DNA of 64,000 nucleotides from Nannocystis pusilla (GTDB taxonomy: Bacteria; Myxococcota_A; Polyangia; Nannocystales; Nannocystaceae). Both the position numbers and the translations under genes were made by a program. This document shows positions 1 through 64,000 of the stretch, piece by piece; the stretch's first letter is position 1, and each line of letters opens with the position of its first letter. The DNA lies in assembly GCF_049060185.1 (NCBI RefSeq), contig NZ_JBMEQO010000002.1; one strand, 5' to 3'. The notes under the pieces were generated by a model. That model ran no database searches, had not been told where the DNA came from, and worked only from the letters and a program-made list of their open reading frames with translations.

Positions 1-150
1 AGCGTGATCCCGTGGCTGCCGCCGACCACCAGCGAGCCGTCGGCGAGGAACGCCAGCGCGTGCGGCTTGCCGGCGAAGATCCGCAGCGACGGCGCGCGCG
101 GGGCAGGGGAGGTGGGTGATCGGGGCCGAGGGAAACGGGGTCCAGCGCAT
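1..150 (-). CDS. 5' part of a Kelch/beta-propeller-like repeat protein. Partial; it runs off the window start and shows a frame switch.
   Basis: On the reverse strand there is an ATG at 148-150 (MRWTPFPSAP...). A second frame reads ...RIFAGKPHALAFLADGSLVVGGSHGIT, a Kelch-like blade motif. The two pieces require a 1-nt indel. Confidence 0.25.
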   Translation of the reverse strand, partial: MRWTPFPSAPITHLPCPARAVAADLRRQAARAGVPRRRLAGGRRQPRDHA

Positions 151-282
151 GGGGGTGACCTCGATAGCAGCGCGCGGCTCACCTCCGCAAGCGCGTCCGG
201 GCCTTCCCCGCATGACTGAAAAGACAGGTCGAGAGCCTCTGCCCGTGAGCGTCCCTGCGGACATGTCCCGAAGAACACCTGC

Positions 283-909
283 TCAGTACAGCCGCAGCAC
301 CGCCACGCACGCGTCCCACAGCACGTGGCACACCAGCACCACGAACAGGCTGCGGGTCTTGAGGCCCAGCCAGGCCCAGAAGAACCCCGCGCCGGCGGCG
401 GCCACCACCAGCGCCGGCACCCCGAGGCTCACGTGCGCCACGGCGAAGGCGGCCGCAGACGAGGCCGCGCCCCACCACGGTCCTGCGCGCGACGCTACCG
501 CGAACGCCACCGCCCCGCGCCACACCACCTCCTCCGCCGCCGCGATCAGCGGCAGCAGCACCGCCGCGCTCCCGGCCGGCAGCAGGTGGACCCAGCTGTA
601 CACCGCCGCCACCTCGGCCCGCGCCTCCGGCGTCACCGCGAACAGCACCTGGCTGCCGAGCCAGCCCGCCGCGACCAGCACCGCCGCCGCCATCACCCCC
701 TGGACCAGCCCGCGCAGGCTCGGGCGCCACAGCTCGAGCCACGGCAGGCGCACCATCATCAGGCACAGCGGCACCAGCACCAGGTTGGCCGCCAGCATCC
801 GCCACCACACGTGCGGCGTCAGCGAGCCGAGCGCCCAGATCAGCGCCACCGCCAGCGGCACCAGCCAGGCCACGTGGATCGCGCCTTTGGAACATGTCTT
901 GAAGAACAT
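283..909 (-). CDS. CPBP-family intramembrane metalloprotease (CAAX protease-like)
   Basis: The protein MFFKTCSKGAIHVAWLVPL... has multiple TM segments, an EExxxR motif (EEVVWRG) and an FxxxH motif (FAVAH), all typical of the Abi/CPBP family. It is in frame with the upstream epimerase ORF, so the start is taken at the Met at 907-909. Confidence 0.6.
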   Translation of the reverse strand: MFFKTCSKGAIHVAWLVPLAVALIWALGSLTPHVWWRMLAANLVLVPLCLMMVRLPWLELWRPSLRGLVQGVMAAAVLVAAGWLGSQVLFAVTPEARAEVAAVYSWVHLLPAGSAAVLLPLIAAAEEVVWRGAVAFAVASRAGPWWGAASSAAAFAVAHVSLGVPALVVAAAGAGFFWAWLGLKTRSLFVVLVCHVLWDACVAVLRLY

Positions 910-1004
910 GTCCTCGTCGCCACGTCGCAGCCGCAGCGACAGCCCCAGCCACGGCTCGACCCCGGCCGACAGCGCCACGATCTTGGCCGCGGTCAGCGGC
1001 TGCG

Positions 1005-1846
1005 TCACCAGCCCGAGCTCGCGGCCGCCGGCCCCGGATCGCCGACCAGACCGTGGCTGAGCAGCCCGAGCTGCGCCCGCGTCAGCAGCGGGTCGGGCAG
1101 CTTCTCGAGCCCCGCGACCGCGATCGCCAGCAGCGGGGCAGGGCAGGGCACCAGGGTCACCGGCAGCGCCAGCGCGTCTGCCACTCGAGTCACCACCTCG
1201 CGCAGCGTCAGCACCTCGGGTCCGACCACGTCGTAGCAGCGCCCGATCGCCGCCGGTCGCTCGAGCGCCGCCGCGATCGCCAGCGCCACGTCCTCGACCA
1301 GCACCGGCTGCAGCGGCGCGTGGCCGCCGTCGGGGCCGGGAACACCCCGTGTGGCGCAGCGTCGCCGCCAGGTTGCGCACGAAGTCGTCGCCCGGCCCGG
1401 CCACCGGCCCCGGGCGGAGGATCGTCCAGTCTGTCTCCGAGGACATGACCGAACGTTCAGCCTCTCGCTTCGTCGCCATGTACTGGGTCGGCCGCGGCGG
1501 CTCCGCTCGCGGTCCCGCCACGCTGACGTGGACGAGCCGCCGGATCGCCGCCGCCTGCATCGCGGTCGTCAGCGCCGCCACCGTCGCCACGTGGGCCGAG
1601 TCGAACGACTGCCCCGGTTCGGGCCGCTTGATCCCCACCAGGTTGACCACCGCCTCGCAGCCCGCCAATGCGGCCACCAGCTCGGGCCCCCGCGGCTCAC
1701 GTCCACCTCTCGCCACACCAGCCCCGGTCGGTCGAAGCGGCCGCGACGGCCCGCGACAGGCCGACCACCGCGTGGCCGGCCTGCAGCAGCGCGTGGACGG
1801 TCGCCTGTCCGATGAACCCGCTCGCTCCGGCCACGGCGACCTGCAT
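1005..1846 (-). CDS. NAD(P)-dependent epimerase/dehydratase (NmrA/NDUFA9-like atypical SDR). It is frameshifted, with at least 2 frame switches.
   Basis: The N-terminus MQVAVAGASGFIGQATVHALLQAGHAVVGLSR carries the GxxGxxG Rossmann motif. It continues as ...VVNLVGIKRPEPGQSFDSAHV...YMATKREAERSV... and ends ...VLTLREVVTRVADALALPV... These pieces lie in three different frames. Confidence 0.55.
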
Positions 1847-1941
1847 GCGCAGCCAGCCTCGCACCCGCCGGGCCCGCGGCGCAAGGCGGGATTTTGCTTC
1901 TCAAACGCCGTCCGCGCGCCTAAAACAAAAATCAGACCCGC

Positions 1942-3022
1942 ATGCTCAGCGCCCTCGCCGACCACGCCTGCGCCCGCTTCGACCGCGTCATGCGGCACGG
2001 ACTCCGTCGCGTCCTCATGCAGCGCAACGAGCTCGACCGGCTCGCGCGGGCCGAGCTCGAGCGCCGCCTCGAGGTCGTCGCCCAGTACACCGACCCCGCC
2101 GTGCTCGCCGAGCCCGATCGCCTTCTCGCGCCGCCGCCGGCCCGCCGCCGCTCGTCCCGCTGGCCGTGCGGCCGCTCGTCGACGGCCGCGCCACGCACTT
2201 CAGCTTCGCCTCGCCGTACCGCCCGCGCGACCCCGGCTACGCCCGCGAGTACGCCACCTACGATCGCGTCGACACCGTCCATCTGCACGCCTGGCAGCAC
2301 GACCGGCCCGCGCCCGCCTCGATCTTGCTCGCGCACGGCTGGTGCGTCGGCAACCGCCGCCTGCACGAGATCGAGTTCAGCATCTCCACCCTCTACCGGG
2401 ACCTCGGCCTCGACGTCTACCTCTACGTCCAGCCGTTCCACAGCCTGCGCAAGCCGACCACCGCGCGCTTCTCGGGCGAGCTGTTCCCCTCGACCGATCT
2501 GGTGCGCACCAACGAGGCCTTCATCCAGACCGTCCAGGACGTGCGCGCCGCCATCACCGCCATCTTGCGCCACCGCCCGGCGCCGCTCGGCATGATGGGC
2601 TCGAGCCTCGGCGGCTACACCTCGGCCCTGGTCGCCTCGATCGATCCGCGGCTGTCCTTCGTCGTCCCGATCATGGCCCCCGCCTCGTTCGCGCACCTCT
2701 TCTGGGATCACGGCGAGGGCGACTCCTTCCGCCGCCAGGCCGAGGCCCTCGGCATGACCCGCGAGCGCTTCCACAGCTCGTGGGCGCTGCACAGCCCCTC
2801 TCGTACGAGCCCAAGGTGCCGTGGGAGCGCCGGCTCGTCGTCACCGCCCGCGGCGACGCCCTCGTCACCGAGGCCCACGCCGACGTGCTGTGGAACCACT
2901 GGCAGCGCCCGCGCCGCTTCCGCTTCACCGGCGGCCACTTCCTGCAGCTCGGCCGCCGCGACTACATCCGCGAGCTCGCCCGCTTCCTCACCGACCTCCG
3001 CATCATCCCCGGGCCGCGCTGA
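1942..3022 (+). CDS. Alpha/beta-fold hydrolase. It is frameshifted and spans 3 frames.
   Basis: The sequence contains HGWCVGNRRLHEIEF and the nucleophile elbow GSSLGG (GxSxG). The C-terminus reads ...RLVVTARGDALVTEAHADVLWNHW...GGHFLQL. The N-terminal, middle and C-terminal parts are in different ORF-track frames. Confidence 0.6.
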
Positions 3023-3090
3023 GCCGCCGCAGGCCGCGCGAGGGCGCGAGGCCTGGCGTGTCCTCGGGAGCGAGCGGCGCGGTGCGCGAT

Positions 3091-3187
3091 GAGACATGTT
3101 CCTTCGGGCATTGGCGAAAAGACATGCTCCATGGAGCATTGTCGATAGAACATGTCGCATGGGATATGTTTTTCAGACATGTGACCG
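3091..3187. repeat. Tandem array of ~7 units of the 14-bp palindrome family (TGTCC-N4-GGACA-like)
   Basis: The units read TGTTCCTTCGGGCA | TTGGCGAAAAGACA | TGCTCCATGGAGCA | TTGTCGATAGAACA | TGTCGCATGGGATA | TGTTTTTCAGACA. The array has lower GC than its flanks and lies just 3' of the hydrolase stop. Confidence 0.7.
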
Positions 3188-4241
3188 TGCGCCGAACTGT
3201 CCGCCGCAGCCGCCAGCGAGCGTGGTTCGGCTGGGCGAGCAAGAGGTCGCGTGCCCCGGTCGCTGCGCTCGCGCGGGCCCGGCCGCGCGGCGATCCGACG
3301 CGAACGGGGCAGGGACCGCCGCCGACCTCGGCGCACGCCAGCCGATCCCGACCCGGCGGCGACACCGTCGTGGCTGTCGTACCGGGCGCTCACTCGCGCG
3401 TCGAATCGACGGCCGCGCCCCGGCTCCAGCCCTCTGAACCGGACAGTCGTACTCTCGCCGCGGCACCCCACTGTCGTACCCATCGACGCACTGCGCTTCG
3501 CCCATCGGCTCCAGCGCCGACCGGGCGACGTCGCCTGCGCCGCCGCGCGATCGAACAACGCGTTTCAGTTCGCCTCACCACCTCGCCTCCGATGCGGGTC
3601 ACGGATGACACCGCAAGGATCGGCCCGCGCGAGCGCCAGGAACGGCGCGCGACGACCGAGCCGGAAGGAGGCGGCGCGCCGACCGACGTCGTCGACCGTG
3701 CAGCCGCGAGCGCGGGTCACCCTTGCGACCGACGCTCCGCCGAGCCGAGCACACCGGTTCGCACAGCTCGCGCCCGGGCGCCGCTGGCCCGCGGAAAACG
3801 CCTCGGAGAGGGCCTCTCCTCGCAACCGCGGGCGACCGACGACCCGTCGACTCCAGACCGTCGCCGTCATTCCTTCTTCGCGCCGGACCTGTGCCGCGCA
3901 TCACCGACTTCGTCGCAGCGAGCTTCTACACCGGCGATGCTCGCCCACATCGTCGGGCAGCATCCGTCCCGTTCGTCGCGTCGCGCCAGGTCCGCCAGCG
4001 CTGCGATTCCTTGATCTCCTCCGCGTGTTCTGGCACGATGAGACCGTGCGGTTTGGTTTGGCGCGCGCCCGGCAGGCGTCGCCTATCTCTTCTCGTGGCT
4101 GGTAGCGACTGGGTGTAGCCCCGGGCGGTCCGACGCGGCTTCGCGCGGCACCGACAGCGAGGGCGGCACCGTGGCGACGGTCGGCGAGGGAGCACCACCG
4201 GCACCGCCGGCAGCACGAGCACCGGCGACGCCGCCACCAGC

Positions 4242-5018
4242 ATGCCGGTCACCGGCACCGGCGCCCTCGTCACGCCGCCGCCCGACCTCGCGCCCGAGCT
4301 CCCGCCCGCGCCCGTCGAGCCGTGCGAGTCGCACGCGGTCGAGGCCGACTGCGACGCCGCCGGTTGCATCTGGTTCGCCACCGAGCGCCTCGCCGATCGC
4401 TCGACCTGCGCCTTCGAGGCCGCGGGCTTCTGCGCCACCGCCAGCGCCTCGACCGGCGACGAGGACTACGACTCCACCTTCTACAAGCGGGTCGGCGACG
4501 TCGTCCACGTCCGCCGCGTCGGTCGCAAGGCCGGCGACTTCCCCGGCCCCGAGCATCCCGCAGGCTGGACCGAGTGCGGCCTCGGCTCGCAGGACCCGGA
4601 GGCGTGCGCCTGCGTGTGCGCGGCCGGCCGCTGCCCGGGTGACATCGCCCTCGCGCTGCTCGACGCCTGCGCCTCGCCGCGCCCGTGCGACGACGAGGTC
4701 GCCGGCGACGCCTGCCTCTACCAGGCCCTCGCCGCCGAAGCCGCCGCCAGCCTCCGCGTCGAGAGCCTGGTCGGCACCCGCAACGTCGACGACCGCGTGT
4801 TCCTCCGCGGCGACGGCACCGCGACCTGGATGCGCAGCACCTGCGACCCGCGCGACACCAGCTGCCGCGATCGCAAGTGGGACCTGCCGCGCCTGTGCTC
4901 CCTGCGCGACCGCGCCGGCTTCCTCGCCTGCGCCGCCGCCGACCCGGCCGACCCGCAGTGCCGCGACGTGGCCGCCTGGTTCTCCGACTGCAAGCTGGCC
5001 CCCGCGACATGTCCGTGA
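4242..5018 (+). CDS. Cys-rich hypothetical protein (possibly secreted)
   Basis: A 258-aa ORF with about 20 Cys and balanced composition, unlike the R-rich shadow frames. No clear signal peptide could be resolved. The stop codon lies inside a palindrome unit (TGTCC-GTGA-GGACA). Confidence 0.4.
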   Translation: MPVTGTGALVTPPPDLAPELPPAPVEPCESHAVEADCDAAGCIWFATERLADRSTCAFEAAGFCATASASTGDEDYDSTFYKRVGDVVHVRRVGRKAGDFPGPEHPAGWTECGLGSQDPEACACVCAAGRCPGDIALALLDACASPRPCDDEVAGDACLYQALAAEAAASLRVESLVGTRNVDDRVFLRGDGTATWMRSTCDPRDTSCRDRKWDLPRLCSLRDRAGFLACAAADPADPQCRDVAAWFSDCKLAPATCP

Positions 5019-5310
5019 GGACAGCCACCGGGTGCGGGCTGCGAAGGTCCTGAACGACCTGTCTCATCGGACAGCTCGCGTCTCACGGTCGTCTGGCCGA
5101 GGCACCTCCGGGCGCGAACCGTCCGCGGCGCGGCCGACCGTGCCCCGCGCCGAGCTCGACCGGCCGATAGTTCGCCGCCCGGCACCCGACCGCCACCAGG
5201 GGCCGAACACCTCACGAAGGCGCCGATCGCCCGCGTTCCTCGTTCCCGCCGCCCGTCCGCGCGAAATCGCCCCTCGCACCTGCAGCACGACCTCGGCTAC
5301 CGTTCTCGCC

Positions 5311-5890
5311 GTGTTGCAGGTCAAGAAGTACGGCAACCGTCGGCTCTACGACACCGAGGGCAGCAGGTACGTCACCCTCGAGGAGATCGCGGAGCGCGTG
5401 CGCATGGGCGAGGACCTCAAGGTCGTCGACGCCAAGAGCGGGCAAGACCTCACCCAGGTCACGCTCGCGCAGATCATCCTCGAGAGTCGCGGCGCCGCGC
5501 GGCTGCTCCCGGTGTCCCTGCTCAAGCAGCTCGTGCGCATGCGGGACGACGCGCTCGCGGAGTTCTTCGGCCGCTACATCGCCTGGGCGCTCGAGGTCTA
5601 CCTGCAGCTCAAGGGGCGCGCGCGGTGGTCCCGTGGAACCCGCTGGCCGATCTGGCGATGCCGGGGATCCTCAAGCGGTGGTTCGGCGGGCCCGCGCCCG
5701 CGGCCGGCGAGCCGGCGCCGCCCCGTTCCCCGATGAGCCGCCTCCGCCCGAGCCTGGCGGCATGTCCGACGAGCTGGCCGCGTTGCGCCGCGAGCTCGCC
5801 GAGCTGCGGCGGACCGTCGAGGACGGCAAGCCCCCGCAAGGGCAGGCGGCCCGCCTCCTGAGCCGTTTGTGCGCTGCACATTCACGCCTT
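5311..5890 (+). CDS. phaR: PHA synthesis repressor PhaR. It is frameshifted in its C-terminal half.
   Basis: The N-terminal PhaR DNA-binding signature is present: VLQVKKYGNRRLYDTEGSRYVTLEEIAERVRMGEDLKVVDAKSGQDLTQVTLAQIILE. It starts at GTG 5311. The C-terminus (ELAALRRELAELRR...) is in other frames and its exact stop is unresolved. Confidence 0.7.
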
Positions 5891-5998
5891 GATCTCGGGC
5901 CGGGTCGGCCTATCCTCGGCCGGCAGACCCCGGCAGGCCGTTTCGCAGGTGCAGCACGGCCGGGCCTTCGGGTAGCCTCGGGAGCGGAGGATCTTCGC

Positions 5999-7520
<1,522 letters not shown>

Positions 7521-7532
7521 GACGTTTTCGCC

Positions 7533-7926
7533 ATGTCCCAAGAGACAGCCCCCAGGAACCTCACCGCCCGGATCCTCCGGCTCGTCGGCTACCTCACCGA
7601 CCCCAAGAGCGGCCCCGGCAAGTGGTGGATGCGCTTCGAGGGCGCCTCGACCGGCGTCATGACGCGCCTGGCCACGAGTCCGCGCTACCTCAAGTTCGCG
7701 GGCCGCGGGCTGCAGAAGATGTTCCACCTCCACCGCGACGTCGTCGACCTCACCGAGGAGATCCTGCACTTCTGGCGCGTGCCGACCCTCGGCGACTTCA
7801 ACGAGGTGCGGGCGCAGCTGCGGCGGGCCGAGGACCGGCTCGAGATCACCACCACCCAGCTCGAGCTCGCGCTCCAGCTGCTGGAGAAGCTGCAGGCCGA
7901 GCTGGCCCGCTCGGTCCGGGGGCCGC
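7533..7926 (+). CDS. Small PHA synthase subunit (PhaE / class IV PhaR-type)
   Basis: A ~130-aa ORF lies directly upstream of phaC. The segment VPTLGDFNEVRAQLRRAEDRLEITTTQLE resembles the PhaE/PhaR partner-subunit motif (PTRxD...A.L...E..VD...QLE). The exact end is unresolved. Confidence 0.55.
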
Positions 7927-9072
7927 GTGACGACGCCGTTTTCGCGGGTCAAGGGCGCCGCGCGCAAGCTCGCCGACATGGCCGAAGGGACAGCCACGAT
8001 CGGCGCCGCCTGGCAGCGGGCGCTGCGCGACCGCGCGATCAGCCCGACCCGCTACCTGGCGCCGCTGGTCAAGCGCGCGACCGGGCTCGGCGATCCGCCG
8101 GTCAACTCGACGCCGAAGCGGGTCGTGTACGAGCGCGGCGGCATGAAGCTGATCCGCTTCGAGCCGGCCGTGCGTCGCTTCCGCACCCCGATCCTGTTCG
8201 TCTACTCGCTGATCAACCGCTACTACATCCTCGACTTCCTGCCGGGTCGCAGCCTGATCGAGTTCATGACCCAGCAGGGCTTCGACGTCTACGCCATCGA
8301 CTGGGGCACGCCCGGCGCGGTCGAGCAGGACATGACCTGGGACGACCTGCTCGGCGGCTTCGTCGAGGCCGCCAAGCGGTGGGTCTTCAAGCTGTCCGGC
8401 GCCGACGACCTGACGATGTACGGCTACTGCATGGGCGGCACGATGGCCCTGGCCGCCGCGGCGCTGCACCCGAGCGGCGTGCGCAACTTCGTCGCCCAGG
8501 CCACCCCGGTCGACTTCAAGCACGGCGGCATCTTCACCACCTGGACCGACCCCGAGTTCTTCGACGTCGACAGCATGGTCGACGCCTACGGCAACGTCCC
8601 GATCGACCTGATGGAGTCGGGTTTCTCGATGATGGCCCCGGTGCAGCGGATCTCGAAGTGGTTCGAGGTGTTCCGCCGCCTCGACGACCGCGACTTCGTC
8701 ACCAACTTCCTCGCGATGGAGCACTGGGCCGCCGACAACGTGCCGTTCCCCGGCGAGGTGTACCGGCAGTACATCCGCGACTGCTACCAGGAGAACAACT
8801 TCTTCGAGGGCCGCATGATCGTCGGCGGCCGGCGCGTCGACCTGCGCCAGATTCACGGCCCGCTGCTCGTCCTCGTCGCCGACAACGACACCATCGCCCC
8901 GCCGCCCTCGTCGGAGGCGCTGCTCGGCGCGGTGAGCTCGACCGACAAGACCTTGCTGCGGTTCCCGGTCGGGCACATCGGCCTGTCGACCTCGAGCAAG
9001 GGTCCCAAGGTCATCTGGCCGAAGATCGCCGGCTGGCTGGCCGAGCACAGCGAGCCCATGTCGCCCGGGTGA
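7927..9072 (+). CDS. phaC: Poly(3-hydroxyalkanoate) synthase catalytic subunit PhaC (class III/IV, ~380 aa)
   Basis: It starts at GTG. The lipase-box variant GYCMGG is present, and the class III PhaC core (FDVYAIDWG ... MEHWAADNVPFPGE ... GHIGL) is conserved. It is a single intact frame. Confidence 0.9.
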   Translation: MTTPFSRVKGAARKLADMAEGTATIGAAWQRALRDRAISPTRYLAPLVKRATGLGDPPVNSTPKRVVYERGGMKLIRFEPAVRRFRTPILFVYSLINRYYILDFLPGRSLIEFMTQQGFDVYAIDWGTPGAVEQDMTWDDLLGGFVEAAKRWVFKLSGADDLTMYGYCMGGTMALAAAALHPSGVRNFVAQATPVDFKHGGIFTTWTDPEFFDVDSMVDAYGNVPIDLMESGFSMMAPVQRISKWFEVFRRLDDRDFVTNFLAMEHWAADNVPFPGEVYRQYIRDCYQENNFFEGRMIVGGRRVDLRQIHGPLLVLVADNDTIAPPPSSEALLGAVSSTDKTLLRFPVGHIGLSTSSKGPKVIWPKIAGWLAEHSEPMSPG

Positions 9073-9093
9073 GGGCCCGGGCGGGTCTTCGCG

Positions 9094-10614
9094 TCACTGT
9101 CCGAGCCACGTCGAGATCTGGGCGGCCGCCGTCGGGTGCCAGCCCAGCTTGAGGTGGTTGATGTCCTTCAGGACAGCCGAGTCGGTGAGCGTCCCGATCC
9201 CGTCGGTCGCCGCGCAGCTGTCGACGAACACCACGCCGTCGCTCGGCCCGGCGATCTCGTTGGGGATCCCCGGGATCAGCACGCTGTTGTCATTGAGGTT
9301 CAGGTCGCCGCACAGCAGGTGGGTCGAGATCGAGGCCGGGATGCCGGCGTCGATCATGTCGGCGATCACCGAGCCCTGCTGGATCGCGTAGTCGATGCCC
9401 TTGCCGCGGGCGTACACGCCCTTGTACTGGCCCTCGCCGTAGTAGGTCGACTCGCTGTCGCCGACGATCCACTGCATCAGCCCGTTGTTGGCCGTGCCGG
9501 TCAGCGGATACACGTCGTCCCACGCCGCGAGCATCTGCAGCTGCCCGCGGTAGTTGTCGCCGGCGGCCGACTTGTAGATCGCGTACTCCGAGCGGTCCTC
9601 CCACAGGCCGAAGATCAGCAGCTCGTCGTGCGGCCCGGGCGCGTGGATCTTGCCGCCGAAGTCGGCGTAGACGCCGGCGTTGTGGGCCGTGCCGTAGCGG
9701 AAGATGTAGTCGAAGCCGAGGTTCGGCCCGCCGATCAGGATCAGCTTGCCGATGTCGTTGCGGTACTCGAGGTGACCGCCGGTGAGGCCCGACGCGTACA
9801 TGCGCGACGACATCACGCCCTTGCTCCACCCGATCACGTCGACCTTGTCGACCCCGGTGCGCTCGCGGATGATGTCGATGGCCCACGCGATCTGCAGGGC
9901 CCAGAACACGTTGTCGCCCTGGCTGTGCGCGTGCGACACCGCGAACACGCGGTGGCCCGCGGCCGCCAGCTCCTGCATCAGGCCGATGTCGGGACAGGTC
10001 GACTGACCGCAGCCGAAGTCGCCGCTCTCGCCGGGGTTGGCCCACGCGCGGTCGGCCTGGTCGTTGGCGCCGTGCGCCAGCAGCACCGTCGACTTGGCGC
10101 CGTTGTTCCAGCCGGGCGCGTAGTACAGCAAGAAGCGCCCGCTGTGCGGCACCGGGTCGTTGCCGAAGAACTCGAGCCGCTGCCCGGTCTGGTGGGCCCG
10201 CTGATCGAGGTCGAACCGATCCTCCTGAATGAAGAACGGATCGGGGTCGAACCATCGCTCGACGCGGACCCAGCCGTTCAAGATCCCGTCCTCGAACGTG
10301 TCCTCGAGGATGAGCCCGTGCAACCCGTCGCCGCCGGTCTCGGTGGTCGTGCCCGTCGGCGCGGTCGGATCCTCCGTCGTCGTCGACGTGGTCGCCGGCG
10401 GCTCGGTCGTCGTCCCCGTAGGCGGCGTGTCGCTGGTTGACGTCGGCCCCGTCGTCGCAGTGTCGGTCGCGTCGCTCGAGGCGGTCGAATCGGTGCCCGG
10501 CGTGGAGTCGGTCACCGCCGCGGTCGTCGCGTCGGTGTCGCCGCCACCTTGCGGCGTGCAGGCGAGGAGGAGGGTGAGGGCGGCCCAGGGACGGCGTGTT
10601 CGCATGTGCAGCAA
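9094..10614 (-). CDS. Secreted lipoprotein, alpha/beta-hydrolase (lipase/esterase-like)
   Basis: An intact 506-aa ORF. The lipobox signal is MRTRRPWAALTLLLAC. A Thr/Ser/Pro-rich linker follows, then a catalytic domain with GWSKG (GxSxG). Confidence 0.65.
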   Translation of the reverse strand: MLHMRTRRPWAALTLLLACTPQGGGDTDATTAAVTDSTPGTDSTASSDATDTATTGPTSTSDTPPTGTTTEPPATTSTTTEDPTAPTGTTTETGGDGLHGLILEDTFEDGILNGWVRVERWFDPDPFFIQEDRFDLDQRAHQTGQRLEFFGNDPVPHSGRFLLYYAPGWNNGAKSTVLLAHGANDQADRAWANPGESGDFGCGQSTCPDIGLMQELAAAGHRVFAVSHAHSQGDNVFWALQIAWAIDIIRERTGVDKVDVIGWSKGVMSSRMYASGLTGGHLEYRNDIGKLILIGGPNLGFDYIFRYGTAHNAGVYADFGGKIHAPGPHDELLIFGLWEDRSEYAIYKSAAGDNYRGQLQMLAAWDDVYPLTGTANNGLMQWIVGDSESTYYGEGQYKGVYARGKGIDYAIQQGSVIADMIDAGIPASISTHLLCGDLNLNDNSVLIPGIPNEIAGPSDGVVFVDSCAATDGIGTLTDSAVLKDINHLKLGWHPTAAAQISTWLGQ

Positions 10615-10664
10615 TTAGCCCATTCCTCGCCGGCGCAAAAGTGCACAGAAGCCCTCTGTGGCGG

Positions 10665-11750
10665 CTAAAACACCGACTCGGCAAAATTTCGCAGCGCCGC
10701 AAGAAAGCGCTCGTGCTGCTCGATGTGCGGCGAGTGTCCGCAGTCGGAGAACACCACCTCCTCGTAGCGTCCGCCGTTGCCGGCGTAGGCGTCGAGGACC
10801 GCGCGCATCTGCCCGACCATCGGCTGCGGCGGCGCGACCTCGTCGCCCGGCCAGCCCGGCACCGCGCCCAGCTTGCCGAGGAACCCGAAGTCGAACACCG
10901 ACGTGTCGCTGACGATCTGGTCGTCGGCCCCGCGGATCCACAGCACCGGCGGCCGCGGCTCGATGCCGGCGAACGGCGACAGGTCGACGTACTTCGGCGA
11001 GATCGCGTTGTTCATCCCGCGCGTGCCGGGCGCGACTCCCGGCCAGTTCGACGAGGCAGTCATGTCGCCGGGGTAGTGGTCGTCGCCGATCTTGGTCTTC
11101 ACCACCGCTTCGACGAACGCGTCCTCGAGGACCGGCTCGACCCGGAACGGCGGCTTGAAGTAGAAGGTGTTCATCACGTTGCGCGGCGACACCTGGTTGT
11201 CGCCGCTGCGGTCGCCGGCCTTGATCAGGCGCGCGAACTCGGGGTTGGCAGTGCCGCCGCCCGAGCCGGCGAAGTCGGCGGTGGTCGCGGTGCCGCGGGC
11301 GTCGCGGGTGCCGCCGAAGCCGTACGGCGACATCGGGTTCTCGAGCACCAGCCCGGCGACATGGCTGGCGTGATCGATCGCGTACTGCATGATCACACCG
11401 CCGCCTGCCGACCAGCCGACGAACACGGCTGGCCGCGAGGACAGGTCGAGCGCGACGAGCAGCGCGTGCAGATCGTCGGCGAAGTCGCGCACGCCTCGAG
11501 TCGCGTCGATCGGCGCCGGCTCGGTGTCGCCGAAGCCGCGCATGTCGGGCGCGATCAGGCGGAAGCGATCGGAGAGCGCCAGCATCAGCGGCTCGAAGAA
11601 CCCGCCGCTCGAGGCGTTGCCGTGGACGAGGACGACGAGCGGGCCCTGCGGGACCGGCGATGCGAGTGTGGACGCGGAGACGCGAGGTGGAAACGAGCTG
11701 CTGGTCGATCGGCATGTCGGCAGCATGCAGAGTCGCAAATGGCCCCGCAC
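10665..11750 (-). CDS. Alpha/beta-fold hydrolase
   Basis: The motifs LVVLVHGNASSGGFF ... GWSAGG (GxSxG) ... a C-terminal His region are present. The true start is probably internal, near 11680. Confidence 0.7.
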   Translation of the reverse strand: MRGHLRLCMLPTCRSTSSSFPPRVSASTLASPVPQGPLVVLVHGNASSGGFFEPLMLALSDRFRLIAPDMRGFGDTEPAPIDATRGVRDFADDLHALLVALDLSSRPAVFVGWSAGGGVIMQYAIDHASHVAGLVLENPMSPYGFGGTRDARGTATTADFAGSGGGTANPEFARLIKAGDRSGDNQVSPRNVMNTFYFKPPFRVEPVLEDAFVEAVVKTKIGDDHYPGDMTASSNWPGVAPGTRGMNNAISPKYVDLSPFAGIEPRPPVLWIRGADDQIVSDTSVFDFGFLGKLGAVPGWPGDEVAPPQPMVGQMRAVLDAYAGNGGRYEEVVFSDCGHSPHIEQHERFLAALRNFAESVF

Positions 11751-12049
11751 TTGTCGATGCGAGCGAGGATGCTCGATTTCGCGCCGAAGCCGACACCTGG
11801 CGTAAGGGACAGGTCACTCGGTGGTCCATGGCGGCGCGAGGCCGGGCGCGCAGGGCAGGGCGCACGCATCGATAGGCGCTCTGCGGCCGCACCCGCCGCG
11901 CAGAGCCCGGGGCGCGCAGGGCAGGGTGTACGCCTCATGCGGCGGAGACCGGCCGTCCGGCGCCCTGCGCCGTAACGTCACCACGCGCCGGTCTGCCCCT
12001 GCGTTTCGGGTCGGGCCCGAGGAGCGTCCGTCGGCTCGCGTCGAGGCCG

Positions 12050-12610
12050 TCAGCGTCGTCGTGAGCGCCGGCCGATCGCCAGGCCGAGGACGCCCAGGGC
12101 CAGCAGCGCCGGCGCGGCGTCGTCGCTCGTCCGGCAACCTTCGCAGCCCTCCTTCTTCGGCGGCGTGCCGTCGCTGCCGCCGTCGGACTCGGAGCCCTGC
12201 GAGGTGCCGGAGCCGTCGCTCGTCGACGTCGTGCCGGTCGTGTCCGACACACACAGCTTGAACGACTTGCACATCCCCGCAGCGCACGCACCGCCCTCGC
12301 CGCAGTCTCCGAGGATGTTGTCGACCGAGAAGTCGCCCCCGGTGCTGGTCCACCCGCCGCCGCACGTGATCGTGCCCGCGCAGCGCTCGACCTCCTTGCA
12401 CACCTTGCCCGAAGGACAGGTGTCGGTGCACTCGTTCGGCTCGCAGTACTCGCCCCCGTGACAGCCGTTGGGGCTCGAGCCGTCGGGGCAGCTCGGCGGC
12501 TCGGACACCGCGTCGGCGCGGGCGGTGCGGCTCGCGGCCGGGGCGAGCAGGAGCAACAGGGCCGCGGACCACCGCGCGACGGAGGCTGTCAAGGATCGGG
12601 ACAAGGTCAT
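12050..12610 (-). CDS. Secreted Cys-rich protein with a MYXO-CTERM-like C-terminal sorting tail
   Basis: The signal peptide is MTLSRSLTASVARWSAALLLLLAPAA. Cys-rich repeats follow. The C-terminus is ...GCEGCRTSDDAAPALLALGVLGLAIGRRSRRR (GC-x-C then a hydrophobic stretch then RRRR). Confidence 0.6.
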   Translation of the reverse strand: MTLSRSLTASVARWSAALLLLLAPAASRTARADAVSEPPSCPDGSSPNGCHGGEYCEPNECTDTCPSGKVCKEVERCAGTITCGGGWTSTGGDFSVDNILGDCGEGGACAAGMCKSFKLCVSDTTGTTSTSDGSGTSQGSESDGGSDGTPPKKEGCEGCRTSDDAAPALLALGVLGLAIGRRSRRR

Positions 12611-12934
12611 CGCGCGATCGTACACGCGGCAGGGCGACCCCGGCAACCGGCGCGGACGCGGACGCGCGTCCCGAACTGGGTCTTGCGGCCCGCGAGCGAG
12701 CGCGCTCGCCCCCGGCTGGCCATTGCGACATGTCGATCGAGACATTGCTCTGCCACCGATGCCCCGCGCCCTGCGATTCGCAGCATCTGTCCTTCAAGCC
12801 ATGTTCGACTTCGCCGGGTCGCCCGCGACGTGAGGCTCACGGACCCCGTAAACCGCTGCAGAACGGCGACTAAGGGCCGCAGGGCGCGCATTCGCCTGTG
12901 CTCTCGCGGCGGATCGGCGTGTTAGCGTCGACCC

Positions 12935-14367
12935 ATGACATTCGCTTCGCATCGATGGACCTTCGCGCTCCTCGTCGCCTGCGGCTGCGGCGGCGGCAGC
13001 AACGACGACGCCGGCTCGACGACCGACGGGCCGCAGACGACGACAGCCTCGACCACCACCGACGACAGCGGCCTCACGACCACCTCGACGACGGCGAGCT
13101 CGTCCGTCGGCACCGACGATTCCGCGCCGACGACCGCCGGACCGGGGACGACGACCGAGGCCACCAGCGACCCGACTGCCGCGACGACCGAGGTCGACAC
13201 CACCGGCGATCCGGTCGACCCGCCCGACCTGTGCGCCGGGTTGGTGCAGGATCTGATGGCCCGGCCGATGACCCCGCTCGCCAAGCCCGAGGTGGGCGCG
13301 ACAGTGGTCGACGCGGAGTTCGGCACGACGATCCGGCGGATCAGCGGCGTCACTGCGATGGGCGCAAATCCGGTGATCAAGCCCGCCTACAGCACGATCG
13401 CCGCGTGGAACACGGACGAGACGCGCCTCATCCTCTACGACGTGACGGAGGGCCACCTGCTCCACGACGGCAAGACTTACGAATTTCTGAAAAAACTGCC
13501 GATCGATCCGCCGGACCTCGAGCAGTTCTACTGGCACGGCTCCGACCCCAGCATCGTGATGTTCATGCACGGCAAGACGCTGGTGCGCTTCGACGTCGAC
13601 AGCGAGGTCGAGGAGCCCGTGCACACCTTCGACTTCTGCGGCGGTCCGGTCAGCGGCGGCAGCGACCCGACGTTCTCGTCGTGGGATTCGAACCGCTTCG
13701 GCCTCATCTGCGACGATCAGGTGTTCGTCTACGACGTCGCCACCGACGCGGTGCTCGGGCAGGTCACGCTCGACGAGAACCCGGCCCAGATCGGGCCCAG
13801 CGGCTCCCTGGCGTACCTGAGCGACACCGGCCGGGTCGTCGATCCTGCGCTCGACGTGCTGCGCACCCTCGATCTGCTCGAGCCGTGGGGCCACGCCTCG
13901 CTCGGCATGCTGGCGAACGGCCACGACACCTGGAACGGCTTCGTCTACGACCCGGGCCCCGGCGGCAACGACGACATCGGTGCCCTCGTCACCTGGGACC
14001 TCACCGACGCGACCTCGCGGGTGATCATCGGCCCCAAGACGGGCTACCCATATCCGCCGGCCGGCCACATCTCGGCGCTGGCGATCCACCGGCCCGGCTG
14101 GGTCGTCGTGTCGACCATCGGCGATCCTTCCGGCCAGGGGCTCCTCGACCAGGAGCTGCTGCTGGCCGACACGAACACCGGCCAGGTGTGCCGCGTGGGC
14201 CGGCATCGCAGCTGGGGCAGAACAACACCAACCTCGGCGAGCCGTACTGGGCCGCGCCGACCGCCGTCCCCAGCCCGAGCGGCACGCGGATCCTGTTCGG
14301 CAGCGACTGGGGCGGCGGCGAGACCGTCGACGCCTACGTGGTCGAGCTGCCGAGCTACACGCCCTGA
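12935..14367 (+). CDS. Hypothetical lipoprotein (beta-propeller-like). It has one frame switch near 14200.
   Basis: The lipobox is LLVACGCGGG, followed by a Thr-rich linker and a globular domain. The C-terminus ...FGSDWGGGETVDAYVVELPSYTP is in a second frame. Confidence 0.6.
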
Positions 14368-14370
14368 GCA

Positions 14371-14466
14371 GAATATGTCCCTGAGGACAGCCGAGAGCTC
14401 GGTAAATGTCCTCGGGGACATATCACTGTTCGCCCGGCGTCACGAAATCGCCTGTCCTCGAAGACA
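14371..14466. repeat. Three palindrome units (two perfect TGTCC-N4-GGACA) in the convergent intergenic region
   Basis: The units are TGTCCCTGAGGACA at 14376-14389, TGTCCTCGGGGACA at 14407-14420 and TGTCCTCGAAGACA at 14453-14466. The first overlaps the stop codon of the upstream gene. Confidence 0.8.
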
Positions 14467-14490
14467 GGCGACCCTCCTCGCCACCTCCGC

Positions 14491-15217
14491 TCAGCGTGGC
14501 CCGTAGATCACGTCGGAGCGGACCGCATACTTCACGCCCGCCGTCACCTCCGCGCCCTCGTGGAGCAGCAGGTGGTCGAACACCACCGCGCCGCCGACGG
14601 GGGCTTCAACGCGAACCTCACCTTGTTGTCGAACTTGCGCCCGCGGCCCTGGCCGCGGCGCTGCGACTTGTCTTTCTCCTCGAAAAGCGGGTCGTGCCGC
14701 CCTCGAACTCGGCGTTGAGGAAGATGACCAGCGACTCGCGCGTCTCGCCGAGCGGCACCGCAGTGCGGACGTCGACGTGAGGCGAGAAGCGCATCCCGAC
14801 CTCGTAGCGGTACACGCGGAAGCGGAAGTTGAGCCCGCGCAGCGGCGTGCCCTCGTGCTGCGGACCTACGACCCCGCGGATCCGCTGCCACAGCCCCTCC
14901 GCCAGCTCGGGCGCGTCGAACACCACCCGCAGGTTGTTGCGGGCCGCCAGGTTGACCCGGTACGTGTCGTCGCCGATCGCCAGGCCCGCGTGGGTGAAGC
15001 CGATCGCCTCCGCCGCCGCGATGAGTCGCTTGCACTCTTTCGGAGACATCACCCCGTGGAGCACATGCACCCCTGGCGCCACCTCTTCGCGGCGGGCGGT
15101 CGCCTCGCGGTCCGCCTCCAGCACGGTCTCCGTCAGCGCGTGGGCCGCCGCGTGGAACGTCGCCTCGCGGCGGAACGACTCGTGCTCGCGGCTCCGCATC
15201 CCCTTGCCTCGGCTCAC
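14491..15217 (-). CDS. 2OG-Fe(II) oxygenase superfamily protein (prolyl-4-hydroxylase-like). It has two frame switches.
   Basis: The sequence reads ...FRVYRYEVGMRFSPHVDV...LVIFLNAEFEGGTTRF... and the C-terminus is GGAVVFDHLLLHEGAEVTAGVKYAVRSDVIYGPR. This gives the HxD...H triad and the 2OG-binding Arg, recovered from three frames. Confidence 0.6.
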
Positions 15218-15383
15218 GGTCCTCCTTTTATCACGCCATCATGCGGCGCTCCGCGGTGCGGACATTCGACCGCCCTGCGCCGCTCGCGCAGATCCGCGAA
15301 CGGCTCAAACTGCCTCCAGCCCGTCGCCTGCACGGACTTTTCCTGAGCTTGCTCAGCATATCGGCCTCGGCTAGTGTCGTCTC

Positions 15384-17294
15384 GTGGCCAACTACTTCGA
15401 CGACAACGAAGACCTCCAGTTCTACATGGATCGCGGCCTCGACTGGGCGCCGATCGTCGGGCTCGTCGAGCAGGACTTCCGCATCCCCGGCGGTTACGCC
15501 TCGTTGGACGAGGCGCGGGCCGCCTACCGCGACATCCTCGGCATGGTCGGTGAGTTCGCCGCCGAGCAGATTGCGCCGAAGTCGATGGCCATCGACGCGA
15601 AGGGCGTCCACCTGAAGGACGGCGAGGGCCACCTCGCGCCCGAGACCGACGCCCTGTTCGAGCAGATCAAGGGCCTCGACCTCCACGGCCTGGCCCTCCC
15701 GCGCGAGCTCGGCGGCATCGGCTGCCCCGCGGTCGTCCACTTCATGGTGTGCGAGCTGATGGCGCGGGCCGACAACGTCGTCATGACGCACTACAACTTC
15801 TACAGCGGCATCGCCCTGATGCTCCTGCTGTACTCGGTGCACGAGGGCTCCACCACCTTCGACCGCGAGCAGCGGGTCATCACCGGCACGCGCTTTCAGC
15901 CCGAGATCGCCGAGATCCTGCGCGGCGACGCGTGGGGCAGCATGGACATCACCGAGCCCGACGCCGGCAGCGACATGGCCGCGCTCAAGGCCCGCGCCGA
16001 GCAGGACGAAGAGGGCAACTGGTTCATCACCGGCCAGAAGATCTTCTTGACCTCCGGCCACGGCAAGCACCACATCGTCATCGCCCGCACCGAGCCCGAC
16101 AAGCCCGGCCTCGGCGGCCTGTCGCTGTTCCACGTCCCGGCCTACGAGGACATGCCCGACGGCTCGCGGCGCCGGATCGCCGTGATCGACCGCCTCGAGG
16201 AGAAGCTCGGCCACCACGGCTCGGCCACCGCCGCAGTCAGCTTCGATCGCGCCCCGGGCCGCCTGATCGGCAAGCGCGGCGAAGGCTTCCAGCTCATGTT
16301 GCTGCTGATGAACAACGCCCGCGTCGGCGTCGGCTTCGAGTCGATCGGCGCCTGCGAGGCCGCCTACCGCAAGGCCAAGGCCTACGCGGCCGAGCGCCGC
16401 AGCATGGGCAAGTCGATCGATCGCCACGAGATGATCGCCGACTTCCTCGACGAGATGCAGACCGAGATCCTCGGCCTGCGCGCGCTCGCCATGCAGTGCG
16501 CCTACCACGAGGAGCTGCATCAGCGCACCAAGATGCAGGGCGTGCTCGACACCGACCCCGACAGCATCGAGCGGGCGCGCGTGCTCAAGCAGGCCAAGCG
16601 CCACGCCAACCGGGCTCGCCGGCTCACCCCGCTGCTCAAGTACATCGCCAGCGAGAAGGCCGTCGAGATGTCGCGCAAGTGCATCCAGATCCTCGGCGGC
16701 GCCGGCTACGTCCGCGAGTACGGGGCCGAGAAGCTGCTGCGCGACGCCATGGTCCTGCCGATCTACGAGGGCACCAGCCAGATCCAGTCGCTCATGGCGA
16801 TGAAGGACGCGATGAGCGGCATCATGCGCAACCCGCAGCGCTTCCTCACCCGCGTGGCGCAGGCCCGCTGGCGCAGCCTCTCGGCCCTCGACGCGCTCGA
16901 GCGCCGCGTCGCTCGCCTCACCTCGCTGACGCTCGCCGCCCAGCAGCACCTGATCCAGCGCACCGCGGCCGACAAGCTGCGCGGCCTCGGCAAGCACAAG
17001 ATCACCGAGTGGTCCAAGGAGTTCTTCCAGAACTGGGACCCCAAGCGCGACTTCTCCTACGCGATGCTGCACGCCGAGCGTCTGACGCGCCTGATGGCCG
17101 ACACCGCGATCGTCGAGATCCTCCTCGAGCAGTCGCGCAAGCACCCGGAGCGCCGCAGCATCCTCGAGCGCTGGCTCGAGCGCGCCGAACCGCGCTGCAA
17201 CGCCCTCTACGAGGAGATCACGACCCGCGGCGACCGCCTGCTGGCCCAGCTGCGTGACCAGCAGCAGGAGGACGAGGCCGCCTCGGGCCGCTGA
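15384..17294 (+). CDS. Long-type acyl-CoA dehydrogenase (FadE-like, 636 aa)
   Basis: An intact frame starting at GTG. The ACAD N-terminal, middle and C-terminal domains are present (…[12 protein letters not shown]…, YEGTSQIQ…) plus a C-terminal extension. Confidence 0.9.
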
Positions 17295-17742
17295 GCCCCG
17301 CGCTCCTGCCGGCGCCGGCCGGCCTGCCGCGAGCAGGCCGCGCCGGCGCGCGCATTCGGGCCAGCGGCCGCGAGATCGGGTACCGTCCGGCCCCCATGGC
17401 CGCCCGCTCCCGATCTGCCGCCGAGCCGCGCCCGCGACCGCCCGCCGCGGACGGGCGCGCAAGGCCACCACGGACGAGCCTGGGGCACCCGCCGAGTCGC
17501 GCCGAGCCGTGGCGCGGCCCCGTCCGACCAGCGGTAGCGAGCGGACCCGAGAGGTCCCTGCGGACGAGCCGCAGCCTGCGACCACCCGGCGCATGCGGAC
17601 CCGTGAGACCTCAGGCGCCGAGCCACGCCGAGCCGCGCGGTCGAGCGTGCGTGAAGCCGCGCCCGCCAAGTCGCGCCCTGCCGCGCCGAAGAAAGAACAT
17701 ACCCCCGAGGTCGCGCCCACCGAGCCGCGACCTGCCCGCCGC

Positions 17743-18831
17743 GTGCAGGGCGGGGTGGCCACCGCCGACGTGGTCGTGTCCGCTCGGGTCGGCGACAACG
17801 CCGAGCTGTTCGCCCAGATCCTCGAGTTACATGTCCCGAAGGGCAGCACCGTCGCCGACGTCACTTACGGCCTCGGCGTGTTCTGGCGCCGCGTCCCCGA
17901 CGGGGTCTACACCCTGCTCGCCAGCGACATCGCCCTCAAGCCGGACGTCCCCGCGCGCGCCGGCGCGAAGCTGACGAGCGGCGTCGACTGCCGCGCCTTG
18001 CCGTACGCCGACGCGAGCCTCGACTGCGTCGTCCTCGACCCGCCGTACATGGAGGGCATGTACCGCCGCAGCGTCGACCACATGGCCGGCTCCGGCACCC
18101 ACGCCGCGTTCCGTCGCGCCTATTCGGCCGCCGCCGTCACCGAATCGGGCCCCAAGTGGCACGACGCAGTCGTCGACCTCTACGAAAAGGCCTGCCGCGA
18201 GGCCGCGCGCGTGCTCGTGCCGGGCGGCGTCCTGATCGTCAAGTGCCAGGACGAGGTCAGCGCCAACAAGCAGCGCCTCACCCACGTCGAGCTGATCACG
18301 GGCGGCGAGTCGCTCGGCCTCTACTGCAAGGACCTGTTCGTGCTCGTGCGCCCCAACAGCCCCGGGGTCAGCCGGCTCAAGGCCCAGGTCCACGCGCGCA
18401 AGAACCACTCCTACTTCCTCGTGTTCGAGAAGCGGCGCGTGGCGATCCGCAGCATCCGCGACTTCGCGGCCGGCGTCGACATGTCCGCAAGGACTGCCAC
18501 GGTCAGCCCCGAGAAACTGACCGAAGAGACAGGCACGGACCCGAGCAAGAAACAGCACAAAGTCGCCACCAAGCGCGCTACTGGCGATGGTCTGTCCTCC
18601 AGGACAGGCCCGTCGAAGGAGGCGCCGGCCGAGCCCGCGGCGGAGACCCTCGCGCAAGCCAGGGCCTCGAGCATGCGAGGGAACGCGAAGCCCGCCCAAG
18701 CGGAGATGTCCCAAAACCAGGTGCACCGGCACCTGCGACCCTACGCAGCGATCCGAGCGAGGCGCCCGCCATGGCTCATAGGTCCGTCGAGACAGGTGCA
18801 CACCAGGCCGAGCGACCACCGAGCACACTGA
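17743..18831 (+). CDS. Small DNA methyltransferase (N6_N4_Mtase family, DPPY motif). The ORF stays open through a motif-rich lower-GC tail, which may not be coding.
   Basis: The catalytic motif IV is in typical context: [17 protein letters not shown]. Downstream are LVPGGVLIV and the family-typical C-terminal HSYFLVFEK. The catalytic domain spans about 17743-18450. The frame then continues another ~130 codons through 6 or more palindrome units. Confidence 0.55.
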
Positions 18832-18870
18832 CGACTCGAGCTGTCACCGTCGATCTGTCCCTCGAGACAG
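18481..18870. repeat. Palindrome-unit-dense, lower-GC segment immediately 3' of the methyltransferase domain
   Basis: The units include ACATGTCCGCAAGGACTG, GAGACAGG, TCTGTCCTCCAGGACAGG (perfect), GATGTCCCAAAACC, GAGACAGG and TCTGTCCCTCGAGACAGC. Confidence 0.7.
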
Positions 18871-19034
18871 CCCCCGCAGCTCATCCCTCTCAACCCCTTC
18901 GTCTCAGCTGCCGCTCCTCGACCTGTCCCAAGCGCCAGCCCCCGAATCCTCCCCTGGCCGACCTCGCCGCCGCGCCGCCAAGGCGGGGCAGGGGGTGGCG
19001 GTTGAGGCGCCGGGAGTCGGGCGCGAGGGCCGCG

Positions 19035-19051
19035 CTTGCCATTTTGGCAAG
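19035..19051. promoter_or_regulatory. Perfect 7-bp inverted repeat CTTGCCA-TTT-TGGCAAG, a candidate enhancer/UAS for the downstream sigma54 activator
   Basis: An exact palindrome about 45 bp upstream of the sigma54-like -24/-12 element. NtrC-family proteins bind palindromes of this size. Confidence 0.35.
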
Positions 19052-19093
19052 CCGCCTCGGACGGCCTGACAATTGCGCGTGACACTCTCGTTC

Positions 19094-19109
19094 TGGCTCC
19101 AGGAGTTGC
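19094..19109 (+). promoter_or_regulatory. Candidate sigma54 (-24/-12) promoter TGGCTC-N6-TTGC
   Basis: TGGCTCCAGGAGTTGC matches the TGGCAC-N5-TTGC consensus with the conserved GG and GC. The spacer is one nt longer than canonical, which is possibly an indel given the quality of this sequence. It lies ~65 nt upstream of the NtrC-like gene. Confidence 0.35.
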
Positions 19110-19174
19110 CTTAGAATCATTCGCTTTTCACCGAGGACCCCGGCTTGCACACCGCGGGTTCGACTCGAGCGCCC

Positions 19175-20580
<1,406 letters not shown>

Positions 20581-20589
20581 CGGAGAGCG

Positions 20590-21643
20590 ATGGAAGCCGT
20601 CTTCAAGCAGCACTTCTGGGTCGTCAAGGCGCTGGGCCTCAGCGTCGCCGCTGCGTTCGCCGCCTCGGCGTTCACCACCTGGCTCGGCACCTCGTACATC
20701 TACGAGACCCCGACCGACGAGGCCGAGGCGACCGGCACCGACACCGACGGCGCCAAGGAAGAGGAAGAGGACGAGGAGGACAAGCCGATCATCAACCCGC
20801 GGCTGATGTCGAGCCCCTCGCGCGGACCCTCCGCGGCCGATCGCAACAAGGTCACGCAGACCATCCTCTCGCTCAACCTGTTCTGCCCGACCTGCACCAA
20901 GGTCATCACGCCCGAGACCGGCCCCGGCGGCCCGCGGTCGCGCCCGACCTCGGCCCCGGCGAGCTGCCGCAGGTGGCAGGCGGCAAGCAGCCCGGCGAGG
21001 GCCCGTGCACGCAGCCGCTGCGGCTCATCGCCACGATGGAGACCAACATGCCCGAGTACTCGTGGGCGACCATCCGCGACGAGGAGGACGGCAGCGTCGG
21101 TCCGTACTGGCCCGGCGATCGGATCCGGACCGGCGTCTACCTCGTCAGCGTCGAGCGCAGCCTCGTCCACGTCAAGAACGGCGGCGCGCTCGAGTACATC
21201 GAGCTCGGCGTCGAGCCGCCGAAGCCCTCGGCCAAGCCCGTCCAGGTGGCCGAGAAGAAGGAAGACGCGCCGCCGGCGGCGGGCGCCATCCCCGGGGCCG
21301 AGGACGCGATCAAGTGCGAGAGCGAGAACTCGTGCACCGTCGATCGCATGTTCATCGACAGCCTGTTCGCCAACCCGGCCGCGCTGACCAAGCAGGCGCG
21401 GGTGATGCCGTCGATCAAGGACGGCGAGACCAAGGGCTTCAAGTTCTACGGGATCCGCCCGGGCAGCCTGCCCAAGCTGCTCGGTATGAAGAACGGCGAC
21501 CTCCTCACCTCGGTCAACGGCATCGAGCTGAAGTCGGTCGACCAGGTCATGGGCCTTTGACCAAGATGCGCAGCGCCAGCAACCTTCAGGTCACGATTGA
21601 GCGCAAGGGCGAGTCGATCACCAAGGACATCACGATCCAATGA
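20590..21643 (+). CDS. gspC: Type II secretion system protein C (GspC). It is frameshifted.
   Basis: An N-terminal TM segment (VVKALGLSVAAAFAASAF) and a C-terminal PDZ domain (IRPGSLPKLLGMKNGDLLTSVNGIELKSVDQ...LQVTIERKGESITKDITIQ). It sits directly upstream of gspD with an ATGA overlap. Confidence 0.7.
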
Positions 21644-24051
21644 TTGCGCGTAGCAACCCCGTCCGCCCGACTGCACTGGGCCTCGCTCTCTCGGTCTGGC
21701 CGCTCTGACGCTCGGCCCGACCACCGTCTCCGCGTCCGCGCAGGATCCGACCACCGGCAGCCGTGGTGGCGAGCTGATCGGCGACGAGGGCGGCGGTACG
21801 CCCGGCGGCGGCCCGATCCCGTTCAACACGTGCAAGAAGACCCCGCGCGGGGCCAAGTTCACGATCACGTTGCCGAAGGAGACCGAGCTCGAGGACCTCG
21901 TCAACTGGATCATGTCGATCACGTGTCAGAAGTTCATCTGGGACCGCAAGGTGCGGTCCGGCAAGGTGACGATCCTGTCGCCCGAGCCGGTCACGGCCGA
22001 GGAGGCCTACGCGGCCTTCTACGCCGCGCTCGAGACGATGGGCCTGACGGTGGAGCCCTCGGGTCGCTACTTCAAGATCGTCGAGACCACCGACGCCAAG
22101 AACCGCACGCTGCCGACCTACGGCGACGACGCCGACGCGCCCAACAGCGACCGCTTCGTCACCAAGCTGATGCGCGTCAAGCACGGCAACAGCAAGGAGA
22201 TCAGCGACGTCCTCGGCCAGCTCAAGAGCAAGTCGGGCAGCGTCGACCTGGTCGGCAACCTCCTCATCATCACCGACAAGGGGTCGATGGTGCGGCGGCT
22301 CGAGACCTTCGCCGCCGAGCTCGATCAGCCGATGGGCAGCGAGAAGATCTTCTTCTACCAGCTGCAGTACGCCAACGCCGAGGAGGTCGCGCAGATCATC
22401 CGTGACATCTTCGGCGAGGCCAAGGCCAGCGGCGGCGGCGGCGGCGGCGGCGGAGCCACGGGCGGCCGCGCGGGTCGACGGGCCAGCGGCGGCGGGGGCG
22501 GCGGGGCTTCGGCCGAGTCTGCGATCAGCCGCGTGATCGTCGACGAGCGCAGCAGCACCCTCATCATCGTCACCACCGAGTCCGACTACATCGTCATCCG
22601 CAAGCTGATCGAGCGCCTCGACGTCAAGCTGCCCGGCGGCGGCGGCCGGATCCACGTTTACAAGCTCAAGAACGCCGACGCCACCGAGGTCGCGCAGGTC
22701 CTCTCGCAGCTGGCCACCGGCGCCAAGCAGGCCGCCCAGGCCTCGGCGCAGGGCGGGCAGAAGCCGCCCGCGGGCAACCCGGTCAGCGCCGACTTGTTCT
22801 CCGGCGACGTCAAGGTCACGCCCGACCCGGCGACGCGCTCGCTCGTCATCATCGCCTCGGCGGCCGACTACAAGAACTTGGAGCCGGTGATCGAGAAGCT
22901 CGACCGCGAGCGGCGCCAGCTCTACATCGAGATCTACATGCTCGAGGTGAGCATCAAGCACAACACCGACGCCGGCGCGGGCGGCCACTTCGGCTACCCG
23001 ATCAGCACCGAGCTCGGCGGCACCGCCGGCACCGCCATCGGCATGGTGGGCAGCGCGCCGACGCCCGCGCTCAACTCGCTGCTGCTCTCGCCCGACTCGC
23101 TGAAGAACTTCACCCTCGGCCTCATCGGCCCCCCGCTGCTCAACTCCGGCACCATCCTCGGCACCGGCCGCGACGTGCCGGCCTTCGGCGCCATCATCCA
23201 GGCGCTGCAGAGCAACAGCGACGTCAACGTCGTCAGCGAGCCGCACATGTACGCGGCCGACAATCAGGAGGCCACCATCGAGGTCGGCCGCAACGTCCCG
23301 ACCCCGGGCGCCCTGTCCTTCGGGGCAGGTGGCGGCGGCGGCACCGGCCTGGTCCCGCTGCAGTCGGTCGAGCGCCAGGACGTCACCCTGCGCATCAAGG
23401 TCAAGCCCTACATCAACGACGAGCGCAACGTGACGATGGACGTCGAGGTCGAGGACCGCGACATCACCGAGAAGGACCCGGTGCTCGGCGTCACCACCAC
23501 CAAGCGGCGCATCAAGCTCGACAAGATCGTCGGCCGCGACGGCCAGCCGGTCGTGCTCGGCGGCCTCATCCGTGACCGCGAGAGCGAGAACGTCAAGCAG
23601 GTCCCCGGCCTCGGCTCGATCCCGCTCCTCGGCTGGCTCTTCAAGAACCGGGTCAAGGAGAAGGAGAAGATCAACCTCCTCCTCGTCATGGTCCCGCACA
23701 TCATCGACAGCCCCGACGACGTGCGCCGGATCCACGAGCGGCGCGACAAGGAGCGGCTCGAGTTCATCGAGCGCGAGACCAACTTCCGCAAGCGCGAGCT
23801 CAAGAGCAACATCAACTACCGCAAGAAGTCCGGCATCTTGGCCGCGATCGACAAGGAGGCCCGGCGCATGGAGCAGGAGGAGCTGCTGCTGCGTCGCGCC
23901 GAGGAGGAGATGCGGCGCGAGATCATCACCGGCGAGCTCGGCCTCAGCCCGCGCTCCGCGGTCGACGACAACGTCGGCGGCGACGGCGGGCGGCGGCGCG
24001 CCGCCCGCGGCCACGGTGAACCCGGCGCCGGTGATCCGGCGCGAGCCCTGA
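21640..24051 (+). CDS. gspD: Type II secretion system secretin GspD. It has a frame switch near the N-terminus and another at the C-terminus.
   Basis: N0/N1-type domains are present (FTITLPKETELEDLVNWIMSITCQKFIW... and RVKHGNSKEIS...). The secretin core reads VNVVSEPHMYAADNQEATIEVGRNVP...PGLGSIPLLGWLFKN. Confidence 0.85.
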
Positions 24052-24070
24052 AGCTATCCTGTCGTCTGAG

Positions 24071-25918
24071 ATGCCCATGGACACCGCCCTCAAGACCACC
24101 GCAGAACGCAACGCCGGCCCGACCTTCGCGCCGCTCGGGGTCCGTCCGCTCGCGCGCCCGCTCGGCGAGATCTTGATCGAGATGGGCTGCGTCACCGCCG
24201 AGGCGCTCGCCGAGGGTTTGCAGGCGCAGCACCTCGAGGGCGAGAAGATCGGCGAGACGCTGGTGCGGCTCAAGCACTGCTCCGAGTGGGACCTCGCGCG
24301 CGGCCTGGCGCGGCAGTTCGGCCTGCCCGCCCGCGAGAACACCGAGATCAGTGACATCCAGGACGAGCTGGTCGAGCAGCTGCCGATCCAGTACGCGCGC
24401 GCCAACAAGGTCCTGCCGTACCGCCTCGACCGCGAGCGCGGCGTGCTCAGCGTCTACGCCGCCGACCCGCTGCGGCTGCTCGACCTCGACGACCTCGGCA
24501 CCCTCTACGACGCCGACGTCGACGTCACGCTGATGCCGGAGTCGAACGTCCTCGAGATCATCAACCGCACCTACGCGCGGCGCACCAAGGACGTCGACCT
24601 CGAGAAGAAGGAAGAGGAGTACGAGGAGGAGGACGAGGACATCCTGCACGCCTCGGCCGAGGACGCGCCGATCATCCGCTTCGTCAACAGCCTGATCTTC
24701 AACGCCTCGAAGGAGAAGGCGAGCGACATCCACATCGAGCCGGGCGACAAGGAGATCATCGTCCGCAACCGCGTCGACGGCGTGCTGCACGAGGTCAAGC
24801 GGGCGCCCAAGGCCCACCTTCCCAGCGTCATCGCCCGCGTCAAGATCATGGCCGGCCTCAACATCGCCGAGAAGCGGCTGCCGCAGGACGGCCGTATCCG
24901 CCGCAAGATCGCCGGCAAGGAGGTCGACATGCGCGTCGCCACCGTGCCCACGGCCCACGGCGAGCGCGTCACCGTCCGTCTCCTCGACAAGTCCGCCGTC
25001 GCGCTCAAGCTCGACAACATCGGCATCGCGGCCGACCACCTGCGGATGATCCGCGACGTCATCAACCGGCCGCACGGCATCTTCCTCGTCACCGGCCCGA
25101 CCGGTTCGGGCAAGACGACCACGCTGTACTCGGCGCTGACCGAGATCAACACGCCGGACCTCAACATCCTCACCGTCGAGGACCCGGTCGAGTACCAGCT
25201 GGCCGGCATCTCGCAGGTGCAGGTGCAGAGCAAGATCAACCTGACCTTCGCGGCCGGCCTGCGCTCCTTCCTGCGCCACGACCCCGACGTGATCATGGTC
25301 GGCGAGATCCGCGACGTCGAGACCGCCGAGATCGCGATCCAGGCGTCGCTCACCGGTCACTTGGTGCTCAGCACCATCCACACCAACGACGCCGCGACCG
25401 GCATCACGCGCCTGGTCGACATGGGCGTGCAGCCGTTCCTGGTCGCCTCGTCGCTGGTCGCGCTGCAGGCCCAGCGCCTGATCCGCCGCGTGTGCGTCCA
25501 CTGCTGCGAGCCGTACCGGCCGTTGGCGACCGAGCTCGAGGAGATCGGCATCATCCCCGCGGCCTTCTACGCGGGCGAGCAGGCGCTCAAGGTGCCGGTG
25601 CGCGACGAGAACGGCGAGGTCATCCCGCTGTCGGTGCCCGAGCCGCGGCGGCTGCCGCCGCGTGGTCACGTCTACCGCGCCGTCGGCTGCGACAAGTGCC
25701 AGGGCAGCGGCTACTCCGGGCGAACCGGCGTGTACGAGGTCTTGATGGTCAGCGAAGAGGTCCGCCGCCTGGCGATCCGCAACGCCGACGCCATGCAGAT
25801 CAAGCAGGCGGCGCTGGCTCAGGGCCTGCGCACGCTCCGCGACGACGGCGCGCACAAAGTCGTCTGCGGCATCAGCACCCTCGACGAGGTCCTGCGCGCG
25901 ACCTCGGTGGAGTCGTAA
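24071..25918 (+). CDS. gspE: Type II secretion ATPase GspE
   Basis: An intact 615-aa ORF. It has an N-terminal GspE-N domain, Walker A (GPTGSGKTT), Asp and His boxes, and the tetracysteine motif (CVHCC...CDKCQGSGY). Confidence 0.95.
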   Translation: MPMDTALKTTAERNAGPTFAPLGVRPLARPLGEILIEMGCVTAEALAEGLQAQHLEGEKIGETLVRLKHCSEWDLARGLARQFGLPARENTEISDIQDELVEQLPIQYARANKVLPYRLDRERGVLSVYAADPLRLLDLDDLGTLYDADVDVTLMPESNVLEIINRTYARRTKDVDLEKKEEEYEEEDEDILHASAEDAPIIRFVNSLIFNASKEKASDIHIEPGDKEIIVRNRVDGVLHEVKRAPKAHLPSVIARVKIMAGLNIAEKRLPQDGRIRRKIAGKEVDMRVATVPTAHGERVTVRLLDKSAVALKLDNIGIAADHLRMIRDVINRPHGIFLVTGPTGSGKTTTLYSALTEINTPDLNILTVEDPVEYQLAGISQVQVQSKINLTFAAGLRSFLRHDPDVIMVGEIRDVETAEIAIQASLTGHLVLSTIHTNDAATGITRLVDMGVQPFLVASSLVALQAQRLIRRVCVHCCEPYRPLATELEEIGIIPAAFYAGEQALKVPVRDENGEVIPLSVPEPRRLPPRGHVYRAVGCDKCQGSGYSGRTGVYEVLMVSEEVRRLAIRNADAMQIKQAALAQGLRTLRDDGAHKVVCGISTLDEVLRATSVES

Positions 25919-25924
25919 CGGAGC

Positions 25925-27163
25925 ATGCCGGCGTACGCGTATACGGGCCTGCGCAAGGACGGCAAGACGGTCAAGGGCGTCGAGTCGGCCGACACGGTCG
26001 CCGCGCTCAAGGCCAACCTCAAGCGCGCCGGCATCTTCCTCACCGCGGTCAGCGAGACCACGGCGCAGGTGGCGGCTGCGGGCGGGGCGGGCGGCCGCGA
26101 GGTCGACCTCGGGGCGCTGTTCGACCGCATCTCGCAGAAGACGGTCTCGCGCACCACGCGGCTCCTGGCCACGCTGCTGTGCGCCGGCGTCACGCTGCCC
26201 GAGTCGCTGGCGGCGATCACCGAGCAGAGCGAGAGCCGGCGGCTCAAGGGCATCCTCAGCGACATCGCCAACAAGGTGAACGAGGGCAGCTCGCTGGCCG
26301 ACGCCTGCGCCCGCTACCCCGACGTGTTCCAGCCGCTGTTCATCAACATGGTCCGCGCGGGCGAGGCGTCCGGCTCGCTCGAGACCGTGCTCCTGCGCAT
26401 CGCCGACTTCATGGATCAGCAGGAGGAGCTGAAGGGCAAGGTCACCTCGGCGATGATCTACCCGGCGATCATGACCGTGCTGTCGGGCGGCATCATCACG
26501 ATGCTGATGCTCAACGTGGTCCCGCAGATCACGGAGATGTTCGAGGGCATGAACGCCCAGCTGCCGTGGAACACCGCGTTCCTGATCTGGCTCAGCGACT
26601 TCATCGCCGCCTGGTGGTTCATGATCATCGTCGGCTTCTTCGCCGCCGGCTGGCTGTTCCGCCGCTGGCGCAAGACCGACATCGGCCGCGCGACCGGCGA
26701 CACCATCCTGCTCAAGCTGCCGATCATCGGCGACCTCGCGCGCAAGCTGGCGATCGCCCGGTTCGCTCGTACACTTGCGACCATGCTCGCCAGCGGCGTG
26801 CAGCTGCTCGCGGCGCTCGACATCGTGCGGGCGCTGCTCGGCAACTGGGTGCTCGAGAAGGTCGTCGCCACCGCCCGCGACAACATCCGCGAAGGCGAGG
26901 GCATCGCCCCGGCGCTCAAGCGCAGCGGCCAGTTCCCGGCCCTGGTGACGCACATGATCTCGGTCGGCGAGCGCTCCGGCCAGCTCGAGCAGATGCTCAC
27001 CGACGTCGCCAACGCCTACGACCGCGAGGTCAACACCGCGCTCACGCGCATGACCGCGCTGCTGGAGCCCCTCATGATCGTGTTCATGGGCGGCAGCGTC
27101 GGCTTTATCGTGTTCTCGATCATGCAGCCGATCATGATGCTCAACGAAATGGCCGCGCAGTAG
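25925..27163 (+). CDS. gspF: Type II secretion inner-membrane platform protein GspF
   Basis: An intact 412-aa ORF with a duplicated T2SSF domain. Confidence 0.95.
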   Translation: MPAYAYTGLRKDGKTVKGVESADTVAALKANLKRAGIFLTAVSETTAQVAAAGGAGGREVDLGALFDRISQKTVSRTTRLLATLLCAGVTLPESLAAITEQSESRRLKGILSDIANKVNEGSSLADACARYPDVFQPLFINMVRAGEASGSLETVLLRIADFMDQQEELKGKVTSAMIYPAIMTVLSGGIITMLMLNVVPQITEMFEGMNAQLPWNTAFLIWLSDFIAAWWFMIIVGFFAAGWLFRRWRKTDIGRATGDTILLKLPIIGDLARKLAIARFARTLATMLASGVQLLAALDIVRALLGNWVLEKVVATARDNIREGEGIAPALKRSGQFPALVTHMISVGERSGQLEQMLTDVANAYDREVNTALTRMTALLEPLMIVFMGGSVGFIVFSIMQPIMMLNEMAAQ

Positions 27164-27189
27164 CCCGAGTACCTCAGGAGAGACCACCC

Positions 27190-27636
27190 ATGAATCCGCA
27201 ACTTCACACCGTCCGCCAGGCCGTCCGCCGCCGTCGTCAGAGCCGCGGCATGACGCTGATCGAGATCCTCGTCGTGCTGGCGATCATCGGCCTCATCGTC
27301 GGCGGCGTCAGCGTCGTCGCCTTCAACGCGCTCTCGGACTCGAAGGTCAAGGTCGCCTACAACGAGGTGGTCGAGATCCAGAAGCTCAGCGAGCAGTACA
27401 TGCTGCAGAAGAACGACAAGTGCCCGAAGAGCATGGCGGACCTCAAGGCCGCCGGCGTCACGGCGCGCGTCAAGAAGGACCCGTGGGGCGAGGAGTACGT
27501 CATCGTCTGCCCGGGTCAGCACGGCCCGGTCGACGTCACCTCCAACGGCCCCGACAAGAAGCCGTCCGGCGGCGACGACGTCAACAGCTGGGAGGACCCG
27601 AAGGAGATCGAGGCCGCCAAGGAGGAGAAGAAGTGA
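27190..27636 (+). CDS. gspG: Major pseudopilin GspG
   Basis: The prepilin leader and N-terminus read RRRQSRGMTLIEILVVLAIIGLIVGG. The GspG signature DPWGEEY is present. Confidence 0.9.
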   Translation: MNPQLHTVRQAVRRRRQSRGMTLIEILVVLAIIGLIVGGVSVVAFNALSDSKVKVAYNEVVEIQKLSEQYMLQKNDKCPKSMADLKAAGVTARVKKDPWGEEYVIVCPGQHGPVDVTSNGPDKKPSGGDDVNSWEDPKEIEAAKEEKK

Positions 27637-27677
27637 TCGGGCGTTAGCCCCGATCGTTCTCTCCCGCGAGGATCGTC

Positions 27678-28664
27678 ATGGCCATGCGGAGTCGACATAC
27701 GGCAGCGCGGCGAGGGAGCCTCGGCTTCACGCTGATCGAGGTCCTCGTCGTGATGGGGATCCTCGCGCTGCTGATCGGCTCGGTGATCACCGGCCTCGGC
27801 GCCAGCAAGCAGGCGCAGGTGGCCCGCGTCACCAACCAGCTCGCCAACACGATCCGCTTCGCCTACAACAAGGCCCGCGTCACCGGCACCTACTACCGCC
27901 TCCTCATCGACATCGACAAGAACTCCTTCACCATGCAGCGCGGCGACGACCGCATGTACTTGCCCGCGACCGACCGCTACGGCCGGATCGTCGTCATCGA
28001 CCCGGGCAAGGTGAAGGAGCGCGAGGAGCGGGACAAGCGGGCCGAGGAGAACTACAACCGGTCGCTGCAGGCGCGCGTCCTCGACGCCGTCAAGGGCGCG
28101 CCGGTCGGCAAGCCGGGCCAGACCATGGGCCCGCTCGGGCAGCCGATGGCGAGCGTGGCCCAGGGGACAGGTACTCCGGGACAGCCGACGAAGGCCGGTA
28201 CCCCGGGCGCGCCGGCCACCCCCGCGGCGGCCGGCGCGGCCAAGCCGGGCACCACGCCGTCCTCCGGCCAGTCGCTCGACAAGTACATCACGCCGCCGAA
28301 GAAGGTCCCGCGGCGCAAGCCGCCGATCTTCGGCGCCTTCGAGGACGACAACAGCCTGTCGGAGCTGCGCAAGCCGTTCAAGTTCCCGGCCGAGGTCAAG
28401 GTCATCGCCGTGCGCACCGCCGAGGACCTCAAGCCGATCACCAAGGGCGAGGCGAGCCTCTACTTCTTCCCGCAGGGCCACACCCAGCTGGCGCACATCC
28501 ACGTGCAAGAGGTCGCCAACCCGGAGAACGAGTTCACCATCATCGTCAAGCCGCTGACCGGCCGCGTCGAGGTCAAGGAGGGCCACATCGACCTGGCGCT
28601 GCAGGAGGACCCGACGTCCATCCGCGACGACCTCGGCAAGAAGATGAACCGGAGGGCGTTCTGA
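27678..28664 (+). CDS. gspH: Minor pseudopilin (GspH-like) with a long Pro/Ala/Gly-rich insert
   Basis: The prepilin-type N-terminus is RRGSLGFTLIEVLVVMGILALLIGS. Confidence 0.75.
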   Translation: MAMRSRHTAARRGSLGFTLIEVLVVMGILALLIGSVITGLGASKQAQVARVTNQLANTIRFAYNKARVTGTYYRLLIDIDKNSFTMQRGDDRMYLPATDRYGRIVVIDPGKVKEREERDKRAEENYNRSLQARVLDAVKGAPVGKPGQTMGPLGQPMASVAQGTGTPGQPTKAGTPGAPATPAAAGAAKPGTTPSSGQSLDKYITPPKKVPRRKPPIFGAFEDDNSLSELRKPFKFPAEVKVIAVRTAEDLKPITKGEASLYFFPQGHTQLAHIHVQEVANPENEFTIIVKPLTGRVEVKEGHIDLALQEDPTSIRDDLGKKMNRRAF

Positions 28665-28665
28665 C

Positions 28666-29426
28666 ATGACCTCGCCCGACACCAAGCGCCCGCGGCTGCG
28701 GCCGCCCGAGCAGCGCTACGCCGCCGCCGGCTTCACCCTGCTCGAAGTCATGATCGCCATGGCCGTGCTGGCGCTGTCGCTGACCTCGATGCTGACGTCG
28801 CAGATGGCCAGCCTGCGGGCCACTCGCTACGCCCAGACCATCACCTCGGTGGCGTTCCTCGCCGACTACCAGCTCATCGAGACCGAATACATCGTCCGCA
28901 AGGAAGGCGGCTGGGTGCTCGAGGACAAGTTCTACGAGGGCACCTTCGCCGACCAGGGCTGGCCTGACGTCAAGTACAAGTGCATCGTCGACTTCCTCAA
29001 GCTGCCGGAGTTCACCGAGCTGCGCGCGGCCAAGGACGACACCGACCGGGCCAACCGCGGCGAGAGCAGCATGTACTACCGCAGCGCCGCCGATCAGGCG
29101 TTCACGGCGCTCGGCATGGTGTGGACCCCGGTCAAGCAGGCGATCGAGCGCTCGATCCGCAAGGTCAAGTGCACGGTCAAGTGGAAGAACGGCAACCTCG
29201 ACGAGGAGTTCATCGTCAACACCTTCTGGGCCGACCCGGAGAAGCTCAAGCAGCTGCCCGGCCTCGGCGGCGAGGCGAAGGAGGGCGACCTCGGCAACGA
29301 GAAGGCGCAGGAGGGCGGCGGCGCGGGCGGCGGCGCGGGCACGGGCGCCGGGGCGCAGCCGGCCGGCGGGCGGCAGACGGGCGCCACGGGCCGGGGGCCA
29401 GCATGGGCATGGGAGGGAAGCGATGA
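28666..29426 (+). CDS. gspI: Minor pseudopilin GspI. It has a C-terminal frame switch.
   Basis: The N-terminus AAGFTLLEVMIAMAVLALSLTSML is the GspI signature. A C-terminal Gly-rich tail follows. Confidence 0.75.
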
Positions 29427-30148
29427 GCACCATCGGCCATGTCGTTTCGACCATGTCCTCCAGGACAGCCCGCCAGCGCGGCCTGTCGCTGATCGAGATC
29501 CTCGTCGCCGTGGCGATGATGACGATGATGACCGCCTCGGTCTACGCCAGCTTCAGCACGACGGCGCAGAGCATGCGTACGGCGGAGAAGACCCAGCAGA
29601 AGTACGCGGTGCTGCGCAACTGCCTGGCGCGCATGGGCACCGAGGTCTCGCTGGCGTACCTGTCGCACAACCGCCCGGCGGGCGACGACAAGCACTACAC
29701 GCTGTTCGAGGGCCGCGACCAGTTCAACTCCGACAGTCTGACGTTCTCGGCGTTCGCCCACATCCGCATGCGCAAGGACGCCAACGAGAGCGACCAATCG
29801 GTCGTCCAGTACTTCCTCGCCAAGGACCCGAACGACGCCAACCGCACCCACCTCTTCAAGCGCGAGACGCGGCGGTTGATGGGGGACGTGCCGGAGAAGA
29901 TGGAAGAGTGGTGGCCGGCCTACGTGTTCTGCGAGGACATCAAGTCATTCGACGTCAAGTACTGGGACGTCAAGCGCATCGAGTGGCGCGACGAGTGGCG
30001 CACGATGAAGCAGGACATGCAGCCCAACCGCCTGCCCGAGCGCGTCAAGATCACCTTCGGTGTGTGGGACGCGGACCTCGGCAAGGAGGTCAAGTACGTG
30101 ACCCAGACCCTCATCCCGATGCAGGAGCGCATCGACTTCTCCCGCTGA
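29423..30148 (+). CDS. gspJ: Minor pseudopilin GspJ
   Basis: The leader ...MSSRTARQRGLSLIEILVAVAMMTMM is prepilin-type. The alternative start at ATG 29453 lies inside a perfect palindrome unit, TGTCCTCCAGGACA. Confidence 0.8.
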   Translation: MSTIGHVVSTMSSRTARQRGLSLIEILVAVAMMTMMTASVYASFSTTAQSMRTAEKTQQKYAVLRNCLARMGTEVSLAYLSHNRPAGDDKHYTLFEGRDQFNSDSLTFSAFAHIRMRKDANESDQSVVQYFLAKDPNDANRTHLFKRETRRLMGDVPEKMEEWWPAYVFCEDIKSFDVKYWDVKRIEWRDEWRTMKQDMQPNRLPERVKITFGVWDADLGKEVKYVTQTLIPMQERIDFSR

Positions 30149-30161
30149 AAGGCCCGTCCCC

Positions 30162-31532
30162 GTGACTGCCGACGCCGACACCACCAAGCCCAAGCGACAT
30201 GTCCGTCCGGCCAGGCCCGGCGCGGCGCGTCGGCGCGGCGGCGGCAAGGAGCACGGCATCGCGCTGCTGATGGTGCTGGCCTGCATCGCGGTGCTGCTGC
30301 CGTTCACCGCCGCGTTCAGCTACACCACGCGCGTCGACTGGCAGGCCGCGATCAACCTGCGCGACGAGATCTCGGCGCGCAACCTGACGCGCGGCGGGAT
30401 GCGCCTGTCGCTGCTGCTGTTCGAGCTGCAGCGCATGGTGTTCAACCAGAAGCAGTTCCGGCAGATGCTCGGCACCTGGGACATCACCCAGGTCGCGCCG
30501 TACCTGATGTCGGCGTTCGGCTCGAAGGACGGCCACGAGGCCATCTCGGGCCTGGTCGGCCTCGACAACTCGACCTTCAAGGATCTCGCCATCGACCACG
30601 GCGGCTTCGAGATCCGCGTCGAGGCCGAGAGCGGCAAGCTCAACGTCAACTGCCTGGCGTCGGCCGGGCAGGGCAAGGACAACTCGCAGGCGCGCACCGT
30701 CGAGACGCTCGAGGCGATGCTGATGCCGACGCTCTACGACCCGCTGTTCGACGAGGAGAAGAGCGACGGCCAGCGCTACACCCGGGCCGACGTCATCAAG
30801 GCGATCGTCGACTACATCGACGAGGACAACAAGTCCTGGGACATGGTCAAGCTGGCGTCGTCGTCGACGCAGGAGCGCTACCGCTACACCGAGATCTTCG
30901 ACCCGTACCAGCCGCGCAACGCCCGGATCGACAGCGTCGAGGAGCTGCACCTGGTCCAGGGCGTCGACGACGACCTGATGTCGGCGATCGCCGCCGACCT
31001 CACCGTCTACGGCGGCTGCAAGGTCAACCTCAACTTCGCCAGCGCCGACCAGATCGCGCTGGTGCTGCGTCACTCGGTCACTGAAGAGGACAAGTGGAAG
31101 ACCGAGGGCGAGAACTTCCTGATCAAGACGCTGCCGCTGGCCCGCTACGTGGTCGACACGCGGACGATGAGCCTGTTCGCCGACATGAAGGCGTTCAAGG
31201 AGTTCGTCGAGAAGCCCGACAAGTTCATGAACCCGCTGGCCGCGCTCGGCGGCGGCGGTGCGGCCGGGCAGGCGCTCAACCGGGCCAACCTGCCGCGCAT
31301 CCCCGAGGGCATGACCATCCGCGAGAACAGCGAGGAGGACAAGAGCTCGGGCGAGCAGCTCGGCGGCCTCAGCGACATCGCCACCATCGCCCCCGAGCGG
31401 GTCTACCGCATCGAGATCATCGCCGAGGTCGGCGCGGTCAAGAAGCGCCTCACGGCCATCTACGACATGCAGTTTGTCCGCAGCGAGGGCGCGAAGGGCA
31501 CCGGCGCGTGGCTCTACCTGCGCGAGGACTGA
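30162..31532 (+). CDS. gspK: Minor pseudopilin GspK
   Basis: The N-terminus is GIALLMVLACIAVLLPF. It has GspK length and domain order (456 aa). Confidence 0.85.
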   Translation: MTADADTTKPKRHVRPARPGAARRRGGGKEHGIALLMVLACIAVLLPFTAAFSYTTRVDWQAAINLRDEISARNLTRGGMRLSLLLFELQRMVFNQKQFRQMLGTWDITQVAPYLMSAFGSKDGHEAISGLVGLDNSTFKDLAIDHGGFEIRVEAESGKLNVNCLASAGQGKDNSQARTVETLEAMLMPTLYDPLFDEEKSDGQRYTRADVIKAIVDYIDEDNKSWDMVKLASSSTQERYRYTEIFDPYQPRNARIDSVEELHLVQGVDDDLMSAIAADLTVYGGCKVNLNFASADQIALVLRHSVTEEDKWKTEGENFLIKTLPLARYVVDTRTMSLFADMKAFKEFVEKPDKFMNPLAALGGGGAAGQALNRANLPRIPEGMTIRENSEEDKSSGEQLGGLSDIATIAPERVYRIEIIAEVGAVKKRLTAIYDMQFVRSEGAKGTGAWLYLRED

Positions 31533-31537
31533 TCTCC

Positions 31538-33326
31538 ATGGCTCTCATCTTCAACCGCAAGGACTGCCGCACGTGGCTCAGAAGTACGTAGGACTCGACC
31601 TCGGAACCTCCGAAGTCAAGGCCGTGCTCATCAACGCCGGCCTGCGCACCATCCAGGTGCTCGAGACGGTCGTCGAGCCGGTGACGCTCACGCCGCAGGG
31701 CGACACCTCGCTGGCCGCTGCGCTCGACATCGGCATCGCCGTGCTGCGCCGCCGCGGCTGGAACCACTACCCGATCGGCGTGGTGCTGCCCGGCAGCTTC
31801 GCGGCCTATCGCGTGTTCAAGTTCCCGTTCAGCGACCCGCGCCGGATCGCCCAGGCGATCGCGTTCGAGGCCGAGGGCCAGTTCCCGGTCCCGCTCGAGA
31901 ACCTCGAGCTCGACCACGTGCCCGCGACCGTCCCCGGCGCCGGCGGCCAGGCGCTCGCGGTCGCGGTCCGCCGCTCCGCCATCGACCAGGTGCAGGCCGC
32001 GTTCAAGGCGGCGACGATCGACGTCAAGCTCATCACGGTCGACGTCCTGGCGACCGCGCAGGTGCTCACCGCCGACCTGCCCGAGCCGGTCAAGGGCGCG
32101 CCGGCCGAGGCGCGCACGCCGGTGGTGCTCGGCCTCGACATCGGCCACGCGACCACCGACCTGGTGGCCTTCGGCGCCAAGGGCCCACTCGCGGCCCGCA
32201 TGCTCCGCCGCGGCGGCGTGCACGTCACGCGCGCGCTGCAGCAGCGCTACCAGCTCAGCGACGCTGAGGCCGAGGCGGCCAAGCGCGACAACGCCTTCCT
32301 GCCGCACCGCGGCCAGGGCGACCTGTCGGCGGAGCAGCTCGAGTCGGCGACGATCGTGGCCCGCGCGCTCGAGCCGGTGGTGCGGGAGATCGAGCACACG
32401 CGCATGTGGCTGCGGGCCGAGTTCTCGGCCGAGGTGGTGCAGCTGCGCCTGTCCGGCGGCGGCGCCAACCTCCGCGGCCTCGACGCCTATCTGGCCGAGC
32501 AGCTCGGGCTGCCGACCGAGCGCGCCCGCCCGCGCGAGAGCCTCGGCCTCAAAGGTCTCGCAGGACACGACTGGACGGCCATGTCGGCCGCGCTCGGCGG
32601 CGCCGTCGGGTGCGCCCGCCGGCCGCTGATCCAGCTGCACAAGGACGCCACGGTCCAGCGCGGCGGCGACGGCAGCTGGATCGCCGAGCGGATCGCCACG
32701 GTCGCCGCGCTCGGGTTCGCGATCCTCGCGTTCGGCGTGGTCGACACCGTGGTCGGCTCGAGCGCGCTCGAGGCGGAGCGCGCGGCCTACGAGGAGGAGC
32801 TCGGCGAGGCCAGCCACAAGGTGTTCGGCGAGGCGCTCATTTCGAAGGCCGAGATCGAGGAGCGCCTCAACGCCGTCGACGGCCGCGACATCACCAAGCT
32901 GATCCCGCAGCGCGGCGCGCTCGACGTGCTCGCCGGCTTCGTCAAGGCGGCCACGCCGACCGGTCCGAAGCCGGCGCCGGCGCCGACGCCGATGGTGGCG
33001 GAGGAGGGCGCCAGCCCCGACGCCGGAGCTCGTCGGCGACGACGCCGACGGCGCCGGTGCAGCTGCCCTCGGTCGAGGGCTCGGCGGGCGTCGTGTGGGA
33101 CGACGAGTTCGTGCTGTCGCTGATCGAGATCCGGCCGCGCGCGATCCAGTTCCGCGCCTCCGCCACGCGCTCGTCGGCGCAGGAGCGGTTCAAGAACAAG
33201 CTGCTGCAGACGCTGCCCTGCGTCATCCCGTTCCAGGTCGCCAAGGTGCGCGACGAGGGCACCAAGAAGGTGTTCGACCCCAACATCGAGCACGACTGCT
33301 ACAGCAGCACGGAGTCCGAGTCGTGA
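31538..33326 (+). CDS. gspL: GspL-like assembly protein with an actin-like (PilM-like) cytoplasmic domain. It is frameshifted.
   Basis: The actin-like N-terminus is KYVGLDLGTSEVKAVLI. The C-terminal part is in two further frames after a G/C homopolymer run. Confidence 0.7.
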
Positions 33327-34030
33327 GCGCCATCGAAACTACCCTGTTCGGGTTCATGTCCCGCTTCAACCAGCGCGAGCGGGCGCTGCTCGGCGTGCTG
33401 ATGCTGGTGTTCTTCGTGACCGCCGTCGGCGTGCTCTACATGATGCGCAAGAGCTCGTTCGACACGGCTCGCGCCGAGATCGCCGAGCTGCGCGAGGCCC
33501 TCGTCCTGGTGCGCACCAAGGGCACCGCGTACGACACCAAGAAGAAGGAGAAAGAGGCGCGCGAGGGCAGGATCGCCAGCGCCCAGCCGATCGTGTTCTC
33601 GATCCTCCTCGAAGAGGCGCAGAAGGACCTGGTCACCGGCACCCTGCGCGGCGAGGAGGAGCGGCAGCCGATGGTGGTCGACGAGGAGAAGGGCCTGACC
33701 AAGCGCGTGGTCGCCTTCGAGGTCCGCAACGTCGCGCTCGAGGAGCTGCTGAACTTCCTCTCCAAGCTCGAGGGGCAGCCCGGCAACATCCTGTTCGTCG
33801 AGCGCCTGATGCTGCGCTCGCCCTCGGCGCTCGAAGACCGCCTCAACGCCGAGGTCGAGCTCGCGACGTGGCAGCTGCAGAAGCCAGAAGAGCCCGCGCC
33901 GGTGCCCGGCGGCGAGGAGGGAGTCGTGAAGATCCGCCTGCCCAACCTCGCCAACCTCCGCCGCGGCGGCGACCTGCCCGCGGCCCCGCCCGCGAGCGGC
34001 ACCATGGTCGCGCCGGCCGCTCCGATCGGC
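33323..34030 (+). CDS. gspM: GspM-like protein (single TM plus periplasmic domain)
   Basis: A GTG start overlaps the gspL stop (GTGA). There is one TM segment (LLGVLMLVFFVTAVGVLYMM) followed by a ~150-aa soluble domain. No stop separates it from the next domain, so the boundary with GspN-like is inferred. Confidence 0.45.
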
Positions 34031-34039
34031 GGCTTCGGC

Positions 34040-35468
34040 GACCGCATGCGCCTGTTCTCGCGGCGCCTCCGCAGCTCCGCCGGCTGGGTGTTCCTGGCCG
34101 TGTTCGTGTTCTTCGCCTTCATCTGGATCAGCCTGCCGACCCGCGCGCTCGCGTGGCGCATCGGCCATCAGGCGCGCCAGGCCGGCTACCTCATCGACAT
34201 CGAGGACATGTCGGTGCGGCCGTGGGGCAGCGCGACGCTCTACAACGTCACGTGGACGTACGCGCCGTCGCACCCGGGCCAGATCCCGCACCAGATGGTG
34301 CTCGACGCGGTCGACGTCGACTTCTCGATCCTCGGCTACCTGCTGCTCGGCAACATCGACGTCGAGGTCGACACGGTGCTCGACGAGGCGCCGATCCACG
34401 CCGAGTATGCGCGCAGCAGCAGCGAGTCGAGCATCAAGATCGAGGTCACCGAGCTGCCGCTCGGCTCGGTGCCGAAGCTGCAGCAGGCGCTGGGCGCCCG
34501 CTGCGCGGCCTGTTCGCCCTGCACGTCGACATGACGATGCCGGAGAACCTGTTCGAGAAGGCCGAGGGCTCGGTCTCGCTCGAGTGTGCCTCGTGCTTGA
34601 TCGGCGACGGCGAGGAGCTGCTGTTCATCCCCGGCTCGTCGGGCATCACCGCCAAGGGCATCACCATCCCCGAGATCGACCTCGGCACCCTGGTCGGAAA
34701 GCTGAAGGTGTCGGAGGGCCGGATCACCGTCGAGGACTTCAAGACCAAGAGCGCGGACATCGAGCTCGAGGTCACCGGCGACATGCCGCTGAAGGATCCG
34801 TTCTCGAAGTCCGAGTTCGCGTTCCAGATGAAGCTGCTGGTCACGCAGGCGCTGCAAGACAAGAGCGAGACGCTGCGCTTCGCGGTGCAGACTGCTGGCC
34901 CCTCGTCGCGGATGGATCCGCCGGACGAAGGCTGGCTCGGCTTCAAGCTGCGCGGCACCGTCGGCAAGCCGCGCTTCATGGGCATCAAGACCAAGACCGC
35001 CGAGGAGCGGATGCTCGAGCGGCGGCAGAAGAACGCCGAGCGCGAGGCGGCCAAGAGACGCGCACCAAGTCGCGTTCGACGAAGAAGACCGAGGAGAAGG
35101 ACGCGCTCGAGCGCAACAACGGGCCGGAGCAGCCGAGCGTCGGCGCCGGCGAGACCGGCGGGACCGACCGCGAGCCGGCGAAGACGCCTGACACCGAGAT
35201 GCGTCCGGCCGAGCCGCCGCCGACGCCGTCGACCCAGCCGCCGCCGCCCGAGCCGGAGCCGGAGGCCCGGCAAGACGAGCGCCCGGCCGAGCAACTGCCG
35301 CCGCCGCCGCTGCCGCCGGCGATGGAGGAAGTGCAGCAGCCGGAGGGTGGTCAGGGCAAGGCCAGGGCGACGGTCAGGTCCCGCCCGAAGGCCAGCCGGA
35401 CGGCCAGGCGCCGGCCGAGGCGCCCGCGAGGCGAGGCGCCGCCGCCGACTGACGCGCCGACTGGCTGA
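34040..35468 (+). CDS. gspN: GspN-like protein with a Pro-rich C-terminal tail. It is frameshifted.
   Basis: The N-terminus MRLFSRRLRSSAGWVFLAVFVFFAFIWISLP is followed by a GspN/AsmA-like region (LVGKLKVSEGRITVEDFKTKSADIELEVTGDMPL). It spans three frames. Confidence 0.45.
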
Positions 35469-35548
35469 ACGCCGTGCCAGTGCGCCTTCCGTGCCAGACA
35501 TGAAAATCTCGCAACGATAGGAGAATCGTCGTGGGCGGGGGTCGCGGG

Positions 35549-35566
35549 TTTGCGCGAGCGCGCAAA
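35549..35566. promoter_or_regulatory. Perfect inverted repeat TTTGCGCG-AG-CGCGCAAA upstream of the second sigma54 activator
   Basis: An exact 8-bp arm palindrome ~65 nt upstream of the start codon. It shares TTGC...GCAA ends with the palindrome at 19035. Confidence 0.3.
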
Positions 35567-35630
35567 GTATGCATTACACCCGCGCATCTTCCGCCCGCAG
35601 AGTAGGCGAAGCCCCGCGGAGGTACCGCCT

Positions 35631-37039
35631 ATGACGAAACTGAAGAGACCAGGCCGACCCAGATTCTGGTGGTCGATGACGAGTCAAGCGCACGCTCTGC
35701 ACTCAGCGAGCTGCTGCGCGAGGAAGGTTATGAAGTCCAGTCCGCCGCCGACGGATACAAGGCGCTCGGACGCATCGACCAGTGGGAGCCGGATGTCGTC
35801 ATCACCGACGTCAAGATGCCCGGCCTCAACGGCCTCGAGCTCATATCCAAACTTCGTGAACTCTACCCTGACGTCGCGGTCGTTGTGATGACTGCCTTCG
35901 GCTCGGTCGAGGGCGCCGTCGAGGCGCTCCACCTCGGCGCCGACGATTACCTCAGCAAGCCCGTCGATCTGCCGCAGCTGCTCATCGTGCTGCAGCGGGT
36001 CCTGCGACACGCGCGCTGCAACGCGAGGCCCGACACCTCCGCTCGGCGCTCGAGGCCAGCGCGCCGACCAGCGCGCCGGCATCATCGGCCAGTCGAAGGT
36101 GTTCCGCGACCTCCTCGGCCTCGCGCGCCAGGTCGCCGACTCGCCGGTGTCGGTGCTCGTCACCGGCGAACGCGGCACCGGCAAGCAACATCTGGCGCGC
36201 CTGATCCACCAGTGGAGCGGCCGCCGCGGCCCGTTCGTCAGCCTGCAATGCAGCGGCTTCACCGACGAGGCGTGCGCCCGCGAGCTGTTCGGGGTGCGCG
36301 ACGGCGAGGCGGTGCTGCGCGAGGGCCGGCTCGTCGAGGCCGACGGCGGCACGCTTTTCTGGCCGACGTCGAAGAGCTGCCGGCGGGCGTGCAGGCGGCG
36401 CTGCTGCGGTTCCTGCAGGACCGGGCGTTCTGCCGCGTCGGCGACAGCGAGCCGCTGCACGCCGATGTCCGCGTGATCGCGGCGACCAGTCAGGACCTCG
36501 GCGCGGCCAGGGCAGCAAGCTGCGCGAGGACCTGTACTACCGCCTCAACGTGGTCAGCCTGCGCATGCCGTCGCTGCGCGAGCGCCGGGACGACATCCCG
36601 CTGCTGGCGATGCACTTCCTGCGGCAGTTCGCCGCCCAGGCGCACCGACCGATGGTCGGCTTCAGCGAGCGAGCGCTCGGGGTGCTGCTCGGGTGCGACT
36701 GGCCGGGCAACATCCGTCAGCTCGAGAACAGCGTCGAGCGGGCGGTGGTGCTCGCGCGCGGGGCGGAGATCGAGCCGCGCGACCTGCCGCGCGAGCTGAT
36801 GTCGAAGATGCGCGGCGACGACTCGGCGCCCGTGATCCGGGCGCGTCGCTGCGGAGATCGAGCGCTACGCGATCCTGCGGACGCTCGAGCACGTCGGCGG
36901 CAGCACGAGCAAGGCCGCGAAAATCCTCGGGATCTCGCCGCGTAAGATTCAGTACCGCCTCAACGAATACCGCGTCGCTCCGCAGACGGGGATGCCTCCC
37001 GTGCCACCCGAACCGCACGCGCACCGCGGCGCGCTGAGT
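35631..37039 (+). CDS. Second sigma54-dependent activator (NtrC-family: receiver, AAA+ and HTH domains). It is heavily frameshifted, with at least 4 frame switches.
   Basis: The receiver domain reads ILVVDDESSARSALSELLREEGYEVQSAADGYKAL...VVITDVKMPGLNGLEL. The AAA+ domain has GERGTGKQ, RELFG and ADVRVIAATSQDL. The HTH is AKILGISPRKIQYRLNEY. Confidence 0.75.
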
Positions 37040-37204
37040 AGGGCGCAGAACATCGAACCGCGGCGCGTGACCACGGTTCACCGAGCTCACTGGCTGTCCC
37101 TGAGGACATGTCGCATTTCTCCAGCGCCGCCGCGTCCGCGCGCGTGGGGCGCGCGTCCGGTGACGTCGCGGCAGCGTGTTACGCTCGCGCCTTCGGAGGG
37201 TGCG

Positions 37205-39600
37205 ATGAAGGAGATCGAGATTCGGATCGGGCGTGGCACCGCGGCCACGCGTTTCGCCGCCGTCCTGGTCAAGTCGGGCAGCACGGCCACCCGCAGCTTC
37301 GAGCGCGCGCGCAGCGGGCCGGGCGTGCAGATCCACCTCACCGGCGAGCGCGACTACCACGTCGCCCTCGTCGCCGAGCCCTCGGCGGCCGACAAGGCGC
37401 TGCTGCGGTCGTCGGTCGGGCACAAGATCCTGCTCGACTTCCCCGGCCGCCGCGCCGTCCGCCAGCGCCTCGCATGTCTCTCGGGACAGGGCCTTCAAGA
37501 CAGGCCGGAGCCGCAGGCGGCGGCGCTCGACCTGACCGCCGGCATCCACGGCGCGGCCCCGCTGTTCCTTCTGCCGTCCGGCGAGCTGGCGGGTGACGCA
37601 GCAGGACCTGCCCCGAAGGACATGTCGGCGCTGCCGGTGTTCGTCGCCGCGGCGCGCTGGATCTCCGCGCGGCGGACGTCGAGCTTCGAATGCCTGTTCC
37701 CGCCGAGCGCGTTCTTCCCCGACGAGCCGCTGCGGACCGAGCGGCTGACGCCGGCACAGGCGGGGCGCTGCTGCAGCAGGTCGAGGCGGTGCTGACCGCG
37801 GCGGCGCCCGCGGGCCCGCACGGGGCGGTCGACGACGCGGTGCAGCTGCGCTCGGCGGCGCTGACCGTGCTGTCGCACGTGGTCGCCACGGCGCTCAAGG
37901 ACCCCGAGTTCCGCGCCGCCGCCGACGCGGCTGCCGGGCGCATCTTCCGGCTGGTCGACGAGGAGGCCGGGCCCGGCGGGCGCAGCGAGCTGCGGGCGCA
38001 CGCCATCTCGCTGCTGTCGCTGCGCGGCCCGGCGCTGCGACCCGAGCAGCAGGGGCGCGCGCAGTCGCTGCTGCGCTCGCTGTCGCGGCAGGCCCCGCCG
38101 TACGCGGCGCTGAACGGGCCGTGGCGGTTCGCCCTGGCCTCGGCCTCCGAGTTCTTCCCCGGCGAGGTCGAGCTGCTGCAGACCAAGTACGGCTTCACCA
38201 AGATCGCCGCGCCCGAGGTACGCCGAAGCCGCCGAACCAGTGGGGCGAGGGCTACGTGGTGCTGCAGGCGCCGTTCGTCGGCAAGGGCGGGCGCGAGTTC
38301 TTGCTGTTCGCCCGCTCGGCCTCGCCGCGCGACGAGAACTTCGAGATGTCGCAGGAGTTCTTCACCGGCCTGCTCGTCAGCCGCCACGCCAACCTCGGCG
38401 CCTACGACATGCGCGCCTCGGCGATCCAGACCCAGCAGGTCGGCTACAAGCTGATGATGAACTGCCAGTGCGCCGGGCTGACCACGCGCTTCGCCATCGC
38501 CCGCATGTTCCCCGACGCCGACATCTTCTCGAGCTGGGACTCGACCTACTTCCGCACCGGCGAGGGCGACAAGGTGGTGGCCTCGGAGGGCGTCGACTGC
38601 TTCGTGGCGATCCTGCGCGGCCTCGCCGAGGAGGAGGACTTCGCGGCGATCGATCAGCGGATCCGCAAGGCCCAGTGGCACCACCGCCAGAGCCGCACGC
38701 CCGACTTCGTGCAGTTCATCGGCCCGGCCCACCCGCTGGTGGTGGCGCGCTACCAGGACATCAACCGCGACGGCAAAGCCGACTACTACGACGGCTTCCT
38801 CGACTTCCGCCTGGTCGAGATCGCCGAGAGCCTCAAGGACTCGGCGGTGCCGCGCGACCCCGGCGCGTCGCCGTCGCAGATCAGCGGCGAGGCGGCGCGC
38901 GGGCTCGGCTGGGCCGCCGGCAGCCTCAACCGGGTCACGCAGTACTCTGAACTTTGGGACAGCTTGCCGGGCCAGGCCGAGATCCTCTACGCGTTCCGGG
39001 CCGGCGGCTTCTTCAGCGGCGCCGAGCCGCCGCGCGACGTGCCGGCCGGCAAGGGCCCGCGCGGGAGCTCGGCCGCTTGCCCGCGGTGGTCCGCTACGTC
39101 CGCGACCCGGCCGGCGACGCGCTGACCGCCGACGTGCTGTTCCACAGCCACCTCAGTCACAGCGCGCAGGAGCTCAAGCGCCTGCTGGTCGCCGCGGAGG
39201 CGTGGTGGCGGGCGATCGACCTCGGCTACCTCGCCGACGCGCCGCCGCTCGACACGCCGCTCGGCCAGCGCGCCGGACTGCTGCTGCTGCTCGCCGGGCT
39301 GCTCGAGTTCCCGGCCGACCAGAACTTCGTCGACGGCCTGTGGGAGATGGCGCTCGACATGCTGCAGCTGCCGCGGCTGTCTCGCTCGCTGATCCGCCGC
39401 TGCAACAGCGACGAGGACCACAATAACGGCAACTATTACGGGTCGGTGCGAGGCATCCGCGAGCTCGTCGGCACGGCCGAAGCCCCGGCGGGGCGCTCAA
39501 GCAGGCGAACCCGGAGGCCTACGAGGATCTGGCCGCCGCCGACCCGGCGATCGGCCGCGCCCGCCCGCTCGGCGAGGTCGCGCAGGCGGCAGGAGTGTGA
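37205..39600 (+). CDS. Large hypothetical protein (~800 aa). It is frameshifted.
   Basis: Long non-R-rich translations are recovered in consecutive frames (MKEIEIRIGRGTAATRF..., ...KLMMNCQCAGLTTRFAIARMFPDADIFSSWDSTYFRTGEGDK..., ...LLVAAEAWWRAIDLGYLADAPPLD...). No family could be assigned. Confidence 0.45.
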
Positions 39601-39779
39601 ACCGGTCGGTTCGGGCGCGGGCAACCCCGCTGCGGCGACGGCTCGGCGGCGTGCACGTGCGCCGCGCTTTCGGGCTCGCGCGTGGCCATGCTCGCGAGCG
39701 GCCGCTCGCGGGCACACGTCGTGTCCGCGCGGGTATCGAACCTGCGCTTCAGGACATGTCCTGAGGCGCAGGCCGCGGC

Positions 39780-40802
39780 TCACTCCGAGCTGCTGTTCGC
39801 AGAGACCTGCTCTTCGGGCAATGTCCCGGCGGCCAGGTGCTCGAGCCAGGCGGCGAAGCGCGGGCCGACGAGCCCGTGGCCGAGGTGGTAACGCAGCTCG
39901 GCCTCGACCGCGCCGCGCCACGCCTCGACCTCGCCCGAGCCGGCCAGCAGCTCGCCGACCGTGACGTCGCCGAGGCCGGCGACCGCCTCGGTGAGCACCG
40001 CCTCGACCTCGGCTGGCAGGCGGTCCCAGGCGGCCACTGCGACCAGCGCAGCCTGGACGTCGGCCGCGACCACGGCCGGGTCGAGCTTGACGAGCTCGGC
40101 GTGGACGGCAGACTCCGGCAGATCGAGCAGCGAGGCGAGCACGTCGGCGCGGAAGGCCGCGCCCTCGCCGGCGTGCTTGGGGTCGCTGACGCGATCGACG
40201 ATCATGTCGATCACGCGGCTGACGGCCCCATCGACGAAGCCACGCACGCGATCCTCGACCGAGGCGTCGAGTCCGACCACGGAGGCCATGCCCTTGGCGA
40301 CGCCGAACAGCTTCGAGGTGACGCCGGCGCCCGGGATCTTGCTGGTGTCCGGCAAGATCGAGCCGACCTTCTTGGCGAAGTCGAGCAGGGTGGTGTGGAG
40401 GATCGTGCGCGACAGGTCGCGCACCGTCGCCTGATCGACGACGGCTCGCACGAGCGCGCGGTTCGGCGTGTAGGGCCTGCGGACCACGGTGCGCAGCAGC
40501 GGCAACAGTTCGCCGGGCAGTCGCGCGCGCAACGTGCCTTGCCGCGGCCGGATCCGTGCGAGCGCGTCGCGGAGGCGCTGCTCGAGCCACGCCTTGTGGC
40601 CGGGCGCGGCGGCGACGGCCTGCAGGCCGGTGACGATCAGCGGGGTCAGCCTTACTGGATCGATGAAGCGGCGGGCCGGCGCGGCGAGGACCTCGTCGAC
40701 CAGCAGCGCTGCCAGCGCGGCGAGGTAGCGCGGCTCGTCGCGCAGTCGCGCGAGGAGGGCAGGGACGTGGGGCACGCCGGCCCTATACCAAGCTTCTCGC
40801 AC
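39780..40802 (-). CDS. Hypothetical protein (340 aa)
   Basis: An intact ORF with balanced, helical-looking composition. The GGACATGTCC palindrome at 39752-39761 lies immediately 3' of it. Confidence 0.5.
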   Translation of the reverse strand: MREAWYRAGVPHVPALLARLRDEPRYLAALAALLVDEVLAAPARRFIDPVRLTPLIVTGLQAVAAAPGHKAWLEQRLRDALARIRPRQGTLRARLPGELLPLLRTVVRRPYTPNRALVRAVVDQATVRDLSRTILHTTLLDFAKKVGSILPDTSKIPGAGVTSKLFGVAKGMASVVGLDASVEDRVRGFVDGAVSRVIDMIVDRVSDPKHAGEGAAFRADVLASLLDLPESAVHAELVKLDPAVVAADVQAALVAVAAWDRLPAEVEAVLTEAVAGLGDVTVGELLAGSGEVEAWRGAVEAELRYHLGHGLVGPRFAAWLEHLAAGTLPEEQVSANSSSE

Positions 40803-40884
40803 GGGGATACGCTGGTCCTCACGACGCGCTGCGCCGAGCTCTCGCCCGAGACCCGGCCCTCACCACGCGCGTTGTCCCGCCGCC

Positions 40885-41723
40885 ATGCACAGTCGCAACG
40901 TCGAGATCAAGAGCCCCTGCCACGAGTCGTGGGACGCCATGCACGGCGATGCGGAGCGCCGCTTTTGCGATGTCTGCGCCAAACACGTGCACAACCTCTC
41001 GGCGATGACGCGACAGGCGGCCACCGATCTCCTGCAGGCGCACAAGGGCGAGCACCTGTGCGTCCGCTACTCGAACCAGGAAGACGGCCAGATCGCGTTC
41101 CGCGACACCGTCCCACTGTCTCGCCTCCGCCCGGTGCGGACCGCCTTCGCGGCGATGCTTTGGCCGCCTGCGCCCCGCACGGCGACGGGCCGCCGATCCA
41201 GGACATCGGCGACATCGCCATCGAGGCGATGGCCCGCGACGCCAAGCCCTCGCCCGAGGGCGGTTGCGAGGTCCAGACGGGGCCCTTCACGACCATGCAC
41301 TTCCCCGCGGGCCACGAGGTCTGCAAGAACGTGGTCGACCTCGGGGCCCAGATCCGTCCGCCCCAGCCGCCGCCGATCCCGACGGTGCCCGAGGTGACGG
41401 TGCCGACGATGGGTGCCGCGCCGATCGCCGCCGACCCGCCGCCGCCGACCGAGGAGCTGATGGGCAAGGTGGCGCCGGTCGAGCACGCGAAGATGGGCGA
41501 GGCGATGCCGGAGGTGAAGGAGCCGTGCGATCCGCAGCCCGGCTTCGCCCCGCCGCCGCCGCAGATGGGCCAGGCGCCGGTGAAGGTGGTCGAGCCGCCC
41601 AAATCGGAGCCGCTGATGGGCGACATCGCCGTCGTCGAGCCGCCGCCGCCGCCCGAGCCGGTGCGGATGGGCCGGATGGCCCCGGCCAAGACCGGCACGG
41701 CGAAGGTCGCAGGCGACCTCTGA
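40885..41723 (+). CDS. Hypothetical protein with an N-terminal Cys/His zinc-finger-like domain and a Pro-rich C-terminal half. It has one frame switch.
   Basis: The N-terminus reads IKSPCHESWDAMHGDAERRFCDVCAKHVHNLS. The C-terminal half has proline-rich PPPP repeats. Confidence 0.45.
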
Positions 41724-41920
41724 GCGCGAGCTCGGGTCGAACTGCTGAGCGCCGGAAGTTGCCATCGAGCGAGACGCCCTCGATCCACGTGAACGCCTGA
41801 GCGGCGTCGGTAGGCGGCTCGTCGTCAAAGCCTTCGTCCTTGTGGGCGGCCGTCTTCGAGGACGAGGGGCGCCGGTCTCGCTCGATGGGAGAGGCGTCGC
41901 CGCGGCGTCGGGCATGGTCG

Positions 41921-42070
41921 AAGGGACATGTCCTGGCGGTCATGCCTGACGCGTCCTGCGAGCGCGGCTGGAGACCCGGCCGAGGAGCTCACGGACATGA
42001 CCGAACAGACATGTCCAAATCGCCATGCTGCTTCGGGCATGTCTTCGAGGACATGCCCGAAGCGACAGGC
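41921..42070. repeat. Two adjacent tandem arrays of palindrome units between convergent genes
   Basis: The first run is GGGACA|TGTCCTGGCGGTCA|TGCCTGACGCGTCC. The second is GGACA|TGACCGAACAGACA|TGTCCAAATCGCCA|TGCTGCTTCGGGCA|TGTCTTCGAGGACA|TGCCCGAAGCGACA. Confidence 0.75.
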
Positions 42071-42072
42071 TC

Positions 42073-45000
42073 TCAGCTGCCGGCGGTGAAGTCCTCGCGG
42101 TTGCTGTCCCACCAGGCTTGCCAGGCGCGCAGGGCCAGCTCGCGGCTGCGGCGGTCGCCCTCGGCCGGGAACGGGATCCGCTGGCCGGTGATCCGCGCCA
42201 GCTCGTCGGCGGCCCAGCGGCGCACGGCCTCGTCGCGGTGGCGCAGGCCGTCGATGACCCACTCGATGCGCGGCTCCTGGCCGTGCTCGGCGTACCAGGC
42301 CCGCCAGCGCTGGGCGCGGTAGCCGTGGTGCTTGGCGGTGATCGAGCACAGGGCCTCGAGTGCGGCCTCGCGGACGTGCTTGTCGCGGACCGCCAGCAGG
42401 TCGATGAGGCGCGGCACTGCGAGGGTGTCGCGCAGCGTGCCGGCGGCCTCGACGGCGAGCAGCTGACGGTCGCGGTCCGAGCTCTCGAGCTCGCCGCGGA
42501 TCTCCGCGGCCACCGCCGCGAAGTCGGGCACGCGGCTGTAGGACTCGAGCACCCGGGTGGCGATCAGCCGCACGTCGGGGTCGGAGTCGAACGCCAGCTC
42601 GCCGAGTGGCCGCAGGCACTTCGGGTCGCGCAGCTCCTGGAACAGGAACGCGGCGTAGAAGCGGATCTGCGGCCGTGCGCTGGCGAACAGGGCGAGCACG
42701 TGCGGGCTGACCGCGTGGCCGAGCTCGACGCAGGCGCGCAGCAGCGGGCCGTGAGCGCTCGGCGGCGGGAAGTTGGTCGCGTTGGCGAGGTCGATGGGCC
42801 CGGGGAAGCGGGCGGCCAGGCGGGCCAGGCCGCGCTCGTCGAGCGCGCGCAGCCGCGACACGCTGGTCCACTCGGCCGGGTTCTGCAAAAAGTCCTCGAT
42901 CACCGCGTCGATCTCGCGGTCGTCGAGCGCCGCGCCAGAGGCGACCTCGGCGGCCGCGGCCGGCTCCTCGGTCGACGGCTCGTCGGCCGCGCGGCGCTCG
43001 TCGACCGGCGGGGCCGCGGCGGACCCGCTCGCCTCGTCGGCGCCGGCTGGCGCGCTCGAGTCGACCTGCGCTTCGGGACCGGTCTTGTGGGACATGTCCT
43101 CGGGAGCATGTTCCGAAGGGACGATCCCTCTCGCGGTCGACTGGGCCGCTGCCTCGTCGGCCTCGGCCTCGCGCACCAGCCGGGGCATGGTCAGGGCGCT
43201 GGACGAGGAGTCGGGGCGCGGGTCGTGCTTGCCGCGGCGCCGGCCGCTGCGCGGGCCGATCAGAGTGGTCGGCATCGACAGCGTGGGGCCGCCCTCGAGC
43301 TCGTCGGGGTCGCTGCGACGGGCCATCGGGTGCGGCGTGGCGGTGAGGCCGCCCGAGCGCCGCAGCGTCTTCGGGATCACCAGCACCGGCTCGTCCTCGT
43401 CCGGCTCGTTCGCGCGGCGACGGCGGCCCGCGCCGGGCGTGCCGGGCGGGGCGACCAGGTTGGGGATCAGGGTCTCGGGCGGGACCGGGGAGTCGACCCG
43501 CGGCAGGTCGAGGACGGTCTTGGCGTCGGGCGCGGCGCGGGTCTCGACCAGCAGCGGCTCGTGGGTCGGAGGCGGCGAGAGGTCGAGGATGGTCGGGGTG
43601 TCGGAGGCGGCGCGCGGCCACTCGTCGAACTCGTCGCGCGTGGATGTGGATGACCGCGTGGTCTCCTCGAGCACCACCCGCGGCGCGCCCGGCAGCGTCG
43701 CCGCCGGATCGTGGTCGACGCGGGCCGCGGCGGCGGTCGCGGCCGAGCGCAGCGCCGCGGCCACGGGCAGCGGGTCCTCGATGCCCGACGGTTCGGCGGT
43801 GGCGATCCAGCCCGGCATCTCCGGCTGCGGGCTCGCCGGCGGCGCCTCGGGGCTGTCCGATCGCGCATGTCCGAAGGTATTGGGCCGATCGGACAGGTCG
43901 ATCGTCACCGCCGGCAGCGGCGGCTTGGTGAACATCGCGGCGAAGCGGGCCACGAGCGGGCTGTCCTGGCCGTTCTCGGGGCCGAGCGGCACGGGGACCG
44001 GGGCGAGGCCGAGACCGGGGCCGTCGCGGCGCGGCGGCGGGCTGTCGGGCTCGTCGGGGTCGTCGGTGAGGTCCTCGTACTCCGGCTCGTCGGACGGGGG
44101 CGGCGGCTCGTCCGCGAGCGTCTGGGCCCGCACGAGCGCGGAGCTCTCGGCGCGGACCGGCAGCGGCGTCACGGTCGCCGGGTCGTCGCGGCGGATCGGG
44201 TTCTTCAGGGTGATGACGGCGCGTCCGCGGTTGCCGCGGCTGCGCAGCCGGCTGGCGAGGCTGTTGCTGTCCCCGAAGCCAGGTTCACTCGCCGCGCCGC
44301 TCGCGGTCGGCGGCGACTCGGGCTCGTCGGGTTCGGCCGAGCTCTCGGCGGCCGGCGCCTCGGGCTCGCTCTCGGAGCTGTCCGCAGAGACAGGTGGTGT
44401 CGTGGCCGGCGCGTCGGCCTCGTCGATGGTGACGATCGGGGTCGCCGGCCGGATCGACGGCCGCGTGCGGTCGGCCGGGCCGGCCCCGGGCGTGCCGCCG
44501 GGCACCACCCAGCCGAGCAGCCGCAGCAGCGCCTCGAGGCTCTGGCGGGCCGTGTCGCACAGCTCGCGCAGGACGGTCCGCTCGCGCGGATCGAAGGCGA
44601 CGCCGGAGCGGTCGAGGTAGAGCATCAGCACGGTGCGGCCGCCGGCGAGCACGGGCTCGAAGATGCAGGGGATCCCCAGCGGCTGGCCGACGGCGAACGA
44701 CAGGCTCGGCTCGATCAGGAGGTGCAGCGGTCCCTGGCCCGACACTGCGCGATCGAGCAGGCCGCCCTCGGGCAGCGGGATGACGAGGCCCTCGGACATC
44801 CGCAGCGCGCTGCCGGGCGCGGCCAGGACGCGCAGACCCTCGCGCTTGACCCCGAACAGGGCCACGCGGGGCGCGATCAGGCTGGAGGCCCGCACCAAAG
44901 CCTCGGTGATCCGGTCGCGCTCGCGCGCGGTGGCCAGAGTGGCGCGAGCGGCGTCGAGGCGCTGCGCCAGAGTCATGACCATCGGCTGCGGCAGGGCCGG

Positions 45001-47402
45001 CGGCTTGCGCGTCGACGACTCGACCCGATCCTCGTCGGACACGGCCTCGGGGGCGCCCGGCGCGGCCTCCGGAGAGCTGGCCGAAGGGACAGGCGGGCTC
45101 GGCGCGGGCTCGGCGGGGCTGACCGGAGGGACAGGTGTGCCCGGCGCGGGCTCGACGGGGCTGGCCGAAGGGACAGGCGGGCTCGGCGCGGGCTCGGCGA
45201 GGCTGACCGGAGGGACAGGTGTGCCCGGCGCGGTCGTGGAGCGAGCGACGCCGTTGCTGGGGCCGTGCGCGGACGCGGGCTTGTCGGCGGCGGGGGCGGG
45301 GGCGGGGGCGGGCGCCACGCCGACGGGGATGCCGACGAGGGTGCGCCTGTCCCAATTGCCAGACGAGGTGTCCGAATAGATGGGCACCCCGAGGGCCGGA
45401 GTCACCGGTCGCGGGGTGGTCGCCGGCGGCAGGATGATGAGCGGCGTGTCAGGGGCGATGGCCATCGCCGCCAGCGAGGCGTTCTGGTCCTCGAAGCCGC
45501 CCGGGTCGATGAGCGGGGCGTCCGGGGCGACGGGGACGGGCGAGGGCCGCGTCGACGGCCGTTTGGCGGGGGCAGCGGAATCGGGCTCGGGCGCCCGGGA
45601 GTCGTAGGCAGCCGTCTGGCGGCTCGCCGCGGCGGCAGGCGTGGGGGCGGTTTCGGTCCGGCGTCCCGTGGCGGCGTGGCCCGGGGTATCGAGCTGAGGT
45701 GACCTGGTCTCGGAGACAGGTGTTGCCTCCGGCGCAGGCGCGCGGCCGGAGGATGGGGCCGAGGCGTTCGCGGCGGAGCTGTCCGCGGGGACAGGTGCGG
45801 ACGGGGCAGTGACGCTCGGTGCTGCGGCGCGGCTGTCCTCAGGGACAGATGCGGCAGCAGGGGCCGACGCCGGCGCCGGCGTCGCGGTGCGGGTCGCGGC
45901 GGCCCGGTCCGCGGCGAGTTCGTCGGAGGCGCGAGGCGCGTTGGCGCGAGCGTCCGAGTCGGTCGCCGGCGAGCCGGCGAGAGCGGGGACGAACCCGCGG
46001 CGAGCGCGGGACCGTTCGCCGGGCGGGCCCGGTCCGCGTCGATGGCCGCGTCGCGGCTGTCCTTGAGTGCAGGTGCGAGCGACTCGCTCGGCCTGTCCCC
46101 GGGGACATGCGCCGTCGCGGCGGCGTCGTCGGGCGTGCCCGACCGCGGCGAGCCGGCCTCCGACGGCGAGGCGCCGGACGGCGAACCCGTCGCGCGCGCC
46201 GCGGTGTTCGGCCCGGACATCGCCGCCGGGCGCGGGCCGGCCATCTGCCTGTCCGATGGGACAGGTACGTCGGCCTGCAGCGCGTCGGCCAGCGACGGTC
46301 GCGCGCCCGCGGTCGCCTCGTCCATCGTGACAGGGGCGGTCTGCGTGTCTTCTGCGGCGTCGGCCTTCGGGGTGGCGGCAGGCCTGGCCTCGTCCACCTT
46401 CGCGTCGATGGCGGACCTGTCCGCCGGGACAGGCGCGTCCGCATGACCGGCGGCGACCTGGCCGCTCGCGGATTTGTCGGCGCGCGACGAACCGAAGGCA
46501 GGACCTCCGGCCTCGACCTCGACCCCGTGACTGGCGGCGGCCGTGTCGGGGCGACGGGCCGGGGCGCCTGCCCCTGGCTCGCGTCGGGCTGGGCCGCCGG
46601 GCCCTCGCCAGCGCTCGGCGCGTCAGCGTTGCGAGCGTCGACCGGCGTGTTCGCGCCGGACGGCTCCGATCCGGCGTCGGCCTGCGACCTGTCCGCAGGG
46701 ACAGCCGCATCGGCGCCGCGGGCATCGGCCGGCTGCCTGTCCGCGGGGACAGGCGCCCCCTCGCGCGCCTCGGCTGTCGGCCTGTCCGGGACAGCTGCCT
46801 CGGCGCGGGCTTCCGTCGGCTGCCTGTCTGATGAGACAGGTGCGTCGGCCGACCGCCTGTCCGCAGGGACAGCCGCCTCGCTCGGCCGCGGCTCGGCGGC
46901 GCCCGGCACCAGGCTGATCGTGATCGAGGCGGTGCGCAGCGCCTCGAGGTAGTCGAGCAGGATCAGCGCGTAGCGCGGGGCGAGGATCGAGCCGGTGCGC
47001 TCGGCGGCGATCTTGGCCAGGCAGCACTCGGGCGCGACGACCGGGTAGAAGCCGCGGACCATGCGGTAGAGCTGGCCGAGCTTGGCGTCGGGCAGGTCGG
47101 GGTGGACGGCGACGATCAGCCGGCCGTCCTCCTGCGCGAGCGGCATGGCCCAGCCGATGTCGACCAGGTCTCTCGGGACATGTTCCCAGGGACGGGTCGG
47201 CCCGCGCTCGAGCAGCCGCACCGGCGCGCCGGGAGGCCGCAGGCGCTCTGCAGCAGGGCGTCGAGCTGCAGCGGGGTCATCAGCCCGAGCTCGAGGATCG
47301 CGGTGTCGAGGCTGCCGCCGGCCAGCTGCTGCCGCCGGGTCGCGGCCTCGAGATCGGCGCGCGACAGCGGGCCGTTGGCTTCGAGGTGGCGCAGGAGGAG
47401 GC
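42073..47402 (-). CDS. Giant multidomain protein (~1770 aa). Its domains, in order, are: two N-terminal GspE-N/MshEN-like domains, long Pro/Ala/Asp-rich tandem repeats, a GAF-like domain, acidic/Pro-rich linkers, and C-terminal HEAT (PBS-lyase-type) repeats. It has at least one frame switch near 46800-47200.
   Basis: The N-terminus is VSLLLRHLEANGPLSRADLEAATRRQQLAGGSLDTAILELGLMTPLQLDALLQ. It is followed by MRLLERGPTRPWEHVPRDLVDIGWAMPLAQEDGRLIVAVHPDLPDAKLGQLYRMV. The middle has a GAF-like block MVMTLAQRLDAARATLATARERDRITEALV... The C-terminus has HEAT repeats ...DPDVRLIATRVLESY...VRDKHVREAALEAL...DEAVRRWAADELARI. The GTG start overlaps the stop of the upstream RDD gene. Confidence 0.55.
46089..46875. 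repeat. Coding tandem repeat of 33-48 bp units, each beginning with a TGTCC-N4-GGACA palindrome
   Basis: The units are CCTGTCCGCAGGGACAGCCGC..., CCTGTCCGCGGGGACAGGCGCC..., CCTGTCCGGGACAGCTGCC..., CCTGTCTGATGAGACAGGTGCG... and CCTGTCCGCAGGGACAGCCGCC. They encode the protein repeat AVPADR(Q/S)(P/A)(T/A)(E/D)A... Confidence 0.75.
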
Positions 47403-48002
47403 TCACTGTTCCCTCACGACGTAGGTGCCTGTCAGGTAGTCGTGGAAGGCCCGCTTCTCGCGGTCGAAGGCCATCCACAGCGAGCCGAGGCCGCCGGGCA
47501 CCAGGCCGACGGCGGTGCCCGCGAAACGCACCGTCGCGCGCACCGGACCGACTTTGCCGCCGGCGCGGTGGACCACGCGGATCCCGGTGAGCTTCTGCCC
47601 GGGTGTCCTTCCGGACAGGGCGATGAAGAGCACGAAGTAGAACGCGACCATCACCAGGAGCGGCGCCAGCCACACCAGGATCTCGAGCGGGTCGACGGTC
47701 AAGAGCTGGAGCAGACCGGCCCACGAGAAGGCGCCGCGCACCGGGCTCGCGTCACCGATCACGCGCTGCAGCCCGAGGTGCAGCGGGCCGGCGGTGACGA
47801 GCAGGATCGCGGCGTCGACCACCGCGGCGGCGAGGCGACGCCAGAAGCCGGCGACGCGCACCGGCACCAGCGCTTGCCCGCACGCCGGGCACGTCGGTTG
47901 CCCGTCCTTGACGAGGCCGATGTCCAGCGCCGCGTCGCAGCTCGGACACGGTGCGGGTCGCTCCTTGCGGGACCAAAACGCCATCGGCGCGCACCATAAC
48001 AC
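47403..48002 (-). CDS. RDD-family membrane protein with an N-terminal zinc-ribbon
   Basis: The zinc ribbon is CPSCDAALD...CPACGQ. The RDD-domain signature RTPGQKLTGIRVV is present, with TM segments. Confidence 0.7.
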   Translation of the reverse strand: MLWCAPMAFWSRKERPAPCPSCDAALDIGLVKDGQPTCPACGQALVPVRVAGFWRRLAAAVVDAAILLVTAGPLHLGLQRVIGDASPVRGAFSWAGLLQLLTVDPLEILVWLAPLLVMVAFYFVLFIALSGRTPGQKLTGIRVVHRAGGKVGPVRATVRFAGTAVGLVPGGLGSLWMAFDREKRAFHDYLTGTYVVREQ

Positions 48003-48056
48003 GGCCCCGGGCCTCCCGGTCCGTCCCCGCGCGGCGCGGCGGGTCCCCGCCGGCGC

Positions 48057-48743
48057 TCAGGCGAACATCACGCGAGCGACAGCGACCAGCGCCGCCGTCT
48101 CGGTGCGCAGCGTGTAGGGCCCGAGGCCGAGCGCGCGGAAGCCCGCGGCGCGCAGCAGCGCCGCCTCCTCGGGGTAAACCCACCCTCGGGCCCCACGCAC
48201 ACACGAGCACCCGCGGTGACCGCCGGCGCGTCGCTCGATGTCGCGCGCAGCTCCTCCCACGCGAACAAGCCGGGGAGGTCGGTGCGCCGGTACGTGGCCT
48301 CGCGGAGATCGACGGGTCCCGAGATCGCGGGCGCGCGGGGCCTGCCGCACTGCCGTTGCGCCGCTCGCAGCACCCGCGCGATCCGTTCGCCGCCGGGCGC
48401 CGCGCCCTGGCTGCGGGCGCAGCGGACCAGCACGACCTCGGCGACGCCGATCTCGCACAGCGCGGGGAGGACGTCCAGCACGGTGGCCGGCTCCGGCATG
48501 CCGAGCAAGACCACGACCTCGCGCGCGGGGCCGGCACCGTTCGTTGCTCGAGCAACTTCACGGTGGTGCCGCGCGCGTCGCCGCCGACGACCTCGGCCAG
48601 CCACAGCGCGCCGTGGTCGTCGATCGCCTCGATGCGCGCGCCGTCGCCGACCCGGCGGACCCGCCGGAGGTAGTGCGACTCGGCGGCGTCCAGGTCGACG
48701 CGCGCCGGGTCGGCCGGCGCGCCCACGAACACCCGCGTGCTCA
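48057..48743 (-). CDS. rsmE: 16S rRNA (uracil1498-N3)-methyltransferase RsmE. It is frameshifted and spans 3 frames.
   Basis: The sequence reads MSTRVFVGAPADPARVDLDAAESHYLRRVRRVGDGARIEAIDDHGALWLAEVV, then ...VVLLGMPEPATVLDVLPALCEIGVAEVVLVRCARSQ..., then ...GPYTLRTETAALVAVARVMFA. Confidence 0.8.
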
Positions 48744-49709
48744 TCCGGCCGCTCGCAGGACCAGCGCGCACCACTCGGCGAGGTCGCGGCGGTCGGCGAG
48801 CGCCAGCCCGGCCGCGGTGTAGGCGGCGAGCACGTCCTCGGCCTCCTCGCCGAGCACGCCGCTGAGGACGACGGCGCCGCCGGGGGCGAGGCGGCGGGCG
48901 AGGTCGCCGGCGATCGGGATCAGCACGCCGGGGCGGATGTTGGCGAGGATCAGATCGAAGCTGTCCGAAAGTTCCAAGACGGTCGCGGCCCGGATCTCGA
49001 GCCGGTCTTCTAGTTTGTTGGCGGCGGCGTTCTCGGCGGTGGTGTCGGCGGCCTCGGGATCGTTGTCGGCGGCGACCACCGCGGCCTGCGGGAACAGCCG
49101 CGCCGCCGCGAGGGCCAGGATGCCGGAGCCGCAGCCGAGGTCGAGCACGCGGTCGGGGCGCGCGCCGGCCTCGGCGAGGGCGACCAGCAGCTCCAGGCAC
49201 AGCCGCGTGGTCTCGTGCTGGCCGGTGCCGAAGGCGCGGCCGGGATCGAGGACCAGCTCGAGCTCCGGGTCGCCGGGCCGGCGATCGATCCAGCTCGGCC
49301 GCACCAGCAGCGTCGTCGTCGCGGCCGAGAACACCAGCGGCGCGTAGAACTGCTTCCACGTGTCGCGCCAGTCGTCGTCGGTGCGCACCGCCGGGGTCAG
49401 CCGCAGCGGCAGGAGCAGGTCGGCGCCGAGCCGCTCGACCTCGGCGATGAGGCCTTCGAGGCCGTCCGGGGTGGTGTAAATCGTCAACTCGGGGATCTCG
49501 CACCGACTGCCGAGCGTCGAGGTGTCCCGCGTCTCCACGCCCGCAGCGCGCGGGTCTTCGGCGATCAGCGTCGCCAGCGCCTCGAGCCGCTCCGACGCCT
49601 CGGTCAGCTCGCCGAGGTCGAGGCCCTCGCCGTCGTCGTCGGACCGGCCGCGGAGCTGGACCAAAAGCGTCGCCCACGGTTCGGCGGTCGTCTCTGCTGT
49701 CTCACGCAT
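48741..49709 (-). CDS. prmA: Ribosomal protein L11 methyltransferase PrmA
   Basis: An intact 322-aa ORF. The motifs RAFGTGQHETTRLCLELL, VLDLGCGSGILALAA and NDPEAADT are present. Confidence 0.9.
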   Translation of the reverse strand: MRETAETTAEPWATLLVQLRGRSDDDGEGLDLGELTEASERLEALATLIAEDPRAAGVETRDTSTLGSRCEIPELTIYTTPDGLEGLIAEVERLGADLLLPLRLTPAVRTDDDWRDTWKQFYAPLVFSAATTTLLVRPSWIDRRPGDPELELVLDPGRAFGTGQHETTRLCLELLVALAEAGARPDRVLDLGCGSGILALAAARLFPQAAVVAADNDPEAADTTAENAAANKLEDRLEIRAATVLELSDSFDLILANIRPGVLIPIAGDLARRLAPGGAVVLSGVLGEEAEDVLAAYTAAGLALADRRDLAEWCALVLRAAG

Positions 49710-49937
49710 GGCGCGGCAATATAGGCGAGTTCGTCACAATATCGACGGATCAATTGCATGCTCAATTACAAAAAGGCTCTAACAGGCCGTGACCTGCGGC
49801 CCGCGGGCCCGTGCGCACTTTAACTTTATTCGCCCCGTTGCCTCTGCCATACCTCAGGGCCAGATCTGGGCGGCGCCTCCGGCGACGGCGACCCATGAGG
49901 GGTCGGCCGCGACGCATCACCCCGGGCGCTGCAAGAG

Positions 49938-50175
49938 GGAGAGGCACATGGTGGCATTTACGGGAGTCAAGGTGTTCTCGGCGACCAAGGCTTGGGAGCG
50001 CGAGCAGATCAGCGACCGCATCAACGAGTGGCTCGAGGCCAATCCCGGCGTCGAGATCGTCGACAAGGTGGTCACCCAGAGCTCCGACAGCGAGTTCCAC
50101 TGCCTGACCATCACCCTGTTCTACAGCCGCCCGACCAGCCGTGGTGCCCACGCCCAGGCGTCCGTGGCGCCCTGA
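49938..50175 (+). CDS. Small hypothetical protein (~78 aa)
   Basis: An RBS (AGGGAGAGG) precedes the ATG. The composition is protein-like: MVAFTGVKVFSATKAWEREQISDRINEWLEANPGVEIVDKVVTQSSDSEFHCLTITLFY. Confidence 0.45.
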
Positions 50176-50220
50176 CGCCGGTCGCGGGCCGCAGTCCGAT
50201 CGAGCTCTTCACCTCGCGCC

Positions 50221-50239
50221 CCGACGCCTGTCGCGTCGG
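50221..50239 (+). terminator. GC-rich hairpin CCGACGC-CTGTC-GCGTCGG downstream of the small ORF (no U-tract)
   Basis: A perfect 7-bp stem with a 5-nt loop, ~45 nt after the stop at 50175. Confidence 0.2.
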
Positions 50240-50375
50240 CAGTCGCGCTGTCTCGGCGGTTCGCGTCGTGCCCGCTGTGAGCGCGATGGACGCGGTGTGA
50301 TGCGCGTCTGAACTTCGGGACAGGTCCTCCGGGACATCCGGTGGCGCCGCTTGTAGCGCAGCCCGGCCAGCGGGT

Positions 50376-51401
50376 ATGGTGCGCCCGGCGATGGCACGAG
50401 GGCGGCTCAGCGTCGAGGCGTACGCAGCGGGGGTGCAGGCCGGCGATCGGGCGGTGCTGGCGCGAGCGATCACCCTGGTCGAGAGCCAGCGGGCCGACGA
50501 TCAGGCGCTGGCGCGCGAGCTGGTGGCGGCGCTGCAGACGGGCGATTCGCGGGCGGGTGGGGCGCTGCGCGTCGGCATCACCGGCAGCCCGGGGGCCGGC
50601 AAGAGCACCCTGATCGAGGCGCTCGGCCTCCATTTGGTGCGAGACCTCGGTCGCCGCGTCGCAGTGCTCGCGGTCGATCCGAGCTCGGTGCGCAGCGGCG
50701 GCAGCATCCTCGGCGACAAGACCCGCATGCAGGAGCTGGCCCGTGAGCCGCGCGCCTTCATCCGCCCGTCGCCGTCGCTCGGCGAGCTCGGCGGCGTCGC
50801 CCGTCACACCCGCGAGACCGTGCTGCTGTGCGAAGCCGCCGGCTTCGACGTCGTGCTCGTCGAGACCGTCGGCGTCGGCCAGTCGGAGGTGATGGTCGCG
50901 CAGCTCGTCGACTGCTTCCTCGTCCTCATGCTCGCCGGCGCCGGCGACGAGCTGCAGGGCATCAAGCGCGGGATCCTCGAGCTCGCCGACATCCTCGCCA
51001 TCACCAAGGCCGACGGCGACAACCTCGCCGCTGCCGAGCGCGCCCGCGCCGAGTATGCCCTGGCGATGCGCCTCATCCGGCCCAAGCACGCCGGCTGGTC
51101 GGTCCCCGTCGTCACTACTTCATCCGTCACCGGCGCCGGCCTCGCGGCGCTGTGGCAGACCGTCGAGCGTCACCGCGAGGCCCTCCAGGCCGGCCCCGCC
51201 TGGCAGGCTCAGCGCGAGGCCCAGCACGTGCACTGGTTGTGGCGGGCGATCGAGGCCGAGCTGATGCGCCGCTTCGCCGCCGATCCCGAGGTGCTCGCGC
51301 GCCGGCCCGCGCTCGAGGCGGCCGTCCGCGCCGGGCGGCTCAGCCCCGATCACGCGGCCGCCGAGCTGCTGGCCGCGTTCGCCGGGCCGGCGGGGCGGTA
51401 G
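50376..51401 (+). CDS. meaB: Methylmalonyl-CoA mutase-associated GTPase MeaB (ArgK family)
   Basis: An intact ORF. The P-loop GSPGAGKST and the motifs VETVGVGQSE and ITKADG are present. Confidence 0.9.
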   Translation: MVRPAMARGRLSVEAYAAGVQAGDRAVLARAITLVESQRADDQALARELVAALQTGDSRAGGALRVGITGSPGAGKSTLIEALGLHLVRDLGRRVAVLAVDPSSVRSGGSILGDKTRMQELAREPRAFIRPSPSLGELGGVARHTRETVLLCEAAGFDVVLVETVGVGQSEVMVAQLVDCFLVLMLAGAGDELQGIKRGILELADILAITKADGDNLAAAERARAEYALAMRLIRPKHAGWSVPVVTTSSVTGAGLAALWQTVERHREALQAGPAWQAQREAQHVHWLWRAIEAELMRRFAADPEVLARRPALEAAVRAGRLSPDHAAAELLAAFAGPAGR

Positions 51402-51487
51402 GGCAGATCCTCGCGCGCACCGTCGCTTCGGCCGCGACGTGCCGCGCGGGCGGGCGCGGGATTCCGGCAGGTCGGTATGATGCGCCC

Positions 51488-52898
51488 GTGAGCGTCGATC
51501 CCGACCGGTTGCTCGAGTTGTTCCGCCGTCACCTCCCGCTGCGCGAAGGGTCCGTCGAGCTCGCGTTCGCGTCCGGCTACGACGCGCCCGTGTGGCGCAG
51601 CGAGGCGGGCTATCCCCTCATGGCCCTGCGGCTGACGACCTTCGATCCGGTCGACGGCGTCATCCCGCTCGACATCCGCGAGCAGGAGGTCTTCATCGGC
51701 GACGATCGCAAGCACGCCCCCGAGCGCTGGCTGGCGTATGTCGAGGGCCACCTGCAGGCGATGCCGGCGATCCTCGCGCATTTCGGCGAACCCGACGCGA
51801 TGATGCCCTGCGACCTGTTCGTCTACGGGGCAGTGCTCGCCGACGAAGCGCTGCAGCGACCCGACCAGTTCGCCGCGGCGCTCCGCGATCCGGTTCGCCT
51901 CGCGGCCATGGACGAGGCCGCGCGCGAGGCCGAGTGGCGCGATCGCCTGGAGCCGCTCGGCCTCGCCGATCACGCCGCCGAGGTGCAAGCCATGGCTCGC
52001 CCCTCGATCCGCCTGCACCTCTCTCGCAGCGACGAGCTCGACGAGGACGAGGACGAAGACGAAGATGCCGAGGTCGACGAGGACGAGGACGAAGACGAAG
52101 GTGACGGCGACGACGCGGAGGCCACTCATGAGCCCGGCCAGACGCGCCTGGGCGGCGCTCCTGACTTGCCGCCCGACTTGCCGTGGCCGAGGTCGACGGC
52201 GTCGAGCTGACCTTCGTCGCCCAGTTCGATCTCGCCGGGCTGGCGGATCGCGCCGCCGCGCGCGAGCTGCCCACACACGGCCTCCTGAGCTTCTTTACGC
52301 CCCGATCCCGCCCGACGGCGTGCGCGGGCATCCGGTGCGGGTGCTCCACTTCACCGACCTCGACGCGCTCGCGCGCCGCCCGGTGCCTCCGGGGTCGAGC
52401 CGCTGAGCGCCTACGACATCGACCTCGCCGACGAGCGGCTGTACCCGTGCGTCGACAGCTACTTCTTCTACGAGTCATTGCTGCCCGAGGCGCGCATCCT
52501 CGAGGTCCATCGTCAGCGTCAGCAGGGCGAGGGGGCGAGCTGATCCCGTTCAACCCGCTCGAGCGCTTCATCGCCGAGTCCGGCGAGCTCGACGACTACG
52601 AGCGGCCGTACCACCGCCTGTTGGGTCACCCGGCCTCGATCCAGGGCGATCCGTACCTCGACGTCGAGATCGACACCCGCCCCCAGGGCTGGGACGGCTG
52701 GGACGACGGCAGCCCCGAGGCGCTGGCCATCCGCCGACGAGCGCTGCGCTGGCGGCTGCTGCTGCAGATCGACGCCCAGGAGGACGGCGAGCTGCTGCTC
52801 AACCAGGACGGCGGCTTCTTCTACTTCTGGATCCCCGCCGACGCCCTGGCCGTCCACGACTGGTCGCAGGCGCGCGGGGCGCTGCAGTGCCATTGAAG
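51488..52898 (+). CDS. DUF1963 (YwqG-like) domain protein with an acidic Asp/Glu-rich linker. It is frameshifted.
   Basis: The C-terminal domain reads ...TRLGGAPDLPPDLPWP...LTFVAQFDLAGL...LPTHGLLSFF... and ...WRLLLQIDAQEDGELLLNQDGGFFYFWIPADAL. The internal linker is DELDEDEDEDEDAEVDEDEDEDEGDGDD. Confidence 0.65.
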
Positions 52899-52950
52899 AA
52901 CATGTCCTCGAGAGCATGCCCTCGAGGACATGTTCTTGAGAGCATGCTCG
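52897..52950. repeat. Gap-free array of 4 palindrome units with exact 14-bp periodicity between convergent genes
   Basis: The array reads GAACA|TGTCCTCGAGAGCA|TGCCCTCGAGGACA|TGTTCTTGAGAGCA|TGCTCG. It begins one nt after the stop of the DUF1963 gene. Confidence 0.85.
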
Positions 52951-52951
52951 A

Positions 52952-54367
52952 TCAACCGGTCGCGCCGCGGCCGGTGATGTCGATGCGGCGCCAGGCGCCG
53001 GTGCGGAAGCGGAGCACCATCGCCAGGGCCAGGAACACCATATACACGCACATGCTCCACGTCGCCGCGACCGCGCCGCCGTCCCAGACGAACACGGTCA
53101 GCCAGGCCAGGGGCAGCCAGATCACCCAGGCGAGCGAGATCCGGAGGATCAGCGGCCAGGCGGTGTCGCCGGCGGCGCGCAGCGCCTCGTTGACGGTGAT
53201 CACGGTGGCGTCGAGCAGCTGCCACACCGCGCTGATCGCCAGCAGCTGGGCGCCGAGGTTCACGACCTCGCCGGACGTCTCGATCTCGTCGCGGGCGAAG
53301 ATCATCATCAGCGGCACCGGGAACGTGAAGTAGAGCAGCCCGACCAGGCCTTGCCAGACGGCGGCGACCGAGAAGGTGCGCACCACGATCCGCGGCACGT
53401 AGTCGTGGCGACCGGCGCCGATCGCCTGGCCGACCAGGACCGCCCCGGCCGAGCCGAGGCCGAAGGCGGGCATGAACGAGACCGAGTTGACGGCCACCAC
53501 GGCCATCAGCGCCGCGACCGCGACGGTCCCGAGCTCGGCGACCACGAGGTTGATGAAGATCAAAAAGGCCGCGAACTCGAGGAACCAGTTGAGGCCGTTC
53601 GGCAGGCCGAACCGCATCATCCGCGAGAACTCGCGCAGGTTGAGGCGGCCGTCCGAGCTGTCCGGAAGGTCAGGTACCGGGTGCTCGACGGGGCCGAGCA
53701 CCGCCGGGTCGACCGTCCGCTGGCCGCGCGCGCGCCAGAAGGCGTGGCAGCACACTGCGAAGCCGGCCACGCTGGCGAACACGCTGGCCCACGCGGCCCC
53801 CTGGACGCCGAGCGCGGGGGCGCCGAGGTTGCCGTAGATCAGGACCCAGTTGAGGCCGATGTTGACGACCATCGCGACCAGGCTGGCGTGCATCGACACC
53901 CGGGTGTTGCCGAGGCCGGCGAACCAATTGCCGAGCGCCTCGGTGCCGACGACCACGCCGGTGCTGAGCATGCGGATCGCCATGTACTCGGCCATCGTCT
54001 CGCGCACCGCCGGCTCGTGGCCCGTGAGCGACAGCAGCGGGCCTATCGCCGGGATGGCGGCGATGGTGGCGAGCATCGCCACGGCGGCCAGGCACAGGCC
54101 GTACCAGGCGTAGCGGCGCGCGCTGGCGAGGTCGCCCCGGCCGGCGAGCTGGGCCGCGTAGCTCTGGACGATGAACGTGATGCCCATCGGCAGCACGAGG
54201 ATCCCCAGCGCGTTCATGGCGCCCGTGGTCGCGGCCGCGAGCGCGTCGTCGCCGAGCGGGGCGACCATCGCCGCGTCGCTGAAGCTGATCACCGACTGCG
54301 CCGAGCGTGCGAGCACGATCGGCCAGGCGAGGGTGATGAGCGCGCGGAGTCCGGGGACCGAGGCCAT
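52952..54367 (-). CDS. MATE-family efflux transporter
   Basis: The N-terminus is MASVPGLRALITLAWPIVLARSAQSVISFSDAAMVAPLG. There are 12 predicted TM segments and MATE repeat structure. Confidence 0.8.
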   Translation of the reverse strand: MASVPGLRALITLAWPIVLARSAQSVISFSDAAMVAPLGDDALAAATTGAMNALGILVLPMGITFIVQSYAAQLAGRGDLASARRYAWYGLCLAAVAMLATIAAIPAIGPLLSLTGHEPAVRETMAEYMAIRMLSTGVVVGTEALGNWFAGLGNTRVSMHASLVAMVVNIGLNWVLIYGNLGAPALGVQGAAWASVFASVAGFAVCCHAFWRARGQRTVDPAVLGPVEHPVPDLPDSSDGRLNLREFSRMMRFGLPNGLNWFLEFAAFLIFINLVVAELGTVAVAALMAVVAVNSVSFMPAFGLGSAGAVLVGQAIGAGRHDYVPRIVVRTFSVAAVWQGLVGLLYFTFPVPLMMIFARDEIETSGEVVNLGAQLLAISAVWQLLDATVITVNEALRAAGDTAWPLILRISLAWVIWLPLAWLTVFVWDGGAVAATWSMCVYMVFLALAMVLRFRTGAWRRIDITGRGATG

Positions 54368-55999
54368 GGGCGCGGCAGGATACTCGGCCTTCGCCCGCGA
54401 CGTCTCGCGCGTCAAGGCGCGCGCGAACTGTGCAGCCGCCGGATCGACGAGGCTGTCGACGCTCACGCGGCCGTTGCTGGCGAGGTGACGCAGCACCTGC
54501 CACACCGCCACGGGGTCGGCGCCGAGCGTCTCGGCGAGCTCGCGCGCGGTCTTGCCTCCAGATCCGCCCGGCAGCGCAGCGAGCACCGCGGCCTGCAGCG
54601 TGAGCACGCCCTTCGCCGCCTGCTTGCCGGCCTCGACGCCGGGCTGGTGGTAGGCGTTGACGTCGATGAGCTCGGCGTAGATCCCGACGGCGCGCTCGAA
54701 CAGCGCGATCAAGGCGCCGACGGCGGCGGCGTCGACCTGGCGCAGGACGATCGTCGCGCTGGCCCGACCGCGCTCGGCGAGCGCGGCGCGGGTGCCCTGG
54801 TAGAAGCCGTCGAGGCAGTCGCCCGAGCTCACCTGCGGCTCGACCTCGACCATGCCCGGTCCCGTGACCTGGCCGTCGAGGTCGCGGAGCACCCGCACGA
54901 ACACCGCGAAGAAGTTGTGCAGGCCGTCGCGCAGCTGCTGCACATAGGCGTGTTGGTCGGTCGAGCCCTTGTTGCCGTAGACCGCGAGCCCCTGCCACAC
55001 CTCGCGGCCCTGGCGGTCGAGCCGCTTGCCGAGCGACTCCATCACCAGCTGCTGCAGGTAGCGCGACATCAGCGACAGGCGATCCTTGTATGGCAAAATG
55101 ACCATGTCCCGAAGGCCATGTCCGGAGCCCTGCTGGTGCCACAGCCAGGCGAGCAGGGCGGCCGGGTTGCGCCGCGCCGGCCGCACGCGGCCCCACTGGT
55201 CCATCGCCGCGGCGCCGCGCAGGAGGCCGCGCCAGTCGTGGCCGAGCAGCGCCGCCGGCAGCAGGCCGACCGGCGAGAGCACGCTGGTGCGCCCGCCGAC
55301 CCAGTCCCACATCGGGAAGCGCGCCAGCCAGCCCTCGCGCTGCGCCAGCTGGTCGAGCGTGCTGCCCTCGAGGGTGATGGCGATCGCCCGCTTGGGGAAC
55401 TCGATCGCCTGCCGGGCGCAGGCGGCCCGCAGCTCGAGCATGCCGTTGCGCGTCTCGACGGTGGAGCCCGACTTGGAGACGACGAGGATCAAGGTCTGCG
55501 CGAGCGTACCTGTCTCTGCGAGCAGGTCGGCGATGCCGGCGGGGTCGGTGTTGTCGAGGACGCGCAGGCTGAAGCCGGGGCCGCTGTCGCGCGCGGTGAG
55601 GGCGGCCTCGAGCAGCTGCGGGCCGAGAGCGCTGCCGCCGATCCCGACGAGGATGGCGCCGGTGAACGGCCGGCCGTCGTCGGCGAGGATCTGGCCGCCG
55701 CGCACGCCGGCGGCGAAGGCCTCGATCTGCCGCCAGCTTTCGTGGATGGCCTGGGTGATCGCGGGATCGGGGGCGCGCTCCGGGTCGCGCAACCAGTAGT
55801 GCCCGACCATGCGGCCCTCGTCGGCGTTGGCGACGGCGCCGCCCTCGATCCGGTGGAGGGCGTCCAGCGCGGCCTCGAGCCGCGGGGCGCTGGCGGTCAG
55901 CGCGGGCTCGTCGAGCTGGGCGTCGGCGAAGTCGAGCTCGATGTCGAGTTCGGCACGGTAAAGGCGCCAGGTGAGATAGTGGTCGAGTGCGTCGGCCAT
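54368..55999 (-). CDS. pgi: Glucose-6-phosphate isomerase (Pgi). It is in frame with the downstream MATE gene and no stop was found.
   Basis: The sequence reads MADALDHYLTWRL... The PGI family signatures VGIGGSALGP and ...SKSGSTVETRNG are present, followed by the SIS domains. Confidence 0.85.
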
Positions 56000-56465
56000 G
56001 TCGGCGCGCTTTATAGCAGCGTCGGCGCTCGCGGGGAGCCTGGGGACGCCAGGCCTCGGGCGGGCGGCCTTGCTGCAGGGGTTCGTTGCAGTTGCTGCGG
56101 AGTCACGGTTCGCGAACTGCCGAGGCCGCCGTGCAGCGGTCGGGGACGCGGGCCGGCGCCCAGTCCTCGCGGATGCACCCTCCTTCGTCGGGCGCATCTC
56201 GCTGCGGATGGGCGCCGACCCGCGTCCCCGACCGCTGCACGGCCAGCCTCGTGGGTGGCCCGAGCGCCGGTCTCGGGCTTCGCTGTCGGGAGGGCGCGGG
56301 GCGGGGAGGGCTCTCCGAGCGATGGACGGCCGGGGCCGGCCGCCCATCGCTCGGACCTCCTGGAGACCTATCCGGCGCTCGTCGGTGCGCGGCGACGGGC
56401 GGCGCGGGCGGTCGTCTCGGGGCGGCGAACGGCGGCGGGGGACGCGTGCGGAGGACTGGGGAAAG

Positions 56466-56548
56466 TCATGGCATGTCCTTCACGGCATGTTGTGAAGAAC
56501 ATGGTGACATGGACATGTCTCTACGGGCATGTCCATGCGGGCATGCCG
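56466..56548. repeat. Tandem array of ~6 palindrome units in an intergenic region
   Basis: The array reads TGGCA|TGTCCTTCACGGCA|TGTTGTGAAGAACA|TGGTGACATGGACA|TGTCTCTACGGGCA|TGTCCATGCGGGCA|TGCC. Confidence 0.75.
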
Positions 56549-56583
56549 ATCGATGTGGCTTGTTCGGCGGGGGCGCGCGGGCG

Positions 56584-57708
56584 TCAGCCGGGATCGAGGC
56601 CGACGCTGCGGACGATCTCGGTCATCGCGGGGCGGGCGGCGGCGAGGTCGTCGCGGGTCTTGATCGGGAGGAAGCGGGAGCGGTCGACCCGCAGGCAGGC
56701 GGTCCTGGCGAACTCGGTGATCTGGCCGATGAGCTGTTCGAACTGGATGACGGGTTGGTCGTCGCGGCCGGGCCACTCGACGGAGCGCTCGACGGGGAAC
56801 CAGGTGAGCGGGTAGGGGCGCTCGAGGGCGGCCAGGGAGATCCACAAGGTGTTGGTGTTGAAGTGCGGATACTGGGCCAGGGAGACGCCGGGGGGCAGGC
56901 GGAAGGACTCGATGATGGTGGCGCGGCCGTCGACCTCGGCGACGCAGCCGCCGGCGTCGTCGGGGGCCCGCGCGACGACCTCGACGCTGAGCTCGGCGCC
57001 GCCGTCGACTGCGTCGAGGTGAGCGCCGAGGACGGTGGGATCGAGGGAGGCGCCGAGGTTGTCGACGTTGGAGACGAGGAGGTGCTCGATGCCGCGACGC
57101 CGCAGCTCGGCGACGACGCCGCTGTCGCGCACGCGCCGGAGGGTGTCGCCGTGGCCGGGGGCGGCGTAGACGGTGGTGTCGGGCAAGACGTCGGCCCCGG
57201 GCAGGCTGACGAGCGGGGTGCCGTCAGGCGAGACGCGCGGCATCAAGGACTGCAAGAACTCGTGGCGATCGTCGGCAGGGACGCCGGACCAGCCGATGGT
57301 GGCGAGGTGATCGCCGGAGGCTGCCCGGGTGGCGAAGCTGTGCATGACGACGGCCGGGACACCGGCCGCGCGGACGCCGGCGAGCTTGACGGCCAGGAAC
57401 GAGAGGTCAGGTCGATCGGGCAAGACCGGGACGACGCCCTTGACGACGCCGCCGAAGCGCGTGGCCATGCCACCGTTCAAGACCAGGGCGGCGACCTTGC
57501 GCGCGGCGAGGGCTTCCTGACCGCGGGCGCGCCAGCCGGGCCGGGCGTCGGCGCGGCCGAGGTCGAGCAGGACGTCGTCGCCGAGCGGCCGCGGCGGGGC
57601 GGTCAGCCGGGCGCGCGTGGGGCTGAGCTCGCCGCGGGCGAGGGCGCTGCGGAGAAAGTCGAAGAGGGCGGCGTCGAAGGCGATGTCGGCGACCGAAGGG
57701 CGGAGCAT
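56584..57708 (-). CDS. UDP-sugar pyrophosphorylase (UDPGP family, eukaryotic-type UTP--glucose-1-phosphate uridylyltransferase-like)
   Basis: An intact 374-aa ORF with the UDPGP-type motif LVLNGGMATRFGG. Confidence 0.7.
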   Translation of the reverse strand: MLRPSVADIAFDAALFDFLRSALARGELSPTRARLTAPPRPLGDDVLLDLGRADARPGWRARGQEALAARKVAALVLNGGMATRFGGVVKGVVPVLPDRPDLSFLAVKLAGVRAAGVPAVVMHSFATRAASGDHLATIGWSGVPADDRHEFLQSLMPRVSPDGTPLVSLPGADVLPDTTVYAAPGHGDTLRRVRDSGVVAELRRRGIEHLLVSNVDNLGASLDPTVLGAHLDAVDGGAELSVEVVARAPDDAGGCVAEVDGRATIIESFRLPPGVSLAQYPHFNTNTLWISLAALERPYPLTWFPVERSVEWPGRDDQPVIQFEQLIGQITEFARTACLRVDRSRFLPIKTRDDLAAARPAMTEIVRSVGLDPG

Positions 57709-57986
57709 GACGCGCTGGTCTTACTCCACGTCGGCCGCGCGGTCGAACCCGAGGGCGCGAAGACCCGCCGAACGCGCCCGCGCGTCACGTGCGGGCGGCG
57801 AGCTCGCGACGCCCCGGAGTCGACTGCGGAATCACCGCGAGATCGCAACCTCCGGAACGACAGGAGCAGATGTCCGGGTCGACGCCGGGTCGACGTCGGA
57901 GTCCTCGGAACAACCCTCGTCCTCGAGGTCGCAGCTCGGTTCGCGGACGCCGGCGCTGCATCACGCGTCGAGGTCGACGCGAAGCA

Positions 57987-59102
57987 TCACAGGCGACCGA
58001 CGGAGCGGGCCCACGCGACTGTGTGCTCGAGCCCTCGCGCGAGCGGCCAAAGTGGGGCGTACTCGAGCTCGCGCACGGCCCGGCTGTCGTCGCACCACCA
58101 GCCCGGCGCCATGCTGCCGCGGGCCTTGTCGAGGGTCAGCGCGGGGGCCTTGCCGCGCAGGCGGCCGATCGCGTGGTTGATGCCGGCGACGGTCCACACC
58201 GCGGCCTGCGGCATCGGCAGCGCGAGCGCCCGCCGGCCGAGCGCCGCGGCGGCGGCCCGGCCGAACTCGACGACGGTGCTACGCTGGCCGTCGGTCAAGT
58301 AGTAGATGCCGGCGCCGGCGGGTGAGAGATGTCCTCGGGGACATGGTCGAAGGGGCTGCCTTGATCGGCGAGCACGTGCTCGCCGTCGCGGGGATCGGGC
58401 AACCGCGAGCGCCGGCGCGGGCGATGCCCTCGACGAGATCGAGGGCGTGGATGAAGGACATCCACGCGGGGCGCAGGCCGGGCTGGGCGATCACCCCGAA
58501 CTTGGCGGAGCGGATCATCTGCAACATGTCGAGGTCGCGCGGGCCGTAGACCGCCGGCGGACGCACGATCACCGCCTCGACGTCGCCGGTGCGCGCGGCC
58601 GCGAAGACCAGCCGCTCGCCGTCGAGCTTGCTGTCGCCGTAGAGCGTGTAGCCGACGCGCGGGGCGTGGTGCTCACGCCGCGCGACCTCCGGGTGCGACG
58701 GGCCGGCGGCCATCAACGACGACACGTAGACGAGCCGCCGCGGCCGTCGCGGGCCTGGCGGATCGCCGCGAGCACGTTGGCGACGCCGGCCGCGTTGGCC
58801 CGCGCGAACTCGTCGCGGGTGAACGCGGCGGTCAGGCCGGCCACGTGATAGACGGTGTCGACGCCGTCGAACGCGGCCGCCATCGCGTCGACGTCGGACA
58901 GCGACGCGCGCACGAGCTCGGGCTGCGCGTCGGTCCGCGCGAGCGCGTCGGCGAGGTTGTCGAGGTTGGCGCTGGCGCGGACCATCGCCCTCACGTCGTC
59001 GCCGCCCGCGAGCAGACGATCGACGAGGTGACTGCCGATGAAGCCGTTCGCGCCGGTGACGAGGACCTTCGTGCGCACGAAGCGGGGATTACCCACCGCC
59101 AT
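57987..59102 (-). CDS. NAD-dependent epimerase/dehydratase. It is frameshifted and carries a palindrome-unit insert-like segment.
   Basis: The N-terminus KVLVTGANGFIGSHLVDRLL has the GxxGxxG motif. YGDSK (YxxxK) is present. The C-terminus is in a third frame. Confidence 0.75.
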
Positions 59103-59372
59103 GCGTCGACGTCAAGGCGGTGACACAGGGCTCGAGAGCTTCACCACGCGCCGCTTCGATCGCGGTCTCTTGTCCGCAGCATGCGTGACATACAGCCAGT
59201 GTGCGACGCATTTCGCAGTCTACACGCGAGCGCGAGCGCGACTCGGCCGTCGAGTTCGCTGCGGGGCGTGGAGATTGTTGCACTCGAGATTAACTACCAG
59301 CGGCCGATGCAGCCGCATGCGGCCGTATCGAGGCGCATCATTTTATGCACCGGTTTAAATAGTTCGCCGATA

Positions 59373-59389
59373 AGGCCAGCGCGTCGCAA
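59373..59389 (+). promoter_or_regulatory. Weak sigma54-like -24/-12 candidate (AGGCCA-N5-TCGCA) upstream of the lipid operon
   Basis: The GG and GC dinucleotides are at canonical spacing, but the other positions are poor. It sits in a lower-GC promoter-like region. Confidence 0.2.
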
Positions 59390-59523
59390 TCTGCAACACG
59401 TGCAACGAGGCGACAGGCGCGCTGCACGTGGATCCGCATGCGCTGAGGAACAAAATTTCCGTGACAGCCGCGATACTTTCGCTGTAACTACGCCCGGGCC
59501 CCGACATGCCGGGGAGTTCCGTG

Positions 59524-60777
59524 ATGGGCCGCGAAGCCGAGCACAGTTTGGCCGACTTCTACTTCTCGGACAGCGACGATCCGCTCCGTCCGCCCGAGGG
59601 CTTCGTGCAGTGGGCCGAGGCCGGCTCCTGGGCGATGTCGATGTACGAGCCCCACATGTTGGGGGCCGTCGCACCGCGCATGGCGATCGAACGCGCCGGC
59701 GAACGCAGCGACGTCATCAACCTCAGCTCGTACAACTACCTCGGGCTGGCGACGCACCCGGAGGTCGTCGAGGCGGCGCAGGAGGCCCTGCGCACCTACG
59801 GCACCGGGGCCTGCGGATCGCCGCTGCTGTCGGGGCTGTCGGATCTGCACCGCGGGCTCGAGCGCGAGCTGGCGGCGTTCCTCGGCCAGGAGGACTGCAT
59901 CCTCTTCAACAGCGGCTTCGCCGGGGAATGGGCACGCTGGCCGGCGTGTTGCGCAAGGGCGACGTGGCCATCCTCGACGCCAAGACCCACCTGTGCTCGA
60001 TCGACGGCGTCAAGCTGTCGCGCGCCAAGCTGGTGTTCTTCGACCACAACGACCCCGACTCGCTCGACCAGGCGCTGACCGACAGCGAGGGCGCGCGCCG
60101 GCTGGTGGTGGTCGAGGGCGTGTACTCGATGGACGGCGACACGGCCGATCTGCCGAAGCTGCTGCCGGTGGCCGAGAAGCACGGCGTCGGCGTGCTGATC
60201 GACGAGGCCCACTCGATCCTCGTCTACGGCGCCAACGGCCGCGGCGTGGTCGAGCACTACGGCGCCGAGAAGTCGATCGGCCTGCAGTTCGCGACCTTCA
60301 GCAAGGCGTTCGCCGGCTGCGGCGGCTTCACCGTCGGACCGCGCGCTGCTGCAGTACATGCGCTACTACATCAACGCCTACGGCTTCAGCTGCGCGCTGC
60401 CGCCGGCGGTGGTGGCCGGGCTCCGCAAGGCGCTCGAGGTGGCGACCCGCGACAACTCGCTGCGCGAGACGCTGTGGGCCAACACCCGCTACTTCCGCGA
60501 GAAGGCGCAGCAGATCGGCCTCGACCTCGGGCATGGCTCGAGTCAGGTGGTGCCGATCATGGTCGGATCGGATCGCCGCCGGCTGTATGAGTTGACGCGC
60601 ACGCTCCACCGCCGCGGGCTGTTCCTCGCGCCGGTCGACTACCCCTCGGTGCCCGAGGACGGGCTGCGCTTCCGCGTCGCGATCACGGCCGCGCACACGC
60701 GCGCCGACCTCGACCGCGCGCTCGAGATCCTCGAGGACACGATCATCCGCGGCCGCGTCGACGGGGCGGCCGAGTGA
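59524..60777 (+). CDS. Alpha-oxoamine synthase (serine palmitoyltransferase / 8-amino-7-oxononanoate synthase family). It is frameshifted.
   Basis: The motifs VINLSSYNYLGLATHPEVVEAAQEALRTYGTGACGSPLLSG ... GFAGNMGTLAGVL ... SKAFAGCGGF are present. The PLP-Lys region is conserved. It spans three frames. Confidence 0.8.
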
Positions 60778-60798
60778 GCGGGACAGGGTAGGGGCACG

Positions 60799-61809
60799 AT
60801 GAAGACGACGCTGGTGTTCATGTTCCCAGGGCAGAGCTCGCGCTACCCCGGGATGCTCGGCAAGCTGGCCCGGCTGCACCGCCGGGCCGCCGAGGTGCTG
60901 GCGCGCTGCAACGACGTGCTCGGCCGCGACCTCGACGCGCACACCAGCGAAGACAACCCGACGGCGTTCGATCGCAACGTCGACGTCCAGGTCGGCGTGT
61001 TCGTCGCCAACCACATGATGCTCAGCATCCTGCAGGCCGAGGGCGTCGACGCCGAGCTGTCGCTGGGGCTGTCGCTCGGCGAGTACAACCACCTCGTCCA
61101 CATCGGCGCGCTCGAGCTGCCGGAGGCGCTGCGCCTGGTCCAGGCCCGCGGCGAGGCCTACGACGCCGGCCCGCGCGGGATGATGGCCTCGGTCCAGCCG
61201 CTCGACCTCGAGACGCTCGAGGAGGTGGTCGAGCAGATCCGCGGCCAGGGCCTCGGGGTGCTCGAGATCGTCAACCTCAACTCGCCGAAGCAGCACGTGC
61301 TGTCGGGCGACGCCGCCGCGGTCGAGGCCGCGGTCGCGCTGCTGGAGGACGAGCACTACGTGGTGCCGACGATCATCGAGCGCCAGGTGCCGATGCACTC
61401 GTCGCTGTTCGAGCCGGTCGGCGTGGCCCTGCGCCCGCACCTGCAGCGCGCGCGCTTCAAGGCCCCGCGGCTGCCGTACCTGCCGAACCGCCGCGGCGAG
61501 TTCATGCCGGCGCCGGGGCCGGGCGTGTTCGTCGACCTGCTCGAGGAGCACGTGCACACGCCGGTGCTGTGGCGCAAGTCGATCGACCGCGTCACCGAGC
61601 GCCACCCGGGCGCGGTGTTCGTCGAGGTCGGCCCGCGCCAGGTGCTTCACAACCTGCTCGACCGCAAGTGGTCGTCGCGGCCGAAGTACGCCACCGACAA
61701 CCGCGACGATGCCGCCGGGCACCTGGCCGGCGTGCTCGCGGCGCTGCGCCAGCACCTGCCGCCGACCCCGCGCAAGGACGTGGCTCAGGAGGCGTCGTGG
61801 ACGAGCTGA
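60799..61809 (+). CDS. Acyltransferase (malonyl-CoA:ACP transacylase FabD-like)
   Basis: An intact ORF with FPGQSSRYPGM and the active-site GLSLGEYN (GHSxG-type). There is no C-terminal extension. Confidence 0.85.
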   Translation: MKTTLVFMFPGQSSRYPGMLGKLARLHRRAAEVLARCNDVLGRDLDAHTSEDNPTAFDRNVDVQVGVFVANHMMLSILQAEGVDAELSLGLSLGEYNHLVHIGALELPEALRLVQARGEAYDAGPRGMMASVQPLDLETLEEVVEQIRGQGLGVLEIVNLNSPKQHVLSGDAAAVEAAVALLEDEHYVVPTIIERQVPMHSSLFEPVGVALRPHLQRARFKAPRLPYLPNRRGEFMPAPGPGVFVDLLEEHVHTPVLWRKSIDRVTERHPGAVFVEVGPRQVLHNLLDRKWSSRPKYATDNRDDAAGHLAGVLAALRQHLPPTPRKDVAQEASWTS

Positions 61810-62351
61810 GCGGCCTCGACGCGCTGATCAAGCAGCACCGCCGGCGGCCCGTGTTCGTGCCCGGAGAGGGCAGCACGCGGGTCGAGTTCGGCCGCGCCGC
61901 GATCGAGCGCATGCTGCCGCACCGCGATCCGTTTCTGTTCGTCGACGCGATCGACGCGGTCGAGCTGCCGCGCACGCCCGAGGACCCGGGCATGATCCGC
62001 GGCGTGCGGACTATCGACGCCGGCGACGCGGTGTTCGCCGGCCACTTCCCCGGCGACCCGGTGTACCCAGGCGTGCTGCTGGTCGAGGCGATCGGGCAGC
62101 TCGGGATCTGTCTCTTGCACCTCATGGCCAAAGGGACAGCCAGCATCGACGCCGCCGACGCGCCGGCGCGCCTGCGGCTGCTCAAGGTCCACCACGCCCT
62201 GTTCCAGGGCGGCGTCCGCCCGGGTGACCGGCTGACGCTGCTCGCCCGCTCGCTCGAGCACAGCGACTACGTCTCGACCTGCGTCGGCCAGGCCCTCCGC
62301 GGCGAGGAGGTCCAGGCCCTCGCGGTGTTCGAGGTCTACTTGATGGACTGA
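61798..62351 (+). CDS. FabA/FabZ-type 3-hydroxyacyl-ACP dehydratase
   Basis: A GTG start overlaps the upstream stop. The motifs LPHRDPFLFVD...GHFPGDPVYPGVLLVEAIGQ are present. Confidence 0.8.
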
Positions 62352-62370
62352 CTCCCCCAGAAGAGCACGC

Positions 62371-63680
62371 ATGGTCTCATCGCAGGCACAATCGCCCCGC
62401 CGCGTGGTCATCACCGGCCTCGGCATCAACACGCCCCTGGGCGACGATCTCGACACCTTCTACGCCAACCTCGTCGCCGGCAAGTCGGCGATCACGCGCT
62501 GGAAGTGGCACAACAACGACGGCGTGTACTCGAAGATCGGCGGCGATCTGTCGGAGTACGACGTCAAGGCCAAGCTGGCGCGTCTGCGCGACGTGCTGCC
62601 GGCCGAGGTGCACAAGCGGGCCCGCCAGCTGTGCAACAAGGCGCCGTTCTCGACGTCGCTGTCGGTGCTGTGCGCGGCCGATGCCTGGCGCGACGCCGGC
62701 ATGGTCGAGGTCGCGGACCCGACCCGCTGCGCGGTGCTGGTCGGCGGCCACAACCTCAACGAGCGCTACTTCGCCGACAACTACGTCACCTTCCAGACGG
62801 AAGACCCCGACTACATCGACTCGATGGCGGCGCTGCACATGCTCGACACCGACCACGCCGGCTCGGTGAGCGAGATGCTCGGCTGGAAGGGCGCCTGCTA
62901 CACGCTCGGGGCGCGTGCGCCAGCGCGAACGTGGCCCTGCGCAACGCGATCGACGAGATCCGCCACCACGACCACGACATGGCGATGGTGGTCGGCGCGG
63001 TGCTCGACTTCTCGCAGATGGGCGTGCACGCGATGGCGCTGCTCGGCGCCATCACCTTCGAGAGCTTCAACGACACGCCCGAGCTGGCCAGCCGGCCCTA
63101 CGACTCGCGGCGCGAGGGCTTCGTGCCGTCGCACGGGGCGGGCGCGCTGGTGCTCGAGGAGCTCGGCCACGCGCTGAAGCGCGGCGCGACGATCTACGCC
63201 GAGGTGCTCGGCTGCACCTCGACGTCGGACGGCTGCCACCTGCCGTCGCCGTCGACCGAGGGCCAGGCGCGCACGCTCGAGCGGCTGCTGCGGCGCGCGC
63301 AGGTGCGGCCCGACGAGATCGACTTCGTGTGCGCCCACGCGACCAGCACGCCGCTCGGCGACCTGTCCGAGCTCAACGCGATCCGCAAGGTCTTCGGCGC
63401 CCACGCCAAGAAGCTCAAGATCAACGCGCCGAAGTCGATGCTCGGCCACACCTGCTGGTCGGCGCCGGCGGTCGAGACCGTGGCGGCGATGCTGCAGATG
63501 CGCGGCGGCGTGCTGCACCCGTCGATCAACATCGACGAGCTCGACCCCGAGGTCGACCTCGACGTGTGCGCCAACAAGGCGGTCGAGCACCGCATCGAGC
63601 TGATGGTCAAGAACTCGTTCGGCTTCGGCGGCCTCAACTGCTGCGCGCTGTACCGCCGGTGGGACCCGAACAGCCTGTGA
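62371..63680 (+). CDS. Beta-ketoacyl-ACP synthase (KAS I/II-like). It has one frame switch near 62900.
   Basis: The sequence reads VVITGLGINTPLGDDLDTFYANLVAGKS... The active-site Cys region (GACYTLG) is at the frame switch. The His-His region reads CAHATSTPLGD...LGHTCWSAP. Confidence 0.85.
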
Positions 63681-63689
63681 GCCGCGCCA

Positions 63690-64000
63690 TGAACTTCTTC
63701 GTCACCGGAGGCTCGCGGGGCATCGGCGCCGGCATCGTGCTCGAGGCGGTGCGTGCCGGTCACGACGTCGCGTTCGCGTACCGCAGCAACGACGACGCGG
63801 CGCGCAAGATCGAGGCCGAGGCGGCGGCGATCCGCCCGGGCGCGAAGGTCAAGGGCTACGCGCTCGACGTGAGCCGCTCCGACCGCGTCGGCGAGGTCGC
63901 CGACGAGGTGCTGAACGACTTCGACAGCGTCGAGGTGATCGTCAACTGCGCCGGCATCAACCGCGCCAACCTCGTGGTCTCGATGTCCGACGAGGAGTGG
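63690..64000 (+). CDS. SDR family oxidoreductase (3-oxoacyl-ACP reductase-like). Partial; it runs off the window end.
   Basis: The sequence reads MNFFVTGGSRGIGAGIVLEAVRAG...NCAGIN. Confidence 0.8.

Follow-up and report, generated by a model that had tools for sequence, protein, structure and literature searches.

A Nannocystis operon that likely makes the long-chain base of a ceramide-type lipid, with predicted chain-building enzymes and a beta-branching cassette of its own

On the basis of the observed gene content and order, together with catalytic residues, homologies and synteny, we propose that a 64,000-nucleotide stretch of Nannocystis pusilla DNA (the window) ends in the first half of an operon that likely serves the long-chain-base arm of ceramide-type lipid synthesis in Nannocystis. 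In close relatives, the whole operon runs AOS-AT-DH-KS-KR-HCS-ECH1-ECH2-ER-ER-ACP, and full copies are found in relatives at 80-97% nucleotide identity, also in N. pusilla and N. radixulma. Judged by homology, this is a complete type-II fatty acid synthase (FAS)-like set together with a complete HMG-synthase (HCS) beta-branching cassette. A Pfam scan of the window found the plus-strand order AOS-AT-DH-KS-KR where the initial annotation had placed these genes:

52952-56347, minus strand: phosphoglucose isomerase (PGI) and MatE/MOP transporter, one ORF here (Pfam)
56584-57708, minus strand: UDPGP-family nucleotidyltransferase, downstream of the CerR-like gene (Pfam)
57987..59102, minus strand: CerR-like (NDUFA9/extended-SDR) reductase, divergent (Pfam Epimerase/3Beta_HSD/NAD_binding_10 on two pieces)
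59103..59523, no strand: divergent intergenic region, 421 bp, separating the AOS operon from the CerR-like gene; presumed promoter region for both
59524..60777, plus strand: Spt-like alpha-oxoamine synthase (AOS), 418 aa once repaired (Pfam Aminotran_1_2 in three frames)
60799..61809, plus strand: FabD-like acyltransferase (AT), intact (Pfam Acyl_transf_1, 2.4e-21)
61797..62351, plus strand: FabZ/ApeI-like 3-hydroxyacyl-ACP dehydratase (DH) (Pfam FabA, 8.8e-19)
62371..63680, plus strand: FabF-like condensing ketosynthase (KS), 436 aa once repaired (Pfam ketoacyl-synt and Ketoacyl-synt_C, two frames)
63692..64000, plus strand: FabG-like 3-oxoacyl-ACP reductase (KR), truncated at the window end after 103 codons (Pfam adh_short/KR)

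The operon had been expected to continue past the window, and in relatives it does so with HCS, two ECH, two enoyl reductase (ER) and ACP genes; the beta-branching cassette and the terminal ACP are parts of the operon seen in relatives, outside the window. The lower-GC region described ahead of the operon is real (0.62-0.63 over 59000-59600 versus 0.70-0.75 in the surroundings). The intergenic region itself carries no coding GC3 signal, and neither an Rfam match nor a sigma-70 consensus site was found in it; the divergent gap is similar in size among relatives (442 bp in locus L088). Whether the UDPGP, PGI and MatE genes (52952..57708, minus strand) belong to the system is uncertain: their order is kept in L003-L008, and in L001 and L002 UDPGP is kept while PGI and MatE were not seen.

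The oxoamine synthase and its ceramide-gene context

The AOS start at 59524 agrees with two intact 418-aa homologues (P0001 and P0002, 99% identical), and the PF00155 profile is covered from position 2 to 360 over three frames (pieces 2-79, 83-241 and 247-360), as befits an alpha-oxoamine synthase. Residues K261, D227, H230 and H156 are invariant in the alignment of the AOS family and align with the corresponding residues of SPT, ThAOS and KBL. As in Sphingobacterium SPT, the PLP lysine lies within ATFSKAF and the enzyme carries a DEAHS motif; FSK and AHS, both SPT-like, are the sole sequence hints at a reaction of serine with an acyl-thioester to give 3-ketosphinganine. AOS falls under the cut-off of every NCBIfam equivalog, including the three Spt models (SerpalmtaseCFB, 295.8 against a cut-off of 640; BetaP, 289.5 against 500; AlphaP, 231.5 against 670), which leaves it outside the curated Spt families. 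Among PDB chains, it scores about equally with Sphingobacterium SPT (246 bits) and the promiscuous Thermus AOS (247 bits), and it is about 34% identical to Sphingomonas Spt.

Co-localization with bCerS and CerR homologues has been used to designate proteins as Spt-like (PMC11334938), and it is this genomic context that places the window AOS: a CerR-like gene is its neighbor in the window, and the enzyme sits in a clade that co-localizes with bCerS-like and CerR-like genes. This single clade holds all loci with a 375-aa tandem GNAT and/or KS/ACP/HCS genes, and the outer clade holds none. The CerR-like gene has intact orthologues of 364-382 aa in L003-L006. That of L003 gives a full-length alignment with the NAD(P)H-binding protein encoded ahead of acp-spt in Sphingomonas, at the CerR position (27.5% over 356 aa, E 2.5e-24). 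In L088, a bCerS-like GNAT and the reductase share an operon that diverges from the whole AOS-HCS operon, and in both L088 and L009 the bCerS homologue lies between the CerR-like reductase and AOS. A GNAT also adjoins AOS at about 30 verrucomicrobial, spirochaete and Bradymonadaceae loci, and the tandem GNAT of the AOS clade matches the N-acetyltransferase of the Sphingomonas locus cerR-like/acp/spt/lptF/lptG/desaturase/GNAT, a layout that corresponds to the Caulobacter ceramide cluster (PMC11324152). Genes for a fatty-acid hydroxylase, a glycosyltransferase and CDP-alcohol phosphatidyltransferases flank the verrucomicrobial AOS genes of this clade.

The window contains no bCerS homologue. In N. 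pusilla, the homologue is found at a second locus, bCerS-acpR-aasR, and no second AOS lies beside the Nannocystis bCerS locus. The initial annotation had suggested looking downstream for an ACP, an acyl-ACP synthetase, a ceramide synthase or a reductase: an ACP does end the operon, but the synthetase and the ceramide synthase are found at this second locus rather than downstream, and the reductase homologue is the divergent upstream gene. Its guess that a dedicated acyl chain is condensed with an amino acid into a sphingolipid- or ceramide-like product gains support from the CerR homologue upstream, the bCerS homologue in L088 and L009, and the presence of both families at the Sphingomonas spt locus.

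Compared with the Spt/bCerS/CerR and AcpR/AasR pathway of Caulobacter and Sphingomonas (PMC11087976, PMC11324152, PMC9386255), the systems have in common an AOS encoded beside its dedicated ACP, a reductase of the same NDUFA9-like family, an N-acyltransferase of the same tandem-GNAT family, co-localization of the three genes (here in relatives), and an acpR-aasR-like pair, also present in Nannocystis. They differ in that acyl-ACP would here not be supplied by an acyl-ACP synthetase from free fatty acid; instead, the operon has AT, KS, KR, DH, two ER and the full HCS/ECH1/ECH2 set. In addition, Caulobacter CerR is reported to be periplasmic, but an obvious signal peptide is missing from the reductase here. 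The Nannocystis acpR-aasR homologues could nevertheless feed Spt instead of the operon's own chain.

Chain-building enzymes and the beta-branching cassette

AT is probably a malonyl-CoA:ACP transacylase: its top NCBIfam model is fabD (149 bits, under the cut-off) and its active-site motif is GLSLGE. The gene is found in clusters of the HCS type and is missing from clusters without HCS. Comparison with L003 puts the DH start at a GTG codon, giving a 13-nt overlap with the AT stop codon; FabZ is the top NCBIfam model of DH, and a GHFPGDPVYPGVLLVEA motif is seen in the translation. For KS, the nearest solved structures are FabF, the top NCBIfam model is PRK07103 (polyketide beta-ketoacyl:ACP synthase; 353 bits versus a cut-off of 445), and the Cys-His-His triad is kept across all HCS-type clusters. 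The full-length KR orthologue (L003, 247 aa) scores 238 bits to TIGR01830. Both ER proteins are SDRs with a Y-x6-K motif that match FabL/FabI models. The number of ER genes does not follow HCS: two occur in L016, which lacks HCS, and one in the HCS-bearing spirochaete clusters. The same ACP family adjoins AOS with or without the HCS cassette. Relative to a type II FAS (FabD, FabF, FabG, FabZ, FabI/FabL and AcpP), there is a homologue of each elongation enzyme, with matches to fab models. Every score, however, lies under the fab equivalog cut-offs, so that the set does not qualify as a type II FAS proper; it also differs in that the operon has no KAS III (FabH) gene, that the genes are operonic with AOS and the HCS cassette, and that the ACP is of a distinct family that co-varies with AOS.

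HCS was examined through its L003 orthologue because the gene sits just past the window end. Among solved structures, it scores higher against CurD (279 bits) and PksG (242) than against the top-ranked chain named simply HMG-CoA synthase (226), and it falls under the HMG-CoA synthase equivalog cut-off (253 versus 360). It aligns over its full length, including the C-terminal region, with the Glu/Cys/His triad aligned and the catalytic Cys matching the residue mutated in 5kp8, as expected of an ACP-dependent HMG synthase. ECH2 passes the cut-off of NF005496 (PksI-type domain; 275.5 bits against 215), ECH1 has NF005498 (PksH-type) as its top model at 112.7 bits, under the cut-off, and together they form the crotonase-fold pair. 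The top model of ACP is of the AcpK type (61 bits versus a cut-off of 79).

In the decarboxylase KS of such cassettes, the active-site Cys is reported to be replaced by Ser. The KS here, despite a top model of the PksF type, retains its catalytic Cys, and AT is present; with the Cys-His-His triad kept, it could therefore serve both decarboxylation and condensation. A conserved Trp marks branch-acceptor ACPs in trans-AT PKS systems; the one ACP of the operon has no Trp in any of 12 clusters. All six component types of the PKS cassettes (PksC/AcpK/PksF/PksG/PksH/PksI in B. subtilis; CurB-F in curacin) are found here too. However, no modular PKS is present as a target and the cassette sits within a type-II FAS-like set, in which one discrete ACP apparently acts as donor and acceptor, the KS keeps its Cys, and chain release would be by AOS.

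The strongest competing explanation starts from this cassette. A small type-II PKS/FAS-like system with beta-branching, from which AOS releases an amino-ketone or amino-alcohol, could yield not a bulk ceramide backbone but a signal, a toxin or a sphingolipid mimic. HCS cassettes are otherwise known from polyketide pathways, and CurD and PksG are the nearest solved relatives of HCS; the patchy distribution across phyla and shuffled gene order suggest horizontal transfer; AOS lies outside every curated Spt equivalog; and the separate acpR-aasR homologues of Nannocystis could serve a conventional route. We nonetheless regard a specialized metabolite as improbable. Genes of the bCerS-like and CerR-like families accompany the AOS clade at more than 30 loci in several phyla, AOS in relatives neighbors the kinds of head-group and hydroxylase genes that typify membrane sphingolipids, Nannocystis has no second AOS at its bCerS locus, and the cluster is present in all Nannocystaceae loci retrieved.

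Frameshifts and the remaining alternatives

As a correction to the earlier reading, AOS, KS and the CerR-like gene are frameshifted in the window. AOS is read in three frames (deletions of 1 nt near 59924 and of 2 nt near 60339), KS in two (a 1-nt deletion near 62907), and the CerR-like gene is broken near 58319, 58389 and 58750 by about three to four single-base deletions. None of the nine indels recurs in three independent relatives; each is a deletion of 1-2 nt found in the window alone. Runs of three or four G adjoin seven of them, including the 1-nt frameshifts at 59924 and 62907, and a CG/GC-repeat context surrounds the 2-nt deletion at 60339 and an intergenic deletion at 59416. Two of the nine fall in non-coding DNA, and GC3 is 0.94-1.0 on either side of every shift. 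Because the deletions are short, window-specific, mostly at G runs and in part non-coding, with GC3 unbroken, the frameshifts look like assembly consensus errors, not gene decay. That the region is a decaying, non-functional remnant with real frameshifts in AOS, KS and the reductase would fit the fact that, of six genes examined, three are out of frame here, but we consider this very unlikely: besides the pattern of deletions and GC3, no in-frame stop codons are present, AOS once repaired matches intact proteins at 99% identity, and many small gaps also separate the window from a publicly available long-read contig of N. pusilla (77 gap openings over 12 kb).

Least credible of all is a BioF- or Kbl-type synthase (making KAPA for biotin, or 2-amino-3-ketobutyrate) fed by fab-like genes with a pimeloyl-type or short-chain thioester: bioF is nominally the top NCBIfam model (329.7 bits) and some sources annotate homologues as 8-amino-7-oxononanoate synthase, but this score lies under the bioF cut-off of 426.45 (TIGR00858) and near the Kbl and Spt model scores, bioA, bioD, bioB and tdh are absent from all related loci, and the synteny is with ceramide genes. 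A biotin identity, which the initial annotation had named as the finding that would overturn its reading if downstream genes agreed, was rejected on the score and on the lack of biotin genes downstream or at any related locus.

Proposed pathway and distribution

In the preferred reading, a long-chain base for ceramide-type lipids, AT would load malonate on the operon's own ACP, and the FabF-like KS would decarboxylate malonyl-ACP to acetyl-ACP and also carry out condensation. HCS would then add acetate to a beta-ketoacyl-ACP, and the adduct would be dehydrated by ECH1 and decarboxylated by ECH2 to leave a methyl branch, while KR, DH and the two FabI/FabL-type reductases would run ordinary reductive cycles. 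The Spt-like AOS would condense the finished acyl-ACP with serine, releasing a 3-keto long-chain base; a bCerS homologue, encoded elsewhere in Nannocystis with acpR and aasR homologues, would N-acylate this base, and the divergent CerR homologue would then reduce the ketone. We infer the serine substrate, the shared use of one ACP, the chain length and the branch position. For the branch, we tentatively prefer, at somewhat less than even confidence, that the cassette acts on acetoacetyl-ACP to give isovaleryl-ACP, whose elongation would yield an iso-branched chain from acetate alone. The alternative, which we rate as less likely, is that a preformed acyl chain undergoes one or two rounds of extension and receives its methyl branch close to the head group.

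Clusters that pair AOS with HCS are also found in Spirochaetota, Ca. Eisenbacteria and other Myxococcota, where the genes are ordered differently. We also found a sister arrangement in Bradymonadales, a FAAL-ACP-KS loading variant (L051 and L047). It shares the AOS clade, the ACP family, and KR, ER and DH beside AOS, but its type-I-like protein would load a preformed fatty acid, probably for a single extension, and it has neither AT nor the HCS cassette. The combination of AOS, FAS-like enzymes and a methyl-branching cassette was not found described in the literature searched. The case is evenly balanced for the broader proposal that an HCS cassette operates here inside a membrane-lipid pathway, in which a private type-II FAS and one shared ACP would build a methyl-branched chain from acetate alone (iso-terminal or with at least one internal branch), the Spt-like enzyme would turn it into a branched sphingoid base, and the module would be both conserved and mobile across Myxococcota, Spirochaetota and Ca. 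Eisenbacteria.

Bacterial sphingolipid synthesis has been solved only recently, and in the resulting picture Spt takes acyl-CoA or acyl-AcpR from an existing fatty acid. A third way of supplying the chain is suggested by this operon: the long-chain base would have its own synthase and programmed methyl branching. If this is correct, it would provide a leucine-independent route to branched long-chain bases, could explain branched sphingoid bases in bacteria that make few branched fatty acids, and would extend the reach of HCS cassettes beyond polyketide synthases. It would also offer a genetic marker for branched long-chain bases in metagenomic lipid surveys.

Gene content in the window and in relatives

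Pfam searches and translations confirmed the gene order first proposed for 59.5-64.0 kb of the plus strand, which runs from an alpha-oxoamine synthase (AOS) through an acyltransferase (AT), a dehydratase (DH) and a ketosynthase (KS) to a ketoreductase (KR):

59524-60777, plus strand: alpha-oxoamine synthase
60799-61809, plus strand: FabD-like acyltransferase
61797-62351, plus strand: FabZ/ApeI-like dehydratase
62371-63680, plus strand: FabF-like ketosynthase
63692 to window end, plus strand: FabG-like reductase, first 103 codons

The lower-GC stretch described ahead of AOS was also recovered: these 421 bp are non-coding and have a GC content of 0.62-0.63, compared with 0.70-0.75 around them, and Rfam, promoter and terminator scans of this intergenic region gave no match. 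Divergent from the operon lies a ceramide reductase (CerR)-like gene, followed downstream by:

52952-57708, minus strand: short UDPGP-family nucleotidyltransferase, phosphoglucose isomerase (PGI) and MatE/MOP-family transporter

These genes may serve sugar head group supply and lipid export; no glycosyltransferase was seen in this region. PGI and MatE form a single 1131-aa ORF in the window and two separate genes in the related contig L003. Elsewhere, the window encodes a type II secretion/type IV pilus-like ATPase (T2SSE) and platform protein (T2SSF) at 24071-27163, unrelated to the operon, and a 1550-aa ORF (42073-46725, minus strand) in which nothing but C-terminal HEAT/Arm repeats could be recognized.

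Among named genomes, Nannocystis pusilla Na p29 and N. radixulma come closest. The Na p29 locus has 96% nucleotide identity to the window, which therefore stems from a related strain and not from Na p29 itself. As the initial annotation had anticipated, the operon runs past the window end: in contigs with AOS 79-94% identical to that of the window, as well as in N. pusilla, N. radixulma and Nannocystaceae bacterium ST9, the complete order is AOS-AT-DH-KS-KR-HCS-ECH1-ECH2-SDR-SDR-ACP, in which an HMG-synthase homologue (HCS) and two crotonase-fold enzymes (ECH1 and ECH2) make up a beta-branching cassette. Of the genes suggested as downstream partners, the ACP was indeed found at the operon end in relatives, whereas ceramide synthase and acyl-ACP synthetase lie at a second locus in Nannocystis. 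HCS scored 279 bits with CurD and 242 bits with PksG, against 226 for the highest-ranking chain with the plain name HMG-CoA synthase, with a full-length alignment and matching Glu/Cys/His residues. ECH2 exceeded the cut-off of the PksI-type NCBIfam model (275.5 bits versus 215), and the best models for ECH1, KS and ACP were of the PksH, PksF and AcpK types, respectively, all under cut-off. The KS Cys-His-His residues are kept in all clusters. Because both SDRs carry a Tyr-x6-Lys motif and match FabL/FabI models, we take them to be enoyl reductases (ERs). By its gene content, the operon encodes a full elongation set that resembles type II FAS except for the lack of FabH, and to this it adds a complete HCS cassette, a single ACP and AOS. 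A role for the second ER reserved for the branched enoyl intermediate was considered and dropped, since ER copy number does not track HCS presence.

Putative ceramide genes and variants of the locus

A scan of reference genomes for the AOS family yielded 80 loci, which were subjected to synteny analysis and a neighbour-joining tree. Nearly all members of one AOS clade have, within 10 kb, a tandem-GNAT gene of about 375 aa, KS/ACP/HCS genes, or both; these are absent from an outer clade that comprises Gemmatimonadota, Acidobacteriota and others. By homology, the tandem-GNAT family is assigned to the bacterial ceramide synthase (bCerS) family. The N. pusilla GNAT aligns over 97% of its length with an N-acetyltransferase on a Sphingomonas parapaucimobilis replicon (32.5% identity, E 2e-48), at a locus that reads NAD(P)H-binding protein, ACP, class-I/II aminotransferase, lptF, lptG, desaturase, N-acetyltransferase. 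The ceramide cluster described for Caulobacter has the same layout, cerR-acpR-spt ... lptF2-lptG2-cerS (PMC11324152). Over its full length, the product of the window's divergent extended-SDR gene can be aligned to the protein that occupies the CerR position in Sphingomonas (27.5% identity across 356 aa, E 2.5e-24). In ST9, GNAT and reductase form one operon divergent from the entire AOS-HCS operon, and in a Myxococcales MAG (L009) the GNAT lies between reductase and AOS. Co-localization with bCerS and CerR has served as a working criterion for an 'Spt-like' AOS (PMC11334938), and the synteny of AOS with bCerS-like GNAT and CerR-like genes supports the original guess of a sphingolipid or ceramide product. 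That the AOS-HCS operon is instead a secondary-metabolite pathway seems unlikely.

NCBIfam holds no specific model for the GNAT or the reductase, the latter giving weak matches to the HpnA and OleD models. An AlphaFold model of the GNAT (pLDDT 78) matched only generic tandem-GNAT folds in a Foldseek search of the PDB, which we attribute to the fact that, to our knowledge, no bCerS structure exists. In Nannocystis proper, the GNAT sits not beside AOS but at the second locus:

L087, 10001-13282 (N. pusilla): bCerS-like GNAT, then AcpR-like ACP, then 589-aa AMP-binding (AasR/FAAL-like) protein

This arrangement matches the acpR-aasR operons reported from other myxobacteria (PMC9386255). Its ligase may supply bCerS with the N-acyl chain or KS with a primer. 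A further bCerS-family gene, on Roseomonas gilardii plasmid pRo-1 (L090, 8959-10116), is labelled 'dATP pyrophosphohydrolase' in several Roseomonas records; given its lptF/G-like, sterol-desaturase-family and CDP-alcohol phosphatidyltransferase neighbours, this label is probably wrong.

Clusters combining AOS and the HCS cassette occur in every Nannocystaceae locus retrieved, two other Myxococcota MAGs, one Ca. Eisenbacteria MAG and eight Spirochaetota loci, including that of the Olavius algarvensis spirochete symbiont. The spirochaete order is GNAT-AT-KS-KR-HCS-ECH1-ECH2-ER-ACP-AOS-DH. Neighbours and variants are as follows:

L050, 11781-16899 (spirochaete, beside the AOS-HCS operon): second, FabF-like KS; Sfp-type PPTase; LPG_synthase_TM (flippase-like); OleD/HpnA-like extended SDR; Rce1-like protease
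L051, 4574-11760, also L047 (Bradymonadales variant): 1152-aa FAAL-ACP-KS protein, then KR, ER, ACP, AOS, DH
L022, 9090-17992 (Verrucomicrobiota): FA hydroxylase, Spt-like AOS, bCerS-like GNAT, MGDG-synthase-like glycosyltransferase, two CDP-alcohol phosphatidyltransferases, nucleotidyltransferase, SDR

In the two Bradymonadales-type loci, the FAAL-ACP-KS protein takes the place of AT, KS and the HCS cassette, which implies that a preformed fatty acid is extended once, in a dedicated cycle, ahead of the Spt-like reaction. The FAAL part of this protein shares 37.6% identity with the ligase encoded beside bCerS in Nannocystis. An alphaproteobacterial MAG has KS-KR-ER-ER without HCS. Across the HCS-containing, Bradymonadales-type and alphaproteobacterial clusters, the ACP belongs to one conserved family, with or without HCS, and usually adjoins AOS; we therefore consider it the carrier from which AOS receives the acyl chain. 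The verrucomicrobial order, also seen in about 30 other loci (Chthoniobacterales and Udaeobacter MAGs), is predicted to be a compact phospho- or glyco-sphingolipid locus of abundant soil Verrucomicrobiota.

Frameshifts and identity of the AOS

In the window, AOS is split over three frames and KS over two, and the upstream reductase gene is also broken. When the window was aligned to related contigs of three independent assemblies (L005, L006 and L003), nine indels appeared in 58.3-62.9 kb, all of them window-specific deletions of 1-2 nt:

58319, 58389, 58750, 59083, 59416, 59924, 60339, 60790, 62907: window-specific deletions

Runs of three or four G abut seven of the nine, and two of the nine lie in non-coding DNA; at 60339 (2 nt) and at 59416 (intergenic), the context is a CG/GC repeat instead. 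GC3 is 0.94-1.0 on either side of every shift, and the repaired AOS is 99% identical to intact proteins over 418 aa. Together, these observations lead us to regard the frameshifts as assembly consensus errors and not decay, and the deletions look like uncorrected long-read consensus error. Real frameshifts in a pseudogenised region are contradicted by the indel pattern and are very improbable. Other ORFs of the window may be falsely split through the same type of error.

The AOS scored under the curated NCBIfam cut-offs for bioF, Kbl, ALAS, CqsA and all three Spt models. The promiscuous Thermus AOS and Sphingobacterium SPT resemble it to the same degree, and its identity to Sphingomonas Spt is 33.6%. 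The local FSK and AHS motifs that it has in common with SPT are weak evidence. From synteny, we infer that its substrate is serine. A BioF or Kbl identity is contradicted by model scores and gene context, and we reject it. AOS homologues P0076-P0112 (Plesiocystis, Pseudenhygromyxa and related MAGs) measure 513-534 aa and carry an additional N-terminal stretch of roughly 100 aa that has no Pfam match.

Proposed route to the long-chain base

We propose that AT would place malonyl on the ACP and that KS would both decarboxylate it to acetyl-ACP and catalyze condensation. HCS, ECH1 and ECH2 would then convert a beta-keto intermediate to a methyl-branched enoyl-ACP, KR, DH and the ERs would run the reductive cycles, AOS would release the chain onto serine, and the bCerS and CerR homologues would finish the ceramide. 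As KR and DH are present in all HCS-type clusters, the chain presumably sees at least one ordinary cycle besides one branching cycle. We favor branching at acetoacetyl-ACP, the CurD reaction, which would give isovaleryl-ACP and an iso-branched chain from acetate only; this route would use all genes and require no external primer. Alternatively, the branch could possibly be set on a preformed acyl chain, near the head group, an option suggested by the variants that contain a FAAL and by the FAAL/ACP pair of Nannocystis.

In the full-text literature searched, whose coverage is incomplete, no account came up of an Spt-like enzyme linked to an HCS cassette or to a FAS of its own. Provisionally, the AOS-HCS operon would represent an undescribed variation on the sphingolipid pathway already known from bacteria.
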